Shown piece after piece: positions 1 to 49,357 of a stretch of DNA of 49,357 nt (the first letter of the stretch is position 1; every line of letters begins with the position of its first letter). The notes beneath the pieces are model-generated. The model saw only the letters and a list, made by a program, of their open reading frames with translations. It ran no database searches and was not told the DNA's origin. This DNA is from a virus, in the IMG/VR virus record IMGVR_UViG_3300012582_000001, positions 1 to 49,357 of that record, one strand, 5' to 3'. The position numbers and the translations under genes are program-made.

Positions 1-123
1 GGGATCAAAATAAAGAATGCTTATTTTGGTGTTTTTTTCCTAAGTCACACAATGAAAAGCTAAAGTCATGGATTGAATAATAAGCCATCAAACAAGTACA
101 TGGGCGGCTGCAATGGCAATAAA
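1..123. repeat. Terminal direct repeat, left copy (identical to 49235..49357)
   Basis: Compared base by base: the first 123 nt (gggatcaaaataaag...ggcaataaa) equal the last 123 nt of the window. Unit length is 49234 bp. Confidence 0.95.
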
Positions 124-266
124 TGCAGTTTTACTCGTTAGATATTAATTGTGTATTGTGAGGGGTATTTAGCGGGATAAAATGCGTTCGGGGCCAATAG
201 AATAAAGGCTCCATCCATTATTGTATAATTTGCATTATGTAAAATAGAATCGGCTTCACTAGGGGG

Positions 267-632
267 TTATTTATCTTCTTCAGCCTCTTGCACTATAGTG
301 TCGTGGTGTGTGACGTCCTGCATAGAACTAACGCCATTGATAACAATATTAACAGGCATTAAAGGAGCATTATTTTTACCGCCTTGATCCTTACCAGCAG
401 CCAGTTTTAAGGCACTTTCTATAGCTTTTAACCGCACTTCGGGGTCCATAGAATTCAAAGCAATTTTATGCTGTTCATCAAGCAATTCTTGCCACTTTGA
501 TTTGCCTGAATCGCCTTCAATATTTAAAAACTCTCTCATGATCTCACTTACTTTCTCGTCCTTTTCCCATCTTTTGAGATTTTCAGACGCAATAAGCTTA
601 ACACTATTTACCCTATCAATAAAACTACTCAT
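267..632 (-). CDS. Hypothetical protein (last gene of the leftward block 1830->267)
   Basis: 121-aa ORF overlapping the upstream gene by 8 nt. Acidic C-terminus. No motif recognised. Confidence 0.5.
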   Translation of the reverse strand: MSSFIDRVNSVKLIASENLKRWEKDEKVSEIMREFLNIEGDSGKSKWQELLDEQHKIALNSMDPEVRLKAIESALKLAAGKDQGGKNNAPLMPVNIVINGVSSMQDVTHHDTIVQEAEEDK

Positions 633-888
633 CTAATTTTTTTATCTTTTCCATTATTTCAAATATTTCTTCATGCAATTGATTAGCCAAAGCTTCCTTA
701 GCACCAAAATACCTAAACGCTAATACACTCCCTTTCTTTCTACAGTTCTTGTATTGCGAGTCAGAAAGGCTAAGCAATATAGCCATCGAGATATTAGTTA
801 AGCCAAACATCTTTTGCAACCGCTCTACTTTTTCCCACAAAATTACGTCTTGTCTTCTTTTCTTTATACTAAAGTTACCCATACCCAT
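625..888 (-). CDS. Hypothetical protein, possible DNA-binding
   Basis: 87-aa ORF in a same-strand array. The central segment FGLTNISMAILLSLSDSQ is HTH-like but weak. Confidence 0.45.
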   Translation of the reverse strand: MGMGNFSIKKRRQDVILWEKVERLQKMFGLTNISMAILLSLSDSQYKNCRKKGSVLAFRYFGAKEALANQLHEEIFEIMEKIKKLDE

Positions 889-965
889 AATGTTATATTA
901 TTAGTCAGCCTCTCTTGTAAAAGGCCTCAGTGGCTAATGCCAATTGTAATTAAAGCAAGCAATTA

Positions 966-1280
966 TTATTTTCTTCTTTTGTTGCGAGGAAAAATTGGCC
1001 ATCCATAATCAATCACCCCCTCTACCTCTCTATTTTCTATCATTTTACGTAAAGCAGGTATTGATGATGATGGATTTTGAAAGGTCATCTTTATCTCTGT
1101 ACTATTACAATCATGAATTACTTCATAATCAGAATGTGAGCAATAAAGAGCATTTGGAAGAATCAAGTCATTGTAAAGTTTTTCGATGAATTCTTTGCGT
1201 TTTTTTAAATCTTTTTTGTTTGGCTTAATTGCAGTTTTATTTGGGTCTCGCTTTAAATCCTTTATCATACCAATAATCAA
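966..1280 (-). CDS. Hypothetical basic protein
   Basis: 104-aa ORF in a same-strand array. Lys-rich N- and C-termini. Confidence 0.45.
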   Translation of the reverse strand: MIIGMIKDLKRDPNKTAIKPNKKDLKKRKEFIEKLYNDLILPNALYCSHSDYEVIHDCNSTEIKMTFQNPSSSIPALRKMIENREVEGVIDYGWPIFPRNKRRK

Positions 1281-1321
1281 ATTATAATGATTTTACTTTT
1301 TTAAACATACTTTAACCTTAA

Positions 1322-1567
1322 TTAACCTCCACGCCCCTTATTTCTAACAATCTCAGCTTGAGTGAACAAATCACGAGATCCCAATATTTGACAAATCCTT
1401 TCAAAGACTCTCATACCCTCTTCTTTATTTTCAAAGCGCCATTCAAATACCGACTGCTGATTAGAAAAATAATAAAAATAGATAATGCAGCTATGCTTTT
1501 CATCTAAAATAGGTGGACAAACTAACTTATTAAGATCAACCAAGTAATTTTTATATCTAAAAATCAT
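1322..1567 (-). CDS. Hypothetical protein
   Basis: 81-aa ORF with a 4-nt overlap with the upstream ORF. Confidence 0.45.
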   Translation of the reverse strand: MIFRYKNYLVDLNKLVCPPILDEKHSCIIYFYYFSNQQSVFEWRFENKEEGMRVFERICQILGSRDLFTQAEIVRNKGRGG

Positions 1568-1830
1568 ACAATCAAATTAGATATACTCGCCAGCTTTTGC
1601 TTAAGCTCTGCATTTTCTTTTATTAGTCTTTCAATCTCAATATCTAATTTTAATACTTCGGCTGCCAAAAAAGGCACTTTACTAGTGCTTTTCCATCCTG
1701 ACAAAGTTTTTGGGCTAATCTTTATTCTCTCAGCAAAATCTTTCTCAAGCTTAACTTTTTCATCTAAAAGTCTGAAAAAATGATCTTTTGCCGCTTCATC
1801 TACATATTTCTTAATATATTTCTTTGTCAT
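1564..1830 (-). CDS. Putative HTH transcriptional regulator (Cro/CI-like), first gene of the leftward unit
   Basis: The segment FAERIKISPKTLSGWKS resembles an XRE-type helix-turn-helix. The gene faces the divergent control region 1831..2176. C-terminal coiled coil. Confidence 0.45.
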   Translation of the reverse strand: MTKKYIKKYVDEAAKDHFFRLLDEKVKLEKDFAERIKISPKTLSGWKSTSKVPFLAAEVLKLDIEIERLIKENAELKQKLASISNLIV

Positions 1831-1896
1831 TATAAGTTAAATAATGTAATTTGTGTTATAAGATTATCCCGATAAAACACTTTTTTAGAGCATAAA

Positions 1897-1925
1897 ATGG
1901 TAAGATTTTTTAACTAAAAAGTCAA
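1897..1925 (-). promoter_or_regulatory. Candidate leftward sigma70-type promoter (TTGACT-17-TACCAT)
   Basis: Read on the minus strand: TTGACT at 1925..1920 and TACCAT at 1902..1897. It shares the TTGACTTTnTAG word with the promoters at 8708 and 10022. Confidence 0.3.
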
Positions 1926-1952
1926 TATGTATTATTTTAAAGCAAATGTTAA

Positions 1953-2085
1953 ATATTCTTACTTTTTCCTTGACAGACTTTGAAGTATTGATTTAAGTGG
2001 TTCGGTAAGATTATTTTACTTCTATATTATATATTTTTACTTAATCATAAAGAAAAGTAATATATTCTTACTTTTCCTATTGACA
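1953..2085 (+). repeat. Duplicated 23-24 bp element atattcttacttttt-cct-tgaca (1953..1975 and 2062..2085) in the divergent control region
   Basis: Two near-identical copies, each ending in TTGACA. ggtaagatt is also repeated at 1899 and 2004. Confidence 0.6.
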
Positions 2086-2108
2086 TCCTATTTTTAATCA
2101 ATAATAAT
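2080..2108 (+). promoter_or_regulatory. Candidate rightward early promoter (TTGACA-17-AATAAT)
   Basis: TTGACA at 2080..2085 and AATAAT at 2103..2108, about 70 nt upstream of the first plus-strand gene. Confidence 0.3.
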
Positions 2109-2176
2109 ATCCTCTACTACCCTCATCATCAAACAAAGATGAGAAAAATATTAATAACAAAAACATAGGAAAATTT

Positions 2177-2623
2177 ATGTCAAATGAAACTTTTAAAAAA
2201 GAATTTAGCTTTGTTGATGCCAATAATAACAAGTTTAATATTGAAGCAGAAATCACAGACAGAAATGGCTATTTAGAATTTACCGATGAAGCAATTCTAA
2301 TCGCTGCCGCTGTTAAGTTATTTGATCTAAAGCTTGATGATTTAAATGATATTGAAGTTGATGGTAATAGAATCACAGTTCAAGGCATAGAGTACCTTGC
2401 TGGCGATGATAACGATATGAAAAAGGCACACCGGGATGATGCTGATAGCTATGTAGATGAAGAAGAACATCTAATACCTGAACATCTACGTCCTTATTTT
2501 GACAGAGAGTCTTTTATTAATGATTTAGTTCATGAAGATCGGGCCAATGCTTTAAATAGATATAACGGCAGAGAAGAAACCACTAAAATTAACGGCACAA
2601 CAATTTACTTTTATCAACAATAA
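2177..2623 (+). CDS. Acidic early protein, ArdA-like antirestriction candidate
   Basis: First gene of the early operon, preceded by an AGGA Shine-Dalgarno. The C-terminal pattern DDNDM..A....SYVDEE..IPEHLRPYFDRESFINDL...NGTTIYFY resembles, from memory, the ArdA C-terminal region (DDMYDVARYYIEE..VPASLQNYIDYQAYGRDL...GIFEI). Confidence 0.35.
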   Translation: MSNETFKKEFSFVDANNNKFNIEAEITDRNGYLEFTDEAILIAAAVKLFDLKLDDLNDIEVDGNRITVQGIEYLAGDDNDMKKAHRDDADSYVDEEEHLIPEHLRPYFDRESFINDLVHEDRANALNRYNGREETTKINGTTIYFYQQ

Positions 2624-2635
2624 TAAGAGGCAAAT

Positions 2636-2881
2636 ATGAAAACTTTATCAGAAAAAATGAATTTAAAATTTGGCGTGGTCGAAAATGCTCATGTAATGAA
2701 AAATGTGAATTTAGGTTTGGCTGCTTATGATACATTATGTCTTATTTGTGCAGAACAAAATATTGATTTATCTAACATACCAGACAGTGATTTTGATTCT
2801 GCAAGTATAATCTTAGAAGATTTTTGCAATTCGGCAAATGAAGAAACTGGATTTACGGTTTCAGTCTGGTTCAATGATTAA
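2636..2881 (+). CDS. Small acidic hypothetical protein
   Basis: 81-aa ORF with an AGAGG Shine-Dalgarno, in the early operon. Confidence 0.6.
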   Translation: MKTLSEKMNLKFGVVENAHVMKNVNLGLAAYDTLCLICAEQNIDLSNIPDSDFDSASIILEDFCNSANEETGFTVSVWFND

Positions 2882-2902
2882 CAACAAAAACAGGGAGAGA
2901 AT

Positions 2903-3232
2903 ATGAAAAATAAAATCCAAAAAATTCTACAAAATAAATTAGGAAAAGAAAATGTTAAATACCTAGAGATTAGATATTGGAGTGAGTGCCAAGGAAGAAG
3001 TGACACTGGATATTCTTTTAACGAATTAGAAAAAGGGTTAGATGGCAATTTATATCATGGTAATACCCCAGTTTATAAAAACTATGTTTTCGAATTAAAT
3101 TTAGAAGCCGCAGGATTTGAAGAGCCCGGTTATTTTAATGCTAAAGCTGGTATAGTAGAAATGGGTTTTACGGAAGAGGGTGCAGTTGAATCTTTTGTTG
3201 CTGATTTAGAATTACTTGAAATAAACGATTAA
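2903..3232 (+). CDS. Small acidic hypothetical protein
   Basis: 109-aa ORF with a GGGAG Shine-Dalgarno, in the early operon. Confidence 0.6.
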   Translation: MKNKIQKILQNKLGKENVKYLEIRYWSECQGRSDTGYSFNELEKGLDGNLYHGNTPVYKNYVFELNLEAAGFEEPGYFNAKAGIVEMGFTEEGAVESFVADLELLEIND

Positions 3233-3313
3233 ATTATTCATAAAAACCCCGAATTATTAACCAACAAATAATAAAAAATATGCTAAAATAATAATATCAT
3301 TAAATTTTACTCT

Positions 3314-3380
3314 AGATCCGAAAGGGTCTTTTGGTAGAGGTGGGATAAACAGTTCTCGAGGCTGCCCACCTCTACCGCCA
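3314..3380 (+). ncRNA. Candidate structured RNA: GNRA-capped hairpin plus a 12-bp hairpin followed by GCCA
   Basis: 3314..3329 (agatccGAAAgggtct) is a 6-bp stem with a GAAA loop. 3333..3344 (ggtagaggtggg) pairs perfectly with 3365..3376 (cccacctctacc) and is followed by gcca at 3377..3380. The region is locally GC-rich in an AT-rich genome and contains no ORF. Confidence 0.25.
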
Positions 3381-3464
3381 GTATTTCACAGGCACGGCAG
3401 CTCAACGTTTTTAGCCTTTTTGCTGCGCGCTTTTTTGTTTTAACGTTTTTTTAAAAATAAATCA

Positions 3465-3707
3465 ATGACAAAAAAATTTGAATTGAAAATAACTACTAAA
3501 AATCATTTAGGCAAAACAGAGGTAACATGGTGGCCATTTGAAAATAAAGAGAAAGCTTATGAAGTAAAAGATGTTCTGGATTATATCACTAGCAATAAAA
3601 CCCTGGATATAATTCTGCCAATTGAAGTTACAGAAAGAGTTTTATTAATTGAAAGTGAGGAGGAAATATGTTCGATGAAGACGGACTGCCAAGTGCAGAT
3701 AGCTTAA
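3465..3707 (+). CDS. Hypothetical protein
   Basis: 80-aa ORF. Confidence 0.5.
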   Translation: MTKKFELKITTKNHLGKTEVTWWPFENKEKAYEVKDVLDYITSNKTLDIILPIEVTERVLLIESEEEICSMKTDCQVQIA

Positions 3708-3718
3708 TTTACGGGGAA

Positions 3719-3740
3719 TAAGGAAGCACTAACTTCCTTA
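3719..3740. terminator. Hairpin (8-bp stem taaggaag/cttcctta, 6-nt loop) just after the 3465..3707 stop
   Basis: Perfect inverted repeat read directly. There is no clear U-tract, so terminator function is uncertain. Confidence 0.3.
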
Positions 3741-3743
3741 CCC

Positions 3744-3769
3744 ATATAATCATTCGTAACAAATCACTT
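3744..3769. repeat. Left arm of a perfect 26-bp inverted repeat (partner 4011..4036)
   Basis: atataatcattcgtaacaaatcactt is the exact reverse complement of 4011..4036. Confidence 0.9.
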
Positions 3770-3789
3770 GTAACAAAAAATAAAATTAT

Positions 3790-4038
3790 ATGAAAAATTA
3801 TGTAAATCAAGATCAATATATTCCGGAGTTAATATTATTCGAGGAAGAAATTGGGGACTTTCATTTTGAATCTGATGAGGATCAGGAAAATAGCAAAAAT
3901 CACGGTGATAATCAAAATAAGCCTTTTAAATGGAAGCCTATTGATTATCTGGTGGCTAGCTTAATCATCACCATCTTGCTCATACACGTATATAGAGCTT
4001 TTGTGGTTATAAGTGATTTGTTACGAATGATTATATAG
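3790..4038 (+). CDS. Small membrane protein (acidic N-terminus, C-terminal TM helix), bracketed by the 26-bp inverted repeat
   Basis: 82-aa ORF. Hydrophobic segment YLVASLIITILLIHVY. The last 9 codons lie inside the right repeat arm. Confidence 0.5.
   Translation: MKNYVNQDQYIPELILFEEEIGDFHFESDEDQENSKNHGDNQNKPFKWKPIDYLVASLIITILLIHVYRAFVVISDLLRMII
4011..4036. repeat. Right arm of the perfect 26-bp inverted repeat, flanked by a 17-bp direct repeat (3989..4005 and 4032..4048)
   Basis: aagtgatttgttacgaatgattatat. tatatagagcttttgtg occurs on both sides of it. Confidence 0.9.
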
Positions 4039-4084
4039 AGCTTTTGTGTATTGAAATGAACGCCAATTTTTTCTCAAAAATAAT

Positions 4085-4213
4085 ATGATAAACGATAAAA
4101 ATAATAAAAAAAAGCTAGGTAATTTTACCTGGAAAGATTGGAAATTTGTCATTTGGGCGGCGATAATCATGGCTCTTTTGTTCACAATGCTCAGTTACTT
4201 GTCGCATTTTTGA
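4085..4213 (+). CDS. Possible 42-aa single-TM peptide
   Basis: ATG..TGA ORF translated by hand (MINDKNNKKKLGNFTWKDWKFVIWAAIIMALLFTMLSYLSHF). Below the size cutoff of the ORF track. Confidence 0.3.
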   Translation: MINDKNNKKKLGNFTWKDWKFVIWAAIIMALLFTMLSYLSHF

Positions 4214-4310
4214 ACAATTTAGCCTAGCGGTCGAAAATATCGCATTTTTCTCAGGAAATGAAATAAAAATTTTGGTAAGTTTTGAATTTTTGGAAAATTA
4301 AAAGGATTTA

Positions 4311-4985
4311 ATGTCTAACACGAAAGAAAGATTTGCGAAATTCTATGTTAATATTTGGTTTGATTCGAAAGTTACAAAATTAGATCTTTTTGAGGAGAGA
4401 TTTTTCAAATATAGCTTCACGAACATGAACTCAATTAGACACATTACGGGCATTTACGAGATAAATCGCGAAACGTTGGGGCCTATATCGGGATTCATAG
4501 AAGAGAGGATTAAGATGCTTTCAAAATATGGGTTGAAAATTGCCAATAATGCTAAAAGTAAAAATTTTGCCGGTGATATAATCAATACCATCATTGATAG
4601 CTTTAATTCAAAACATAAGCATCTTTTAGAGTATTATGTACCTGAGCATATTATGTACGTTAAAAACTATTTCAAATTTCAATCCAGGACCATTGGCAAT
4701 GCCTCAGTTGCAATCAGAATGATTCTTAACGAATTCAGAGAGACTGGTAAAAAGGTTGAAATGTTTTGGAAAGAATTTGGAGATCGCAATACTTTGGAAT
4801 TGGCTGATCTCTTAAAAAAACTTATAATTATGCTAAGTAATGCTGAACTTTCATTAGCAACAGAGAAAGCAAAAGACAAAGAAAAGCAGGACTCAAAATA
4901 TATAAATAAGCTTCAAGAACTTATAAAAGAATACATTGAATTGATTCCTAAGTTTGAAGATTTCTTAAAAAAAGTTAAGACTTAA
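4311..4985 (+). CDS. Hypothetical protein (first gene of the plasmid-like block)
   Basis: 224-aa ORF with no secure motif. The 11-bp phased array begins at its stop codon (4983..4985). Confidence 0.6.
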   Translation: MSNTKERFAKFYVNIWFDSKVTKLDLFEERFFKYSFTNMNSIRHITGIYEINRETLGPISGFIEERIKMLSKYGLKIANNAKSKNFAGDIINTIIDSFNSKHKHLLEYYVPEHIMYVKNYFKFQSRTIGNASVAIRMILNEFRETGKKVEMFWKEFGDRNTLELADLLKKLIIMLSNAELSLATEKAKDKEKQDSKYINKLQELIKEYIELIPKFEDFLKKVKT

Positions 4986-5044
4986 CTAAGTCTTAACTAA
5001 CTCTTAGCTAACACTTAACCAACTCTTAGCTAAGAGTTAGCTAA
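4982..5044. repeat. Six 8-bp palindrome-like boxes (TTAGCTAA / TTAACTAA / TTAACCAA) at an exact 11-bp period
   Basis: Boxes start at 4982, 4993, 5004, 5015, 5026 and 5037. 5021..5038 is a perfect 18-bp palindrome (aactcttagctaagagtt). A seventh TTAGCTAA lies at 5141..5148. Confidence 0.85.
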
Positions 5045-5050
5045 CACTTA

Positions 5051-5073
5051 TGTAGATGTAGATGTAGCTGTAG
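5051..5073. repeat. Tandem hexamer TGTAG(A/C), about 4 copies
   Basis: tgtagatgtagatgtagctgtag, read directly. It abuts the phased array. Confidence 0.8.
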
Positions 5074-5225
5074 TATTTTCTCTAATTAAAAGAAGATATT
5101 TAAGTATGAAGAAGGGTCTGGAGCTACGAATTTATTTGATTTAGCTAACAATTTTATTCACAAAGTTATTCACAATTTTGTTTTTTAGCGACCTTTTTAA
5201 TTTTTTAAAACTTAATATTACAAAT

Positions 5226-5747
5226 ATGAAAAACAAAAAACTTTTAATTGAATCTCAAAAATTTCTTAACGAAATTGGTAGCAAGCTAGAGGCTTATGAT
5301 GATGCAAGTGTGCATTTTATTTTAGGAATCAATCTTCCAAAATTAATTAGTTTGTTTTTAATGAATGAGCCTGCGGATTTAAGAGCTGATTTTATTGATT
5401 TAATGATAAAAGAATCTTACCGATTACTTGATGAATACAAAGAAGAGCATTTTTTTAAAAATAAAGCACCTGAAGGAGATGCTAAAGAAAATTGGGATGT
5501 TCAAAAATTAAAAGCAGCTGCCTTCCGTTCTCGCTTTTCACCAGAAGACTATGTCGAATTATTCGGCTATTATTTTAGTATTTTCCCAGCAATTTTAAGA
5601 GATAAACCTGATTCTTTTTCAACAAAAGATTTGGTTGTGGCTCATGACATAATCGAAAATCCTTTAATCGCCAAAGAAAATGTCAAAGATGAAATGAAAA
5701 AACTAATTGATAGAAAGTTAGAAGAGTTTTTGGATAAGAAAAAATAG
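5226..5747 (+). CDS. Hypothetical protein
   Basis: The track ORF 5178..5747 begins at TTG. The first ATG (MKNKKLL...) is at 5226. Confidence 0.55.
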   Translation: MKNKKLLIESQKFLNEIGSKLEAYDDASVHFILGINLPKLISLFLMNEPADLRADFIDLMIKESYRLLDEYKEEHFFKNKAPEGDAKENWDVQKLKAAAFRSRFSPEDYVELFGYYFSIFPAILRDKPDSFSTKDLVVAHDIIENPLIAKENVKDEMKKLIDRKLEEFLDKKK

Positions 5748-5881
5748 GCAATAAAACGCAATATCTTATCACTAGGTAACATCTTTTAGTTTTTTAGTGT
5801 CATGATGGCTTAAAGATGAAATTGATGGAAATTTGGCATAATTAGGATTAGGTTCCAAATTTGTTATAGTAATAAACTATT

Positions 5882-6019
5882 CCTTTTTCCTCGTTGGTGC
5901 CTTTTTCCTCGTTGTTATTAAAACTTATGCCTTTTTCCTCGTTGATATATGCCTTTTTCCTCGTCAATAAGACCAAATCGATGCCTAAATCCTCGTTGAT
6001 GTATGCCTTTTTCCTCGTT
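5882..6019 (+). repeat. Iteron array, direct copies of (g)cctttttcctcgtt (oriV candidate)
   Basis: Copies at 5882, 5899, 5929, 5951 and 6005, plus a degenerate gcctaaatcctcgtt at 5983. Spacings from the copy at 5899 alternate 30, 22, 32 and 22 bp (the first copy lies about 17 bp upstream of it). The array lies immediately upstream of the Rep_3 gene. Confidence 0.8.
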
Positions 6020-6064
6020 TTTGATACGATTGGAACTAGTAATATCAAGGCTTTGAGCAGATAG

Positions 6065-6101
6065 AAAGACTTAAAAGACTTCTTAAAGACTTAAAAGACT
6101 T
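6065..6101 (+). repeat. Second repeat class, aaagactt x4 (agacttaaaagactt x2), between the iteron sets
   Basis: Copies start at 6065, 6074, 6085 and 6094. Confidence 0.7.
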
Positions 6102-6109
6102 TATGTAAC

Positions 6110-6179
6110 AACGAGGAAAAAGGAATGGGGTTTATCGACGAGGAAAAAGGAATGAAATAAAATAAAACAATAGACGAGG
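6110..6179 (-). repeat. Iterons in inverted orientation (acgaggaaaaagga)
   Basis: 6110..6124 and 6138..6151 are reverse complements of the direct iteron. A partial acgagg lies at 6174..6179, followed by an AT-rich tract up to the rep start. Confidence 0.75.
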
Positions 6180-6244
6180 TTTTTTATAAAACATGTTGAT
6201 TAATAATCTTCGTCAATTCTAATAACATATATCAAAAACTAATA

Positions 6245-7585
6245 TTGAAAACTAATCAAAAAATTATGGAATTGGTAGAATTTAAAAAGGATAAAATAGA
6301 TAGATTTGCTCACTCAAATAAATTGATTGAGGCTAGATACCAATTGACTCTACCTGAGCAGAGGCTTGTATTAACAATGGTGGCAATGGTAACTCCAAAT
6401 GATGCAGATTTCAAAGAATATAAAATTGATATTAGAGAGTTTGCCGGCTTCTTTGGAATCAAGGGAGATTCGATAATTGCCAATGTAAAAAAAGCGGCAA
6501 AATCCTTAATCGAGAAGGCCATCATAATCAAAGACGAGCAAAAAACCTTATATCTAAATTGGATTTCCTCCGCTGAGTTCCCAGAAGGCAAATCTTATGT
6601 TGCTCTATGCTTCGATCCTAAGTTAAAGCCTTATCTGCTACATCTCAAAGAGCAATATACATTTCTTGAAAATAAGCATTTAGTAAATCTACGGAGCGTA
6701 TATTCAATTAGAATCTATATGCTTTTAAAGCAGTATTTAAAGTTTGGGAAGAGGACATTTGAGATTGATACATTAAGGGAGATGCTAGGCATCAAACCAA
6801 GCGAATACCCTCGCCTCTATGATTTAAAAGTGAATGTTTTAAGTAAGGCAGAAGTCGATATTAACGGCAAAACTGATTTACAAGTTAGTTATGTGGATGG
6901 AAAGAAAAAGGGCAAGAAAGTATTGGAGATAATTTTTACTATCAACGAGAAGAAAGGAATCGAGGGCAATAATAATAAGGATCAAGAAGAAGAAAAGGAC
7001 TCTGACACTAGCGAAGTAGGAAGTTCAGTTGGAAAAAAAGAAGGCAAAGCCAGTAAAAAGGTGGATCCAGAATATCTACAAAGTCAGTTTGAAAAGTTTT
7101 GGGTTTTATACCCAAAAAAACAAGCGAAAGAAAATGCTAGAAAGGCGTTTATTAAACTAATGAGCGAAAATCCAGAAGTTTTTGATTTGATTATCAATGG
7201 ATTAAAGAATTATAACTCACACATAGCAGAACAGATTACCAAGAATTCCGATTGGGATTTCGTAGCGCTTCCGACAACTTGGCTAAATGGTAAAAGATTT
7301 TATGATGAATACAGCATAAAAAAAGAAAATAGAGAAACTGCGCGGAAGGTTGATAATGATCAAAAGGCTGCGATTAAAGGATTGGCAGTAAAAATAAAAA
7401 ATAGTTTTGAATTTAAGCAATTCCCGGAAAAATATAACTGGGATGATTTTAAGGATTTAAATTTTAAATATGTTATTGGTAACCGCTATTTGGTTGAATG
7501 TAATTCTGAAATCGCAGATAAATTAAAGTCTAAATACTCTGACATTTTAGAAAAACATAATATAGAACTTTCTTTAAATAATTAA
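6245..7585 (+). CDS. rep: Rep_3-family (RepB/RepA/pi-like) iteron-binding replication initiator with an extra C-terminal domain
   Basis: The N-terminal pattern FAHSNKLIEARYQLTLPEQRLVLTMVAMV...YKIDIREF is characteristic of Rep_3 plasmid initiators. Iterons lie upstream. The track start is TTG and the first ATG is at 6266. The C-terminal FEKFWVLYPKKQAKENARKAF resembles a motif I recall from phage replication proteins. Confidence 0.8.
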   Translation: MKTNQKIMELVEFKKDKIDRFAHSNKLIEARYQLTLPEQRLVLTMVAMVTPNDADFKEYKIDIREFAGFFGIKGDSIIANVKKAAKSLIEKAIIIKDEQKTLYLNWISSAEFPEGKSYVALCFDPKLKPYLLHLKEQYTFLENKHLVNLRSVYSIRIYMLLKQYLKFGKRTFEIDTLREMLGIKPSEYPRLYDLKVNVLSKAEVDINGKTDLQVSYVDGKKKGKKVLEIIFTINEKKGIEGNNNKDQEEEKDSDTSEVGSSVGKKEGKASKKVDPEYLQSQFEKFWVLYPKKQAKENARKAFIKLMSENPEVFDLIINGLKNYNSHIAEQITKNSDWDFVALPTTWLNGKRFYDEYSIKKENRETARKVDNDQKAAIKGLAVKIKNSFEFKQFPEKYNWDDFKDLNFKYVIGNRYLVECNSEIADKLKSKYSDILEKHNIELSLNN

Positions 7586-7652
7586 ACTATGTTAATAATC
7601 GGCTTTCTTCTCGGAGTGATAACAACAATTTTAACCCTAATTTTGCTGAAAG

Positions 7653-8678
7653 ATGAAAAATTCTAATCAGATTTACATTTTTCAATTGATTAGGGCCACA
7701 GCTTGCATATTAGTTTGCATCGCCCACATTTTTATCACCAAAAAACAAAATGAATTTTTAGGCTCAAATTTCATCGCATTAGGTCAAATCGGTGTTGGAA
7801 TGTTCTTTTTCATCAGCGGATATTTAATCATGAAGTCTCTGAATAGCCACGAATTGAGATCATTTGTTATTCATAGATTTTTGAGGATTTACCCGGTTTT
7901 TTGTTTTGTTAGCTTAATTGCTATGGGCATCAGTTTAGCAACGCACAATTCTGGATGTCCGGGCTTTGGTAGAGCAACCGCATTAGCTCAATTGCTTTTA
8001 GTGTCAGATATTTTCAATAAATGTTATTTTTTAACAGTTCAGTGGACATTATTCATTGAAGCAAAATTCTATATCTTGGCCGCCCTAGCCTTCTATTTTT
8101 CTGGCGGCAATGTTAAGAAATTCTTAAGTTTGTTTTATGGTTTGGTTTTTGTTTCTTATTGTCTTTTGTGCTTGAGAACAGGTCAGCAAGTGCCGATAGC
8201 AACTGATATGGGCGGTATTATGTTTATTTCGCTTGGGGTGCTGTTTTATTTAAAAGAAAAGAATCAGTTAGCTTATGAGGATTGGTATTCGCTGAATATT
8301 TTTGTGATGTTATTTGGAGTTTTGATGTTTTTTAACTTTACAACTTCGGATTTAAGATTGCTTCAGAGTGGCAATTTTATTATTGGCTATTTGTTATGCT
8401 TGGGATTATTGACTAAAAACTTTAAAAGTAACCGCGTTGTTAATTTTTTTGCTGATATATCTTTTCCGCTTTATCTAATTCACTATCTTGGATTAAAACT
8501 TGATGATTTTAGTTTGATTGAAAGGACCTTTATATTTTCAATTATGGTTTTGGTTTCCTGGTTGATTCATGTTTTAGTTGAAAAGCCAGCTATCGTATTT
8601 TCTAAATCGGTTACATTACAGTTACATAAGCCAAGCTTTGTAAATAAAGGTCTGAAGGCAAGTAGTCACAATTTTTGA
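7653..8678 (+). CDS. Integral-membrane acyltransferase (Acyltransferase_3 / OafA-like)
   Basis: 341 aa with about 10 hydrophobic segments. The N-terminus IFQLIRATACILVCIAHIF, followed by GVGMFFFISGYLI, matches the family pattern (LRG.A...V...H ... FF.iSGf). Confidence 0.6.
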   Translation: MKNSNQIYIFQLIRATACILVCIAHIFITKKQNEFLGSNFIALGQIGVGMFFFISGYLIMKSLNSHELRSFVIHRFLRIYPVFCFVSLIAMGISLATHNSGCPGFGRATALAQLLLVSDIFNKCYFLTVQWTLFIEAKFYILAALAFYFSGGNVKKFLSLFYGLVFVSYCLLCLRTGQQVPIATDMGGIMFISLGVLFYLKEKNQLAYEDWYSLNIFVMLFGVLMFFNFTTSDLRLLQSGNFIIGYLLCLGLLTKNFKSNRVVNFFADISFPLYLIHYLGLKLDDFSLIERTFIFSIMVLVSWLIHVLVEKPAIVFSKSVTLQLHKPSFVNKGLKASSHNF

Positions 8679-8707
8679 CCATCTAAAAATACATTGGAAT
8701 TATTTTA

Positions 8708-8736
8708 TTGACTTTTAGAAATATATATTTCTAAAT
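8708..8736 (+). promoter_or_regulatory. Candidate par-operon promoter with an 18-bp palindromic operator (tagaaatatatatttcta, 8716..8733)
   Basis: TTGACT at 8708..8713 and CTAAAT at 8731..8736. The palindrome fills the spacer. Confidence 0.35.
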
Positions 8737-8774
8737 TTATATGTTATTTTATTTATAAATTTCTATATTGCCAA

Positions 8775-8984
8775 ATGAAAAAAGCGAAAGCAAAGAGACA
8801 TGCAGTAACTATGCGACTTACAGAAACGGCAATTGATGCAATTTCGGGGTTGGTTTCCAAAGTAACCGAAATCAAAAGAAGCAAAGGGGATTACAGTGAA
8901 GTACAAAAGCAAGAAATTGCCGATGATTGTATTATTCTTGGAGCCGAAGTTCTTGAAAAACAATTAGAACAAAAGACAAAATAA
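8775..8984 (+). CDS. Small ribbon-helix-helix-like protein upstream of parA
   Basis: 69 aa. The N-terminus KRHAVTMRLTETAIDAI fits an RHH beta-strand plus helix. Confidence 0.4.
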   Translation: MKKAKAKRHAVTMRLTETAIDAISGLVSKVTEIKRSKGDYSEVQKQEIADDCIILGAEVLEKQLEQKTK

Positions 8985-8987
8985 AGC

Positions 8988-9665
8988 ATGGGAAATTTTG
9001 TTGTAGCCGTTATTGCTGATAAGGGTGGTGTAGGAAAGACTACAAATGGTTTAAATCTGCTGCGTAGAGTGTTAAATGATGAGCCATCTGCTGCACTGAT
9101 TGATTGTGACAATGACCAGTATAGTTCTGCTAAAATAGCTGCACTTAGAAAAGAAAATGGTATTATGCCAGAATTAAATGTTTTGAATATGTCTTCTAAA
9201 TACTTGGAAAAGAATATTTTAAGTATAAGCAAAAAGTACAAAGTCATCATCATTGAGTTTGGCAAAGCTATTGGAGATATGGAGGAAAAAGAAAGAACGA
9301 GAGCTATAAAATTAGCCGTCAAGGTGGCAGATAAAATTATTATGCCTATTCAGCCTACTCGCTTGGATACAGACACGATTGACCAGATAGAGCAAAAGCT
9401 AATTTCTTTGAAAAGTGATAATGTTCCGGCTTTAATAGTGCCAAGCCGCGTGATGAGTAAAAAGCAATTAAAATGCTTACTCAATGCTGAATTTTCACTA
9501 AATTACTTTACAATTTCCAAATCCTATATTTGGAATAGATTGTGCTACCAGGAAGTGCACGATGATGGGAGGACAATTTTTGACATTATAAAACCTACAA
9601 CTAAATCGGTTAAATCGGCCATTCAGGAATCAGAACAACTTTATCAGGAAATTTTTTATGACTAG
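8988..9665 (+). CDS. parA: ParA/Soj-family partition ATPase (small, type Ib-like)
   Basis: Deviant Walker A ADKGGVGKTT at the N-terminus. 225 aa. Followed by a small overlapping ORF. Confidence 0.8.
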   Translation: MGNFVVAVIADKGGVGKTTNGLNLLRRVLNDEPSAALIDCDNDQYSSAKIAALRKENGIMPELNVLNMSSKYLEKNILSISKKYKVIIIEFGKAIGDMEEKERTRAIKLAVKVADKIIMPIQPTRLDTDTIDQIEQKLISLKSDNVPALIVPSRVMSKKQLKCLLNAEFSLNYFTISKSYIWNRLCYQEVHDDGRTIFDIIKPTTKSVKSAIQESEQLYQEIFYD

Positions 9666-10002
9666 AAAAGCATTTTCTATTAGAAATAAAAGCGTTGAAC
9701 AAAAATTAAATGAAATACAAGAAGGGACCTCGACACAAGAAGAAGTTGAGGTACAGCCTTTTTTACCAATAGAATCAAGAAAAACTAAAACCCAATCATC
9801 CGTGGTCGAGAAGTTAAATCAAACTGTAAAGAAATATAAAAGAATTGGTTTTGATATAGATGCTGATATTGACAATGCAGTTGAATATCTCGTAGATAAT
9901 GATTTAAAAGATCTTACTACTAAAAAGGAAATCTTAAATGAAGTTATTGCTATTGGCTGGCCTATCTGGAAAAGACAATTACAAGATTCTGCAAAAAAAT
10001 AA
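9658..10002 (+). CDS. Putative partition adaptor / centromere-binding protein (ParB/ParG position)
   Basis: 114 aa. Overlaps parA by 8 nt. Called by position only. Confidence 0.3.
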   Translation: MTRKAFSIRNKSVEQKLNEIQEGTSTQEEVEVQPFLPIESRKTKTQSSVVEKLNQTVKKYKRIGFDIDADIDNAVEYLVDNDLKDLTTKKEILNEVIAIGWPIWKRQLQDSAKK

Positions 10003-10021
10003 AAAAAGATTAATTTAACTG

Positions 10022-10050
10022 TTGACTTTCTAGAAATATAGAAATATAAT
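10022..10050 (+). promoter_or_regulatory. Strong sigma70-type promoter TTGACT-17-TATAAT with tandem agaaatat boxes in the spacer
   Basis: TTGACT at 10022..10027 and TATAAT at 10045..10050. ttgactttctagaaatata echoes the site at 8708. Confidence 0.5.
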
Positions 10051-10096
10051 CATATATATTATCATTTAGGTAACTCAAATAATTACTAAGGTATAT

Positions 10097-10402
10097 ATGA
10101 TTATATTAAATAAACTTCCATATATCGGAACAAAAAAGGGGATATTAAAAACACTAAAAGAAACAGCAAACGAACTCCTTGCTGAAATAGAAGAATGTAA
10201 TCTATCAAAAGAAGATACAGAATATTTAATGAAATATAAAAGTGAAATTAAAGACATTAACCAAATTGAAGATATAGAAAATTTAATAACTGATATTGAT
10301 AGTGATAAAAGATTTTACTTAAAAAGGAACGAAGAAGTTCAGTTAGAATATAGAGGATATCCGGAAGATGATTATTCTGATGGAGTTTATAACAAAGTTT
10401 AA
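10097..10402 (+). CDS. Acidic hypothetical protein
   Basis: 101-aa ORF preceded by a TAAGG Shine-Dalgarno. Confidence 0.55.
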   Translation: MIILNKLPYIGTKKGILKTLKETANELLAEIEECNLSKEDTEYLMKYKSEIKDINQIEDIENLITDIDSDKRFYLKRNEEVQLEYRGYPEDDYSDGVYNKV

Positions 10403-10438
10403 TTTTACCTTTTATTAACAAATCATTTTGTAACGAAT

Positions 10439-11404
10439 ATGAGTCTAATAACAAAACCATCAGAACTAAAATCTAATCTAGTGTTAAAAGGATTAATTTA
10501 TGGCCAGCCTGGTATAGGAAAAACCACTTTAGCACTTTCAGCATCCAACCCTCTATTAATTGACTTTGATAAAGGACTTCACAGAGTAGCACCAGCTTAT
10601 CGTAGAGATAGCTTGCAAGTTGAAAATTATAAGCAAGTATTGGAGCTATTAAACAGTGAGGAAATCCAAGATTACAACACAATCATTGTTGATACTCTTG
10701 GAGAATTGATTGATAAGGTTTCTGATTATGTTGCTGAATTAAATCCAAAAACAAGACAAGGAGATGGTCAGCTCTCACAGAAAGGTTGGGGAGCAGTAAA
10801 AGGGCAGTTTTTAAGTTTAATGAGACTTTTAAGCAGTAAAAATAAATCCCTCATTTTTGTTGCTCATGAAACCGAAGAAAAAGACGGCGATAATACCAAG
10901 AAGCGCCCAGATTGCGCTGGTTCTGCTAGAAAAGATATTGTCAAAAAATTAGATTTTATGGGCTATATGTCAATGGCTGGAAACAAAAGAGTAATTGATT
11001 TTTCCCCAACAGATCAATATTACGCCAAAAATTCAATCGGATTGGAAGGGTCAATTGAAGTTTCCCAAATCAAAGGTGAAAACGATTTTTTAATTAAAAA
11101 TATTTTTGAAGCCAGCAAAAGAAGAATCAAAGAACAAACCGACTTAGCCGGCAAGTTTGAGAGCTTGAAGATTATAATTAATGATAGAATTGAGACTTTA
11201 AACACTTTGGAAGAAGTTAATTTTTATTACAAATCAGATTATCAAAAATTGCAAAGAGTGTGGTCCAGCTATGAATATGAGCAGGTCAAATTAACTGATA
11301 GGGTCAAAGAGCTTGGATTCGTATTTGATAAGAAGAAAAAAGAATTTCACGATCCAAGTTTAAAAATAGAAGAAGTTCAACCATTAGAATATTTACAAGC
11401 ATAA
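10439..11404 (+). CDS. AAA_24 / Sak4-like RecA-fold ATPase
   Basis: Walker A GQPGIGKTT close to the N-terminus and Walker B IIVDTLGEL. Sits in a phage recombination-module context. Confidence 0.6.
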   Translation: MSLITKPSELKSNLVLKGLIYGQPGIGKTTLALSASNPLLIDFDKGLHRVAPAYRRDSLQVENYKQVLELLNSEEIQDYNTIIVDTLGELIDKVSDYVAELNPKTRQGDGQLSQKGWGAVKGQFLSLMRLLSSKNKSLIFVAHETEEKDGDNTKKRPDCAGSARKDIVKKLDFMGYMSMAGNKRVIDFSPTDQYYAKNSIGLEGSIEVSQIKGENDFLIKNIFEASKRRIKEQTDLAGKFESLKIIINDRIETLNTLEEVNFYYKSDYQKLQRVWSSYEYEQVKLTDRVKELGFVFDKKKKEFHDPSLKIEEVQPLEYLQA

Positions 11405-11407
11405 TAT

Positions 11408-11989
11408 ATGAGAAATTACCTAATCACGCCAACGCTTTTGAATTCTTTCGCTTACTATATGTCCGAATATGGTAAGAGAGAGGATTTTTTAAAGACCTTA
11501 AGCAGAGAGCGGTTTGAGCCAAATGAAGCGATGCTGAAAGGTATTAGATTTGAGGAAGATATCAGATCTTATTGCGAAGGTGTTTCAGATAAAGAGGATA
11601 TCATAACAACTCAAATTGGTGATATCGTCAAGGGTGGAGTTTGGCAAGCAACAGTTTCTAAACCTATGGTTATTGCTGATACTGAATATTTGCTTTATGG
11701 AAAATGTGACGTTATTAAGGAAAACTTTATTTATGATATTAAGTTTACCGGTAATTATGATATCGGCAAATTTCAAAACTCAGTGCAGCATTTAATCTAT
11801 ATGTATTGCACTGAACTTGCAGATTTTGCATATTTAATCAGTGATGGCAAGGAATGGTGGAGAGAAGATTATAAAGCTAATGGCGATATCGAAAACGAGA
11901 TAAGAAGCCGTATAGCTGAATTCAGAGATTACTTATCTTTTGATAAGCCTGCTGAGGATTTGTTTTTAACTAATTGGGTGAGTAAATGA
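11408..11989 (+). CDS. PD-(D/E)XK (RecB/Cas4-like) nuclease
   Basis: GKCDVI ... IYDIKF (D...DxK) followed by VQHLIY (QxxxY), the RecB-family motif set. Confidence 0.55.
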   Translation: MRNYLITPTLLNSFAYYMSEYGKREDFLKTLSRERFEPNEAMLKGIRFEEDIRSYCEGVSDKEDIITTQIGDIVKGGVWQATVSKPMVIADTEYLLYGKCDVIKENFIYDIKFTGNYDIGKFQNSVQHLIYMYCTELADFAYLISDGKEWWREDYKANGDIENEIRSRIAEFRDYLSFDKPAEDLFLTNWVSK

Positions 11990-12432
11990 GCACAAATTTT
12001 ATCTTCAAACAAATAGATCGGAATAAAAATTGGGAAACCCAAACCAATTTGCTTAACAGAGCTGTTTTCGATGCCAAGAAACAGCATCTGAAAGATTTTG
12101 AAGTTGAGATAAGAGAGTTAAAGAAAAAGCGCAGTGGAAATCAATTGCGTGCTTATTGGGTCCTGATTAGGTCTGTAACTGATTGGATGAATGATAAAGG
12201 CAATCATTTCACAAATGAGCAAGTAAGTAATTGGATGAAAATTCAATCCGGTCATTGCACAGAAATTGAAGGGCAAGCAATCCCTGGATCAATTGCAAAC
12301 AAAAGTGATTGTAGCAGAGAGCAAATGGAAATTTTAATTAAAATTATTCTTGTTTTTGGGGCCGAAAACTTAATTAATGGTTGCCAGATTGAGGATAGAG
12401 ATTTAAAAGAATTGTTAAATTATTATGACTAA
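11986..12432 (+). CDS. NinB/Orf-like recombination mediator
   Basis: RSGNQLRAYWVLIRSVT and SREQMEILIKIILVFGAE parallel lambda NinB RSLDQNRKLWACLGDVS and VGEFAELLELIQAFGTE (from memory). Confidence 0.45.
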   Translation: MSTNFIFKQIDRNKNWETQTNLLNRAVFDAKKQHLKDFEVEIRELKKKRSGNQLRAYWVLIRSVTDWMNDKGNHFTNEQVSNWMKIQSGHCTEIEGQAIPGSIANKSDCSREQMEILIKIILVFGAENLINGCQIEDRDLKELLNYYD

Positions 12433-12483
12433 AGACCCAAAACAACTAGATTTAGAGGATTGGATTAACTTAACTTAAATTTT

Positions 12484-13086
12484 ATGACAAAAATAACAAA
12501 TAGATTCACTGGAAATGTAATAATTGAAGACGAAAAGTTAAGTCTTTATGAATTGATGGAAAAAGCTGTTGAACAGGGTGCTAACTTGGAGGGTGCTAAC
12601 TTGGAGGGTGCTAACTTGAAGGGCGCTAACTTGGAGGGTGCTAACTTGGAGGGCGCTAACTTGAAGGGCGCTGACTTGAAGGGCGCTAACTTGGAGGGTG
12701 CTAACTTGGAGGGTGCTAACTTGGAGGGCGCTAACTTGGAGGGCGCTAAAAATATTCCAAATTTTTGGCTAAATAATTGTAAGCGAGATGTTTTAAATGT
12801 TTTTCAATATTTACCTCAAGAAGTGCCAGCCCTAAGACAAAAAATAGTTGAAGGTAAAATTGATGGAACGCAATATGCTGGCAAATGTTGCTGTTTAATT
12901 GGAAGCCTTGGCAATGATAAAGCTGCAAGTTGTATCCCTTATTATGAAAAAGGCTTACATAATCCAGGTGAGCAGCTTTTTTGGCAAATAAGAGAAGGTG
13001 ATACGCCAGAAACTAATCACTTTAGTAAAATTGCTTTAGATTTATGCGATGAGTTTTTGGAGAAATTAAATAAGCGGCCAGCTTGA
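12484..13086 (+). CDS. Pentapeptide-repeat protein with a Cys-containing C-terminal domain
   Basis: Eleven consecutive G-A-(N/D)-L-(E/K) pentapeptides ([21 protein letters not shown]...), then about 120 aa of non-repeat sequence. Confidence 0.85.
12577..12749 (+). repeat. 15-bp tandem repeat gg(t/c)gct(a/g)acttg(g/a)ag, 11 full copies plus a partial
   Basis: Units start every 15 nt from 12577 to 12727. Variation is limited to 3 positions. This is the coding DNA of the pentapeptide tract. Confidence 0.9.
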
Positions 13087-13093
13087 ATCTGAT

Positions 13094-13264
13094 ATGTTTG
13101 GCATTGCTAAAGCTTGGGGTTGGTGGAACCAAAACAAGCCATCCAACGGATATATAGAAGAAAAGAAAGAAAAAAAGGAAGAAAAGCCGCCGGAGATCAG
13201 AAGGATAACGATTACACAAGAAATGATAACGAATTTTATTAATTTGATTAAGAGGAAAAGATAA
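13094..13264 (+). CDS. Possible 56-aa protein
   Basis: Hand-translated (MFGIAKAWGWWNQNKPSNGYIEEKKEKKEEKPPEIRRITITQEMITNFINLIKRKR). Its stop overlaps the ssb ATG (TAATG). Confidence 0.4.
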   Translation: MFGIAKAWGWWNQNKPSNGYIEEKKEKKEEKPPEIRRITITQEMITNFINLIKRKR

Positions 13265-13689
13265 TGTTGAATCGTGCCAGTTTGATCGGGAATGTTGGCC
13301 AAGATCCAGAGATAAAATCAACAGGAGATGGCAGAGAGATAGCTTTACTAAGTCTAGCAACCTCCGAATCATGGAAGGATAAAAAAACTGGCGAGAAAAA
13401 AGAAATTACAGATTGGTTCAAAATAGTAATCTATCAGCCAAATTTAATTAATTTGTGCCGGAATTACATTAAAAAGGGCTCTAAATTATATGTAGAAGGC
13501 AAAATCAAGACTCGTAGCTACGAAAAAAATGGAGTTAAGCATTATATTACTGAAATCATTTTAGATTTTGATGGGAAGATTTTGTTGATAGATAGCAAAC
13601 AAGCTGAGCCTGCAAGAGCTTTTTCAGAGCCGAAAGAGCCAGAGAATAATTTTAACAATAATCTTGGCGATGAGGACTGCCCTTTTTAA
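13264..13689 (+). CDS. ssb: Single-stranded DNA-binding protein
   Basis: OB-fold N-terminus MLNRASLIGNVGQDPE...ATSESWKDKKTGEKKEITDWFKIV...GSKLYVEGKIKTRSY and an acidic tail ending DEDCPF. Confidence 0.9.
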   Translation: MLNRASLIGNVGQDPEIKSTGDGREIALLSLATSESWKDKKTGEKKEITDWFKIVIYQPNLINLCRNYIKKGSKLYVEGKIKTRSYEKNGVKHYITEIILDFDGKILLIDSKQAEPARAFSEPKEPENNFNNNLGDEDCPF

Positions 13690-14171
13690 TGAAACAGTAT
13701 AAACCTAGAAAAAAAATTGGCATAGGCTTTGAAGGCGAAATCCACAAACAGTTTGGCGCTTTAATGCGAAAATATGAAGCATTAAATAGGCTTGATTGTG
13801 TATTTTGGAGTTATAGTGGATCAGGAGAAAGAAGGACCTTATCAACCGGAAGTCTTTTAAAGGCAAAAGGATTAAAACCAGGGCAGCCGGATTATCATTT
13901 TATCAAAAGAAAGGCAATGCCAGGTGTTACTATAAATGGCAAGATACTTTATATGCCAAATGGCAACGAACCAAATATAGATATAGATTATTATATTTAC
14001 CTAGAATTTAAAAAACCCAAAACAAGTACAGCAAAAGGTTGTCAATCAGAAAGCCAAAGGGATTTTGAAGCCAGGTTCAGAAATTCGATAAATAGCTGTT
14101 ATTATGTCGTTTACAGCATTGACCAAGCTTTGAAAGTCTTAGAGAAAGAAGAGATTTTATTAACCAAATGA
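13689..14171 (+). CDS. VRR-NUC domain nuclease
   Basis: GQPDYHFI ... IYLEFKKPK ... SESQRDF fits the PD...ExK...Q pattern of VRR-NUC. Confidence 0.5.
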   Translation: MKQYKPRKKIGIGFEGEIHKQFGALMRKYEALNRLDCVFWSYSGSGERRTLSTGSLLKAKGLKPGQPDYHFIKRKAMPGVTINGKILYMPNGNEPNIDIDYYIYLEFKKPKTSTAKGCQSESQRDFEARFRNSINSCYYVVYSIDQALKVLEKEEILLTK

Positions 14172-14365
14172 ATTGCCTACACTGCCAAACTGAATTTATT
14201 AAAAGCAGATTCCATCCGCATCAAAAATTTTGCAATGCGAAATGCAGAAAAGAGGATATGCTTACCAGAAGAGGAGAGCAATTAAAAGAGTGGCAGAGGG
14301 ATTATTATAGAAGGAATAGGCAGAAACTTTTGGAATATAACAAGAGATATAAAAAGGATTATTAA
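14168..14365 (+). CDS. Small zinc-ribbon-like protein
   Basis: CLHC...FCNAKC cysteine pairs and a basic C-terminus. Confidence 0.5.
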   Translation: MNCLHCQTEFIKSRFHPHQKFCNAKCRKEDMLTRRGEQLKEWQRDYYRRNRQKLLEYNKRYKKDY

Positions 14366-14380
14366 CTAATTAAGGAAAAT

Positions 14381-14770
14381 ATGAAATATCACGCTATGAA
14401 TTTTATGGTTGGAGGTTCATTCGCTCTAATTTCAATAATGTTGGGATATAATTTTGGCACTTGGCAATATTGGTTAATTAATATACCTTCAGCATTAGTC
14501 ATCATAAATCTATTTCATTGGCTATTTCCCAAGCTTAAAAATGAAATATTGATGAAAAATAGAAAAAAGATTGATGAAGAATTGGAAGATTATTGGGTCG
14601 AGAAAGAAAAACGTAGAGAGGTAATACTTTTATCCGAAGAAAAAGAGGAAAAATTAGAAAGAGATAAATTGGCATGTAATCTTTATATCTATAATAAACC
14701 TATTTATAATCGCGTTTTTCTGATGACAGATGGTGTAACATGGTGTAACAACTTTAAGCAGAATCTATAA
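14381..14770 (+). CDS. Membrane protein (2 TM) with a charged C-terminal region
   Basis: 129-aa ORF with hydrophobic N-terminal segments. Confidence 0.5.
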   Translation: MKYHAMNFMVGGSFALISIMLGYNFGTWQYWLINIPSALVIINLFHWLFPKLKNEILMKNRKKIDEELEDYWVEKEKRREVILLSEEKEEKLERDKLACNLYIYNKPIYNRVFLMTDGVTWCNNFKQNL

Positions 14771-14959
14771 ATGAAATATTTATATTTGATTTTCAGACTT
14801 TTTAAAGCACCTTCTTGCAAACATAAGTGGGCTGAGATTAGGGTAGAAAGTTATGGTGATTATCAGTATTTGGTAAAGTTTGATCATGGTTATATCAAAA
14901 GAAGAGAATCAGTTTGCCAATGCGTTAAATGCGGAGAACAGAGGAGTTTTAGAGTATGA
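14771..14959 (+). CDS. Small Cys-containing protein
   Basis: 62-aa ORF with CKHKW...CQCVKCG. Confidence 0.45.
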   Translation: MKYLYLIFRLFKAPSCKHKWAEIRVESYGDYQYLVKFDHGYIKRRESVCQCVKCGEQRSFRV

Positions 14960-15192
14960 GCGAGTTTAAGAAATACCGAAACCGAAATAATCCGGCTGAG
15001 GTTGTGGAGGCTATTCAAAAGCCCGCGGATGTAAACCTAAGAACGCAAATAAAAGAAGGCTTAGATTCTTACAATCGAGGTATATTTAGCTGCACTAGCA
15101 TTACACATTGGTACATAAAAGGTGGCGTAGGGCCTATAACAGGTATGACGGATAGAAAATTTAAAAAAATGTACGAGGAAATAAAAGAATGA
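14956..15192 (+). CDS. Hypothetical protein
   Basis: 78-aa ORF with 4-nt overlaps on both sides. Confidence 0.5.
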   Translation: MSEFKKYRNRNNPAEVVEAIQKPADVNLRTQIKEGLDSYNRGIFSCTSITHWYIKGGVGPITGMTDRKFKKMYEEIKE

Positions 15193-15578
15193 GCATTGAA
15201 GAGAAAATAGCGGAGCTGGAAAGATGGGCTACTACCCACACTATCCAAGAGAAACATGACAGTCATGTGAGAGGGCCTTTTATAACTCCCAAACAAGCCT
15301 ATGAAGATGGTAAAATTTATGCAGCACGGAAAGCGCTTGAAATCATCAAATCTTTACAGAACGATATTGAATTATTAAAGGTATATAGTAAGGGTTTGTT
15401 GATGGGTGCTGATTCTATTAGAGAAGAAAACCAGAAGCTGAAAGAGAAATTGGAGATTGCCACAGAGGCATTAATGGAAATTCAATTAGCCGTCGATAAT
15501 GAAAATCCAAGCCACGAAACTATTTGGCGAATAGCTTATGAAGTAACAAATAAATCGCAGAAGCAAAATGATATTTAA
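15189..15578 (+). CDS. Hypothetical coiled-coil protein
   Basis: 129-aa ORF. Confidence 0.5.
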   Translation: MSIEEKIAELERWATTHTIQEKHDSHVRGPFITPKQAYEDGKIYAARKALEIIKSLQNDIELLKVYSKGLLMGADSIREENQKLKEKLEIATEALMEIQLAVDNENPSHETIWRIAYEVTNKSQKQNDI

Positions 15579-15765
15579 CGTAGTTTTGGGGGTTTGGGTT
15601 TTGTTCTTGATTTGTTCTATACAACAACTTTGGGTGTATGGAGGCTTAGAAGACAAAGATAAAATAAATCAGATAGAAGATAAAATTATGATCTCTAATA
15701 AGAAAATAGTTTATTTAATAATGATTCCAATAACAATCATGGCAATAATTTCAAAGTTTGTATGA
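15568..15765 (+). CDS. Small membrane protein
   Basis: 65 aa with two hydrophobic segments. Confidence 0.45.
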   Translation: MIFNVVLGVWVLFLICSIQQLWVYGGLEDKDKINQIEDKIMISNKKIVYLIMIPITIMAIISKFV

Positions 15766-15896
15766 AAAATCTTAAAGCTTTTCTCAAGCGATTATTTTGT
15801 TGGCATGAGTGGCGCAGAATTAATACGCTTTGTGCTCATTCTAAGAATATTAATCAATGTATCAAATGTCTAAAATATAATTGGCAATCATTATGA
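15762..15896 (+). CDS. Possible 44-aa zinc-ribbon peptide
   Basis: Hand-translated (MKNLKAFLKRLFCWHEWRRINTLCAHSKNINQCIKCLKYNWQSL). ATGA overlaps at both ends. Confidence 0.35.
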   Translation: MKNLKAFLKRLFCWHEWRRINTLCAHSKNINQCIKCLKYNWQSL

Positions 15897-16123
15897 GTAA
15901 CTACATCAAATACTACCGCCTAAAATCAAGCAAATCCAAAAAAGCTACGCACAGAGGCTATTTTATAGATGCGCGGGGAAAATATCCGAAGCGATTAGGT
16001 CATTCCAAAGACTATTATTATGTTATTTTTGGTAATGCAATTAATGAATGTGATGATAAAGAAATGAGAATGGAAGACTTTGACGAATTTATTAAGGATT
16101 ATATAGAGGTGAAAGCGAAATGA
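15893..16123 (+). CDS. Hypothetical protein
   Basis: The track ORF 15881..16123 starts at TTG. The first ATG is at 15893. Confidence 0.5.
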   Translation: MSNYIKYYRLKSSKSKKATHRGYFIDARGKYPKRLGHSKDYYYVIFGNAINECDDKEMRMEDFDEFIKDYIEVKAK

Positions 16124-16145
16124 TAACAATAATTAACTAGGTATC

Positions 16146-16308
16146 ATGGAAATAATTAGATTAGAAAAAAAGAAGGCATCAGTGGCCCGAAAACTTTGTG
16201 CCAGAATTAGAAGGTGGAGTTTATTACTGCCCATATTGTTTAAAAGGAAAGCCATCTACCGAAAATCAGGAAAGCGGTAAATCAAATATTAACAAAAAAA
16301 CGGAGTAA
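16146..16308 (+). pseudogene. Small CPYC zinc-ribbon ORF interrupted at an A7 homopolymer
   Basis: ATG at 16146 reads MEIIRLEKK. From the A-run at 16065-style position 16165..16171 the +1 frame is open to 16308 (RRHQWPENFVPELEGGVYYCPYCLKGKPSTENQ...). One extra A would fuse the two frames. Confidence 0.3.
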
Positions 16309-16310
16309 AA

Positions 16311-17006
16311 ATGTCAGAAGAATCATGTTCTTGTCACATCAATCCGCCATGCACCTATTGCATGAATAAATGCGGAGAATGCGGAGATCAAAATTGTGAA
16401 GAGCATTTTGTAGAAGAAGTTAAGAAAGAAGAGGTGGTAGAAACTCCTCTTATTTTCTCTGATAAAAAATTCTATTACGCAGACCCATCAAAATTTGTAA
16501 TTAAAGAATGTATTGCTTGTTTAGATCGAGGATGGATCAAATTCTTTAATGCGGATGGAGATTTGGAGACATGGGCACAGGGATATAGCAAAGAAGATTT
16601 ATTTGAAAATCAGCCAGATGCAGTAGCAAGAATGGCCTTTATGAGAAGGCTTTATTTAGAAACTTTCAGAAAAAAGCCTTTTCTTAAGCCAAAATTTTTA
16701 ATTGAAAATCTGGAAAAATTCATATTCATCGAGAGCGCTATTAATGAGCAACTCAAAGATTATCCAAATTTTGAATCGATAAGTTTTACAGATGTTTCCG
16801 CAGGAGGAATTCAAATTGGCGGTTCTCATAAATTAGTCGAGAGATATTATTACGGCCATCATCAACCTACTATCAAATATGATTTTTCAAACTTTCAGCA
16901 ATGTATCGAGGAATTTGTAAGTAACTGGAAAAAAATAGACAACGCTGAATATACCCAAGGTTATAGGCAATATTTACGAGAAGGTGAGCGATATAATTGG
17001 AATTAA
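16311..17006 (+). CDS. Hypothetical protein with a Cys-rich N-terminus
   Basis: 231 aa. CSCHINPPCTYCMNKCGECGDQNCEEH. Confidence 0.6.
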   Translation: MSEESCSCHINPPCTYCMNKCGECGDQNCEEHFVEEVKKEEVVETPLIFSDKKFYYADPSKFVIKECIACLDRGWIKFFNADGDLETWAQGYSKEDLFENQPDAVARMAFMRRLYLETFRKKPFLKPKFLIENLEKFIFIESAINEQLKDYPNFESISFTDVSAGGIQIGGSHKLVERYYYGHHQPTIKYDFSNFQQCIEEFVSNWKKIDNAEYTQGYRQYLREGERYNWN

Positions 17007-17052
17007 ATCCATCTAACGCTTTGGGAGAAAGTTTTAAAATTGGAGGTGGAGG

Positions 17053-17373
17053 ATGAATAAAGAAAAAGGATTCACCAAAACAACAGCAAAAATCTTAGGT
17101 AGAACTGTTGAACTTGGTGAGATTAACTTGAGCGTTGCAAAGCAAAATTACAAAATTGAAATGCAACCTAGTTTTGAAAATGATGGCTACGGACATCGCA
17201 GAAGTGTCACCTCTATCAGCGAACAAGGGCCTTTATTTGAGTTCGAGGGCTTCGTGATTAAAGAATATGACGGCTGGAATATGTGGATAGAAAATCCAAA
17301 AGGGGAAGGAACAACAATTCCAAAGTTAAAGTTTTTAAATATTTTGGATAAAATTTTTAAGGATAATTTTTAA
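17053..17373 (+). CDS. Hypothetical protein
   Basis: 106-aa ORF preceded by a GGAGGTGGAGG Shine-Dalgarno. Confidence 0.55.
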   Translation: MNKEKGFTKTTAKILGRTVELGEINLSVAKQNYKIEMQPSFENDGYGHRRSVTSISEQGPLFEFEGFVIKEYDGWNMWIENPKGEGTTIPKLKFLNILDKIFKDNF

Positions 17374-17401
17374 TGACACCCCAGAACGAAAATAAATCAA
17401 T

Positions 17402-17638
17402 ATGAATAAACTAGACCTTATTGAGAAAATTAAATCTTTTAGAAATCTAAAAAAGAACTGGGATTCTTATGGTGCAAACCCGCCTAGCGAAAAAACAATT
17501 CTAAGGGCTATATGGCTTGTAAAATGTTTGCCAGGAGATGAATTGCCGGATTTAGAAGTCATTCCTGTGGATGAGGCTATTGCATTTGATAATGGCAACT
17601 TGTCAATTAGGGTTTGGGAGGAAAATAAATCAATATGA
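17402..17638 (+). CDS. Hypothetical protein
   Basis: 78-aa ORF preceded by the junction repeat aaaataaatcaatATGA. Confidence 0.5.
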   Translation: MNKLDLIEKIKSFRNLKKNWDSYGANPPSEKTILRAIWLVKCLPGDELPDLEVIPVDEAIAFDNGNLSIRVWEENKSI

Positions 17639-17805
17639 TAATATTACGCTCAATCTTCTTGTTAATTTTAGGTATGATTTCATACACTATTCTCCAATAT
17701 TTTGGTTATGATTTAGATGATTGGCAGCTTTGGGTTTCACTCTTTGCTATCGGATTTATAGTTGAATGGTTTTTTGGTGATAAAATTTTTCAGCGTAAGA
17801 AATAA
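17635..17805 (+). CDS. Possible 56-aa 2-TM peptide
   Basis: Hand-translated (MIILRSIFLLILGMISYTILQYFGYDLDDWQLWVSLFAIGFIVEWFFGDKIFQRKK). Preceded by the same junction repeat. Confidence 0.4.
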   Translation: MIILRSIFLLILGMISYTILQYFGYDLDDWQLWVSLFAIGFIVEWFFGDKIFQRKK

Positions 17806-17827
17806 CTCGGAACAAAAATAAATCAAT

Positions 17828-17986
17828 ATGAAAAACAAAAAATTACTTAAAATTCTATCTGATTTATCAATTGAGTTAGAAGATATTTATAGAGACGGAG
17901 AAAAAGAAAATATGAGCTGGACTCATCATATATCAATACTGGGAAAAATTATAGAAATTAAAGTAACTGCTGCCAAAGATGAGTAA
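17828..17986 (+). CDS. Possible 52-aa protein
   Basis: Hand-translated (MKNKKLLKILSDLSIELEDIYRDGEKENMSWTHHISILGKIIEIKVTAAKDE). Preceded by the junction repeat. Overlaps the next ATG. Confidence 0.4.
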   Translation: MKNKKLLKILSDLSIELEDIYRDGEKENMSWTHHISILGKIIEIKVTAAKDE

Positions 17987-18176
17987 ATATCAAGAAAAGG
18001 GTGATGTGGTTTCTTTTAATCATGAAGGAAAAAGATTGGTCGGTGAATATCTTTATTCAGTTGACAGAAAGCGACCTGATGGTTGGCTAGATTTAATTTT
18101 CTGCATCAAAGTTGATGAAGAATTTGTTAGAGTTGTTTGCTCAGAAGCGGATCTAAAAGTTGAGAGGAAGATATGA
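17979..18176 (+). CDS. Hypothetical protein
   Basis: 65-aa ORF. Confidence 0.5.
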   Translation: MSKYQEKGDVVSFNHEGKRLVGEYLYSVDRKRPDGWLDLIFCIKVDEEFVRVVCSEADLKVERKI

Positions 18177-18424
18177 GAAAAATCTTTTATGAGATTTTCA
18201 AGGATCATAACAAGGAACTTAATGGCATAAAAAGCGGTAGTTGCATAAGATTTGAAGATGAAATTTATATACTTTTTTATTGTGATGAGAGGTTTAAATA
18301 TGATGGTTTGCCTAGCTCATATAAGGAAGATTGGTATCTTTATAATTTACAAACGAAGGTGATTCAGCGAGTTCATGATTATAACAGAATCATATTAAAA
18401 TTAGCTAAAGATAAGAGAAAATAA
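18173..18424 (+). CDS. Hypothetical protein
   Basis: 83-aa ORF with a 4-nt overlap. Confidence 0.5.
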   Translation: MRKIFYEIFKDHNKELNGIKSGSCIRFEDEIYILFYCDERFKYDGLPSSYKEDWYLYNLQTKVIQRVHDYNRIILKLAKDKRK

Positions 18425-18430
18425 ATTAAT

Positions 18431-18901
18431 ATGAGCAAACCAATTTTAGATGCCTGTTGCGGAAGCAAAATGTTCTGGTTCGATAAAAACAACCCTAATG
18501 TTTTATTTGCAGATATTCGCAGGGAAGAACATATTTTATGCGACGGCCGAGAATTGAAAATTACGCCGGATGTTGAGATGGATTTTAGAAAAATGGATTT
18601 CAAAGATAATTCTTTCAAATTGGTAGTGTTTGATCCACCGCATTTAAAATCGGCCGGAAAAGATAGCTACATGGCCAAAAAATATGGAACCCTTCAACCG
18701 AATTGGAAAGAAGATATTGAGCAGGGATTTAAGGAGTGTATGAGAGTTTTAGAGCCGTTTGGAATATTAATTTTCAAATGGAATGAAACTCAGATTAAGG
18801 TCAGTGAGATTTTGAATGTAATTGGATTAAAACCATTGCTTGGCCACAAATCCGGTAAGAATTCAAATACGCATTGGTTAACATTTATGAAAATGAATTA
18901 G
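18431..18901 (+). CDS. Small SAM-dependent DNA methyltransferase (orphan)
   Basis: ILDACCGS (motif I-like) and VVFDPPH (the (D/N/S)PP(Y/F/H) catalytic motif of amino-methyltransferases). No adjacent nuclease. Confidence 0.55.
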   Translation: MSKPILDACCGSKMFWFDKNNPNVLFADIRREEHILCDGRELKITPDVEMDFRKMDFKDNSFKLVVFDPPHLKSAGKDSYMAKKYGTLQPNWKEDIEQGFKECMRVLEPFGILIFKWNETQIKVSEILNVIGLKPLLGHKSGKNSNTHWLTFMKMN

Positions 18902-18902
18902 T

Positions 18903-19142
18903 ATGAGTGAGAATAAAACTAAAAAACTATATTTTGATTGTCCGGTAAAGGCGCTCTACATGATAAGAGAGTTTGACATCAAAATTGATGGATTGGATAA
19001 GCGTTGGGGAAGATATGCAGTAAATCAAGAAGATATACTCAAAAATTTTCATAAATATATTGAAGAAAAGCTTTATGTGGCGCTAGAATCGGAGTATATT
19101 TTTGACAACAAACAATTTTTTATGCCAAAGGAGGAAGTGTGA
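18903..19142 (+). CDS. Hypothetical protein
   Basis: 79-aa ORF. Confidence 0.5.
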   Translation: MSENKTKKLYFDCPVKALYMIREFDIKIDGLDKRWGRYAVNQEDILKNFHKYIEEKLYVALESEYIFDNKQFFMPKEEV

Positions 19143-19153
19143 GTGAGAAGGAA

Positions 19154-19277
19154 ATGAAAATGGAATAGCCTAAAAATTCACGAAAAGAGAGATGGATGGG
19201 AAATTCCAGCTTTGCAGATTTTTATTGAAAAACCAACTGAAAGAGGTTGTTGGCATTATTTCCGCAGAAAACTTTAA
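19154..19277 (+). pseudogene. Small ORF lacking an in-frame start (frame break at an A4 run)
   Basis: ATG AAA ATG GAA TAG in one frame. The neighbouring frame is open from 19158 to the TAA at 19275 (WNSLKIHEKRDGWEIPALQIFIEKPTERGCWHYFRRKL). Deleting one A would join them. Confidence 0.25.
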
Positions 19278-19298
19278 CAACATCTTACTACTAATAAT

Positions 19299-19724
19299 AT
19301 GGCGAATTTAAGAGAAATACAAGAATTTGTTGCTACAAAATGCTGCTCCGATAAATATCGTAAGAATGCAGAAGAATTAAATTTTACAGACGCGGATTAC
19401 CTTAATTGTTTAGGAATGCCGGATTTAAGAATGATTATGAAAGCCCTAGGATCAATCTATGCTGTAACTGGAAATGGGACATTTCTAAAATATGATGAGT
19501 CTTATAAAATATATAAACCTTTGCAAATATATAACTTAATTGGCAATCATGATCAAATGATGAATATTGTACATAAACTATCCAAGCCTTTATTACCTAA
19601 AAATTCTAAATTAACAAAAATGCAAGTTACTGAATTAAGATGGAATATTGATAAATTAAATTTAGGAGAACAATCCGAGGAAGTGCAACTGAGAATAGCG
19701 GAGTTATTAGGATTTATTTTATAA
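19299..19724 (+). CDS. Hypothetical protein
   Basis: 141-aa ORF immediately preceded by the 24-nt junction repeat. Confidence 0.55.
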   Translation: MANLREIQEFVATKCCSDKYRKNAEELNFTDADYLNCLGMPDLRMIMKALGSIYAVTGNGTFLKYDESYKIYKPLQIYNLIGNHDQMMNIVHKLSKPLLPKNSKLTKMQVTELRWNIDKLNLGEQSEEVQLRIAELLGFIL

Positions 19725-19745
19725 CAACATCTTACTACTAATAAT

Positions 19746-20099
19746 ATGACAAAAGAAATTAATGTTTTTAAGAAAAATGGTGAGATTCACAATTCTTGTC
19801 CACATATTGACAATATTTTAGAACTTTGCAGTAAGCAGGAAGATATTATTTCTCAAATCAAAGAAGAGCTGGAAAGGGTTAGAAAAATTAATGAGGAATT
19901 AAGAAAAAGCAATAATTACGATAAAGGAAAGGAAGAAGTTTGGGATGAGGTATCCGATATTGTCGAAATCAGAAGATGTGATGCAAGAGATTTGAAAAAA
20001 TTTTGTGAAGAAAGAAATGAAATGGAGCGCAGAATAGATCAGTTAGAAGATGAAAATGATGATTTGCTAAAACAAATCAGAAGTTTTGATGACGCCTAA
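19746..20099 (+). CDS. Hypothetical coiled-coil protein
   Basis: 117-aa ORF preceded by an identical 24-nt junction repeat. Confidence 0.55.
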   Translation: MTKEINVFKKNGEIHNSCPHIDNILELCSKQEDIISQIKEELERVRKINEELRKSNNYDKGKEEVWDEVSDIVEIRRCDARDLKKFCEERNEMERRIDQLEDENDDLLKQIRSFDDA

Positions 20100-20212
20100 C
20101 AACATCTTATACTAATTAATATACAAAAAAAAGTAATCCTATTTTACATAAGGTTTCTTATGCATCCGTGTTGTATATTTGGAATAAAGAAAATATTAAG
20201 TGCATATAGCTA

Positions 20213-20242
20213 TTGACTTCCTTAAATTTTAGTTCATATTAT
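20213..20242 (+). promoter_or_regulatory. Candidate promoter TTGACT-18-TATTAT for the 20255/recombinase unit
   Basis: TTGACT at 20213..20218 and TATTAT at 20237..20242, followed by an AAGGGG Shine-Dalgarno and the ATG at 20255. Confidence 0.4.
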
Positions 20243-20254
20243 AAAGGGGCGTTT

Positions 20255-20719
20255 ATGAAATGTAAAACTAACCAAATAAAAAGGAATTTTATGACTGAAG
20301 AGCAAATACAGGATTTAAAAAGAGATAAATTAAAAAGTGATTTAATGATTGCAGAAAGAAAACTCCAAATGTTAGAAATTGGGCTCGAAAAAAACTCACC
20401 CTTTGGTGATTTCAAATTATGGGATAAAGACAAAGAAGAAACGGTGGCCGAAATTAAGTTATATCAATATCAAGAAACCTACGCTTCTGAAAATGATTGG
20501 AATGAAATATTAAAAGCTGCCGCTCTGAAAGTTATAAAATATTTAGAAGAAAAAGAAGATACCTTAGAGAAAATAAGACTGGAAGTAAAAAGAGAAAAGA
20601 TATCCCCTCATTTGCAAGATAGAATTATTGAAATAATGAATCAGGATATTAAAAAGACAAGAATTAAAATCTATGAAATTAACCAATTGCTGATATGGGA
20701 ATTAGCAGAAACGGATTAG
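20255..20719 (+). CDS. Hypothetical coiled-coil protein
   Basis: The track ORF 20213..20719 begins at TTG inside the promoter. The ATG at 20255 has a good Shine-Dalgarno. Confidence 0.55.
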   Translation: MKCKTNQIKRNFMTEEQIQDLKRDKLKSDLMIAERKLQMLEIGLEKNSPFGDFKLWDKDKEETVAEIKLYQYQETYASENDWNEILKAAALKVIKYLEEKEDTLEKIRLEVKREKISPHLQDRIIEIMNQDIKKTRIKIYEINQLLIWELAETD

Positions 20720-20732
20720 TCGCTGACTAAAC

Positions 20733-21383
20733 ATGAAAAAATTCATCGGCTACATTCGCGTTTCCACCGATAAACAAAACTACGGCCTTGATGCTCAGTT
20801 ATCTATAATCAATAATTATATCAAGAACAAAGGCGAATTACTGGCTTACTATGAGGATAAACTTTCTGGAAAATTAAACGAAAGGGCTGGCTTACAAAAT
20901 GCTTTAGAACATTGCAAAAAAGAAAGAGCCACACTATTAATTGCCAAGCTTGACAGGCTATCAAGAAATGTGGTATTTTTATTCCAAATTAGAGAATCCG
21001 GCGTCGATATTGCTTGTTGCAATTTGCCAGATTTAAACACTTTAACACTTGGTATTTTTGCTACAATGGCCCAACATGAAAGAGAAATAATTAGTCAGCG
21101 AACTAAGGAAGGAATGGCGGTTGCTATCGCCAAAGGAAAGAAAGTTGGAAGAAAAAAAGGCTATAAACGCCATCCCTCAATTTCTGAAAAAATTAGAGCT
21201 TCAAAAAGATCTAAAGCCTTAACAGTTAATGAAAGGTTAATAAAAGCTGCATTGCATCTCAAAAGTAAGAATTTGCCTATTTGCGCGATAACCAGGGAGT
21301 TAAACAGCCTTGGATTTGTGGCACCAAAAGGTGGAGGACTAAAGCCTTTCCAGGTTTATAGAGTGTTGAAACTGCTGCTGTAA
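20733..21383 (+). CDS. Small serine recombinase (resolvase/invertase family)
   Basis: YIRVSTDKQ (catalytic Ser), AKLDRLSRN, QHEREIISQRTKEG and a C-terminal HTH-like region. At 216 aa it is too short for a large serine integrase. Confidence 0.85.
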   Translation: MKKFIGYIRVSTDKQNYGLDAQLSIINNYIKNKGELLAYYEDKLSGKLNERAGLQNALEHCKKERATLLIAKLDRLSRNVVFLFQIRESGVDIACCNLPDLNTLTLGIFATMAQHEREIISQRTKEGMAVAIAKGKKVGRKKGYKRHPSISEKIRASKRSKALTVNERLIKAALHLKSKNLPICAITRELNSLGFVAPKGGGLKPFQVYRVLKLLL

Positions 21384-21488
21384 ATGTTATGCCGGCCTTA
21401 TGCAAAAGCAATGAAGGAGCGGCGCACCTCATTAAGAAGCGTGTGATTTAACCACTTTATTTATTAATGATTTAAAAACAAGAGAAAT

Positions 21489-21824
21489 ATGTCAGACGAT
21501 TTTCAAAACACTATTAATGAGATAAGAAATTTTAATCAAATAATTTTTAATGCCATGCCAGCTCATTCAAAATTAGAAAAATTGGAAGAGACTGTTAACA
21601 AAAAAGATAAAAGGAAATTAGCAAAAGCTTTAATGTGGCATAATGATGGCGATAGTTTTGATCAAAGAATATTTGAATTAATTTCTAAAGCTCAAAGCAC
21701 AAGCCATAATTATTATCGGTTAATGATGGGCTTTCCTGATTATGTAGAAATGTGGGCAGAGTGGCAAGCGACCGAGAATGAAGAAGATTTTTTCAATAAA
21801 TATGAGGTGATTATTAAAGCTTAA
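21489..21824 (+). CDS. Hypothetical protein
   Basis: 111-aa ORF. Its 3-prime end overlaps the convergent DUF1640-like gene by 11 nt. Confidence 0.5.
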   Translation: MSDDFQNTINEIRNFNQIIFNAMPAHSKLEKLEETVNKKDKRKLAKALMWHNDGDSFDQRIFELISKAQSTSHNYYRLMMGFPDYVEMWAEWQATENEEDFFNKYEVIIKA

Positions 21825-22047
21825 TCAAAGCAGCGATAATACCAATACCAATAGCGATAAAGCTTCCTAATTTAATCGTAAGTTTTTGCTCTAGGATTTG
21901 CAAATCTTGTTTAGTTGCTGCCGTATTAGCAGAGTCACTTTGAACTTCTTTAATAGCTTCAGCAAGCTCTTCAGCTTGTTCTTTCTGCATTCCGGCTTCT
22001 TGAAGCCTTTTGGCAAATTTTAAAGTGTCGAAAGTGATAGCTGACAT
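21814..22047 (-). CDS. DUF1640-like coiled-coil protein with a C-terminal TM anchor
   Basis: FDTLKFAKRLQEAGMQKEQAEELAEAI...ATKQDLQILEQKL matches the DUF1640 pattern as I recall it. The C-terminus FIAIGIGIIAALI is hydrophobic. Confidence 0.5.
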   Translation of the reverse strand: MSAITFDTLKFAKRLQEAGMQKEQAEELAEAIKEVQSDSANTAATKQDLQILEQKLTIKLGSFIAIGIGIIAALIKL

Positions 22048-22139
22048 AAAAAAATCATTTAAAATTACTCCACCCTTGGAGGGTGGCTTGTGCCTGAGGG
22101 CAATTCTTGAAAGTAATATTATAATTAAGTTAGGAAATT

Positions 22140-22280
22140 GTCAATTAGGTTTTGCCCGACGTCGGGAAAAACCCTGGTTTTGAAGGGTTGGGAGCAGTTT
22201 TTAGTTGCAAAGCGAGTAATGAAGCCTTACAAATCAAGGCTCCACCTTATGCTACCGACATTTGTGGCGGTAGCATAGTA
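22140..22280 (+). ncRNA. GC-rich multi-hairpin leader upstream of the fic gene (candidate cis-regulatory RNA or sRNA)
   Basis: Hairpins: cccgacgtcggg at 22155..22166; aaccct/agggtt at 22170..22189; gcctt/aaggc at 22224..22240; atgctaccg/cggtagcat at 22249..22276 (9 bp), ending 18 nt before the ATG. Confidence 0.25.
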
Positions 22281-22294
22281 ATTATGTAATAAAT

Positions 22295-22780
22295 ATGACA
22301 TTTAAAGAATGGATGATTAATTTCATCAAAGAAAGCAACACAATTGAAAATATCCACCGTGGTCCAACCTCGGAGGAAATCGAGGAGGCTTGGCGCTTTA
22401 TTGAGTTAGAGGATATTGATATTGGTGAAATTATAAGATTCGTTTCGGTTTATCAGCCAAATGCTGTTTTGAGAGATAAAAAAGGCCTGAATGTTATGGT
22501 TGGAAATCATCTGCCACCAAAGGGAGGGCCAGAAATAAAAAAGATGCTTGAGGATTTCTTAGATTGCATAAATGGGGATCCAATATCTGATTATACTAAA
22601 AATCCATTCTTGGCACATAAAGAATATGAAGCTCTTCACCCATTCACTGATTGCAATGGTAGGAGTGGTAGAATTATTTGGTTATGGCAAATGAGAAAAC
22701 TAAATAAAAAATTCGCTCCTATGGGATTTTTACAGACTTGGTATTATCAATCTTTGGATTCTAAATGTTCGAAAATTTAA
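22295..22780 (+). CDS. Fic-domain protein with variant motif HPFTDCNGRSGR and an N-terminal SxxxEN inhibitory-helix motif
   Basis: HPFTDCNGRSGR against the consensus HPFx(D/E)GNGRxxR. SNTIEN near the N-terminus fits (S/T)xxxE(G/N). Confidence 0.7.
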   Translation: MTFKEWMINFIKESNTIENIHRGPTSEEIEEAWRFIELEDIDIGEIIRFVSVYQPNAVLRDKKGLNVMVGNHLPPKGGPEIKKMLEDFLDCINGDPISDYTKNPFLAHKEYEALHPFTDCNGRSGRIIWLWQMRKLNKKFAPMGFLQTWYYQSLDSKCSKI

Positions 22781-22801
22781 CGCTAAAATTTTCGAACATT
22801 T
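22763..22801. terminator. Bidirectional terminator hairpin (16-bp perfect stem, 7-nt loop) between convergent genes
   Basis: 22763..22778 (aaatgttcgaaaattt) pairs with 22786..22801. It overlaps the fic stop and is flanked by A/T runs. Confidence 0.55.
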
Positions 22802-22850
22802 GATTGCCGTTTCATGAAAAGCGATCATGAGTTATGAAAAACGATTCATA

Positions 22851-23267
22851 TTACTCAATTTTAGCAATTTCATTAACATCGGGTTTAGGCGCCTTCATCT
22901 TTTTAATTAAATAGTAAGCAAAGCCAAGCAGAACAACCATCCCAACCAAATAAAGCAAGATAGATATTGCTTTCGTTACGATGAATAATATTACAACAAC
23001 AATCAAAGGGACAAAAACGATCCAAAAAGTGCCAAGCATCAATCTTTTCCAATTGCCGGCCGCAGGAGGGGCATCATTTATTGCAGCATCTATGTCATTC
23101 GGGTGCTTGATGAAAAAATCAACTAGAGTTGGAATTCTAACGCTATTTATTGTTTTTTCAAATATTGCCCTGAACTTCTTTAAGAACTTATCGATTAAAG
23201 TCTGAGCCTTTATCGTATCGATTGTAATTTGACCGTCTGTTTTTGTGATTGGATTGTTATCTTTCAT
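22851..23267 (-). CDS. Membrane protein (2 C-terminal TM segments), last gene of the late arm
   Basis: 138 aa. LMLGTFWIVFVPLIVVVILFIV and ILLYLVGMVVLLGFAYYLI. Confidence 0.55.
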   Translation of the reverse strand: MKDNNPITKTDGQITIDTIKAQTLIDKFLKKFRAIFEKTINSVRIPTLVDFFIKHPNDIDAAINDAPPAAGNWKRLMLGTFWIVFVPLIVVVILFIVTKAISILLYLVGMVVLLGFAYYLIKKMKAPKPDVNEIAKIE

Positions 23268-23406
23268 TTTTCTTGAGCATAAATTTCCTGGCCTCAGTTA
23301 AATCGTGATTGTAATTTTTGCAAAACTTTAAAATTATTCTTCGACAAACTTCTTTGAATTGAGTCATAAAACATTAAAAGTAATTAATAAGAAAAGTATA
23401 GTATCA

Positions 23407-23859
23407 CTATTGAGGTGATTTAGTTAAAATCTTAAATGTTCCCTTAATATAAGAACCAAATTGTTTTCTATTTCCACGTTTTTTGATAGATAAATGAACC
23501 CAGCTTTTTTCAATTAAGCATTGATCAACTTCAATATTTTTTTCTTGTAAATATAATACTATTTTTTTAGGAGTTCCAAAGCTAGGACAAATAAAATCAA
23601 TGGCTTGACCGTATAAATGTTGGCTATATTTTTTGCCTTTCACCAAATCATTGACTTGCGGGTTTCTATATGCAGACGAAATTATAATTGAAAAATCTAA
23701 TAAATCTCTAACTTCTTGTATTTTATCAGCCACAACGCTAAGGCTATCAATGATAGTTTGGTTATCAGTGAAGTTGTTGATCTTGTTTTTCTTTGCAACT
23801 TCTGATGTGAAAAAGTCTATCGGTTTGAAGTTTTTTCTTTGTAATTTTTCTAGGCTCAT
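23407..23859 (-). CDS. Endolysin, peptidase M15 (M15_3/VanY-like zinc D,D- or L,D-peptidase)
   Basis: SSAYRNPQVNDLVKGKKYSQHLYGQAIDF and a downstream SWVHLS match the SGYR..N...S.H..G.A.D ... W.H zinc-ligand pattern. Adjacent to the spanins. Confidence 0.75.
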   Translation of the reverse strand: MSLEKLQRKNFKPIDFFTSEVAKKNKINNFTDNQTIIDSLSVVADKIQEVRDLLDFSIIISSAYRNPQVNDLVKGKKYSQHLYGQAIDFICPSFGTPKKIVLYLQEKNIEVDQCLIEKSWVHLSIKKRGNRKQFGSYIKGTFKILTKSPQ

Positions 23860-24134
23860 TATTTAACTTGTTTACACATTTTTTTAATTGCAGCCTTTTT
23901 ACAAACTGGATGATAATTTGCGCATTTGCAGCAATATCTGATATTATCTGATAGCATCGCTCTCAAAGTATCTTTTTCTAAATCCGCAAAATTCTGCTTT
24001 GGTTCAAAAATGGTTAATTCTTCCGTCACACAATAATTACTCTTTTCTCTCGAACTGGCGCAGCTTATCAACGAGCTCACTACGAGACATACTATCAACA
24101 TAGCTGTCAATTTTCCGGTCATTTCTAATATCAT
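23859..24134 (-). CDS. o-spanin-like outer-membrane lipoprotein
   Basis: Signal peptide with lipobox L-I-S-C (VVSSLISCASS). Cys-rich mature part. Its start overlaps the 3-prime end of the upstream ORF by 98 nt in another frame. Confidence 0.6.
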   Translation of the reverse strand: MILEMTGKLTAMLIVCLVVSSLISCASSREKSNYCVTEELTIFEPKQNFADLEKDTLRAMLSDNIRYCCKCANYHPVCKKAAIKKMCKQVK

Positions 24135-24276
24135 CTAATTCCTCCTCCAATTTTGAATTTTGCGCGGTTTTTGATCCGCTCAACCAAGTTAAAATAAGTG
24201 TGATTACAGCTACAAAAGCAGCCAAACCTATGCCTAAAAAGTTCATTTTGGTGAATAAAGCGCTGATAATTTCCAT
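24037..24276 (-). CDS. i-spanin-like protein (N-terminal TM, charged periplasmic helix)
   Basis: NFLGIGLAAFVAVITLILTWL, then a charged coiled segment. Overlapped gene architecture with the lipoprotein ORF. Confidence 0.55.
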   Translation of the reverse strand: MEIISALFTKMNFLGIGLAAFVAVITLILTWLSGSKTAQNSKLEEELDDIRNDRKIDSYVDSMSRSELVDKLRQFERKE

Positions 24277-24282
24277 GATTGA

Positions 24283-24480
24283 TTATTTATTAACTAAATT
24301 ATTGATACAGGTTGATAAACTCGTATTGATACCGATCGCGATCATTGTGCCAGCAATACCAATACATAAAACTAGGCCATACCATTTATTTCTGAATAAA
24401 TAGCGGCCAAAAGAAAAAAGTTGATCAATCCAGGATTTTGGTTGTTCGCAGTGATCTTTATGCTTAATTTTTTTTATCAT
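24283..24480 (-). CDS. Small TM protein, holin/antiholin candidate
   Basis: 65 aa with one TM (WYGLVLCIGIAGTMIAIGI). Located in the lysis cassette. Confidence 0.4.
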   Translation of the reverse strand: MIKKIKHKDHCEQPKSWIDQLFSFGRYLFRNKWYGLVLCIGIAGTMIAIGINTSLSTCINNLVNK

Positions 24481-24748
24481 ATACCCTCTTTAAAATTTCA
24501 TATATATTGGCAATATCCTTGCCCATTAATTTTATATCGCTGGCCATGTTTGCCATTTCGACTTTTATTTCCGATTTGTTGAGTGCTGCTTCTGTTTTAA
24601 TTAAACTTTTAAAGAGGGTATATATGAGCCCTATTAGGCCAATGAATGCGCCGATTGTGATGGAAATATAAGTGTTCATTGTTTTTTTTGAGTCTTTAGT
24701 ATCCTCGATTATCAGATTAGAATTGTCTTTCAGATATTCGGATTTCAT
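24464..24748 (-). CDS. Small TM protein, holin candidate
   Basis: 94 aa with one TM (ISITIGAFIGLIGLIYTLF). First gene of the lysis cassette. Confidence 0.4.
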   Translation of the reverse strand: MKSEYLKDNSNLIIEDTKDSKKTMNTYISITIGAFIGLIGLIYTLFKSLIKTEAALNKSEIKVEMANMASDIKLMGKDIANIYEILKRVYDKKN

Positions 24749-24767
24749 ATAATCGAGGATTTATTTG

Positions 24768-25085
24768 TTAATAATTAACTTCGTCTGCGCCCTTCTCTGC
24801 TCCCGATTTTTTTTTGGCTTTTTCAATCGCTTCATGAATTTGAGCAGTTATTAAATTTGGTAATAATTCTGATTCATTAAGTTCTTTTTGCATTAAATCT
24901 AAATCCACTCTATCAACTTCAGTGAATCCATTTTGGGATAAATCAACAGCTATTCTATATGCTTTCAAATTCGTTAAATGTTTCGTTTTTCCTGCCAAAA
25001 CATTAGCAGCAAGATCACTTGCTTTTGAATTTGTTATTTCATTGCCCTTTAAGTCTGTAATTGAAAAATTTAAATCAAGCTTCAT
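24768..25085 (-). CDS. Hypothetical protein
   Basis: 105-aa ORF. Confidence 0.5.
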   Translation of the reverse strand: MKLDLNFSITDLKGNEITNSKASDLAANVLAGKTKHLTNLKAYRIAVDLSQNGFTEVDRVDLDLMQKELNESELLPNLITAQIHEAIEKAKKKSGAEKGADEVNY

Positions 25086-25112
25086 ATTTTCTAAAATTTA
25101 ATTAATAAATAA

Positions 25113-25133
25113 TCGATAGATTAATTCTATCGA
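25113..25133 (-). terminator. Hairpin tcgataga-ttaat-tctatcga after the 25161..25475 gene
   Basis: 8-bp perfect stem followed by a T-rich tract on the minus strand. Confidence 0.35.
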
Positions 25134-25160
25134 AGTAAGGGATTTAATAGTTTTTTTCTA

Positions 25161-25475
25161 TTAAAACAACTTTTCTTTCAAGATTGCGAAAATGCCTTTT
25201 TTAGGCGCCTCATCAAGCTTAACATCATCAACCACTTTATCCCTAATGTATTGTCCTGCAGCTCTTGCAGTATCGCCGAAATATTCTTCAAAATCTGAGC
25301 CTGAGATTTGAAGCGTTCTTTGATCTAAAGGGTGGCTATCTCCAGCGGCGGAGATATTAGAAACTAAAATTGCTTGCTTCTCTGAAAAGCGAATTGAAAG
25401 CATAAACGGCTCTTCTATTGCTTCTGGAATTTCGATATTTTTAGTTGCGTTGAAATATTTCTTTTTGATTCCCAT
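25161..25475 (-). CDS. Hypothetical protein downstream of the fibre gene
   Basis: 104-aa ORF, 2 nt after the fibre stop. Confidence 0.5.
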   Translation of the reverse strand: MGIKKKYFNATKNIEIPEAIEEPFMLSIRFSEKQAILVSNISAAGDSHPLDQRTLQISGSDFEEYFGDTARAAGQYIRDKVVDDVKLDEAPKKGIFAILKEKLF

Positions 25476-25477
25476 AT

Positions 25478-28400
25478 TTAATTAATTGTTGGTTGACTAT
25501 TTTGTAAAGTTTGAACCTGGGCAGAAAGTTGCTGAACAGCAGCAATTAGAGGGCCAATGAATTCTGAATAACGAAGGCCGCAAGGCGAAGTATCGCCTGC
25601 TTCATTTACAGATGGGTCAACATATCCGGCGAAGTCATTGCTATCAATATTAAGTTCATCCAGAACTTTTTTAACTTCTTGCGCGATTAGGCCGTGATGT
25701 ACTCTCTTATGTGTAATAGTTCTTGTTTTTTCTTTTCCTTCTTCTCCTTCGGTAATGTCATGGTCGTTGAATTTGAATTCACGCGGCCTCAAGCTATTAA
25801 TAAAATCTAAACCCAATCTGGTGTCTGCAATGCTGTTTTTTGTCGTTTCATCAGAGGTATTAATTGTTGTTGTTCCAGCCCAAAGCTGCGACCATCTAGC
25901 GCCAGAAGCGCCGAGAGTGTAAGCATTATCGGCGCCAGCTTGCATACTTGAAACAGTGAGGAGACAAATTCTTGTGCTCGAAGGCCACAATTCTAAGCTG
26001 CCCACACCTACGATTCGCCCGACATTTCCAGAGTTAAATTTAATTTGTCCACCGATAGCTGATGCGACTATTTCATCAAAAAATTGGATTCTTTCGGCCG
26101 TTCCAGTTCCAAAGCCAGCAATTTGCGTTCCTAAGCCTGCCGTGCCTGAATATGTTACTACGAAAGGATCGGCTGTTGCTGAAGTAATATTCACTGAGTC
26201 GCCAAAAAAAGCTTTTCCAGCGTTTCCAAATCCGCCTTTGTTTACCAAACTTCCGGTTATGGTTGAAGAAGATGCGGTCGTAGCTGTAATAGTGGCGATA
26301 CCACTGCCAGCAATCCTGAAAAGCTCTTGTTCGGTAGTACTGGTTAATCCAGCATAGAAGACGTGATCGGTCGTTGTATTACCAGCCTGATACTTTAATA
26401 TTCCTGATTGTATGCCGAATCCGCTATACTGAAAATCATTATTTACATTTTCATAGAGTACGATCTTTCTTTTCACCAAATCACTTGGAAATTGCAAATA
26501 TCCATTTGCTGTCGCGCCAGCGATACCAATATTTCCGGCAAAAGTAACAAGTCCGGCCGTGGTGATTTTTAGCAATGCGGTATTGGCTAATGTTGGAGCA
26601 GAGCCATATGTCAAATATAGAGTGTCACTGTCGGAATTCCGAAGGCCAAACGCATAACCACCCACGCCAGTAATGTCAAAAGCAAGAAAAGGATCGCTCG
26701 CACTTGCGCCACCAACTCTAATGTCTAGTTTTGACGCGGCGCTAGCAGTGTTATTTTCGTTCGCGAAGCTATAATATGTTGTAGCATTTTGTGCGACGCC
26801 AAAAAGGGCGCTCGCTGTTGTGCCGGATACTCCTGCGGCTATAGTTAGAATATTGACGCTATTTACTTCATCACGAATTAACCAGTTTTCACTACCGCTT
26901 CTTGAACCAACCCCCCACCTTAGCGTACTGGCTGTTCGATACAAAATTCGATTAAATCCATTTGTCGAATCTCCCCGGGTTAAAAATAAATCCGCGGCAT
27001 TTGCAGAGCCGGTAGTAGTGCTTTTAATTTCAGGTTGGACATTTCCTGTATTGCTTATGGTGAGGCCGGCGAAGGTCGGGCTAATTCCGGAAGTCGTATT
27101 AGTGAATTGCTTATTTGTATCCGTTGCAATGAGTGATGACGCGTTCAGAGCATCATTAATTATATTTCCGCTGATCAATACACCATCGGCAGGGGCCCTA
27201 TTATCACCAGCTACCGGCGCGCCGATTGTCATTCTGCCATCAATTGAAGCTGCCCATTTTTTTGTGCCGCCAGCGGGCAACTGAATAGATAAACCAAATG
27301 CATTAGTTACGGTTCCAGATCCGGAATAGGTGCCAGCGCTTACATAAAGCCCTGCATGAGATGTTACGGTTTGGCCGGAAGCGATCGTAATCCTTGGATT
27401 TATCCAATGGCTTAAGGTGGTAGTCATGCTGCCAGTGCAATTTATTATCGTGTCAAGATAATATGCTGATGCAAGGGGATTTATAGCATTTGTGACGTTT
27501 ATGGTTCCGGTAATTGCTAATCTTTCACCGCTCAGGGTTGAATTACCACCGATTATGAATCGATGATTCGGGTTAAAGGTATCGTAAAAAAGGTTTGCGT
27601 TTTCTTGCGAAATAACTTTACCAGCTCCAGCAAATAAAATCGATCCTACGGTTAAGGCATCATTTATGATATTTCCTTGCACTAAAATGCCATCTACCGG
27701 CGCGCGGGTATCAGCTACAACGCCTGATCCAATTGTTATTCTGCCGGCAAAAGCTGCTGAAAAATTATTCGACGCATAAAGTGGTATTGCAGAAAATAAA
27801 TTAATCGCATTTGTAACGGTTCCGGAGGCGGCACCTTGGTAAATATATAATCCATAAACATTATCTGCCGTTCCCGAAACAATAAAAGATGTATTAATTC
27901 CTGTCTGTGCAAAAAGACTTCCACTAGCAATATTGAGTGTACTGTTAAAATATGCTGCAAATCCAACTGATCCGGGGGTTCCGAATAACCCAGCAATATT
28001 AAATAATCCGGTTGAGGTAGCAGTATTAATATTGACTGTTCCGAATTGCACAGTGGAAGTGGTAGCAATGCTTTGCGGCAAGGTTAAAGTTATTGCTCCA
28101 GTCTGCGCAATTCCAAAAAAGCCATTTGCAAGCACTTGATTTGCTGTTCCGGTTATAGATGCAGCGGTTCCAGCGGTAGTTGCCAATGTTCCTGAAGGCG
28201 GAAATGTAACATTTGTGGTGTTAGTCATCGTGAAAGTGCTAGCGAAAGCCCCTGATGTTGTGAGATTTCCACCTAAAGTTATTGATTTGCCGTTAATTTT
28301 TGTGACTGTAGGGTTTGGATAAGTTCCCGAAAGATCACCTCCAGCGGCACCCGTTGGAGCTGCACCAGTAATCGCAACTGAGCTAACAGCGGTGATTAAT

Positions 28401-28957
28401 CCTTTAGCATTCACAGTAAATGCCGCAACATGGGTGCCATCACCAAAACTTCCTATATTGCTATTTACGGTAGCTAAAGTTGTGGTTAAACCTGAAGTGC
28501 TAACATCTCCAGAAAGATCAGAGCTGATCAGATTTTTATTTGGATCAGTAAAAACAAGTTTTGATGGAGTAAGAGCAGCATTATTTATATTTCCACCAAT
28601 ATAAGCATTTCCAGCGTTTCCAAATCCGCCTTTGTTTACCAAACTTCCGGTTATGGTTGAAGAAGATGCAGTTGTAGGATTTATTGTTACTTTTGTCGAA
28701 ATTACTTCTAAGACATTAACCCCGGTTGCAACGATCCGAGCTACGCCGACGCCGGGAATATCAAATCCTGTTAATGTATCAATATTACTTGAAAAAATTG
28801 ATTTTGTAGGATCTCCAGCGGATGCTTGGCCAAAAACTCTATTAAATGTGGGATTAAATAAGTTTAAAGAATAATTTTGACCAAGTCTGGCTATTGGGAT
28901 TAAATCATCTATTGTTAGATTACCACCATTTGGTAATTGACTTATTTTTCTATCCAT
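25478..28957 (-). CDS. Large tail fibre / host-recognition protein with a C-terminal peptidase S74 intramolecular chaperone domain
   Basis: 1159 aa, Gly/Thr/Ser/Asn-rich with repeated modules. The C-terminal 125 aa (25478..25855) read SDETTKNSIADT...LRPREFKF...HHGLIAQEV...GLRYSEFIGPLIAAVQQL, typical of the auto-cleaving S74 chaperone. Confidence 0.8.
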   Translation of the reverse strand: MDRKISQLPNGGNLTIDDLIPIARLGQNYSLNLFNPTFNRVFGQASAGDPTKSIFSSNIDTLTGFDIPGVGVARIVATGVNVLEVISTKVTINPTTASSSTITGSLVNKGGFGNAGNAYIGGNINNAALTPSKLVFTDPNKNLISSDLSGDVSTSGLTTTLATVNSNIGSFGDGTHVAAFTVNAKGLITAVSSVAITGAAPTGAAGGDLSGTYPNPTVTKINGKSITLGGNLTTSGAFASTFTMTNTTNVTFPPSGTLATTAGTAASITGTANQVLANGFFGIAQTGAITLTLPQSIATTSTVQFGTVNINTATSTGLFNIAGLFGTPGSVGFAAYFNSTLNIASGSLFAQTGINTSFIVSGTADNVYGLYIYQGAASGTVTNAINLFSAIPLYASNNFSAAFAGRITIGSGVVADTRAPVDGILVQGNIINDALTVGSILFAGAGKVISQENANLFYDTFNPNHRFIIGGNSTLSGERLAITGTINVTNAINPLASAYYLDTIINCTGSMTTTLSHWINPRITIASGQTVTSHAGLYVSAGTYSGSGTVTNAFGLSIQLPAGGTKKWAASIDGRMTIGAPVAGDNRAPADGVLISGNIINDALNASSLIATDTNKQFTNTTSGISPTFAGLTISNTGNVQPEIKSTTTGSANAADLFLTRGDSTNGFNRILYRTASTLRWGVGSRSGSENWLIRDEVNSVNILTIAAGVSGTTASALFGVAQNATTYYSFANENNTASAASKLDIRVGGASASDPFLAFDITGVGGYAFGLRNSDSDTLYLTYGSAPTLANTALLKITTAGLVTFAGNIGIAGATANGYLQFPSDLVKRKIVLYENVNNDFQYSGFGIQSGILKYQAGNTTTDHVFYAGLTSTTEQELFRIAGSGIATITATTASSSTITGSLVNKGGFGNAGKAFFGDSVNITSATADPFVVTYSGTAGLGTQIAGFGTGTAERIQFFDEIVASAIGGQIKFNSGNVGRIVGVGSLELWPSSTRICLLTVSSMQAGADNAYTLGASGARWSQLWAGTTTINTSDETTKNSIADTRLGLDFINSLRPREFKFNDHDITEGEEGKEKTRTITHKRVHHGLIAQEVKKVLDELNIDSNDFAGYVDPSVNEAGDTSPCGLRYSEFIGPLIAAVQQLSAQVQTLQNSQPTIN

Positions 28958-28958
28958 C

Positions 28959-29123
28959 TCAGCGCTCTAATAAAATATCTCCACCATCTTCAAACAACAA
29001 AAAATTTGAATCTTCCAATAAAAGACTATTGCGTGTTGGAGGAGGATTTTCATCATCACCAGTTTCAAGAATTGTTGATCTGGTAATATTAAGAATATTT
29101 TGAACTATAGTGTTAATTATCAT
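28959..29123 (-). CDS. Possible 54-aa protein bridging 29120..29443 and the fibre gene
   Basis: Hand-translated (MIINTIVQNILNITRSTILETGDDENPPPTRNSLLLEDSNFLLFEDGGDILLER). ATGA overlap upstream. Its stop lies 1 nt before the fibre ATG. Confidence 0.4.
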   Translation of the reverse strand: MIINTIVQNILNITRSTILETGDDENPPPTRNSLLLEDSNFLLFEDGGDILLER

Positions 29124-29443
29124 GTGCCAACCCCTATGATATATAAATTTAAATTTGGATTGGTACCGCCGATTAAATCAAATTGTAATTCTTCTTCATG
29201 TTGTAATTGATTAAGAGTTAATCCTGATACTGCTTCGGTTATGGTTGCTAAAGTAGTTTGATTTGTCCAAGATATGCAAACTGGGATTACAACACTGCCG
29301 ATTTTTCTTGATACAAGAATATACCCATCAATACCAAAATCACCATTTGCAGCTATTTCAACTTGGGCGCCGAACGAAACTTTTCTTAAATCAACCGTAC
29401 CCGAACGATTGGAGTTATTGAGCGCTATTATTGTTACGGCCAT
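29120..29443 (-). CDS. Hypothetical virion-module protein
   Basis: 107-aa ORF in the fibre cluster. Confidence 0.5.
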   Translation of the reverse strand: MAVTIIALNNSNRSGTVDLRKVSFGAQVEIAANGDFGIDGYILVSRKIGSVVIPVCISWTNQTTLATITEAVSGLTLNQLQHEEELQFDLIGGTNPNLNLYIIGVGT

Positions 29444-29445
29444 TT

Positions 29446-29835
29446 TTATTCAAATTTGGCATTGAATCTATTTAGAGCTGTTATAGTTGTGGCTGCTTCA
29501 ATATCTTTAATTTCTTGCTTTGCCTGAGTTCTTTTTGCTTTATCCGGATACTCCAAACCATCTTCATAATATTCAAAAGCTTTCTCAAGTGTCTTATTTA
29601 AGTAGAATCTGCGGGATGAAATTAACTGATTTCTTAATTCTTCTTTTTTATCTACAATATTTTTGGTTTTTGATATCCAGGTATTAGTTTGAAAATTATA
29701 AATATCTTTTCCATGCTGAGGTAAAATGAAGACTTCAACAGCTTCTTTTGGAATCGCTGAATTTTGATAACTAAATTCACCTAAATAATTGCCATCAGAA
29801 TCCACGAAGATCTGATTTATAATTTTTTTTGTCAT
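29446..29835 (-). CDS. Putative tail-fibre assembly / chaperone-like protein
   Basis: 129 aa, directly downstream of a fibre gene. Called by position only. Confidence 0.35.
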   Translation of the reverse strand: MTKKIINQIFVDSDGNYLGEFSYQNSAIPKEAVEVFILPQHGKDIYNFQTNTWISKTKNIVDKKEELRNQLISSRRFYLNKTLEKAFEYYEDGLEYPDKAKRTQAKQEIKDIEAATTITALNRFNAKFE

Positions 29836-29848
29836 AAAAAATCTTTGT

Positions 29849-30724
29849 TTAGGTTAGAGAAAATGCTATAAATATATATTGCCAGTTTGCTAAAGTAATA
29901 TCTGCGGTTGCACCGGTGGTTTTATTCATGATACGAGGCGTTGAGTCAGACATTCTGATATTTAAATTAGTTGTGTCAGGAACTACCGATACACCAAGTG
30001 TCACAATGGAAGCAGTTTGCCCCATCATGGGATTTGCAAAAACTATATCATTTATCGAATAACCATGCTCTGCCGTGATACATTGCATTTGCCAAATGAA
30101 CAGATCTGGAATTTTTCCTAGGCCGTGCGCTAAAGTTAAAGCTCCAGCTAAAGTTATGGTTTGATTTACAGACTTAAATCTTTTATTATTAAACCACGTT
30201 GCAAGCTTTAAGGGAGTAACGAAGGTTAAATCATCAGTTCCAGTATTGGTTTTTACTTGCGTAGCTATTTCCGCTATACCCAATAATAACTCGGTGGCTT
30301 GAGCAATATTGATGAGATTGCTTAAATCCCCACATTGTTGCCAATTTGCGCCGGCAACTAAAGGATTACCAGTATTAACGTTAACTAAAGATTTCCAAAG
30401 GGTTGTTGTTCCTGCCTGCTTAACTAAAGAATTAATTCGATACTCGGTTCCTGCATCATATTCTGGAATTCCTTCTTGAAAAATATAAGCTAATTGAGAA
30501 GTTTCGATGTAGTCCAAAGCTTGATCTTCTTGCAAAGGCGGTAATGATTTACCACTTAATACAACACTATTCAATCCGTCTGCAAATGCAGCTAATGATT
30601 GCAATATTGCGAGATCGTTGCTTAAACTTCCTGAAGTTGTTCCTGAAGCTTGTGCTGACCCTGGAACGCCATTGTTTCCATTTAGACCAAAAATTTTCTG
30701 GGTTTTTCTTGGTAAAACTGCCAT
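29849..30724 (-). CDS. Tail fibre protein (short)
   Basis: 291 aa with a Gly/Ser/Asn/Thr-rich composition. First gene after the baseplate genes. Confidence 0.5.
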   Translation of the reverse strand: MAVLPRKTQKIFGLNGNNGVPGSAQASGTTSGSLSNDLAILQSLAAFADGLNSVVLSGKSLPPLQEDQALDYIETSQLAYIFQEGIPEYDAGTEYRINSLVKQAGTTTLWKSLVNVNTGNPLVAGANWQQCGDLSNLINIAQATELLLGIAEIATQVKTNTGTDDLTFVTPLKLATWFNNKRFKSVNQTITLAGALTLAHGLGKIPDLFIWQMQCITAEHGYSINDIVFANPMMGQTASIVTLGVSVVPDTTNLNIRMSDSTPRIMNKTTGATADITLANWQYIFIAFSLT

Positions 30725-30805
30725 TTTTTCTAAAAATTAAACTTTTTTTAATTTATTTGTTGCATCTTAAAAAAAAGATGTCATAATTAAACATTAAGTT
30801 TAATT

Positions 30806-30833
30806 TTTATACTTAAAAAGCATAATTTGTCAA
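30806..30833 (-). promoter_or_regulatory. Candidate internal promoter TTGACA-16-TATAAA ahead of the fibre genes
   Basis: Read on the minus strand: TTGACA at 30833..30828 and TATAAA at 30811..30806. A catctt/aagatg hairpin follows. Confidence 0.3.
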
Positions 30834-30837
30834 TGTT

Positions 30838-31602
30838 TTATACCCTGATAATATCAGAGTAATTTAAAGTCCTGCCCGCCTTGCTTTGGCCATAACTGAC
30901 ATATCCTTCTCTTAAAATATCATTTTGTATTGAATTAATAGATTCTCCATACTTAGCATAAGAAAAATAAGGTGAATCATATTTCATTATGGCGTATATG
31001 AATACTCCCATAGGATCCGGCAAAACATTTTTTTGTAAGATAACGCTAACCAATAAACTTTTTGAACTTTCGATAAAATAAATTAAATCCATATTGCCTG
31101 ATGAGCTGGCAATAATATCGGTTCCAAAGAAGTTATATAGCAAGTTATCAATTTCTTTATGTGTGGCTCTTGAGCTGTTAGAAATTACTTTTATTTTTAG
31201 AAGTAATCTATAATCTTCGTCATCCAAAAGTTGGTCATTTGAGATAATATCAGAATATGTAAGGACGCCTCCCGCCTTGCTTTGGCCATAACTAACATAT
31301 CCTTGTTGGCCACTACCAGAAATATCTTGACCGTAAGGTAAATATCCAAATAAATTATCTGGAAAATCCTGTCCCTGATAGGATCTGTTAACTCCAATAT
31401 ATTGACCTAAAATATCTAATTGTTTGCCAACTGCGCTATTGAGATCATATCCCCCTTCTACCGAAAATTGTATATTATCAATTGCCAAAACATTGGCATT
31501 TAAAGCGATCGTAGCTGTCGCTTTTGGTTTTGCCTTATATTGGATAATTAATAAACCAACATAATATTTTACAATATTATCTATTGAAATCGGTGCAGAC
31601 AT
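30838..31602 (-). CDS. Baseplate wedge/tail protein (DUF2612-like, gpI position)
   Basis: The N-terminus YYVGLLIIQYKAKPKATATI resembles the DUF2612 signature as I recall it. It follows the J-like gene. Confidence 0.5.
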   Translation of the reverse strand: MSAPISIDNIVKYYVGLLIIQYKAKPKATATIALNANVLAIDNIQFSVEGGYDLNSAVGKQLDILGQYIGVNRSYQGQDFPDNLFGYLPYGQDISGSGQQGYVSYGQSKAGGVLTYSDIISNDQLLDDEDYRLLLKIKVISNSSRATHKEIDNLLYNFFGTDIIASSSGNMDLIYFIESSKSLLVSVILQKNVLPDPMGVFIYAIMKYDSPYFSYAKYGESINSIQNDILREGYVSYGQSKAGRTLNYSDIIRV

Positions 31603-31603
31603 A

Positions 31604-32803
31604 TTAAATTACAGTTATGGTTATATTTGCCTCATCTAAAACCCATTTATTTTGAATTGTAGCAGTATCTAAATAATCAACCCATGTTGTGCCATTAACA
31701 GAGATTTGTGCATCAAGAGGGATCCCCTGACCACCACTATTGATTATTGCAAGGTTAGACTGGTATGTGAGGCTTGAACTATCTGCATATTGCCCAATGG
31801 TATATATTTGATTATTGGCAATAAAAGTTTTAATTGCCGTTAAATCAAAACTTTGACCTGCTTTTGTAGATTTAAGATTAAATTTGTAAAACAAAGTCTC
31901 GCTGATTGGTCTATCAAATTTTGCAGTAAAGGTTTGATTTTGGATTGTTGTGATATCAAAAGTGGTAGATCCTTTCATTCCACAACCTTCATTTAAATCG
32001 GCATATATTATTTGTGCAATATCAGCATCTGCCCCACCATCTACAATAGCCCAGATTGAATGCCCCGGTATAGAGTTAGAATCGGTTGAGCTGGTTTTAT
32101 TTTCATAAACCTTGGCATCAACAACGTTCAATATATTCAGTAAATCAGCATACATTCCATCAAGAGAAGATGTCGCTTTAGTGGCAAAAGATCTTGCAAA
32201 TCTTAATCTAAATGCCGCATCAGTTTCTGCATTAGCTCCTAATGTTGAGGCTCCGGTAGGATTATTGATAGTGGTAACTCCCAATACCACCGTAACTGGC
32301 AATGTAATTGTGTCTGGGGCGCTATTAATTGCACCTAAAAGCTGCGAGCGAAAAGTATAATTATATGTTCCTGGCGCAACTGGGCTTTGAGAATCAAGCA
32401 ATATCCAATTATTACCTAAATTATCCATTATTGTATACCCAATGCCGTTAGCATTATTTGCATTAGCATCAAGCCCTTGCAATGTTAATGCTCTATCAAC
32501 AGTAATATTAATTTGGATATTAGAGTAGGTAGCACCATTGCGGATAATGCCATTATTATAATATAATCTATCTTGCTGCGGCCCTATTGCCGTCATTGGA
32601 TCAAAGGCATTATTAATATTTTGCAAAACCTCTAAAGTGTCTCTGGCTTGCTGGGCATAAATATTAATGTTTTGGCCGTCAGGTGAATTGCTATCGACAT
32701 TAATATCGGCGCCATAAATTGCTTTATTTCCATCCGTAAGTTTTGTAATAATTTCCGGTAAAGTTTCGATTGTTAAACCGGTTGCATCAAAAGTATTTGG
32801 CAT
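31604..32803 (-). CDS. Baseplate J-like protein
   Basis: 399 aa, positioned between the W-like and gpI-like genes as in P2/Mu baseplate operons. Confidence 0.6.
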   Translation of the reverse strand: MPNTFDATGLTIETLPEIITKLTDGNKAIYGADINVDSNSPDGQNINIYAQQARDTLEVLQNINNAFDPMTAIGPQQDRLYYNNGIIRNGATYSNIQINITVDRALTLQGLDANANNANGIGYTIMDNLGNNWILLDSQSPVAPGTYNYTFRSQLLGAINSAPDTITLPVTVVLGVTTINNPTGASTLGANAETDAAFRLRFARSFATKATSSLDGMYADLLNILNVVDAKVYENKTSSTDSNSIPGHSIWAIVDGGADADIAQIIYADLNEGCGMKGSTTFDITTIQNQTFTAKFDRPISETLFYKFNLKSTKAGQSFDLTAIKTFIANNQIYTIGQYADSSSLTYQSNLAIINSGGQGIPLDAQISVNGTTWVDYLDTATIQNKWVLDEANITITVI

Positions 32804-32808
32804 ATTTT

Positions 32809-33159
32809 TTAAGAATTATTTGTTGTAATTGCTTGAGCATTTTGAGAAAAAATGGTCTCAATTGAATATTGGGTAGTAAAATTTCGATCCTGAAGATCAA
32901 CGTTTAATTCGATCAAATTTACCACTCCATAACAGCTTAATATTAAGCTGGTAAGCTCTTGGCGCAAAACTTCTTTCTGATTAAATCCAAATCTGTTAAT
33001 CCAATCAATGCCCGCAAGTTGATTGAAAAAACAATCTCCTACCCATTCCAATATTTTAGTTTGGATATTTTGCATTATGGCATCTTGTTGAACTTTGTAA
33101 GCATTAAGGCCATTGCCAAAAACCCAGTCACCACCATTATCTAATCCACGAATTATCAT
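32809..33159 (-). CDS. Baseplate protein, gpW/gp25-like
   Basis: 116 aa, downstream of and overlapping the spike gene. Called from size and order. Confidence 0.5.
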   Translation of the reverse strand: MIIRGLDNGGDWVFGNGLNAYKVQQDAIMQNIQTKILEWVGDCFFNQLAGIDWINRFGFNQKEVLRQELTSLILSCYGVVNLIELNVDLQDRNFTTQYSIETIFSQNAQAITTNNS

Positions 33160-33851
33160 TTTAAAAGCGCATCAAATTGAGTTTGTAAATTTGTAAGGGA
33201 GGTCGTGGTTGCTGGCGTTATAGGTAAGTTGCCAGAAATAGGATCAACAACCTGCAATGATTTTATAACTGAAATTAAACTATCAATTAAAGTTTTTAAA
33301 TTTTGGGTCTGATTTGATATTCCCACTTTATCATCAAGCGAGACAACCGATTGCCTAACTCCTGCTTCGGATATAAAATCCATCTCTGTGGCATTATTAT
33401 TGTAATTTGCTATTGAATTAATGTAAGAATGTAATCCCACTATTGCATAAGCGTCGGTAATATGATGCACCCTAGCATTGACTGGAACTTGATAACCACC
33501 AGCTATTTGCCAATTATCTAAATTACGATCATTAAAAAGTACGCTGCATTCATCGCCCACTCTAATTGGATAAGTATAACCTCCTCCTTTTCCTTTCAAA
33601 ATAATTACCGGACAGTTAACCAAAGGCGTAATTTTAAAAGAATCATTACCTGAAAATGTTGGCCTAGTCCAGGCATCAACCAGCTCTACTGTTGCGGTTT
33701 GTTTATTTGCATTAAAACTTTGTATTATCCCGACTTTGTGGCAATGAAGATTATAAAAAATATCTTTTTTCAAGGCGTCGAGGGTATTATCAAAAGTGGG
33801 TTCTGAAATTGTTGGCAAAAATTGTTCTTGAAGAACTTTTGAATCTATCAT
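33156..33851 (-). CDS. Baseplate central spike (gpV / Gp138_N-like OB fold)
   Basis: GIIQSFNANKQTATVELV ... PLVNCPVIILKGKGGGYTYPIRVGDECSVLFNDRNLDNW matches the spike N-domain pattern. Confidence 0.7.
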   Translation of the reverse strand: MIDSKVLQEQFLPTISEPTFDNTLDALKKDIFYNLHCHKVGIIQSFNANKQTATVELVDAWTRPTFSGNDSFKITPLVNCPVIILKGKGGGYTYPIRVGDECSVLFNDRNLDNWQIAGGYQVPVNARVHHITDAYAIVGLHSYINSIANYNNNATEMDFISEAGVRQSVVSLDDKVGISNQTQNLKTLIDSLISVIKSLQVVDPISGNLPITPATTTSLTNLQTQFDALLK

Positions 33852-34756
33852 TGTATTTGCTTAAAACCGTTTACTAAATTAACTCCAATCCATAACTGCA
33901 ATGTTGTTGTTAATGGGCCATTAACTGCGCCAGAAATAATACCTTTATGCTTTATTCCCATAACTTTATATTGGCCATTAAATCTAGGATCTGTTTCAGA
34001 TTTTATTTCAACTAACTGCGCGAGGTTAATTTGTGGTTCAAATATCATCGTAACTTCAATGAAAGTATCTCTTCTCATAGGAGTGCCAAGCAAGCCAGTC
34101 TCTGAGCTAATTAAAAATATATCATTGGGTCCTAGAGTTTTAATAACTTCATCTATTTTAACTAAGTTAATTCGATCTAAATCAACAAATACAGCAACTC
34201 CAAATTCGCTTAAAATATTAAAAGAATCACCTAAGGCTGAATAACCAGTTTGGAAAGTTCCATCAATTTGAGTTATTGCACCTTTTTTGATATCGCCTCC
34301 TGCCACAAGCTGATTAACAACATAATCAACAATATGCTGAGAAGGTGTATTCGCACTAAAACTCTGATTTATGAAAGTATTGTAGCGACCAAATGCTCCG
34401 CTCATGGCATAAATACTTGTTACCATTTCAGTTCCGACTCTTTCTGAATAGCCTTCTAATATCGAACCGACAAAAATAGTATTAATATTTTGTCCATATC
34501 CAGCATCTAACCTAATTTGGCGGAACTGCCCTCCGCTTCCAAAACTTTGAATATTAAATCTGTCTTTGACTAATTTTGCCTTTGTTGTTTCGGCCAAATT
34601 TATAATTTGCAAATTCAATGAATTTTCTCCTCCTATCGATCTTGAAACCTCAAAATTAATGGTAAGAGGATATGCAATTTCAATGGCCGTATCTGCCGGA
34701 GTTATACCATTTGGGTTATCTTGAATTGTTAATTTATAATTTCTATCAAATTTCAT
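33848..34756 (-). CDS. Baseplate hub protein (gpD/gp44/XkdQ-like)
   Basis: 302 aa, immediately upstream of the spike gene. The N-terminal beta-rich segment LTINFEVSRSIGGENSLNLQIINL is hub-like. Confidence 0.5.
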   Translation of the reverse strand: MKFDRNYKLTIQDNPNGITPADTAIEIAYPLTINFEVSRSIGGENSLNLQIINLAETTKAKLVKDRFNIQSFGSGGQFRQIRLDAGYGQNINTIFVGSILEGYSERVGTEMVTSIYAMSGAFGRYNTFINQSFSANTPSQHIVDYVVNQLVAGGDIKKGAITQIDGTFQTGYSALGDSFNILSEFGVAVFVDLDRINLVKIDEVIKTLGPNDIFLISSETGLLGTPMRRDTFIEVTMIFEPQINLAQLVEIKSETDPRFNGQYKVMGIKHKGIISGAVNGPLTTTLQLWIGVNLVNGFKQIQ

Positions 34757-35090
34757 AAAGCGTCTTCTCCAACTGAGTTACTTCATCCAATGTCATTGTA
34801 TATAGCTTTATTCTTCCTGATTTGAAATCATCAAGCAAAAAAGGATCAACTTGCGGATCATCGCAAATACAAGCCATTCCGAAAGGAAGATATGCAATAA
34901 ATCTTCTTAAAAGACTTGGATCTAAAACCAATCTTTGTCCGTTTAATGAAAAGTTGTTATAAGCTAAAGAAAAAAACCAAGATTGTTGGTTTGGCATATA
35001 TTCCAAAGATAAAGTAAAAACCTTGTTATCTTCAGTAGTTACCTGGAATTGTTGCTTATAATCATCGGAAATTTCTGTTAATAATCTCAT
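34746..35090 (-). CDS. Tail/baseplate-associated hypothetical protein
   Basis: 114-aa ORF between post-tape-measure genes. Confidence 0.5.
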   Translation of the reverse strand: MRLLTEISDDYKQQFQVTTEDNKVFTLSLEYMPNQQSWFFSLAYNNFSLNGQRLVLDPSLLRRFIAYLPFGMACICDDPQVDPFLLDDFKSGRIKLYTMTLDEVTQLEKTLYEI

Positions 35091-35106
35091 ACTTTAAAAT
35101 AAGTTT

Positions 35107-35907
35107 TTAATTAAAGAATTTTTTAATTGTTGAAACAAAATCAGCTCCAATTCCTTGAGTATTACCTTTGTTGGCAGTTAAAGATTGCTGTGCTGCTGTG
35201 CGCCCTTGATACTTTTTTGAATCGAAAGCTACTGTTTTTGTTGTAACCGTTCTGAATTGCTTCATAGTAAATTCAACCTCACTATAACCTTCAGTCTTTT
35301 CTGGTTGAAAAAAGAAGAAATTCTTTATTACATAATTTGCCTTGAATCCATAAGGGGTGTTAAAACTTATTAATTGCCTGGCATTTCGAAGAGCAAGAAA
35401 ATAGTTATACGCTTTAGCTTGTTGAGTTTTGGGCGGATTAATTTTCTGGAAGGTTTGATATAAATCAATACCCGCGCCTAAAGAAGCATTTAAGTAATCT
35501 ATTAATCCACCGCCTGCCTTACCATTGATAATACTGGTTTGTAATTGCTTCATCGTGTCACTTATTATCGGCAAAAAACCGGATATTGTGGTTAGCTTTT
35601 GCGCTAATTTTTGGATCTGGCTTTGTGATTTAGTATTTTGATAAACCAATTCTCCAACGAAGCCAGTAATGACATACATTTCAGGCTTAAGGGCAATATG
35701 ATCTTGAACAGCAATGTTTTTCTCTACATAATGATCCGTGATATCGGAATCAAATTCTGATTTTTCAGTTTTAGTTATTGTTAAATTAAACCCAGCAATT
35801 CCTAACTGAGCAATTGGCGCAACAATATATTGATTAACTAGCGCAGAAGCTGTGTCGGTTCCATTAATAATTGTATCTGAACTGGGGATCTGATCTGGGA
35901 GAATCAT
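35107..35907 (-). CDS. Distal tail / baseplate-associated protein (post-tape-measure position)
   Basis: 266 aa. Its start codon abuts the tape-measure stop. Confidence 0.5.
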   Translation of the reverse strand: MILPDQIPSSDTIINGTDTASALVNQYIVAPIAQLGIAGFNLTITKTEKSEFDSDITDHYVEKNIAVQDHIALKPEMYVITGFVGELVYQNTKSQSQIQKLAQKLTTISGFLPIISDTMKQLQTSIINGKAGGGLIDYLNASLGAGIDLYQTFQKINPPKTQQAKAYNYFLALRNARQLISFNTPYGFKANYVIKNFFFFQPEKTEGYSEVEFTMKQFRTVTTKTVAFDSKKYQGRTAAQQSLTANKGNTQGIGADFVSTIKKFFN

Positions 35908-37484
35908 TAAAAACCTCCCTTTTGAATATTGTAAGTACTATGAACTTTTTTTCCGCTATTTTCTATTGATCTAGCGATTTTAGGTATATCATTTTTGTTA
36001 ATTTCTCCGGCATTAATATTGGTAACTACCGAATTATTATTTGTAATGGTGCCAGATTTATTGTTTTTACCCCAATCAATTGTGGTGGATTCATCAAAAG
36101 CTTTATACTTTTTTGGATCAGAATCATATTCTGCCCTTGCAAAATTCCTTGCATCTTCCATTTGTTCACGCGTCATAGGCTTTCCATTAAGCCAAGCACC
36201 TTCTTGGAAAGTCATCCTTCTGATATTTGCTTCAACAAGGCCATTAATTTCTTTTTTTGTTTTTTCCTCTGCCTCCTTCTCTGCATCCCTTTCTTCATCA
36301 GACTTTCCTAAAGATTTGACACCAAAATAGCCACCAACAGCACTTCCTACCGCTGCGGCTGCTACTGGGCTCTTTGTAAGAAATAAAGTGCCTGCAGCAG
36401 CAATCCCGCCAATAATTAATGCTTTCTTTTTTGCCTCTGATATTTCCTTCTCTTTTCCCTCTGGATGCAAGACGGTATCAATAGCCTTGGTTAATGTAGG
36501 CGATATCTCAGCTAAAATTTTTGCTTTGAGATTATCGAAAGCAATCCCTAATTCATTAATCGATTTTGCAAGCTTAACATTTGCATCTATAGTTTTTTGA
36601 GAATTTATAGGAATATTGCCAGCTTTTGCAAAATCAGCATCACTAAATTTACTTTTATTTAGTGCATTGGCAGCCGCAGGATCGATACCTAAGCCACCCA
36701 AAAGACTACTAAAAATATCCGGACTGATAAAATTAGATTGATCGCGTATGGATTGTAAAACTTTGATCGCCGATCTTTCGCCAGGATTTAATCCTAATTG
36801 CGATAATGGCCCAACCAGCTCACCAGTTAAAGCGTTTGCTGCTAACTTAGATTGTAAATTACCAATTATTCCAATAGCATCTTCACCGCCCAAAGCAGGA
36901 TTAGCTTGAGTTAAGATATTGCGCCAGCGCTGCAAATCACCAGAAGCAATGCCTTGCTGTGCATTAAGATTAGAAATAGATGTTGCTTGAGATGAAGCAA
37001 ATTTCCCCGCGCCAATAAGGCCAGCAATACCCCCAACAGAGCCAATTGCTATTTTTCCAAGAGTTGCAAAACCACTGCGGATTGTACTAAAGAATTTTTC
37101 ATTAGCTTTTTGAGCTTCTTTTCTTCTTTTTTTATTTTCCTTTTCTTCTTTTTCTTTTTCTTTCCTTTCCTTATTCTGATAAAAATAATCTATCTTGGAA
37201 TTTTGCATTGCGATTTTTCTATTCCCAAGCTCTACCTTTGAGAAATTAAGTTTTTCGCGCGCAATTTGTAAATCAGTTTTGTCTTTTGGAGATCTTACTT
37301 GTCCGGCAACAGATGAAACAGAAGAAGAGCTTTTGAATTTTAAGCCTGAATCAGTATTTTTTAGGTTTTTGTTTAGATTTGAAATTGCAGCATCAAGAGA
37401 TTTGACTTTGCTTATTGTTGCATCAAGGCTTTTGGTATCGCCGCCTATCTTTATATCTAAGGTAATATCGCCGATAGATGACAT
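35907..37484 (-). CDS. Tail tape measure protein
   Basis: 525 aa. Coiled-coil, Lys/Glu-rich and Gly/Ala-rich hydrophobic segments. Follows the chaperone frameshift pair. Confidence 0.8.
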   Translation of the reverse strand: MSSIGDITLDIKIGGDTKSLDATISKVKSLDAAISNLNKNLKNTDSGLKFKSSSSVSSVAGQVRSPKDKTDLQIAREKLNFSKVELGNRKIAMQNSKIDYFYQNKERKEKEKEEKENKKRRKEAQKANEKFFSTIRSGFATLGKIAIGSVGGIAGLIGAGKFASSQATSISNLNAQQGIASGDLQRWRNILTQANPALGGEDAIGIIGNLQSKLAANALTGELVGPLSQLGLNPGERSAIKVLQSIRDQSNFISPDIFSSLLGGLGIDPAAANALNKSKFSDADFAKAGNIPINSQKTIDANVKLAKSINELGIAFDNLKAKILAEISPTLTKAIDTVLHPEGKEKEISEAKKKALIIGGIAAAGTLFLTKSPVAAAAVGSAVGGYFGVKSLGKSDEERDAEKEAEEKTKKEINGLVEANIRRMTFQEGAWLNGKPMTREQMEDARNFARAEYDSDPKKYKAFDESTTIDWGKNNKSGTITNNNSVVTNINAGEINKNDIPKIARSIENSGKKVHSTYNIQKGGF

Positions 37485-37485
37485 T

Positions 37486-38147
37486 TTAAAAATCTATTAA
37501 TTCTTGTTTTAAATTAAAACTCTCTATTTTGTGATCGTTTATAAAATCCTGATAATTAATCATTTTTAAAACCCACTTTACAGACATCTTGGCAATTAAT
37601 TCGGGATTCCCATTGCACCATCCATTATGAGCAAGCCTTAAGCAGATCCTATCTAAAAGGGGCATCTCATCTACAAAATCAACTTTTGGGCCAGTTCTAT
37701 CACCACCTCTCCCTGATCTTTTGACCCTTAGATTAGGAAGGAAAAAAAAGGCAATACATTTTCCTTTAAAACCGCTATAAAAATAGGATTATAATCTCCT
37801 CTAGCTTCTTTCTTTTCAAAAGTATCTTTAGTAATTTTTGCATCATTATAAGTGCAGCGGATAAGGCATTCCATAACCTTCTCGCGAACTTTCTTTGAAG
37901 ATTTAATTGCCAGTATTGCTTGCCCAACACCCTCTAAAGCTAAATAATCTATCCAGTAAATCGCATCAATCCCATTCTTTTGCTTTTCGGCAATCATGTT
38001 AGAATAGCTCTTAACCAGTTTGGTAAAGCTGATATTGTGAGGCAATAAAGCAATATCAATTTCGTCATGTAAGCCTAAAGCTATTTCTAATGGGGCGTCA
38101 TTGATTACTACTTTTGCTCCACTGGGTACTAATATTTCTGTTGTCAT
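37486..38147 (-). CDS. Tail assembly chaperone -1 frameshift fusion product (gpGT-like, about 220 aa)
   Basis: Hand-translated. After CCT TTT TTT the -1 frame is open for 85 codons (FLPNLRVKRSGRGGDRTGPKVDFVDEMPLLDRICLRLAHNGWCNG...QELIDF) and stops 1 nt before the tape-measure ATG. Confidence 0.6.
37728..38147 (-). CDS. Tail assembly chaperone, zero-frame product (gpG-like)
   Basis: 139 aa between the tube and tape-measure genes. Ends just after a T8 slippery run. Confidence 0.65.
   Translation of the reverse strand: MTTEILVPSGAKVVINDAPLEIALGLHDEIDIALLPHNISFTKLVKSYSNMIAEKQKNGIDAIYWIDYLALEGVGQAILAIKSSKKVREKVMECLIRCTYNDAKITKDTFEKKEARGDYNPIFIAVLKENVLPFFSFLI
37742..37749 (-). other. Slippery T8 tract (T TTT TTT) for the programmed -1 frameshift
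   Basis: Eight consecutive A on the plus strand. The zero frame reads CCT TTT TTT TCC. Confidence 0.6.
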
Positions 38148-38153
38148 TATCAG

Positions 38154-38621
38154 TTATTGAAAATTAACATTGGAATCTACGAACTCTATCGAATAGCTTG
38201 AAATGGCCTGATTTGCATCTCCTGAAACGTTATATGCACTATCAGATTGTTTCATGATATTTCCGCCTAAACAGCTATAAACTTTGCTATTAACATTTCC
38301 TTTTCCATCACCAAGAGTTTTATTAAAAACGGCTGATAACAATATAAATTCGGTTGGATTGTTTTTATAGAATGTTTCTAAAGCGCTTAGATATTTATCG
38401 TCTGGCGATCCGGTTAAGACCCTTAAAGTCATATCAATTGCGTTACCTTCGGCATTAAAAGCAAAAATACCATTTGCATTTTTACCAACCATTCTAGTGC
38501 TATTGGCATTTGGTTTTGATATAACAGCAACATCTCCGTTAGGAAAATCTGCCAATGTACGTGAATCTTCACCTTGTTGAAGGGTGATTGTATCATCACC
38601 GGTTAAATAAAAGTTTCCCAT
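38154..38621 (-). CDS. Tail tube protein
   Basis: 155 aa, directly downstream of the sheath gene. Confidence 0.6.
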   Translation of the reverse strand: MGNFYLTGDDTITLQQGEDSRTLADFPNGDVAVISKPNANSTRMVGKNANGIFAFNAEGNAIDMTLRVLTGSPDDKYLSALETFYKNNPTEFILLSAVFNKTLGDGKGNVNSKVYSCLGGNIMKQSDSAYNVSGDANQAISSYSIEFVDSNVNFQ

Positions 38622-38648
38622 ATATTTCCTTTCTTTTTTTTAAAATAA

Positions 38649-40130
38649 TTAAGCTTCTACTAAAGCCAAAACGTCAACATGCTGAGTTGCGCCAGCTCTT
38701 TTAATGGCTATTTGAATAGTTGGAGATATTCTTGCCTCTCTGTCATTTTGTGATTGCTGAGAGATAGGTAGGCTATAAACAAAATAACCAACAGCGGTAA
38801 TGCTAGCTTTTAATGTTTCTGGATCACCAAAAGTTTGAGATGAATTCCATTGCAAGCCAACACCAATATATCCTACGGTTACACCTTGTTTTAATATTGT
38901 AACAATGACTGATTTCAAATAAGTCATGCCTTTTTCAGTTTGTGGAACCTTGGTAGAAGTGGTTGCTAAAGCATTAAATCCTGCAATTTGTAAAGCAAAT
39001 TGAAGCCATAAGTCCCCATATACTTCATCAAAATATAAACCGGTACTTCCATATCTATTACAACTCATTCCTGCGATTCCAAAATCATCATAGGTATCAA
39101 CACCAGCGGCCTTGGCAGCATCATAAATTGTTTGTGTTATTCCATCATCAGCACTTAAACCAACAAGATTTTTCAAAAACATTACAGAAAATGTATTGGA
39201 ACCAGAAAAATTTACTGAACAAGCTCTGCCTACATAAGCAGCGCGAAGCAAATTAGAAGTGGTAAGATTAGAGGTATATAATAAACATTTTGTATTAAAA
39301 TAACTTGCAGCGCCAATTGATGAACATATTCCGGCAATATCTGCGGTTGAAACTGAAGAATGAACAAATATTTTACCTAGAGGCTGATTTGCTGCTGCGG
39401 TTGCTAAATATACTGTATCTTCTATTTCAAGATTAGTAAACCAACCTACAAATTGAACAAGAGCAGATACTCTTAATAAAGCGGCTGCCAATGTTTCCCC
39501 AGAAGAATTAACCCCATTAGTTTCAACACCTGTTGCAGTATGCAATAATCCTGCCACTGATAAATCGGTTCCGGTTCCGGCTGGAAGCGCAAGAGCAACT
39601 ACCGTGGATGTAGTACCAACCTTTTTAGATGTAATAGTTATTGTTGTGCTATTAGAAGTAATAATCGCATTTGGTAACTTTCTTTGCAAAATAACAACGA
39701 TATCCGCAAGGGTAGTGCATCCAGTTAAATTAATCCCGGTTAGATCATAATTTACCGCATCCACCGTTACTCTCAAATCGCCATTACTAACTGCAATTAA
39801 TGCCGCTAAATTGGCGCTAATATCTGGCGTTACCCACTTTCCAGAGGTCGCTTTTACTGCTGCGATCATAGGAGCTATTACCAATCTACCGCCCCCACTT
39901 AAAATATTGGGTGATTGAGAAAATAAGGCATTAGCCATTTTAAAAGTTTCCGAATTGCTTCCATAATCAGTTGCAACATCTCTTGAATTTAGATAAATCC
40001 GGAAAGTGTCAATATTACTAGGAATTTCATTGGTTAAAAAACCAACACTATTCATATTAACATTTGATAAACCTTTGGGAACCCCAGTTAAACTAACATT
40101 TACAATATTTGATAGATCTAAAACAGTCAT
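38649..40130 (-). CDS. Contractile tail sheath protein (DUF3383-like)
   Basis: 493 aa, upstream of the tube-chaperone-tape measure genes. Called from order and size. Confidence 0.65.
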   Translation of the reverse strand: MTVLDLSNIVNVSLTGVPKGLSNVNMNSVGFLTNEIPSNIDTFRIYLNSRDVATDYGSNSETFKMANALFSQSPNILSGGGRLVIAPMIAAVKATSGKWVTPDISANLAALIAVSNGDLRVTVDAVNYDLTGINLTGCTTLADIVVILQRKLPNAIITSNSTTITITSKKVGTTSTVVALALPAGTGTDLSVAGLLHTATGVETNGVNSSGETLAAALLRVSALVQFVGWFTNLEIEDTVYLATAAANQPLGKIFVHSSVSTADIAGICSSIGAASYFNTKCLLYTSNLTTSNLLRAAYVGRACSVNFSGSNTFSVMFLKNLVGLSADDGITQTIYDAAKAAGVDTYDDFGIAGMSCNRYGSTGLYFDEVYGDLWLQFALQIAGFNALATTSTKVPQTEKGMTYLKSVIVTILKQGVTVGYIGVGLQWNSSQTFGDPETLKASITAVGYFVYSLPISQQSQNDREARISPTIQIAIKRAGATQHVDVLALVEA

Positions 40131-40141
40131 ATAATTACCTT

Positions 40142-40645
40142 TTAAGAGTTAAAAATTTCGGAAGCTGGGAATTGGTCATAATATTCAATAATTTTAGTGT
40201 TTGTGTACCAAGTTAAAATAGTCGTATCAATTACAAATTTATTCAGCATGGATCCTCCATCTTGCTGAGAAACATTGTTTAATCTGTGTGCAACCTTAGC
40301 AATTTTAAAACTATAAATTTCTTGCTGCCGTAATGAGTAATTAGCTGCCAATGCCGCAATAATTTCTTCTTTTCTTGTCCTTGCCGTTGAATCCCTAGAA
40401 AATATATCTATGGAAAACATTTCTTGGTTCTGGACTGTTACCGTTTCTTGATAATCACCTAAATCACTAACAGAATTATCAGTTGTAACCGAGTAAGGCT
40501 TTGATGCTAAAAAATCCACCACCACAAAAACTCCATTTGTATTTGGCATAACTTTAGCAGAGTTATATTGCCAAATTTGATCATTCGTTAAACCCATATA
40601 GGTACGAATTATATCAATAATTATAGCTATTGGATCTTTAGTCAT
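40142..40645 (-). CDS. Tail terminator / head-tail connector candidate
   Basis: 167 aa, immediately upstream of the sheath gene. Confidence 0.4.
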   Translation of the reverse strand: MTKDPIAIIIDIIRTYMGLTNDQIWQYNSAKVMPNTNGVFVVVDFLASKPYSVTTDNSVSDLGDYQETVTVQNQEMFSIDIFSRDSTARTRKEEIIAALAANYSLRQQEIYSFKIAKVAHRLNNVSQQDGGSMLNKFVIDTTILTWYTNTKIIEYYDQFPASEIFNS

Positions 40646-40986
40646 CCTTGGTAATCCTCAACTAAGTGATATTCATAATATCCATTAATGCTGTAATCAT
40701 TAAGCAGCATCACCTTATAGTTTTTACCGCTATAACTTATCAAATCATTATCATTTACAACCTTACCCAATTGATAAGGAGTATGAATTTGAAGCCAAGA
40801 CCAGAATCTTTCACCTTGAGCAGAAACAACCATTTTCTGCGGCATCAAAGGCTGTATTGTTCCTTCAAAATTAATTGGCGTTTGCGTATTAACTAAAACA
40901 CCATTATTATCAACAGCCTGCGTTATTTTTATTAACGTTATAGATTGTGTCCATCCCGTAAAAGCATCTTGTATTACCGGCATCAT
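40642..40986 (-). CDS. Head closure / head-tail adaptor candidate
   Basis: 114 aa with 4-nt overlaps in the connector cluster. Confidence 0.4.
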   Translation of the reverse strand: MMPVIQDAFTGWTQSITLIKITQAVDNNGVLVNTQTPINFEGTIQPLMPQKMVVSAQGERFWSWLQIHTPYQLGKVVNDNDLISYSGKNYKVMLLNDYSINGYYEYHLVEDYQG

Positions 40987-41441
40987 TCTTTTACCACCTT
41001 GCTTTTTACAGCCTTCATAAACTGATCAGTATCTCTTAAAATCCTAGTGTTACCTTTTCTTGCGGCAGTTTCTGGGCTGATTGCCTTCCAGGTTCCATAC
41101 CCTCCGGAAACAAAAGCTCCAAGCACTATATGTTTACATTCTTTCGCAATCGCAGAATAAAGCCCCTTTAAAGATCCTTTTTCTAATCCATCTTTTATTG
41201 AACTTATGGCCACATCTTCAATTTGCTTTAACTTTAAAAAAAATGGAACTCTTAACCATGATCTTTTCGCGGTATATAGCGTTCCAAATTCGTGGTCATA
41301 TCCAATTTTAACATTAGATTTTCCATCTTTTCTGTTATCGTTTTCTGCAAAAATTCCAGTTTTAATAACCACCTTTTCTTTTAAAACTTTTTCAAGTTTC
41401 AGTAACTTATCAATATTTTTAGTTACAATTATTCGGGACAT
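40983..41441 (-). CDS. Head-tail joining protein candidate (HK97 gp10-like)
   Basis: 152 aa. Called from position in the connector cluster. Confidence 0.35.
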   Translation of the reverse strand: MSRIIVTKNIDKLLKLEKVLKEKVVIKTGIFAENDNRKDGKSNVKIGYDHEFGTLYTAKRSWLRVPFFLKLKQIEDVAISSIKDGLEKGSLKGLYSAIAKECKHIVLGAFVSGGYGTWKAISPETAARKGNTRILRDTDQFMKAVKSKVVKE

Positions 41442-42012
41442 TTAAAAAAACATTATATGGGCCATTTCCTCTTATGGCACATGCATTTCCAACTCTGTAA
41501 ATTCTAGTTAAATTTAAATATTTAACCCCGTAATAGGTCGTTACATAGAAAGACAAACTTTCCTTTTGCATCCATTTTGGAATCTCGTAAGATTCTGAAA
41601 CACTGCCTACAGATCTTGAACTTACTATGGTCTGAATACCGCTTTTAGTTCCTCCAGCCCTTAAATCGCAAACTAAATAATGCGCCGCTAAATATAAAAA
41701 GATTAATTTAAATTGAGCATCTGTGGCAGTGATGTTTGGATTAAATACTAAGCCAGCTTCAGCATAAGCACCGTTTATATCCTCATCTAAAACATAATCA
41801 TAAATATTTCCGGCAGTTACCGTCCAATCAGCCGTTGTGGTTGGAATAGATGTCGTCCCGTTTGTTTTACAGGTATAAAACAACTCAGTAACATTATAAT
41901 AAACTAAATCACCTATATTGTAAGTTTGACTATTTAGCCACACAGGCAGATAATTAAAGCCTCTATAAAATTGGGCTTTAAAATCCGCAACCGTTATGTC
42001 TGCTACATTCAT
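41419..42012 (-). CDS. Virion structural hypothetical protein
   Basis: 197-aa ORF downstream of the capsid genes. Confidence 0.5.
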   Translation of the reverse strand: MNVADITVADFKAQFYRGFNYLPVWLNSQTYNIGDLVYYNVTELFYTCKTNGTTSIPTTTADWTVTAGNIYDYVLDEDINGAYAEAGLVFNPNITATDAQFKLIFLYLAAHYLVCDLRAGGTKSGIQTIVSSRSVGSVSESYEIPKWMQKESLSFYVTTYYGVKYLNLTRIYRVGNACAIRGNGPYNVFLNVPNNCN

Positions 42013-42015
42013 GTT

Positions 42016-42420
42016 TTATTTACTTCTATCGGCAATCAACTTTCTTAATTTGCTTAAAGGAGTATTTGGGTAGTAATCAACCCCTTTTTTTAATTCTAAA
42101 ATTTCCGCTTCCTCTTCTAATTCTTGTCTTTCGCTTTTAATTTCATCCTCTTCTGCTTGGATTTTAGCCTTAAGAGCTTCATTTTCAGTTTTTAAGCTTG
42201 CATTTTCTTCCATTAAATCAGCAATATTAATCATGCTAGTTGGGCTGTTAGCCATAGAATCAGCCAATACCACATTTGGGTAAGATAATAAAGCTTTAGC
42301 TTCTTCTTCAGTAAATAGTTCTGAAGTGTTCGGATGCCAAGTTTTATCTTCTCCATTAGCTTTGCATTGAAATTGTCCGCTTCTTTTGTTAAATAATTTA
42401 ACTAATTTTGTTTCAGTCAT
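42016..42420 (-). CDS. Hypothetical coiled-coil protein after the major capsid gene
   Basis: 134-aa ORF. Confidence 0.5.
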   Translation of the reverse strand: MTETKLVKLFNKRSGQFQCKANGEDKTWHPNTSELFTEEEAKALLSYPNVVLADSMANSPTSMINIADLMEENASLKTENEALKAKIQAEEDEIKSERQELEEEAEILELKKGVDYYPNTPLSKLRKLIADRSK

Positions 42421-42429
42421 TTTTATTCC

Positions 42430-43617
42430 TTATGAGTTACTATTATCGAGATATAACATGTCTTGAGTTCTCTTATTTTGAACTTGTCCAGTTTGGCTAA
42501 AGGCTAGCTGAGCAAATGTAAATTGATTTACTGTGCCGGTTGACAAGAAAGTTAAAGGGACAGGAATATCAAACTCTAATGATTTTTTCTGATTTTTATA
42601 AAGAATATATCTGTCTTTCAAGATTGGTGCTGTTGCTCCAAACACTGTATTTGCGGCAAAAGTTTTTTGCGCGTAAGGAGTTCCGATAATTCTAAAATTA
42701 GGGTTGTTGGTAGCTATTCTGAAAGCAGTCAATAACACGTCAATAAAGCTAGAATTTGCAACTGGGAAAGCTGGGTTAATGAAAGCAGCAGTACCGGTAT
42801 AGTCAGATTGTGGCATGACGAAAGTGTCTGGCATTTCATAGATAGCATTATTAGCTTGGTAAGCAGCAATAATAGCTTGAATGAATGCGTTTATTTCGGC
42901 AGCAGTCATTGTAGATAATGGCTTAGTGATCAAGCTAGTATTTACAGTAACAGGCAAGCCTTGAGCTGCCGGAATCGCATCACCAGTAAATAAACCAGTT
43001 CCTGCATCAAAGGTGTAACCATACATTGCTGTATTTTGAAGGAATTGGGCATGATTTTCAGCTAACCACTCAGTTTTTTGAGTAATTAAATTTTGATTAA
43101 CTAAGCCTGCTTGTGTTGCTTGCAAGAAATTCCAAGAAGCTTGTTTGGCCCAAAAATATCTATTAACAGTAAATTTATCTGATCCAACTTCAATTTCCTT
43201 AAATTGTCCTTTATTGTTTACAGAGATAATGCCGTCTTCTGGGTTATTATCAAATTTAAAAGTTTTATAAAAAACTGTTGAATCATAAAATGGATTTTCA
43301 CCAGCTTTAACCGGAACAAAATCATTCAGATCAGTAAAATATAATTTTTGCTCAATTACTTCCTGAGAAATTTGCGCTAAAGTGCTAATATCTACTTTGA
43401 AACCCAAGCCAGCGGCCGTGTCGTTCATTTTAACAATCTTATCAGCATTCCCAGCAATTCTTGATAATGCAGGGTGGTATAATTCTGCAATTGATTTGTC
43501 GCGTATTTTTTTGCCACCGGCAAACATATCAATACTATTCATGATTGCACCGTTTTCTGCGGCGCCTGCTAAGGCTGAATTAAGTCCTTTTTGATCTAAA
43601 ACTTCGATATTTTGCAT
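42430..43617 (-). CDS. Major capsid protein (DUF2184-like, HK97 fold predicted)
   Basis: 395 aa, in the portal / scaffold / decoration / capsid order. The N-terminus resembles DUF2184-type capsid proteins as I recall them. Confidence 0.7.
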   Translation of the reverse strand: MQNIEVLDQKGLNSALAGAAENGAIMNSIDMFAGGKKIRDKSIAELYHPALSRIAGNADKIVKMNDTAAGLGFKVDISTLAQISQEVIEQKLYFTDLNDFVPVKAGENPFYDSTVFYKTFKFDNNPEDGIISVNNKGQFKEIEVGSDKFTVNRYFWAKQASWNFLQATQAGLVNQNLITQKTEWLAENHAQFLQNTAMYGYTFDAGTGLFTGDAIPAAQGLPVTVNTSLITKPLSTMTAAEINAFIQAIIAAYQANNAIYEMPDTFVMPQSDYTGTAAFINPAFPVANSSFIDVLLTAFRIATNNPNFRIIGTPYAQKTFAANTVFGATAPILKDRYILYKNQKKSLEFDIPVPLTFLSTGTVNQFTFAQLAFSQTGQVQNKRTQDMLYLDNSNS

Positions 43618-43641
43618 ATAAAATATTTATTTAATTATTGT

Positions 43642-44103
43642 TTAATAAACGGTTGCTGAAAAGAGTGGTGAAATTTGAACTTGAATAATACCGCCACTAG
43701 CTGCCGCAGCAGTTAATGCCATACCGATAATTTTATTAGTTCCGGCTGCGGTAATAACTTTATCTCCGGCTGCTACAATTTCTAATGGTGCGCCAGCAAC
43801 AATTGCCGCGCCTGCTTCCATGTTCATAACAATAGTGTTTAAAGCTACTTCAACTCTATCCTTAGCGGCAAAAGTATTATTAACTGGCGAATAAGAGATA
43901 AATCCATAAATCCGATCAGTGGCAGCAGCTTTATCAACGTAAGTAATATCTTGAGATGAGCCGGTTATTTTTACTGCTGTACCACCATTAAAGGCAGCTA
44001 CAGATGCTGGATCAATTATGCAAGATACACGATTAGGATTTGAACCATTAACGATTTGACCTTTTAATGGAGCTGCAAAAGGTTGATTTAATTGAAAAGC
44101 CAT
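43642..44103 (-). CDS. Head decoration / capsid-associated protein (DUF2190-like)
   Basis: 153 aa, Ala/Gly/Val-rich, between the scaffold and capsid genes. Confidence 0.45.
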   Translation of the reverse strand: MAFQLNQPFAAPLKGQIVNGSNPNRVSCIIDPASVAAFNGGTAVKITGSSQDITYVDKAAATDRIYGFISYSPVNNTFAAKDRVEVALNTIVMNMEAGAAIVAGAPLEIVAAGDKVITAAGTNKIIGMALTAAAASGGIIQVQISPLFSATVY

Positions 44104-44146
44104 AAGAGTTTATTTTTTTAATTAATAATTAGTTATAAAGTTTAGT

Positions 44147-45181
44147 TTATTTAAAAAGATTCTTACCGTTGCAAGGGGTATAAATAATTTTCTCAACAGT
44201 TCGGACCGCGTCTCTTGCTTCTTTCAAGGCAAAACCAGAATCAGAATTAGCTTTAATGTGAGAATTTTCTTTAGTTGATTTTTCATCTTTTTCATCAGCG
44301 TCATCTTTTTCATTCTTTTTGGCTTTCATGGCGTTACGGTAGCAATTTTTTAGTTCTTCGTGAGGAACTAATTCACCATCAACATCCATTGAATTTTCTT
44401 TTTTATCTGAATCCTCATCTTCTTTATCAGATTCATTTTTCTTAGCCTTCTTGCCATTTTTCATTTTTGATTTAGCATTTTCTTTTTCTGTTTCAGCTTC
44501 TTCGTCATCATCATAAGACTCATCATTTTTTTTAGATTTCTTAGAATTGGCAAAGACACCAAACAACTCACGAGCTTTATCTGCCGCAGAGCTTACATAG
44601 TTCAAAAAAATGCCCTTTTCTAATTCTATTGAGGAAGATGATTCTTTTTCAGACATACTATTTTTATAAATAATTGATTGTTCATATCGTGGATCGGCAA
44701 CAATTGCCATGTGCAAAGCTTTTACACTTTTTACTTCCGCCTCATACTCCACATTGATATAAGACAGCTTTTCTAATTGTCCGCGCTCGTTTCGCTCTGG
44801 TCTTATGAGCTCAATCGCCTCCCAAGCACAAGAAACAAAACCTAATTTTTGCCATTCCTTTATTGCGGTTTCATCTTTTAAATAAAAATCGCAGTAATAT
44901 TTTTGGTCGGCCTCTACAAAAATTCCTTCTTTGGTGGTAAAGCCGTCTTTATTTAAAAAAACGTTTGTTACTTTCCCAACTATTCTAGGATCGCCCTCTT
45001 TAACTTCTGCGGGATTGCTATGATTAATTATCATTGCCGATCCAATGAAGCTTTTGGCTATATCCTCAATATGTCTGTCAATTAAAACGTTTTTTAAAGT
45101 TTGATCTTTATCGTAACGGGCTACTCCTGGATATAAAAAACAAGCAGTAAAGGTCTGTATATTTTCTGATCCGGTTTCCAT
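44147..45181 (-). CDS. Prohead scaffolding / protease-like protein (DUF2213-like)
   Basis: 344 aa with a long Lys/Asp/Glu-rich C-terminal tract typical of scaffolds. Follows the portal gene. Confidence 0.5.
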   Translation of the reverse strand: METGSENIQTFTACFLYPGVARYDKDQTLKNVLIDRHIEDIAKSFIGSAMIINHSNPAEVKEGDPRIVGKVTNVFLNKDGFTTKEGIFVEADQKYYCDFYLKDETAIKEWQKLGFVSCAWEAIELIRPERNERGQLEKLSYINVEYEAEVKSVKALHMAIVADPRYEQSIIYKNSMSEKESSSSIELEKGIFLNYVSSAADKARELFGVFANSKKSKKNDESYDDDEEAETEKENAKSKMKNGKKAKKNESDKEDEDSDKKENSMDVDGELVPHEELKNCYRNAMKAKKNEKDDADEKDEKSTKENSHIKANSDSGFALKEARDAVRTVEKIIYTPCNGKNLFK

Positions 45182-45412
45182 CTGAAAACAAATATTAAAA
45201 AAAGTTTAATGTAGTTATTGACTATTAATTTTTAATTTTCTAAGCTACCCTTTGATATATAGCTGGATAGCCAAAAAAATTAAAATCCAGCCCAAATAAA
45301 CAAAGTTTAATTAGCGCTCGAAACGCCATAGCTAAAGGTTGCGTAAGCATTTACGAAAGTATAAATTTTAAACAAGTTGTCAACTTAATAATCTTAAATT
45401 ATTTTTTGATTT

Positions 45413-46930
45413 TTATTTTTCTTGGGCGGGAGTCTGAGAATTTAGCTTATTTCTTTCCTTACTATCATCCCCATAAAGATCGAGTACAGGCTTCGCAGGC
45501 GGAGGAGTTGGTAATTCGCCGATTGCGGCAGAAGGATCAACTTTGAATGGAAGGATATTGTCGTAATTGACAGTCTTGAGGAAATCTTCTTTACTTAATA
45601 AACCTCGGTCATACATCCGAATAGCTCCATCAAGTTTTGTAGATTTTAAATCTTGTTCTTCTTTTGAGTTTAAAGTTCTAAGTGGTTTAAAGCCAATTTT
45701 GATTTCATCTGGATAAGCACCATATCTAAGCTGAAACATTATTTGAACAATTTTAATAAGCTTAAACTTACTTGGTTCTCTAAGGGTGGATTCAATCATG
45801 CCATTGTAATTTTCCTGAACATCTTCACCGGAATTAAAAGACGGAGAACTTGTGCCATAAATCTTAACCTGATTAATTCTAGTTGCCGCGCCCATTTCAA
45901 TACGGTTTTGTTCTCTCAGCTCCGGAACACCAGACATACTGATTTGCTTTTGGGTGTAATCATCTTCACTATCCAATACCAAACCATTATTGATGCCTTT
46001 AAGCATATTTGCCAATGTGGCTTTTGCTAAAATGGTTTCCGCGCCATTTTCAAGCTCCATAGCATCATTGAACCCGGAATATTTGAATATATCGATCTTG
46101 GCCTGATCAATATAATTCGAGGTCATATTGTTTAATTCGTAGTAATTTGAAAGAGGATCAATCATGCACTCAATCATACTCATGCCCCAACCCTTCAAGA
46201 TTGATCTAATTTGCGAAGTGGCTTCCTTGCCTATAACTTTAATTACTCTGGTTTTGTGCAATCTTTTACCATAAAAAACATATGGCGTTTCCTTTTCGCT
46301 AGCCATATCATCAATATAAGGCTTGTCTTCACCACCTACTTGTCCGCTCGAAACAGTATTTAATTCCCAAAGATCCGCGGCATAAAAAGCAACTCTCTGC
46401 CCTTTTTTTAATTTATCCACACTAAAAGGAGTTGCCGGATTATCACCCTCAACATCAATTATTATTCCCGCGCCGCCAAATAATCTAGCCCACCTCTCAC
46501 CATTGGCATAAGTTCTGATCACAGATTCATTTTCTAAATCATATTGAATTTTTTCAACTTCTTTAGCCCCAAATCTTTCATCATTTATAGTAATTGTGAT
46601 CCCTCCTCTAAAACAGTCATCGACCGGCTGATCAATCATAGACTGAATCACCCCAGAATTTTTATAGATGTAACTTAGCGCCATTTTGTTATTGGAAATC
46701 AAAAAGGGATTTGCCGCATAATTAATGACGATTTGCTGGGCTTTGGTAAGATTTTGTTGTTGCGGAATAATTCCGTTTAAGTTAAGATTATTGAGGTTAA
46801 GATTGTTAGAGTTGAAATCTGCGAAAGCATTCTTTTTAACGATCGGAGCTTTAGCCTCAGACTGAACGCCCAAATTTATTTTTGGAGCCATAGATTCTCT
46901 ATGGTGTTTAAATTTATGTTTTTTGCTCAT
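45413..46930 (-). CDS. Portal protein
   Basis: 505 aa, starting 1 nt after the terminase large subunit gene. Confidence 0.7.
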   Translation of the reverse strand: MSKKHKFKHHRESMAPKINLGVQSEAKAPIVKKNAFADFNSNNLNLNNLNLNGIIPQQQNLTKAQQIVINYAANPFLISNNKMALSYIYKNSGVIQSMIDQPVDDCFRGGITITINDERFGAKEVEKIQYDLENESVIRTYANGERWARLFGGAGIIIDVEGDNPATPFSVDKLKKGQRVAFYAADLWELNTVSSGQVGGEDKPYIDDMASEKETPYVFYGKRLHKTRVIKVIGKEATSQIRSILKGWGMSMIECMIDPLSNYYELNNMTSNYIDQAKIDIFKYSGFNDAMELENGAETILAKATLANMLKGINNGLVLDSEDDYTQKQISMSGVPELREQNRIEMGAATRINQVKIYGTSSPSFNSGEDVQENYNGMIESTLREPSKFKLIKIVQIMFQLRYGAYPDEIKIGFKPLRTLNSKEEQDLKSTKLDGAIRMYDRGLLSKEDFLKTVNYDNILPFKVDPSAAIGELPTPPPAKPVLDLYGDDSKERNKLNSQTPAQEK

Positions 46931-46931
46931 G

Positions 46932-48395
46932 TTAATTCCCTTTATTCCTGTTTAATCGCGCCCGCGCAATATCGGCCATTGTACTTTTGGGCTTACTGAT
47001 ATAATCAGCTAATGCGTAACGCAAAGCATCAATTAAGTGATTATATTTGTCAATGATCTCCGGTAAGATTATTTCTGTGTTCTTATCCACCTTATGTTTG
47101 TAGTTGGTAAATTCTGAAATTGTATTAACGCAGCGTGGATGAATAATTACCTTTTCAAAGTTTTTAATATAATCAATTCCGCTTTTTACGTAGCTATCAG
47201 CTTTTTGCTTAGAAAGAGGATCCAGAGAGACAGTTGTTTTTTTAACTGAGTAAATTTTATATTTCAGCTTCGATAACTTACTGATAATATCTGGCCGCGC
47301 ACTATCTCCATAGATTTTCCAGAGTTTCGATTCCGGCACCGTCTGAAAAAGCCCATCTATGCCATCTAATTCAACCCCTGCCTGATAAGCCTCGTAATCA
47401 ATAAATAACTTACCATCTTTGATAAAACATCTGATCATGGTGCATGGATCCGGATTAAAGCCCCAATCTGCCCCAAACAAAACCCTCTGATGATACATTT
47501 CACTAACTGGTGGAGTAATAAATTGCTGAACCTCCCATTTGTCTTTAAACACCTGAGCATCACTCCTACTCTTTGCCTTCCCTTCCCAGATATTATTATA
47601 TTTTTCTGGATCTTGCTCTTTACAAGCAAGCATTTCAGCAACTAATTCAGTTTCTTCAAAGAATGGATTATCAACATAATTAACCTCCCTTGAAATCATA
47701 TATCTCGTCCAGAACTTACCCTCAACCAAAGGATTGTTCAAATTATTGTTAGCCTTTGATTCCCAGACCGTAAAATCAGCATTAGTGGATCCCGGCTCCG
47801 TAACTAATTGATTCTTTTTATAACCAGCGCTTTTTTGATAAAACGGATATTTGATATATTCAATACTATCCCTGCTATATGTTATCTTTCCATAACGTTG
47901 ATGCGTAGCATCCGATTCCTCATCCGGGTTATAAGAAATCCATATCTCAGATCCTTTATTTCTAATAGTTGGTATTAAAATATCCCAAGTCTTGGCATCA
48001 ATTTTTGCAGCCTCCTCCACCCAACAAATATCAATATCATCCATCGATTTGATTTCATTGATATTATTGCGAAGCCCTTTAAATATGAAATTACTTCCGT
48101 TTGCACTACGGATATTTGTTAGCGTACTTTCAAAAACATGGTTGAGACCAATTTTATCTACACAGCCTTTTAAAAGAGAGTGAACGGAATCTGCAATTGA
48201 ATTTTGTAACTCTCTGGTACAGAGAATTTTTTTTACGGAGGTTACAGTTTTAAACACCAACCCTCTAGCTATAGAGCCACTTTTAGCGCTACCCCTGCCC
48301 CCTCTTAAGATTTTGAATCGTGATTTTGTTGTGACAAGAAAAAGCATCTTGTCTGGAATATTGATAGAAGGATCTGCCTTTTTAGCAACGTTCAT
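46932..48395 (-). CDS. terL: Terminase large subunit
   Basis: Walker A ILRGGRGSAKSG, Walker B DICWVEEA, then ISYNP. 487 aa. Confidence 0.9.
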   Translation of the reverse strand: MNVAKKADPSINIPDKMLFLVTTKSRFKILRGGRGSAKSGSIARGLVFKTVTSVKKILCTRELQNSIADSVHSLLKGCVDKIGLNHVFESTLTNIRSANGSNFIFKGLRNNINEIKSMDDIDICWVEEAAKIDAKTWDILIPTIRNKGSEIWISYNPDEESDATHQRYGKITYSRDSIEYIKYPFYQKSAGYKKNQLVTEPGSTNADFTVWESKANNNLNNPLVEGKFWTRYMISREVNYVDNPFFEETELVAEMLACKEQDPEKYNNIWEGKAKSRSDAQVFKDKWEVQQFITPPVSEMYHQRVLFGADWGFNPDPCTMIRCFIKDGKLFIDYEAYQAGVELDGIDGLFQTVPESKLWKIYGDSARPDIISKLSKLKYKIYSVKKTTVSLDPLSKQKADSYVKSGIDYIKNFEKVIIHPRCVNTISEFTNYKHKVDKNTEIILPEIIDKYNHLIDALRYALADYISKPKSTMADIARARLNRNKGN

Positions 48396-48646
48396 TATTT
48401 TGCTTTTTTGAATCGCAAGCCTTCAATTTTGAATGATACGCCCCTTTTATCCATCAAGAAACATTTCAGGTTATTTTCTAAAGATTGATCGACGCCTTTT
48501 TTAAACTTTAAGCACACCCCGACAGTTGTCATGCCTAGATAGTTAGCAAATTCATCGCTAGACGTACCTTGCTGCTTAAGAAAGACCGCTAGGTCCGAAG
48601 ACACGTATTTTCTCGTTGATTTTAGTTCTTCTGTGGGTTTAGGCAT
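48395..48646 (-). CDS. Small DNA-binding protein, terminase small subunit candidate
   Basis: 83 aa. HTH-like SSDEFANYLGMTTVGV. Its stop overlaps the terL start. Confidence 0.3.
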   Translation of the reverse strand: MPKPTEELKSTRKYVSSDLAVFLKQQGTSSDEFANYLGMTTVGVCLKFKKGVDQSLENNLKCFLMDKRGVSFKIEGLRFKKAK

Positions 48647-48953
48647 TCTTTCTGAACCATTTAAAATTAATCAACTTTGTGCATAAAGATTTTTTAGGAA
48701 CGTGAATTTGTTCGATAATGAAAACAGCCGGAAGTTCTTGTTTTGCATCAAGGATGCTATGAGCAATTCTATCTACCCTCTTTTTTGCATCTTTCTTTGA
48801 TTTTGAATGCTTGATATGTGTGTAGCCAAGTCTTTTTCTGAATCTATCGCCCATAGCTGGGTTTAGCATTACATTTGTACCATCCGGCATTTGACCATCA
48901 TAGAAATAATCTCCTTTCTTGAAGATCCCTTTAATTATATACATCCGCTTCAT
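48639..48953 (-). CDS. Hypothetical basic protein, first gene of the late arm
   Basis: 104-aa ORF overlapping the next gene by 8 nt. Confidence 0.5.
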   Translation of the reverse strand: MKRMYIIKGIFKKGDYFYDGQMPDGTNVMLNPAMGDRFRKRLGYTHIKHSKSKKDAKKRVDRIAHSILDAKQELPAVFIIEQIHVPKKSLCTKLINFKWFRKNA

Positions 48954-49234
48954 TTTTTATTTTTATTCGCTAATTGAGCCTACTATAGCCTTAATCGCGA
49001 TTTTAGACCACTTTTAGGATATGTATTTTACATAATTCCAGATCGACTCAACCCGGTAAGGAAAATAAGGACCACTTTTGATAAAGTCAATGAAGTTTGA
49101 GAAAAATTGAAAAAAATAAAATGGGAAATGGGATTTAAAGGCGTTTTTCTTGGGTTACAGGCTAAATTGAAAGTTATGGGAGAAAAGATACTTTGGAGTA
49201 AAATTGGGGGTTGTGTGCATATGTGATGGGGATA

Positions 49235-49357
49235 GGGATCAAAATAAAGAATGCTTATTTTGGTGTTTTTTTCCTAAGTCACACAATGAAAAGCTAAAGT
49301 CATGGATTGAATAATAAGCCATCAAACAAGTACATGGGCGGCTGCAATGGCAATAAA
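49235..49357. repeat. Terminal direct repeat, right copy (identical to 1..123)
   Basis: Exact 123-nt match to the window start. Consistent with circular assembly overlap or true terminal redundancy. Confidence 0.95.

Follow-up and report, generated by a model that had tools for sequence, protein, structure and literature searches.

A complete contractile-tailed phage genome harbouring a Rep_3-type iteron replicon and a ParA partition operon: a candidate phage-plasmid

The window, i.e. the whole stretch of viral DNA that was analysed (49,357 bp), contains upstream of its replication origin a gene for a conserved 224-aa protein of unknown function (4311..4985, + strand). This protein found no match in Pfam, PHROG or NCBIfam and yielded a poor AlphaFold model (pLDDT 63, with the N-terminal 59 residues below 50). 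A search of 5.8 billion proteins gave only 5 homologues (~50 % identity). A homologue with 44 % identity occupies the same position in L029, a related phage contig. A phased array (4976..5073) begins at the stop codon of the gene. The initial annotation had proposed such an array, and seven 11-bp units (TAAsnCTTArC) were indeed counted at 4976-5052, followed by four copies of TAGATG. In L029 four such units are present at the corresponding place (8298-8341), in the same register and with the same TTATGTAG at the end. The array is a candidate binding site for a protein. It is followed by a gene for a 173-aa protein of unknown function (5226..5747, + strand), the open reading frame of which reaches upstream to a TTG at 5178. 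The gene was called at 173 aa also in the independent assembly L001, and its product is weakly similar to a 152-aa protein of L029 (26 % identity, 8e-4). Two DnaA-box-like TTATTCACA sites are located 5' of this gene (5154-5174), and a box-match scan found no convincing DnaA box beside the iterons.

Six direct iterons (ATGCCTTTTTCCTCGTTG) are located at 5879..6022, with a start-to-start spacing of 18/30/22/32/22. Their core, CCTTTTTCCTCGT, is present in 5 exact direct copies and one degenerate copy (the fifth), while two further copies are inverted (6106..6154). The seven exact cores are confined to a 270-bp segment of the 49 kb, which bears out the earlier claim that the initiator gene has its own iteron array. 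Between the direct and the inverted iterons an AT-rich repeat of 9-10 bp (AAAGACTTA) occurs four times (6065..6101), a candidate DNA-unwinding element. The inverted iterons overlap a promoter-like site (6135-6163) and form a candidate rep operator for autorepression.

The adjoining rep gene (6266..7585, + strand) encodes a Rep_3-family initiator of 439 aa, consisting of two winged-helix domains, WH1 and WH2 (residues ~15-230), and a C-terminal extension. Its reading frame is open from 6245, and the ATG at 6266 is the most likely start because the sequence MELVEF is common to the relatives. The family assignment made in the initial annotation was confirmed by Pfam profiles Rep3_N (PF01051; 1.3e-35, 123 bits, gathering cut-off 22.4) and Rep3_C (PF21205; 1.1e-12, 48 bits, cut-off 21.1). 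Furthermore, the protein matches the solved structure of RepE of plasmid F (PDB 1rep; 2e-15, residues 7-227) and PDB 1hkq (4e-9), and it scores on the NCBIfam models RepM (4e-38) and RepE (2e-20), each below the model's own cut-off. The C-terminal extension of ~200 aa matches only phrog_270 (6e-22) and phrog_9327 (3e-14), phage families annotated as 'replication initiation/primosomal', and is kept in all four relatives. F oriS-RepE, pPS10 RepA and the Acinetobacter RepM plasmids share the WH1-WH2 architecture of the initiator; in iteron plasmids of this kind, as here, direct iterons adjoin an AT-rich stretch, and the rep promoter carries inverted iterons. The window differs from these plasmids in the extra conserved C-terminal domain of Rep, in having no convincing DnaA box by the iterons, and in the location of the replicon inside a phage genome.

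Comparison with the relatives showed that the layout of direct iterons, AT-rich short repeats and rep is common to the window, L029 and L030. L029, with a Rep of 59 % identity, has the same iteron motif, order and degenerate copy, while L030 (Rep 45 % identical) has a different iteron of 21 bp. The short AT-rich repeats in the equivalent place are TAAAGACTAT (three copies) in L029 and TAAAGTATT (four copies) in L030. Inverted iterons between these repeats and rep are found only in the window and in L029 (9858-9896). An iteron sequence that varies along with Rep fits a cognate pair of protein and putative binding site.

A gene for a membrane acyltransferase (Acyl_transf_3; 7653..8678, + strand; Pfam 4e-27) is located between rep and par. 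It matches phrog_3333 (8.5e-36), annotated in PHROG as O-acetyltransferase, and in the P0004 lineage an Acyl_transf_3 gene likewise abuts rep. The presence of an O-antigen-type acyltransferase directly behind rep, in the window and in one relative, fits expression during lysogeny, making the gene a candidate for lysogenic conversion.

The partition operon starts with a promoter-operator (8708..8769), in which TTGACT precedes the palindrome TAGAAATAtataTATTTCTA and one more half-site in inverted orientation; it is a candidate centromere/operator site. The first gene (8775..8984, + strand) encodes a 69-aa basic protein, which the initial annotation had called a ribbon-helix-helix (RHH) protein. 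This fold was backed by no match in Pfam, NCBIfam, the PHROGs or the PDB. A strand-helix-helix pattern can be seen by eye, and the positional counterpart in L029 (52 aa) showed weak matches to three RHH families (0.0075-0.047); the protein is possibly an RHH regulator. The second gene (8988..9665, + strand) encodes a small ParA ATPase of 225 aa with the deviant Walker A motif KGGVGKT (residues 12-18) and, as in type Ib systems, without an N-terminal DNA-binding domain. The ParA call is backed by motif and by four libraries, including Pfam CbiA, AAA_31 and MipZ (1e-7, all above gathering scores), PHROG 164 'ParA-like partition protein' (1e-18) and the NCBIfam 'ParA family partition ATPase' NF041546, which was matched end-to-end over its 203 positions (8e-27) at 94 bits, below the equivalog cut-off of 180. 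The third gene (9658..10002, + strand) overlaps the end of parA and encodes a 114-aa protein. The claim that it is a small adaptor did not gain backing, since no match was found in the profile libraries or the PDB, a profile built from the counterparts in the relatives matched no RHH structure, and the AlphaFold model is uninformative (pLDDT 59). A small gene after parA is nevertheless kept in position and size, encoding 105 aa in L029, 78 aa in L034 and 80 aa in L030. The 114-aa protein is a candidate centromere-binding partner and, by analogy with ParG, may combine a long N-terminal tail with a C-terminal RHH domain.

A near-consensus promoter (TTGACT-17-TATAAT; 10022..10050, + strand), the spacer of which contains two direct TAGAAATA sites, follows the operon. 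Both this promoter and the site at 8708-8769 open with TTGACTTT, followed by TAGAAATA sites, in agreement with the earlier description of related operator-promoters flanking par. Five of the window's ten exact TAGAAATA copies occur within 1.33 kb (Poisson P ~1e-5), in two groups that flank the par operon. The promoter, a second candidate centromere/operator site, is predicted to drive the gene for a 101-aa protein (10097..10402, + strand), which is kept in L029 as a 111-aa protein (38 % identity, 7e-17), and, judging by position, the recombination genes beyond (AAA_24, nuclease, NinB and SSB). The par operon of L029 is bracketed likewise, by an unrelated 35-bp sequence, the copies of which are 97 % identical. 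As the ParA of L029 is not orthologous to that of the window, the bracket travels with the par cassette. In type Ib loci (pB171 par2, TP228 ParF-ParG and pSM19035 delta-omega) a small deviant-Walker ParA is likewise followed by a small protein; the window differs in that the centromere-binding protein is a candidate only and in the additional small gene before parA. In pB171 par2 the order is parC1-parA-parB-parC2, with one parC on each side of the operon (PMC4270457); the window resembles this layout in having short repeated sites both at the par promoter and past the end of the operon. Here, the site past the operon is embedded in a strong promoter that serves the gene at 10097 and, judging by position, the recombination genes. 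This points to a regulatory connection of a kind that has not been described for pB171.

The ends of the window are identical over 123 bp (1..123 matches 49235-49357 exactly), leaving 49,234 unique bp, and because of this overlap the genome can be regarded as complete, either circular or terminally redundant. The window thus is a complete, circularly assembled tailed-phage genome of ~49 kb. Terminally redundant virion DNA of any kind is equally expected to assemble as a circle. The initial annotation had called the element a myovirus, and a full set of contractile-tail virion, packaging and lysis genes is present: TerL, portal, major head protein, sheath, tube-region protein, a baseplate with hub and wedge genes, a Dit-like protein, a fibre protein of 1159 aa and an M15-type endolysin.

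The sequence derives from a metagenome contig and is known from sequence alone, and it could in principle represent an assembly chimera of plasmid and phage, or a plasmid with a defective prophage or tailocin. This is very improbable. The independent Logan assembly L001 is 100 % identical over 3089-12604, a segment that reaches from the early phage genes through the maintenance block into the recombination genes and thereby joins phage genes to that block. The relatives keep the synteny of the module, with phage genes for lysozyme and tail fibre beside it. The window itself has a complete structural module, running from terminase to endolysin, and strand organisation and GC content are uniform across the genome with the exception of the fibre gene.

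Profile searches of all ORFs of at least 200 aa and most ORFs of at least 90 aa detected no integrase, transposase, helicase, primase or polymerase, in line with the earlier reading by eye; among the ORFs of at least 200 aa of this complete genome there is no tyrosine integrase, large serine integrase or DDE transposase. A protelomerase-sized ORF is absent from the genome as well. The sole recombinase is a small serine recombinase of the resolvase/invertase type (216 aa; 20733..21383, + strand), a family call that a PF00239 match corroborates (7e-32, 111 bits, residues 5-137 of 216), together with phrog_125 (1e-39). Among solved structures, Gin (7e-13) and gamma-delta resolvase (7e-12) match best. 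The catalytic domain is N-terminal and the large C-terminal domains of serine integrases are missing. The enzyme is a candidate multimer resolvase. Searches found neither a res-like repeat set adjoining its gene nor an invertible segment or long inverted repeats bracketing the fibre genes. A 26-bp near-perfect palindrome (22148-22173), located in structured non-coding DNA ~0.8 kb 3' of the recombinase gene, is a candidate site for the recombinase.

The same palindrome could be taken to support integration of a temperate phage by the small serine recombinase or by a host system, with the plasmid genes active only after excision and before packaging, or in an alternative state. Indeed, the recombinase also scores on phrog_95, annotated as integrase (6e-34), and weakly on IS607-type transposases, and some phage-plasmids switch between states (PMC7969092). 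Integration is nevertheless considered quite unlikely, in view of the size and domain content of the recombinase, its closeness to Gin and the gamma-delta/Tn3 resolvases, and a search for a tRNA-like attP that found none. Furthermore, a search of 185,579 species-representative genomes yielded no integrated copy, and no relative was found in any contig larger than 52 kb. The fully assembled relatives form contigs of their own, 50.8 kb and 52.3 kb in length, and one of them was assembled twice (50,784 bp and 50,809 bp) as circular permutations of each other.

Taken together, the data are best explained by a temperate phage with a contractile tail, the prophage of which persists as a circular plasmid at low copy number, i.e. 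a phage-plasmid, an interpretation to which we assign a probability of roughly 70 %. It is well supported, not proven, and the element remains a candidate. The episomal prophage predicted by the initial annotation is supported at this level by the complete genome and by a Rep/Par module that is kept in three related lineages (Rep 45-59 % identical), with the gene order Rep, ParA, AAA_24 and nuclease. None of the refuting outcomes named in that annotation and examined here was observed, since Rep and ParA held up in profile searches and neither a missed integrase nor an integrated copy came to light. The element encodes a plasmid-type initiator and partition genes, recognised above gathering scores by Rep3_N/Rep3_C, CbiA, AAA_31 and MipZ, as well as all phage functions in the definition of a phage-plasmid (packaging, head, tail and lysis). 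As defined, phage-plasmids do not need an integrase and may carry dimer resolvases (PMC7969092).

It is unlikely, but has to be weighed, that the phage is virulent or pseudolysogenic, with Rep_3 and its iterons as a mere replication origin and ParA serving genome positioning or a transient carrier state. Phage lambda O works with iterons as a phage replication origin. No immunity repressor or lysogeny regulator was recognised in the profile searches, in which the small HTH-like ORFs at 625-888 and 1564-1830 gave only marginal matches, and PHROGs 4402 and 164 are Rep_3-like and ParA-like families in phages annotated without a plasmid stage. Rep must also serve lytic growth, as it is the sole initiator detected. 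Moreover, crAssphage has plasmid-like replication genes and no known lysogeny module (Pfeifer et al., PMC7969092). However, such a lifestyle hardly explains the inverted iterons over the rep promoter, the predicted autoregulated par operon bracketed by its own sites, or the resolvase-type recombinase, the acyltransferase behind rep and the Fic-domain gene also present in the genome. Conservation of the Rep-Par module across diverged relatives likewise argues for the phage-plasmid.

For such a phage-plasmid the following mechanism is proposed. Rep monomers would occupy the six direct iterons and melt the adjoining AT-rich 9-bp repeats, after which host helicase, primase and polymerase would be recruited to the origin, since the phage itself encodes none of these; the conserved C-terminal domain of Rep may help in this recruitment. 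Binding of Rep to the two inverted iterons would repress its own promoter and, with iteron pairing, cap the copy number. ParA would separate sister plasmids over the nucleoid, together with the 114-aa protein, the 69-aa protein or both, bound to the flanking TAGAAATA sites. The same binding would autoregulate par and probably repress the strong promoter at 10022 leading to the recombination genes. Dimers would be resolved by the serine recombinase, and the acyltransferase may change the host surface in lysogeny. During lytic growth, the same origin and recombination-dependent replication would supply the terminase.

The closest known phage-plasmid for comparison is P1, a myovirus with RepA/oriR iterons, ParA-ParB-parS and Cre-lox (PMC7969092). 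The window resembles P1 in its contractile tail, probable temperate lifestyle, lack of an integrase, iteron-controlled initiator, ParA-driven partition operon, a site-specific recombinase presumably able to resolve dimers, and accessory genes of toxin or conversion type. A sequence relationship is absent: megablast found no match for the genome, and its TerL shares at most 41 % identity with any phage in the collections. In contrast to P1, the ParA is short and lacks an N-terminal HTH, its partner is a small protein and not an HTH ParB, a serine recombinase stands in place of the tyrosine recombinase Cre, the genome is half the size, and neither a separate RepL-like lytic replicon nor a C1-like repressor was recognised.

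Together with its three relatives the element makes up a lineage for which no close relative was found in the phage, plasmid, IMG/VR and species-representative collections searched, and no host genome or MAG bearing the element, as plasmid or integrated, in the genome collections. The SSB had been noted as alphaproteobacterial in appearance, and its nearest named relatives are indeed from Rickettsiales and Alphaproteobacteria MAGs. These affinities, together with the GapR encoded by sister phages, make an AT-rich alphaproteobacterial host likely. Phage-plasmids are a recognised and common class, and the catalogued groups come almost all from cultured hosts. Most likely, the element is a new uncultured member of this already well known kind. 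A literature search found no paper on a phage-plasmid in AT-rich Alphaproteobacteria near the Rickettsiales. A further reading, though an unlikely one, is that the element represents a phage-plasmid family, the first to be recognised in uncultured AT-rich Rickettsiales-like Alphaproteobacteria, and that its par cassette doubles as a prophage immunity switch. The small DNA-binding protein encoded in par would then, on the duplicated operator/centromere sites, both segregate the plasmid and silence the lytic/recombination promoter. If the host assignment is true, the compact ori-rep segment and the par cassette are possible parts for vectors that replicate in these bacteria, in which genetic manipulation is difficult. 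The duplicated par operator before the downstream phage operon offers a testable tie between segregation and the control of lytic genes.

The genome in the window is probably that of a phage-plasmid, to which we give a probability of roughly 0.7; it would be a new uncultured candidate member of this known kind. The first 123 bases of the window match the last 123 bases exactly and the window therefore represents a complete genome, circular or terminally redundant, with a unique length of 49,234 bp and a GC content of 34%. Genes on the plus strand extend from ~2.1 kb to 22.8 kb and those on the minus strand from 1.8 kb back across the junction to 22.9 kb. A complete virion and lysis gene set is encoded on the minus strand, comprising a large terminase (phrog_3717, 3e-60), a portal (5e-57), a major head protein (8e-24), a tail sheath (3e-69), a baseplate hub and wedge, a Dit-like protein and DUF2612, a fibre of 1159 aa with an S74 chaperone domain (25478-28957) and an M15 endolysin. 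From this gene set the element is a contractile-tailed phage. The terminase and sheath are at most 41% and 34% identical, respectively, to those of any deposited phage, with Bdellovibrio phage phi1422 as the top match. Scanning IMG/VR with TerL revealed relatives of at most 41% identity only, and no match was obtained with Rep. Megablast of the block of maintenance genes (~4.3-10.1 kb) against phage and plasmid collections gave no match either, and a literature search by accession numbers yielded nothing relevant. A chimeric assembly or a defective element is highly improbable, since an independent Logan assembly of the same genome (L001) is 100% identical across 3089-12604.

Several other features of the genome were observed. 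The tail-fibre gene has a GC content of 40-49% compared to ~32% in the remaining genome, which points either to a distinct evolutionary origin or to strongly biased amino-acid usage (Gly/Ala/Thr/Ser-rich repeats). The plus strand genes start behind a promoter close to consensus, TTGACA-17-AATAAT (2080-2108); the first gene after it (2177-2623) shows a weak match to an anti-restriction PHROG (2.5e-4), and small HTH-like genes at 1564-1830 and 625-888 lie divergently on the opposite strand. The pentapeptide-repeat protein gene at 12484-13086 (Pfam 2.7e-27) harbours 11.7 copies of the 15-bp unit AGGGCGCTAACTTGG with 93% identity at 12575-12749, and this regularity at the DNA level suggests recent expansion. 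Contig L001 breaks at this repeat array. No known RNA was matched in the window by Rfam and no tRNA was found by ARAGORN.

In the replication unit, the ORF at 6245-7585 matched Rep3_N (123 bits) and Rep3_C (48 bits), both well over the Pfam cut-offs, and among solved structures RepE of plasmid F (2e-15, residues 7-227) and RepA of pPS10 (4e-9). The Rep_3 call of the initial annotation thus passed the profile search. The N-terminus MELVEF is kept in relatives, which places the start of Rep at the ATG at 6266 and gives a protein of 439 aa. Rep has its own iteron array, as had been claimed: the 13-mer CCTTTTTCCTCGT occurs in five exact direct copies and one degenerate copy (5879-6022) and in two inverted copies (6106-6154), and is absent from the rest of the genome. 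Four copies of AAAGACTTA (6065-6101) lie between the direct and the inverted iterons, and a promoter-like site (6135-6163) coincides in part with the second inverted iteron. This predicted layout of binding array, AT-rich openable stretch and autorepression operator is that of a classical iteron plasmid origin, and we infer the functions of its parts from what is established for F, pPS10 and P1. All four family members carry an extra conserved C-terminal domain of ~200 aa behind the Rep_3 core (residues ~216-439, 6914-7585). This domain had no match in Pfam and PDB and was recognised only by phage PHROGs annotated as 'replication initiation' or 'primosomal' (phrog_270, 6e-22; phrog_9327, 3e-14). 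It may serve in recruitment of the host replisome.

The partition unit consists of a 69-aa gene, parA and a 114-aa gene that overlaps the end of parA. ParA (8988-9665, 225 aa) carries the deviant Walker A motif KGGVGKT, and its identification was borne out by matches to CbiA/AAA_31/MipZ in Pfam (~1e-7), to PHROG 164 'ParA-like partition protein' (1e-18), to the Soj structure (1e-6) and, end to end, to the 203-position NCBIfam 'ParA family partition ATPase' (8e-27, under the equivalog cut-off). The operon lies between two related sites, in agreement with the flanking operator-promoters noted initially. At 8708-8769 TTGACT is followed by TAGAAATAtataTATTTCTA and an extra inverted half-site, and at 10022-10050 a near-consensus promoter (TTGACT-17-TATAAT) has TAGAAATA-TAGAAATA in its spacer. 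Five of the ten exact copies of the 8-bp motif TAGAAATA in 49 kb fall inside this 1.33-kb span (Poisson P ~1e-5). The arrangement resembles par2 of pB171, organised as parC1-parA-parB-parC2 (PMC4270457). The strongest promoter-like sequence found in the early region contains the second site, and binding of a par protein there may therefore also repress the genes downstream of the 10022 promoter. The RHH label given earlier to the 69-aa protein found no profile or structure support: neither the 69-aa nor the 114-aa protein gave an RHH match in Pfam, NCBIfam, PHROGs or PDB phmmer searches, and a profile built from the relatives of both found no RHH structure in PDB. The AlphaFold model of the 114-aa protein from a single sequence (pLDDT 59) was too poor for a fold search. 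By eye, a strand-helix-helix pattern is seen in both proteins and in their counterparts in relatives, preceded by a long tail, as in ParG, in the proteins encoded downstream of parA. The 52-aa counterpart in the related contig L029 is the sole one with any RHH matches, weakly to three families (0.0075-0.047). An RHH fold is plausible for both proteins.

A Rep search over 5.8 billion proteins revealed three related lineages, with Rep proteins P0002 (59% identical; on L029, an 18.7-kb JGI contig), P0003 (45%; contigs of 50,809 and 50,784 bp) and P0004 (46%; a 52,319-bp contig and fragments). Their GC content is 30-33% in every case. Rep, ParA, the small gene beside ParA, AAA_24 and the nuclease are kept in all relatives, in this order, except that the ParA pair is on the opposite strand in the P0003 lineage; a phage lysozyme is nearby in two of the three lineages. 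The predicted origin layout of direct iterons, short AT-rich repeats and rep is conserved across the window, L029 and L030 (a contig of the P0003 lineage). L029 shares the iteron motif of the window, down to the degenerate copy, and also has the two inverted copies, which were seen in these two genomes only; in L030 the iteron is a different one, of 21 bp, with four copies of TAAAGTATT behind it. In L029 the par operon lies between two copies of a 35-bp sequence that are 97% identical to each other and unrelated to TAGAAATA, and the ParA of L029 is not orthologous to that of the window. The bracket therefore belongs to the par cassette and changes with it, as would be expected for sites of a cassette-encoded binding protein. 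Upstream of parA in L030, TAAATTAAAT-like units phased at 10 bp fill ~250 bp (15680-15930) and look like a centromere-type array, much larger than that of the window.

The 224-aa protein (4311-4985) at the start of the block matched no family, and a search of 5.8 billion proteins gave only five homologues. From the stop codon of its gene, seven 11-bp units (TAAsnCTTArC, 4976-5052) are followed by four copies of TAGATG. L029 holds a homologue (44% identity) with a four-unit array in unchanged register, and protein and array look like another protein-site pair. An AlphaFold model from a six-sequence alignment (pLDDT 63) was too poor for a fold search. A role as replisome-organiser-like second initiator, with the array as second origin, received no support (an hhalign comparison with the protein at the equivalent position in L030 gave a probability of 1.7%) and is at most a possibility. 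Two DnaA-box-like TTATTCACA sites (5154-5174), each one mismatch off the DnaA box and 12 bp apart, precede a 173-aa gene; the equivalent place in L029 (8441-8489) has three to four copies of TTTATTAAC. Together with the 11-bp array they could form a second origin-like or regulatory region. DnaA boxes are enriched nowhere across the window.

The early region further encodes an AAA_24 ATPase (8.5e-43), a RecE/Cas4-like nuclease, a NinB-like protein and an SSB (3e-29). Profile scans of all ORFs of at least 200 aa and most of at least 90 aa found no tyrosine integrase, large serine integrase, DDE transposase or protelomerase and no helicase, primase or polymerase, in line with the initial annotation. 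The sole recombinase (216 aa, 20733-21383; PF00239, 7e-32) has its catalytic domain at the N-terminus and, as top solved relatives, Gin invertase and the gamma-delta and Tn3 resolvases, which upholds its description as a resolvase-type serine recombinase. A res site was searched for and none was found. A function as tail-fibre invertase is unlikely, because the fibre genes are not flanked by inverted repeats. The 250-nt non-coding stretch at 22045-22295, between a CCDC90-like gene (minus strand) and a Fic-domain gene (plus strand), has a GC content above that of the adjacent sequence and shows stronger folding than shuffled controls (z = -3.35); no Rfam family matched it. Within this stretch, ~0.8 kb past the recombinase gene, lies a 26-bp near-perfect palindrome, GGTTTTGCCCGAC|GTCGGGAAAAACC (22148-22173). 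The stretch may be a small RNA or a site of recombination. The Fic-domain gene (22295-22780) encodes a 161-aa protein with the active-site motif HPFTDCNGRSGR (Pfam Fic 24.3 bits, barely over cut-off; NCBIfam Fic adenylyltransferase 7e-8). A Doc-type addiction toxin was rejected for this protein: the motif belongs to the Fic type, and an accompanying antitoxin was not recognised.

Integration by means of the small serine recombinase is quite improbable. No integrated copy, nor any closer relative, was found in 185,579 species-representative genomes or in JGI metagenome contigs. Scans with the Rep family alignment gave distant Rep_3 genes only (Clostridium oceanicum, a Trueperaceae MAG and small contigs), so that these scans pointed to no host and the lack of integrated copies is to be read as absence of evidence. 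Among the best 120 SSB homologues, every organism-named match is a Rickettsiales, Rickettsiaceae or Alphaproteobacteria MAG (47-56% identity). The SSB with the highest identity (62%) is from a sister phage contig encoding GapR beside SSB, and L029 also encodes GapR; no GapR match was found in the window. Among nucleoid proteins, GapR is characteristic of Alphaproteobacteria. The GapR-type DNA-binding proteins of L029 (16825-17151) and L043 (4471-4656), sister phage contigs from JGI samples 3300020047 and 3300020045, lie beside recombination and SSB genes. The earlier 'alphaproteobacterial' remark is thus supported as an affinity, not as a proven host assignment.

In the P0003 lineage the 50,784-bp Logan assembly stops at a position that falls inside the 50,809-bp NCBI assembly, and 12.4 kb of sequence are 100% identical between them; the two are therefore circular permutations of one ~50.7-kb circle. 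No family members occur in contigs longer than ~52 kb. A circular assembly alone cannot tell plasmid from virion DNA, and no immunity repressor was recognised among the window ORFs scanned. A non-lysogenic phage with Rep as its only origin is unlikely. Between rep and par lies a membrane acyltransferase gene (Acyl_transf_3, Pfam 4e-27; PHROG annotated O-acetyltransferase, 8.5e-36), directly behind rep in the window and the P0004 lineage, and this placement suggests that the rep transcript may be made during lysogeny.

Phage-plasmids do not need an integrase and may encode dimer-resolving recombinases (PMC7969092). A complete phage genome that lacks an integrase, that combines an autoregulated iteron replicon with a partition operon and a resolvase-type recombinase, and whose maintenance set is conserved in diverged stand-alone genomes of ~50 kb fits the phage-plasmid definition given there. 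The maintenance block described initially was confirmed, and its interpretation as a phage-plasmid is supported as a candidate. If true, a Rickettsiales-like host and a coupling of partition to repression would make this element of higher interest.
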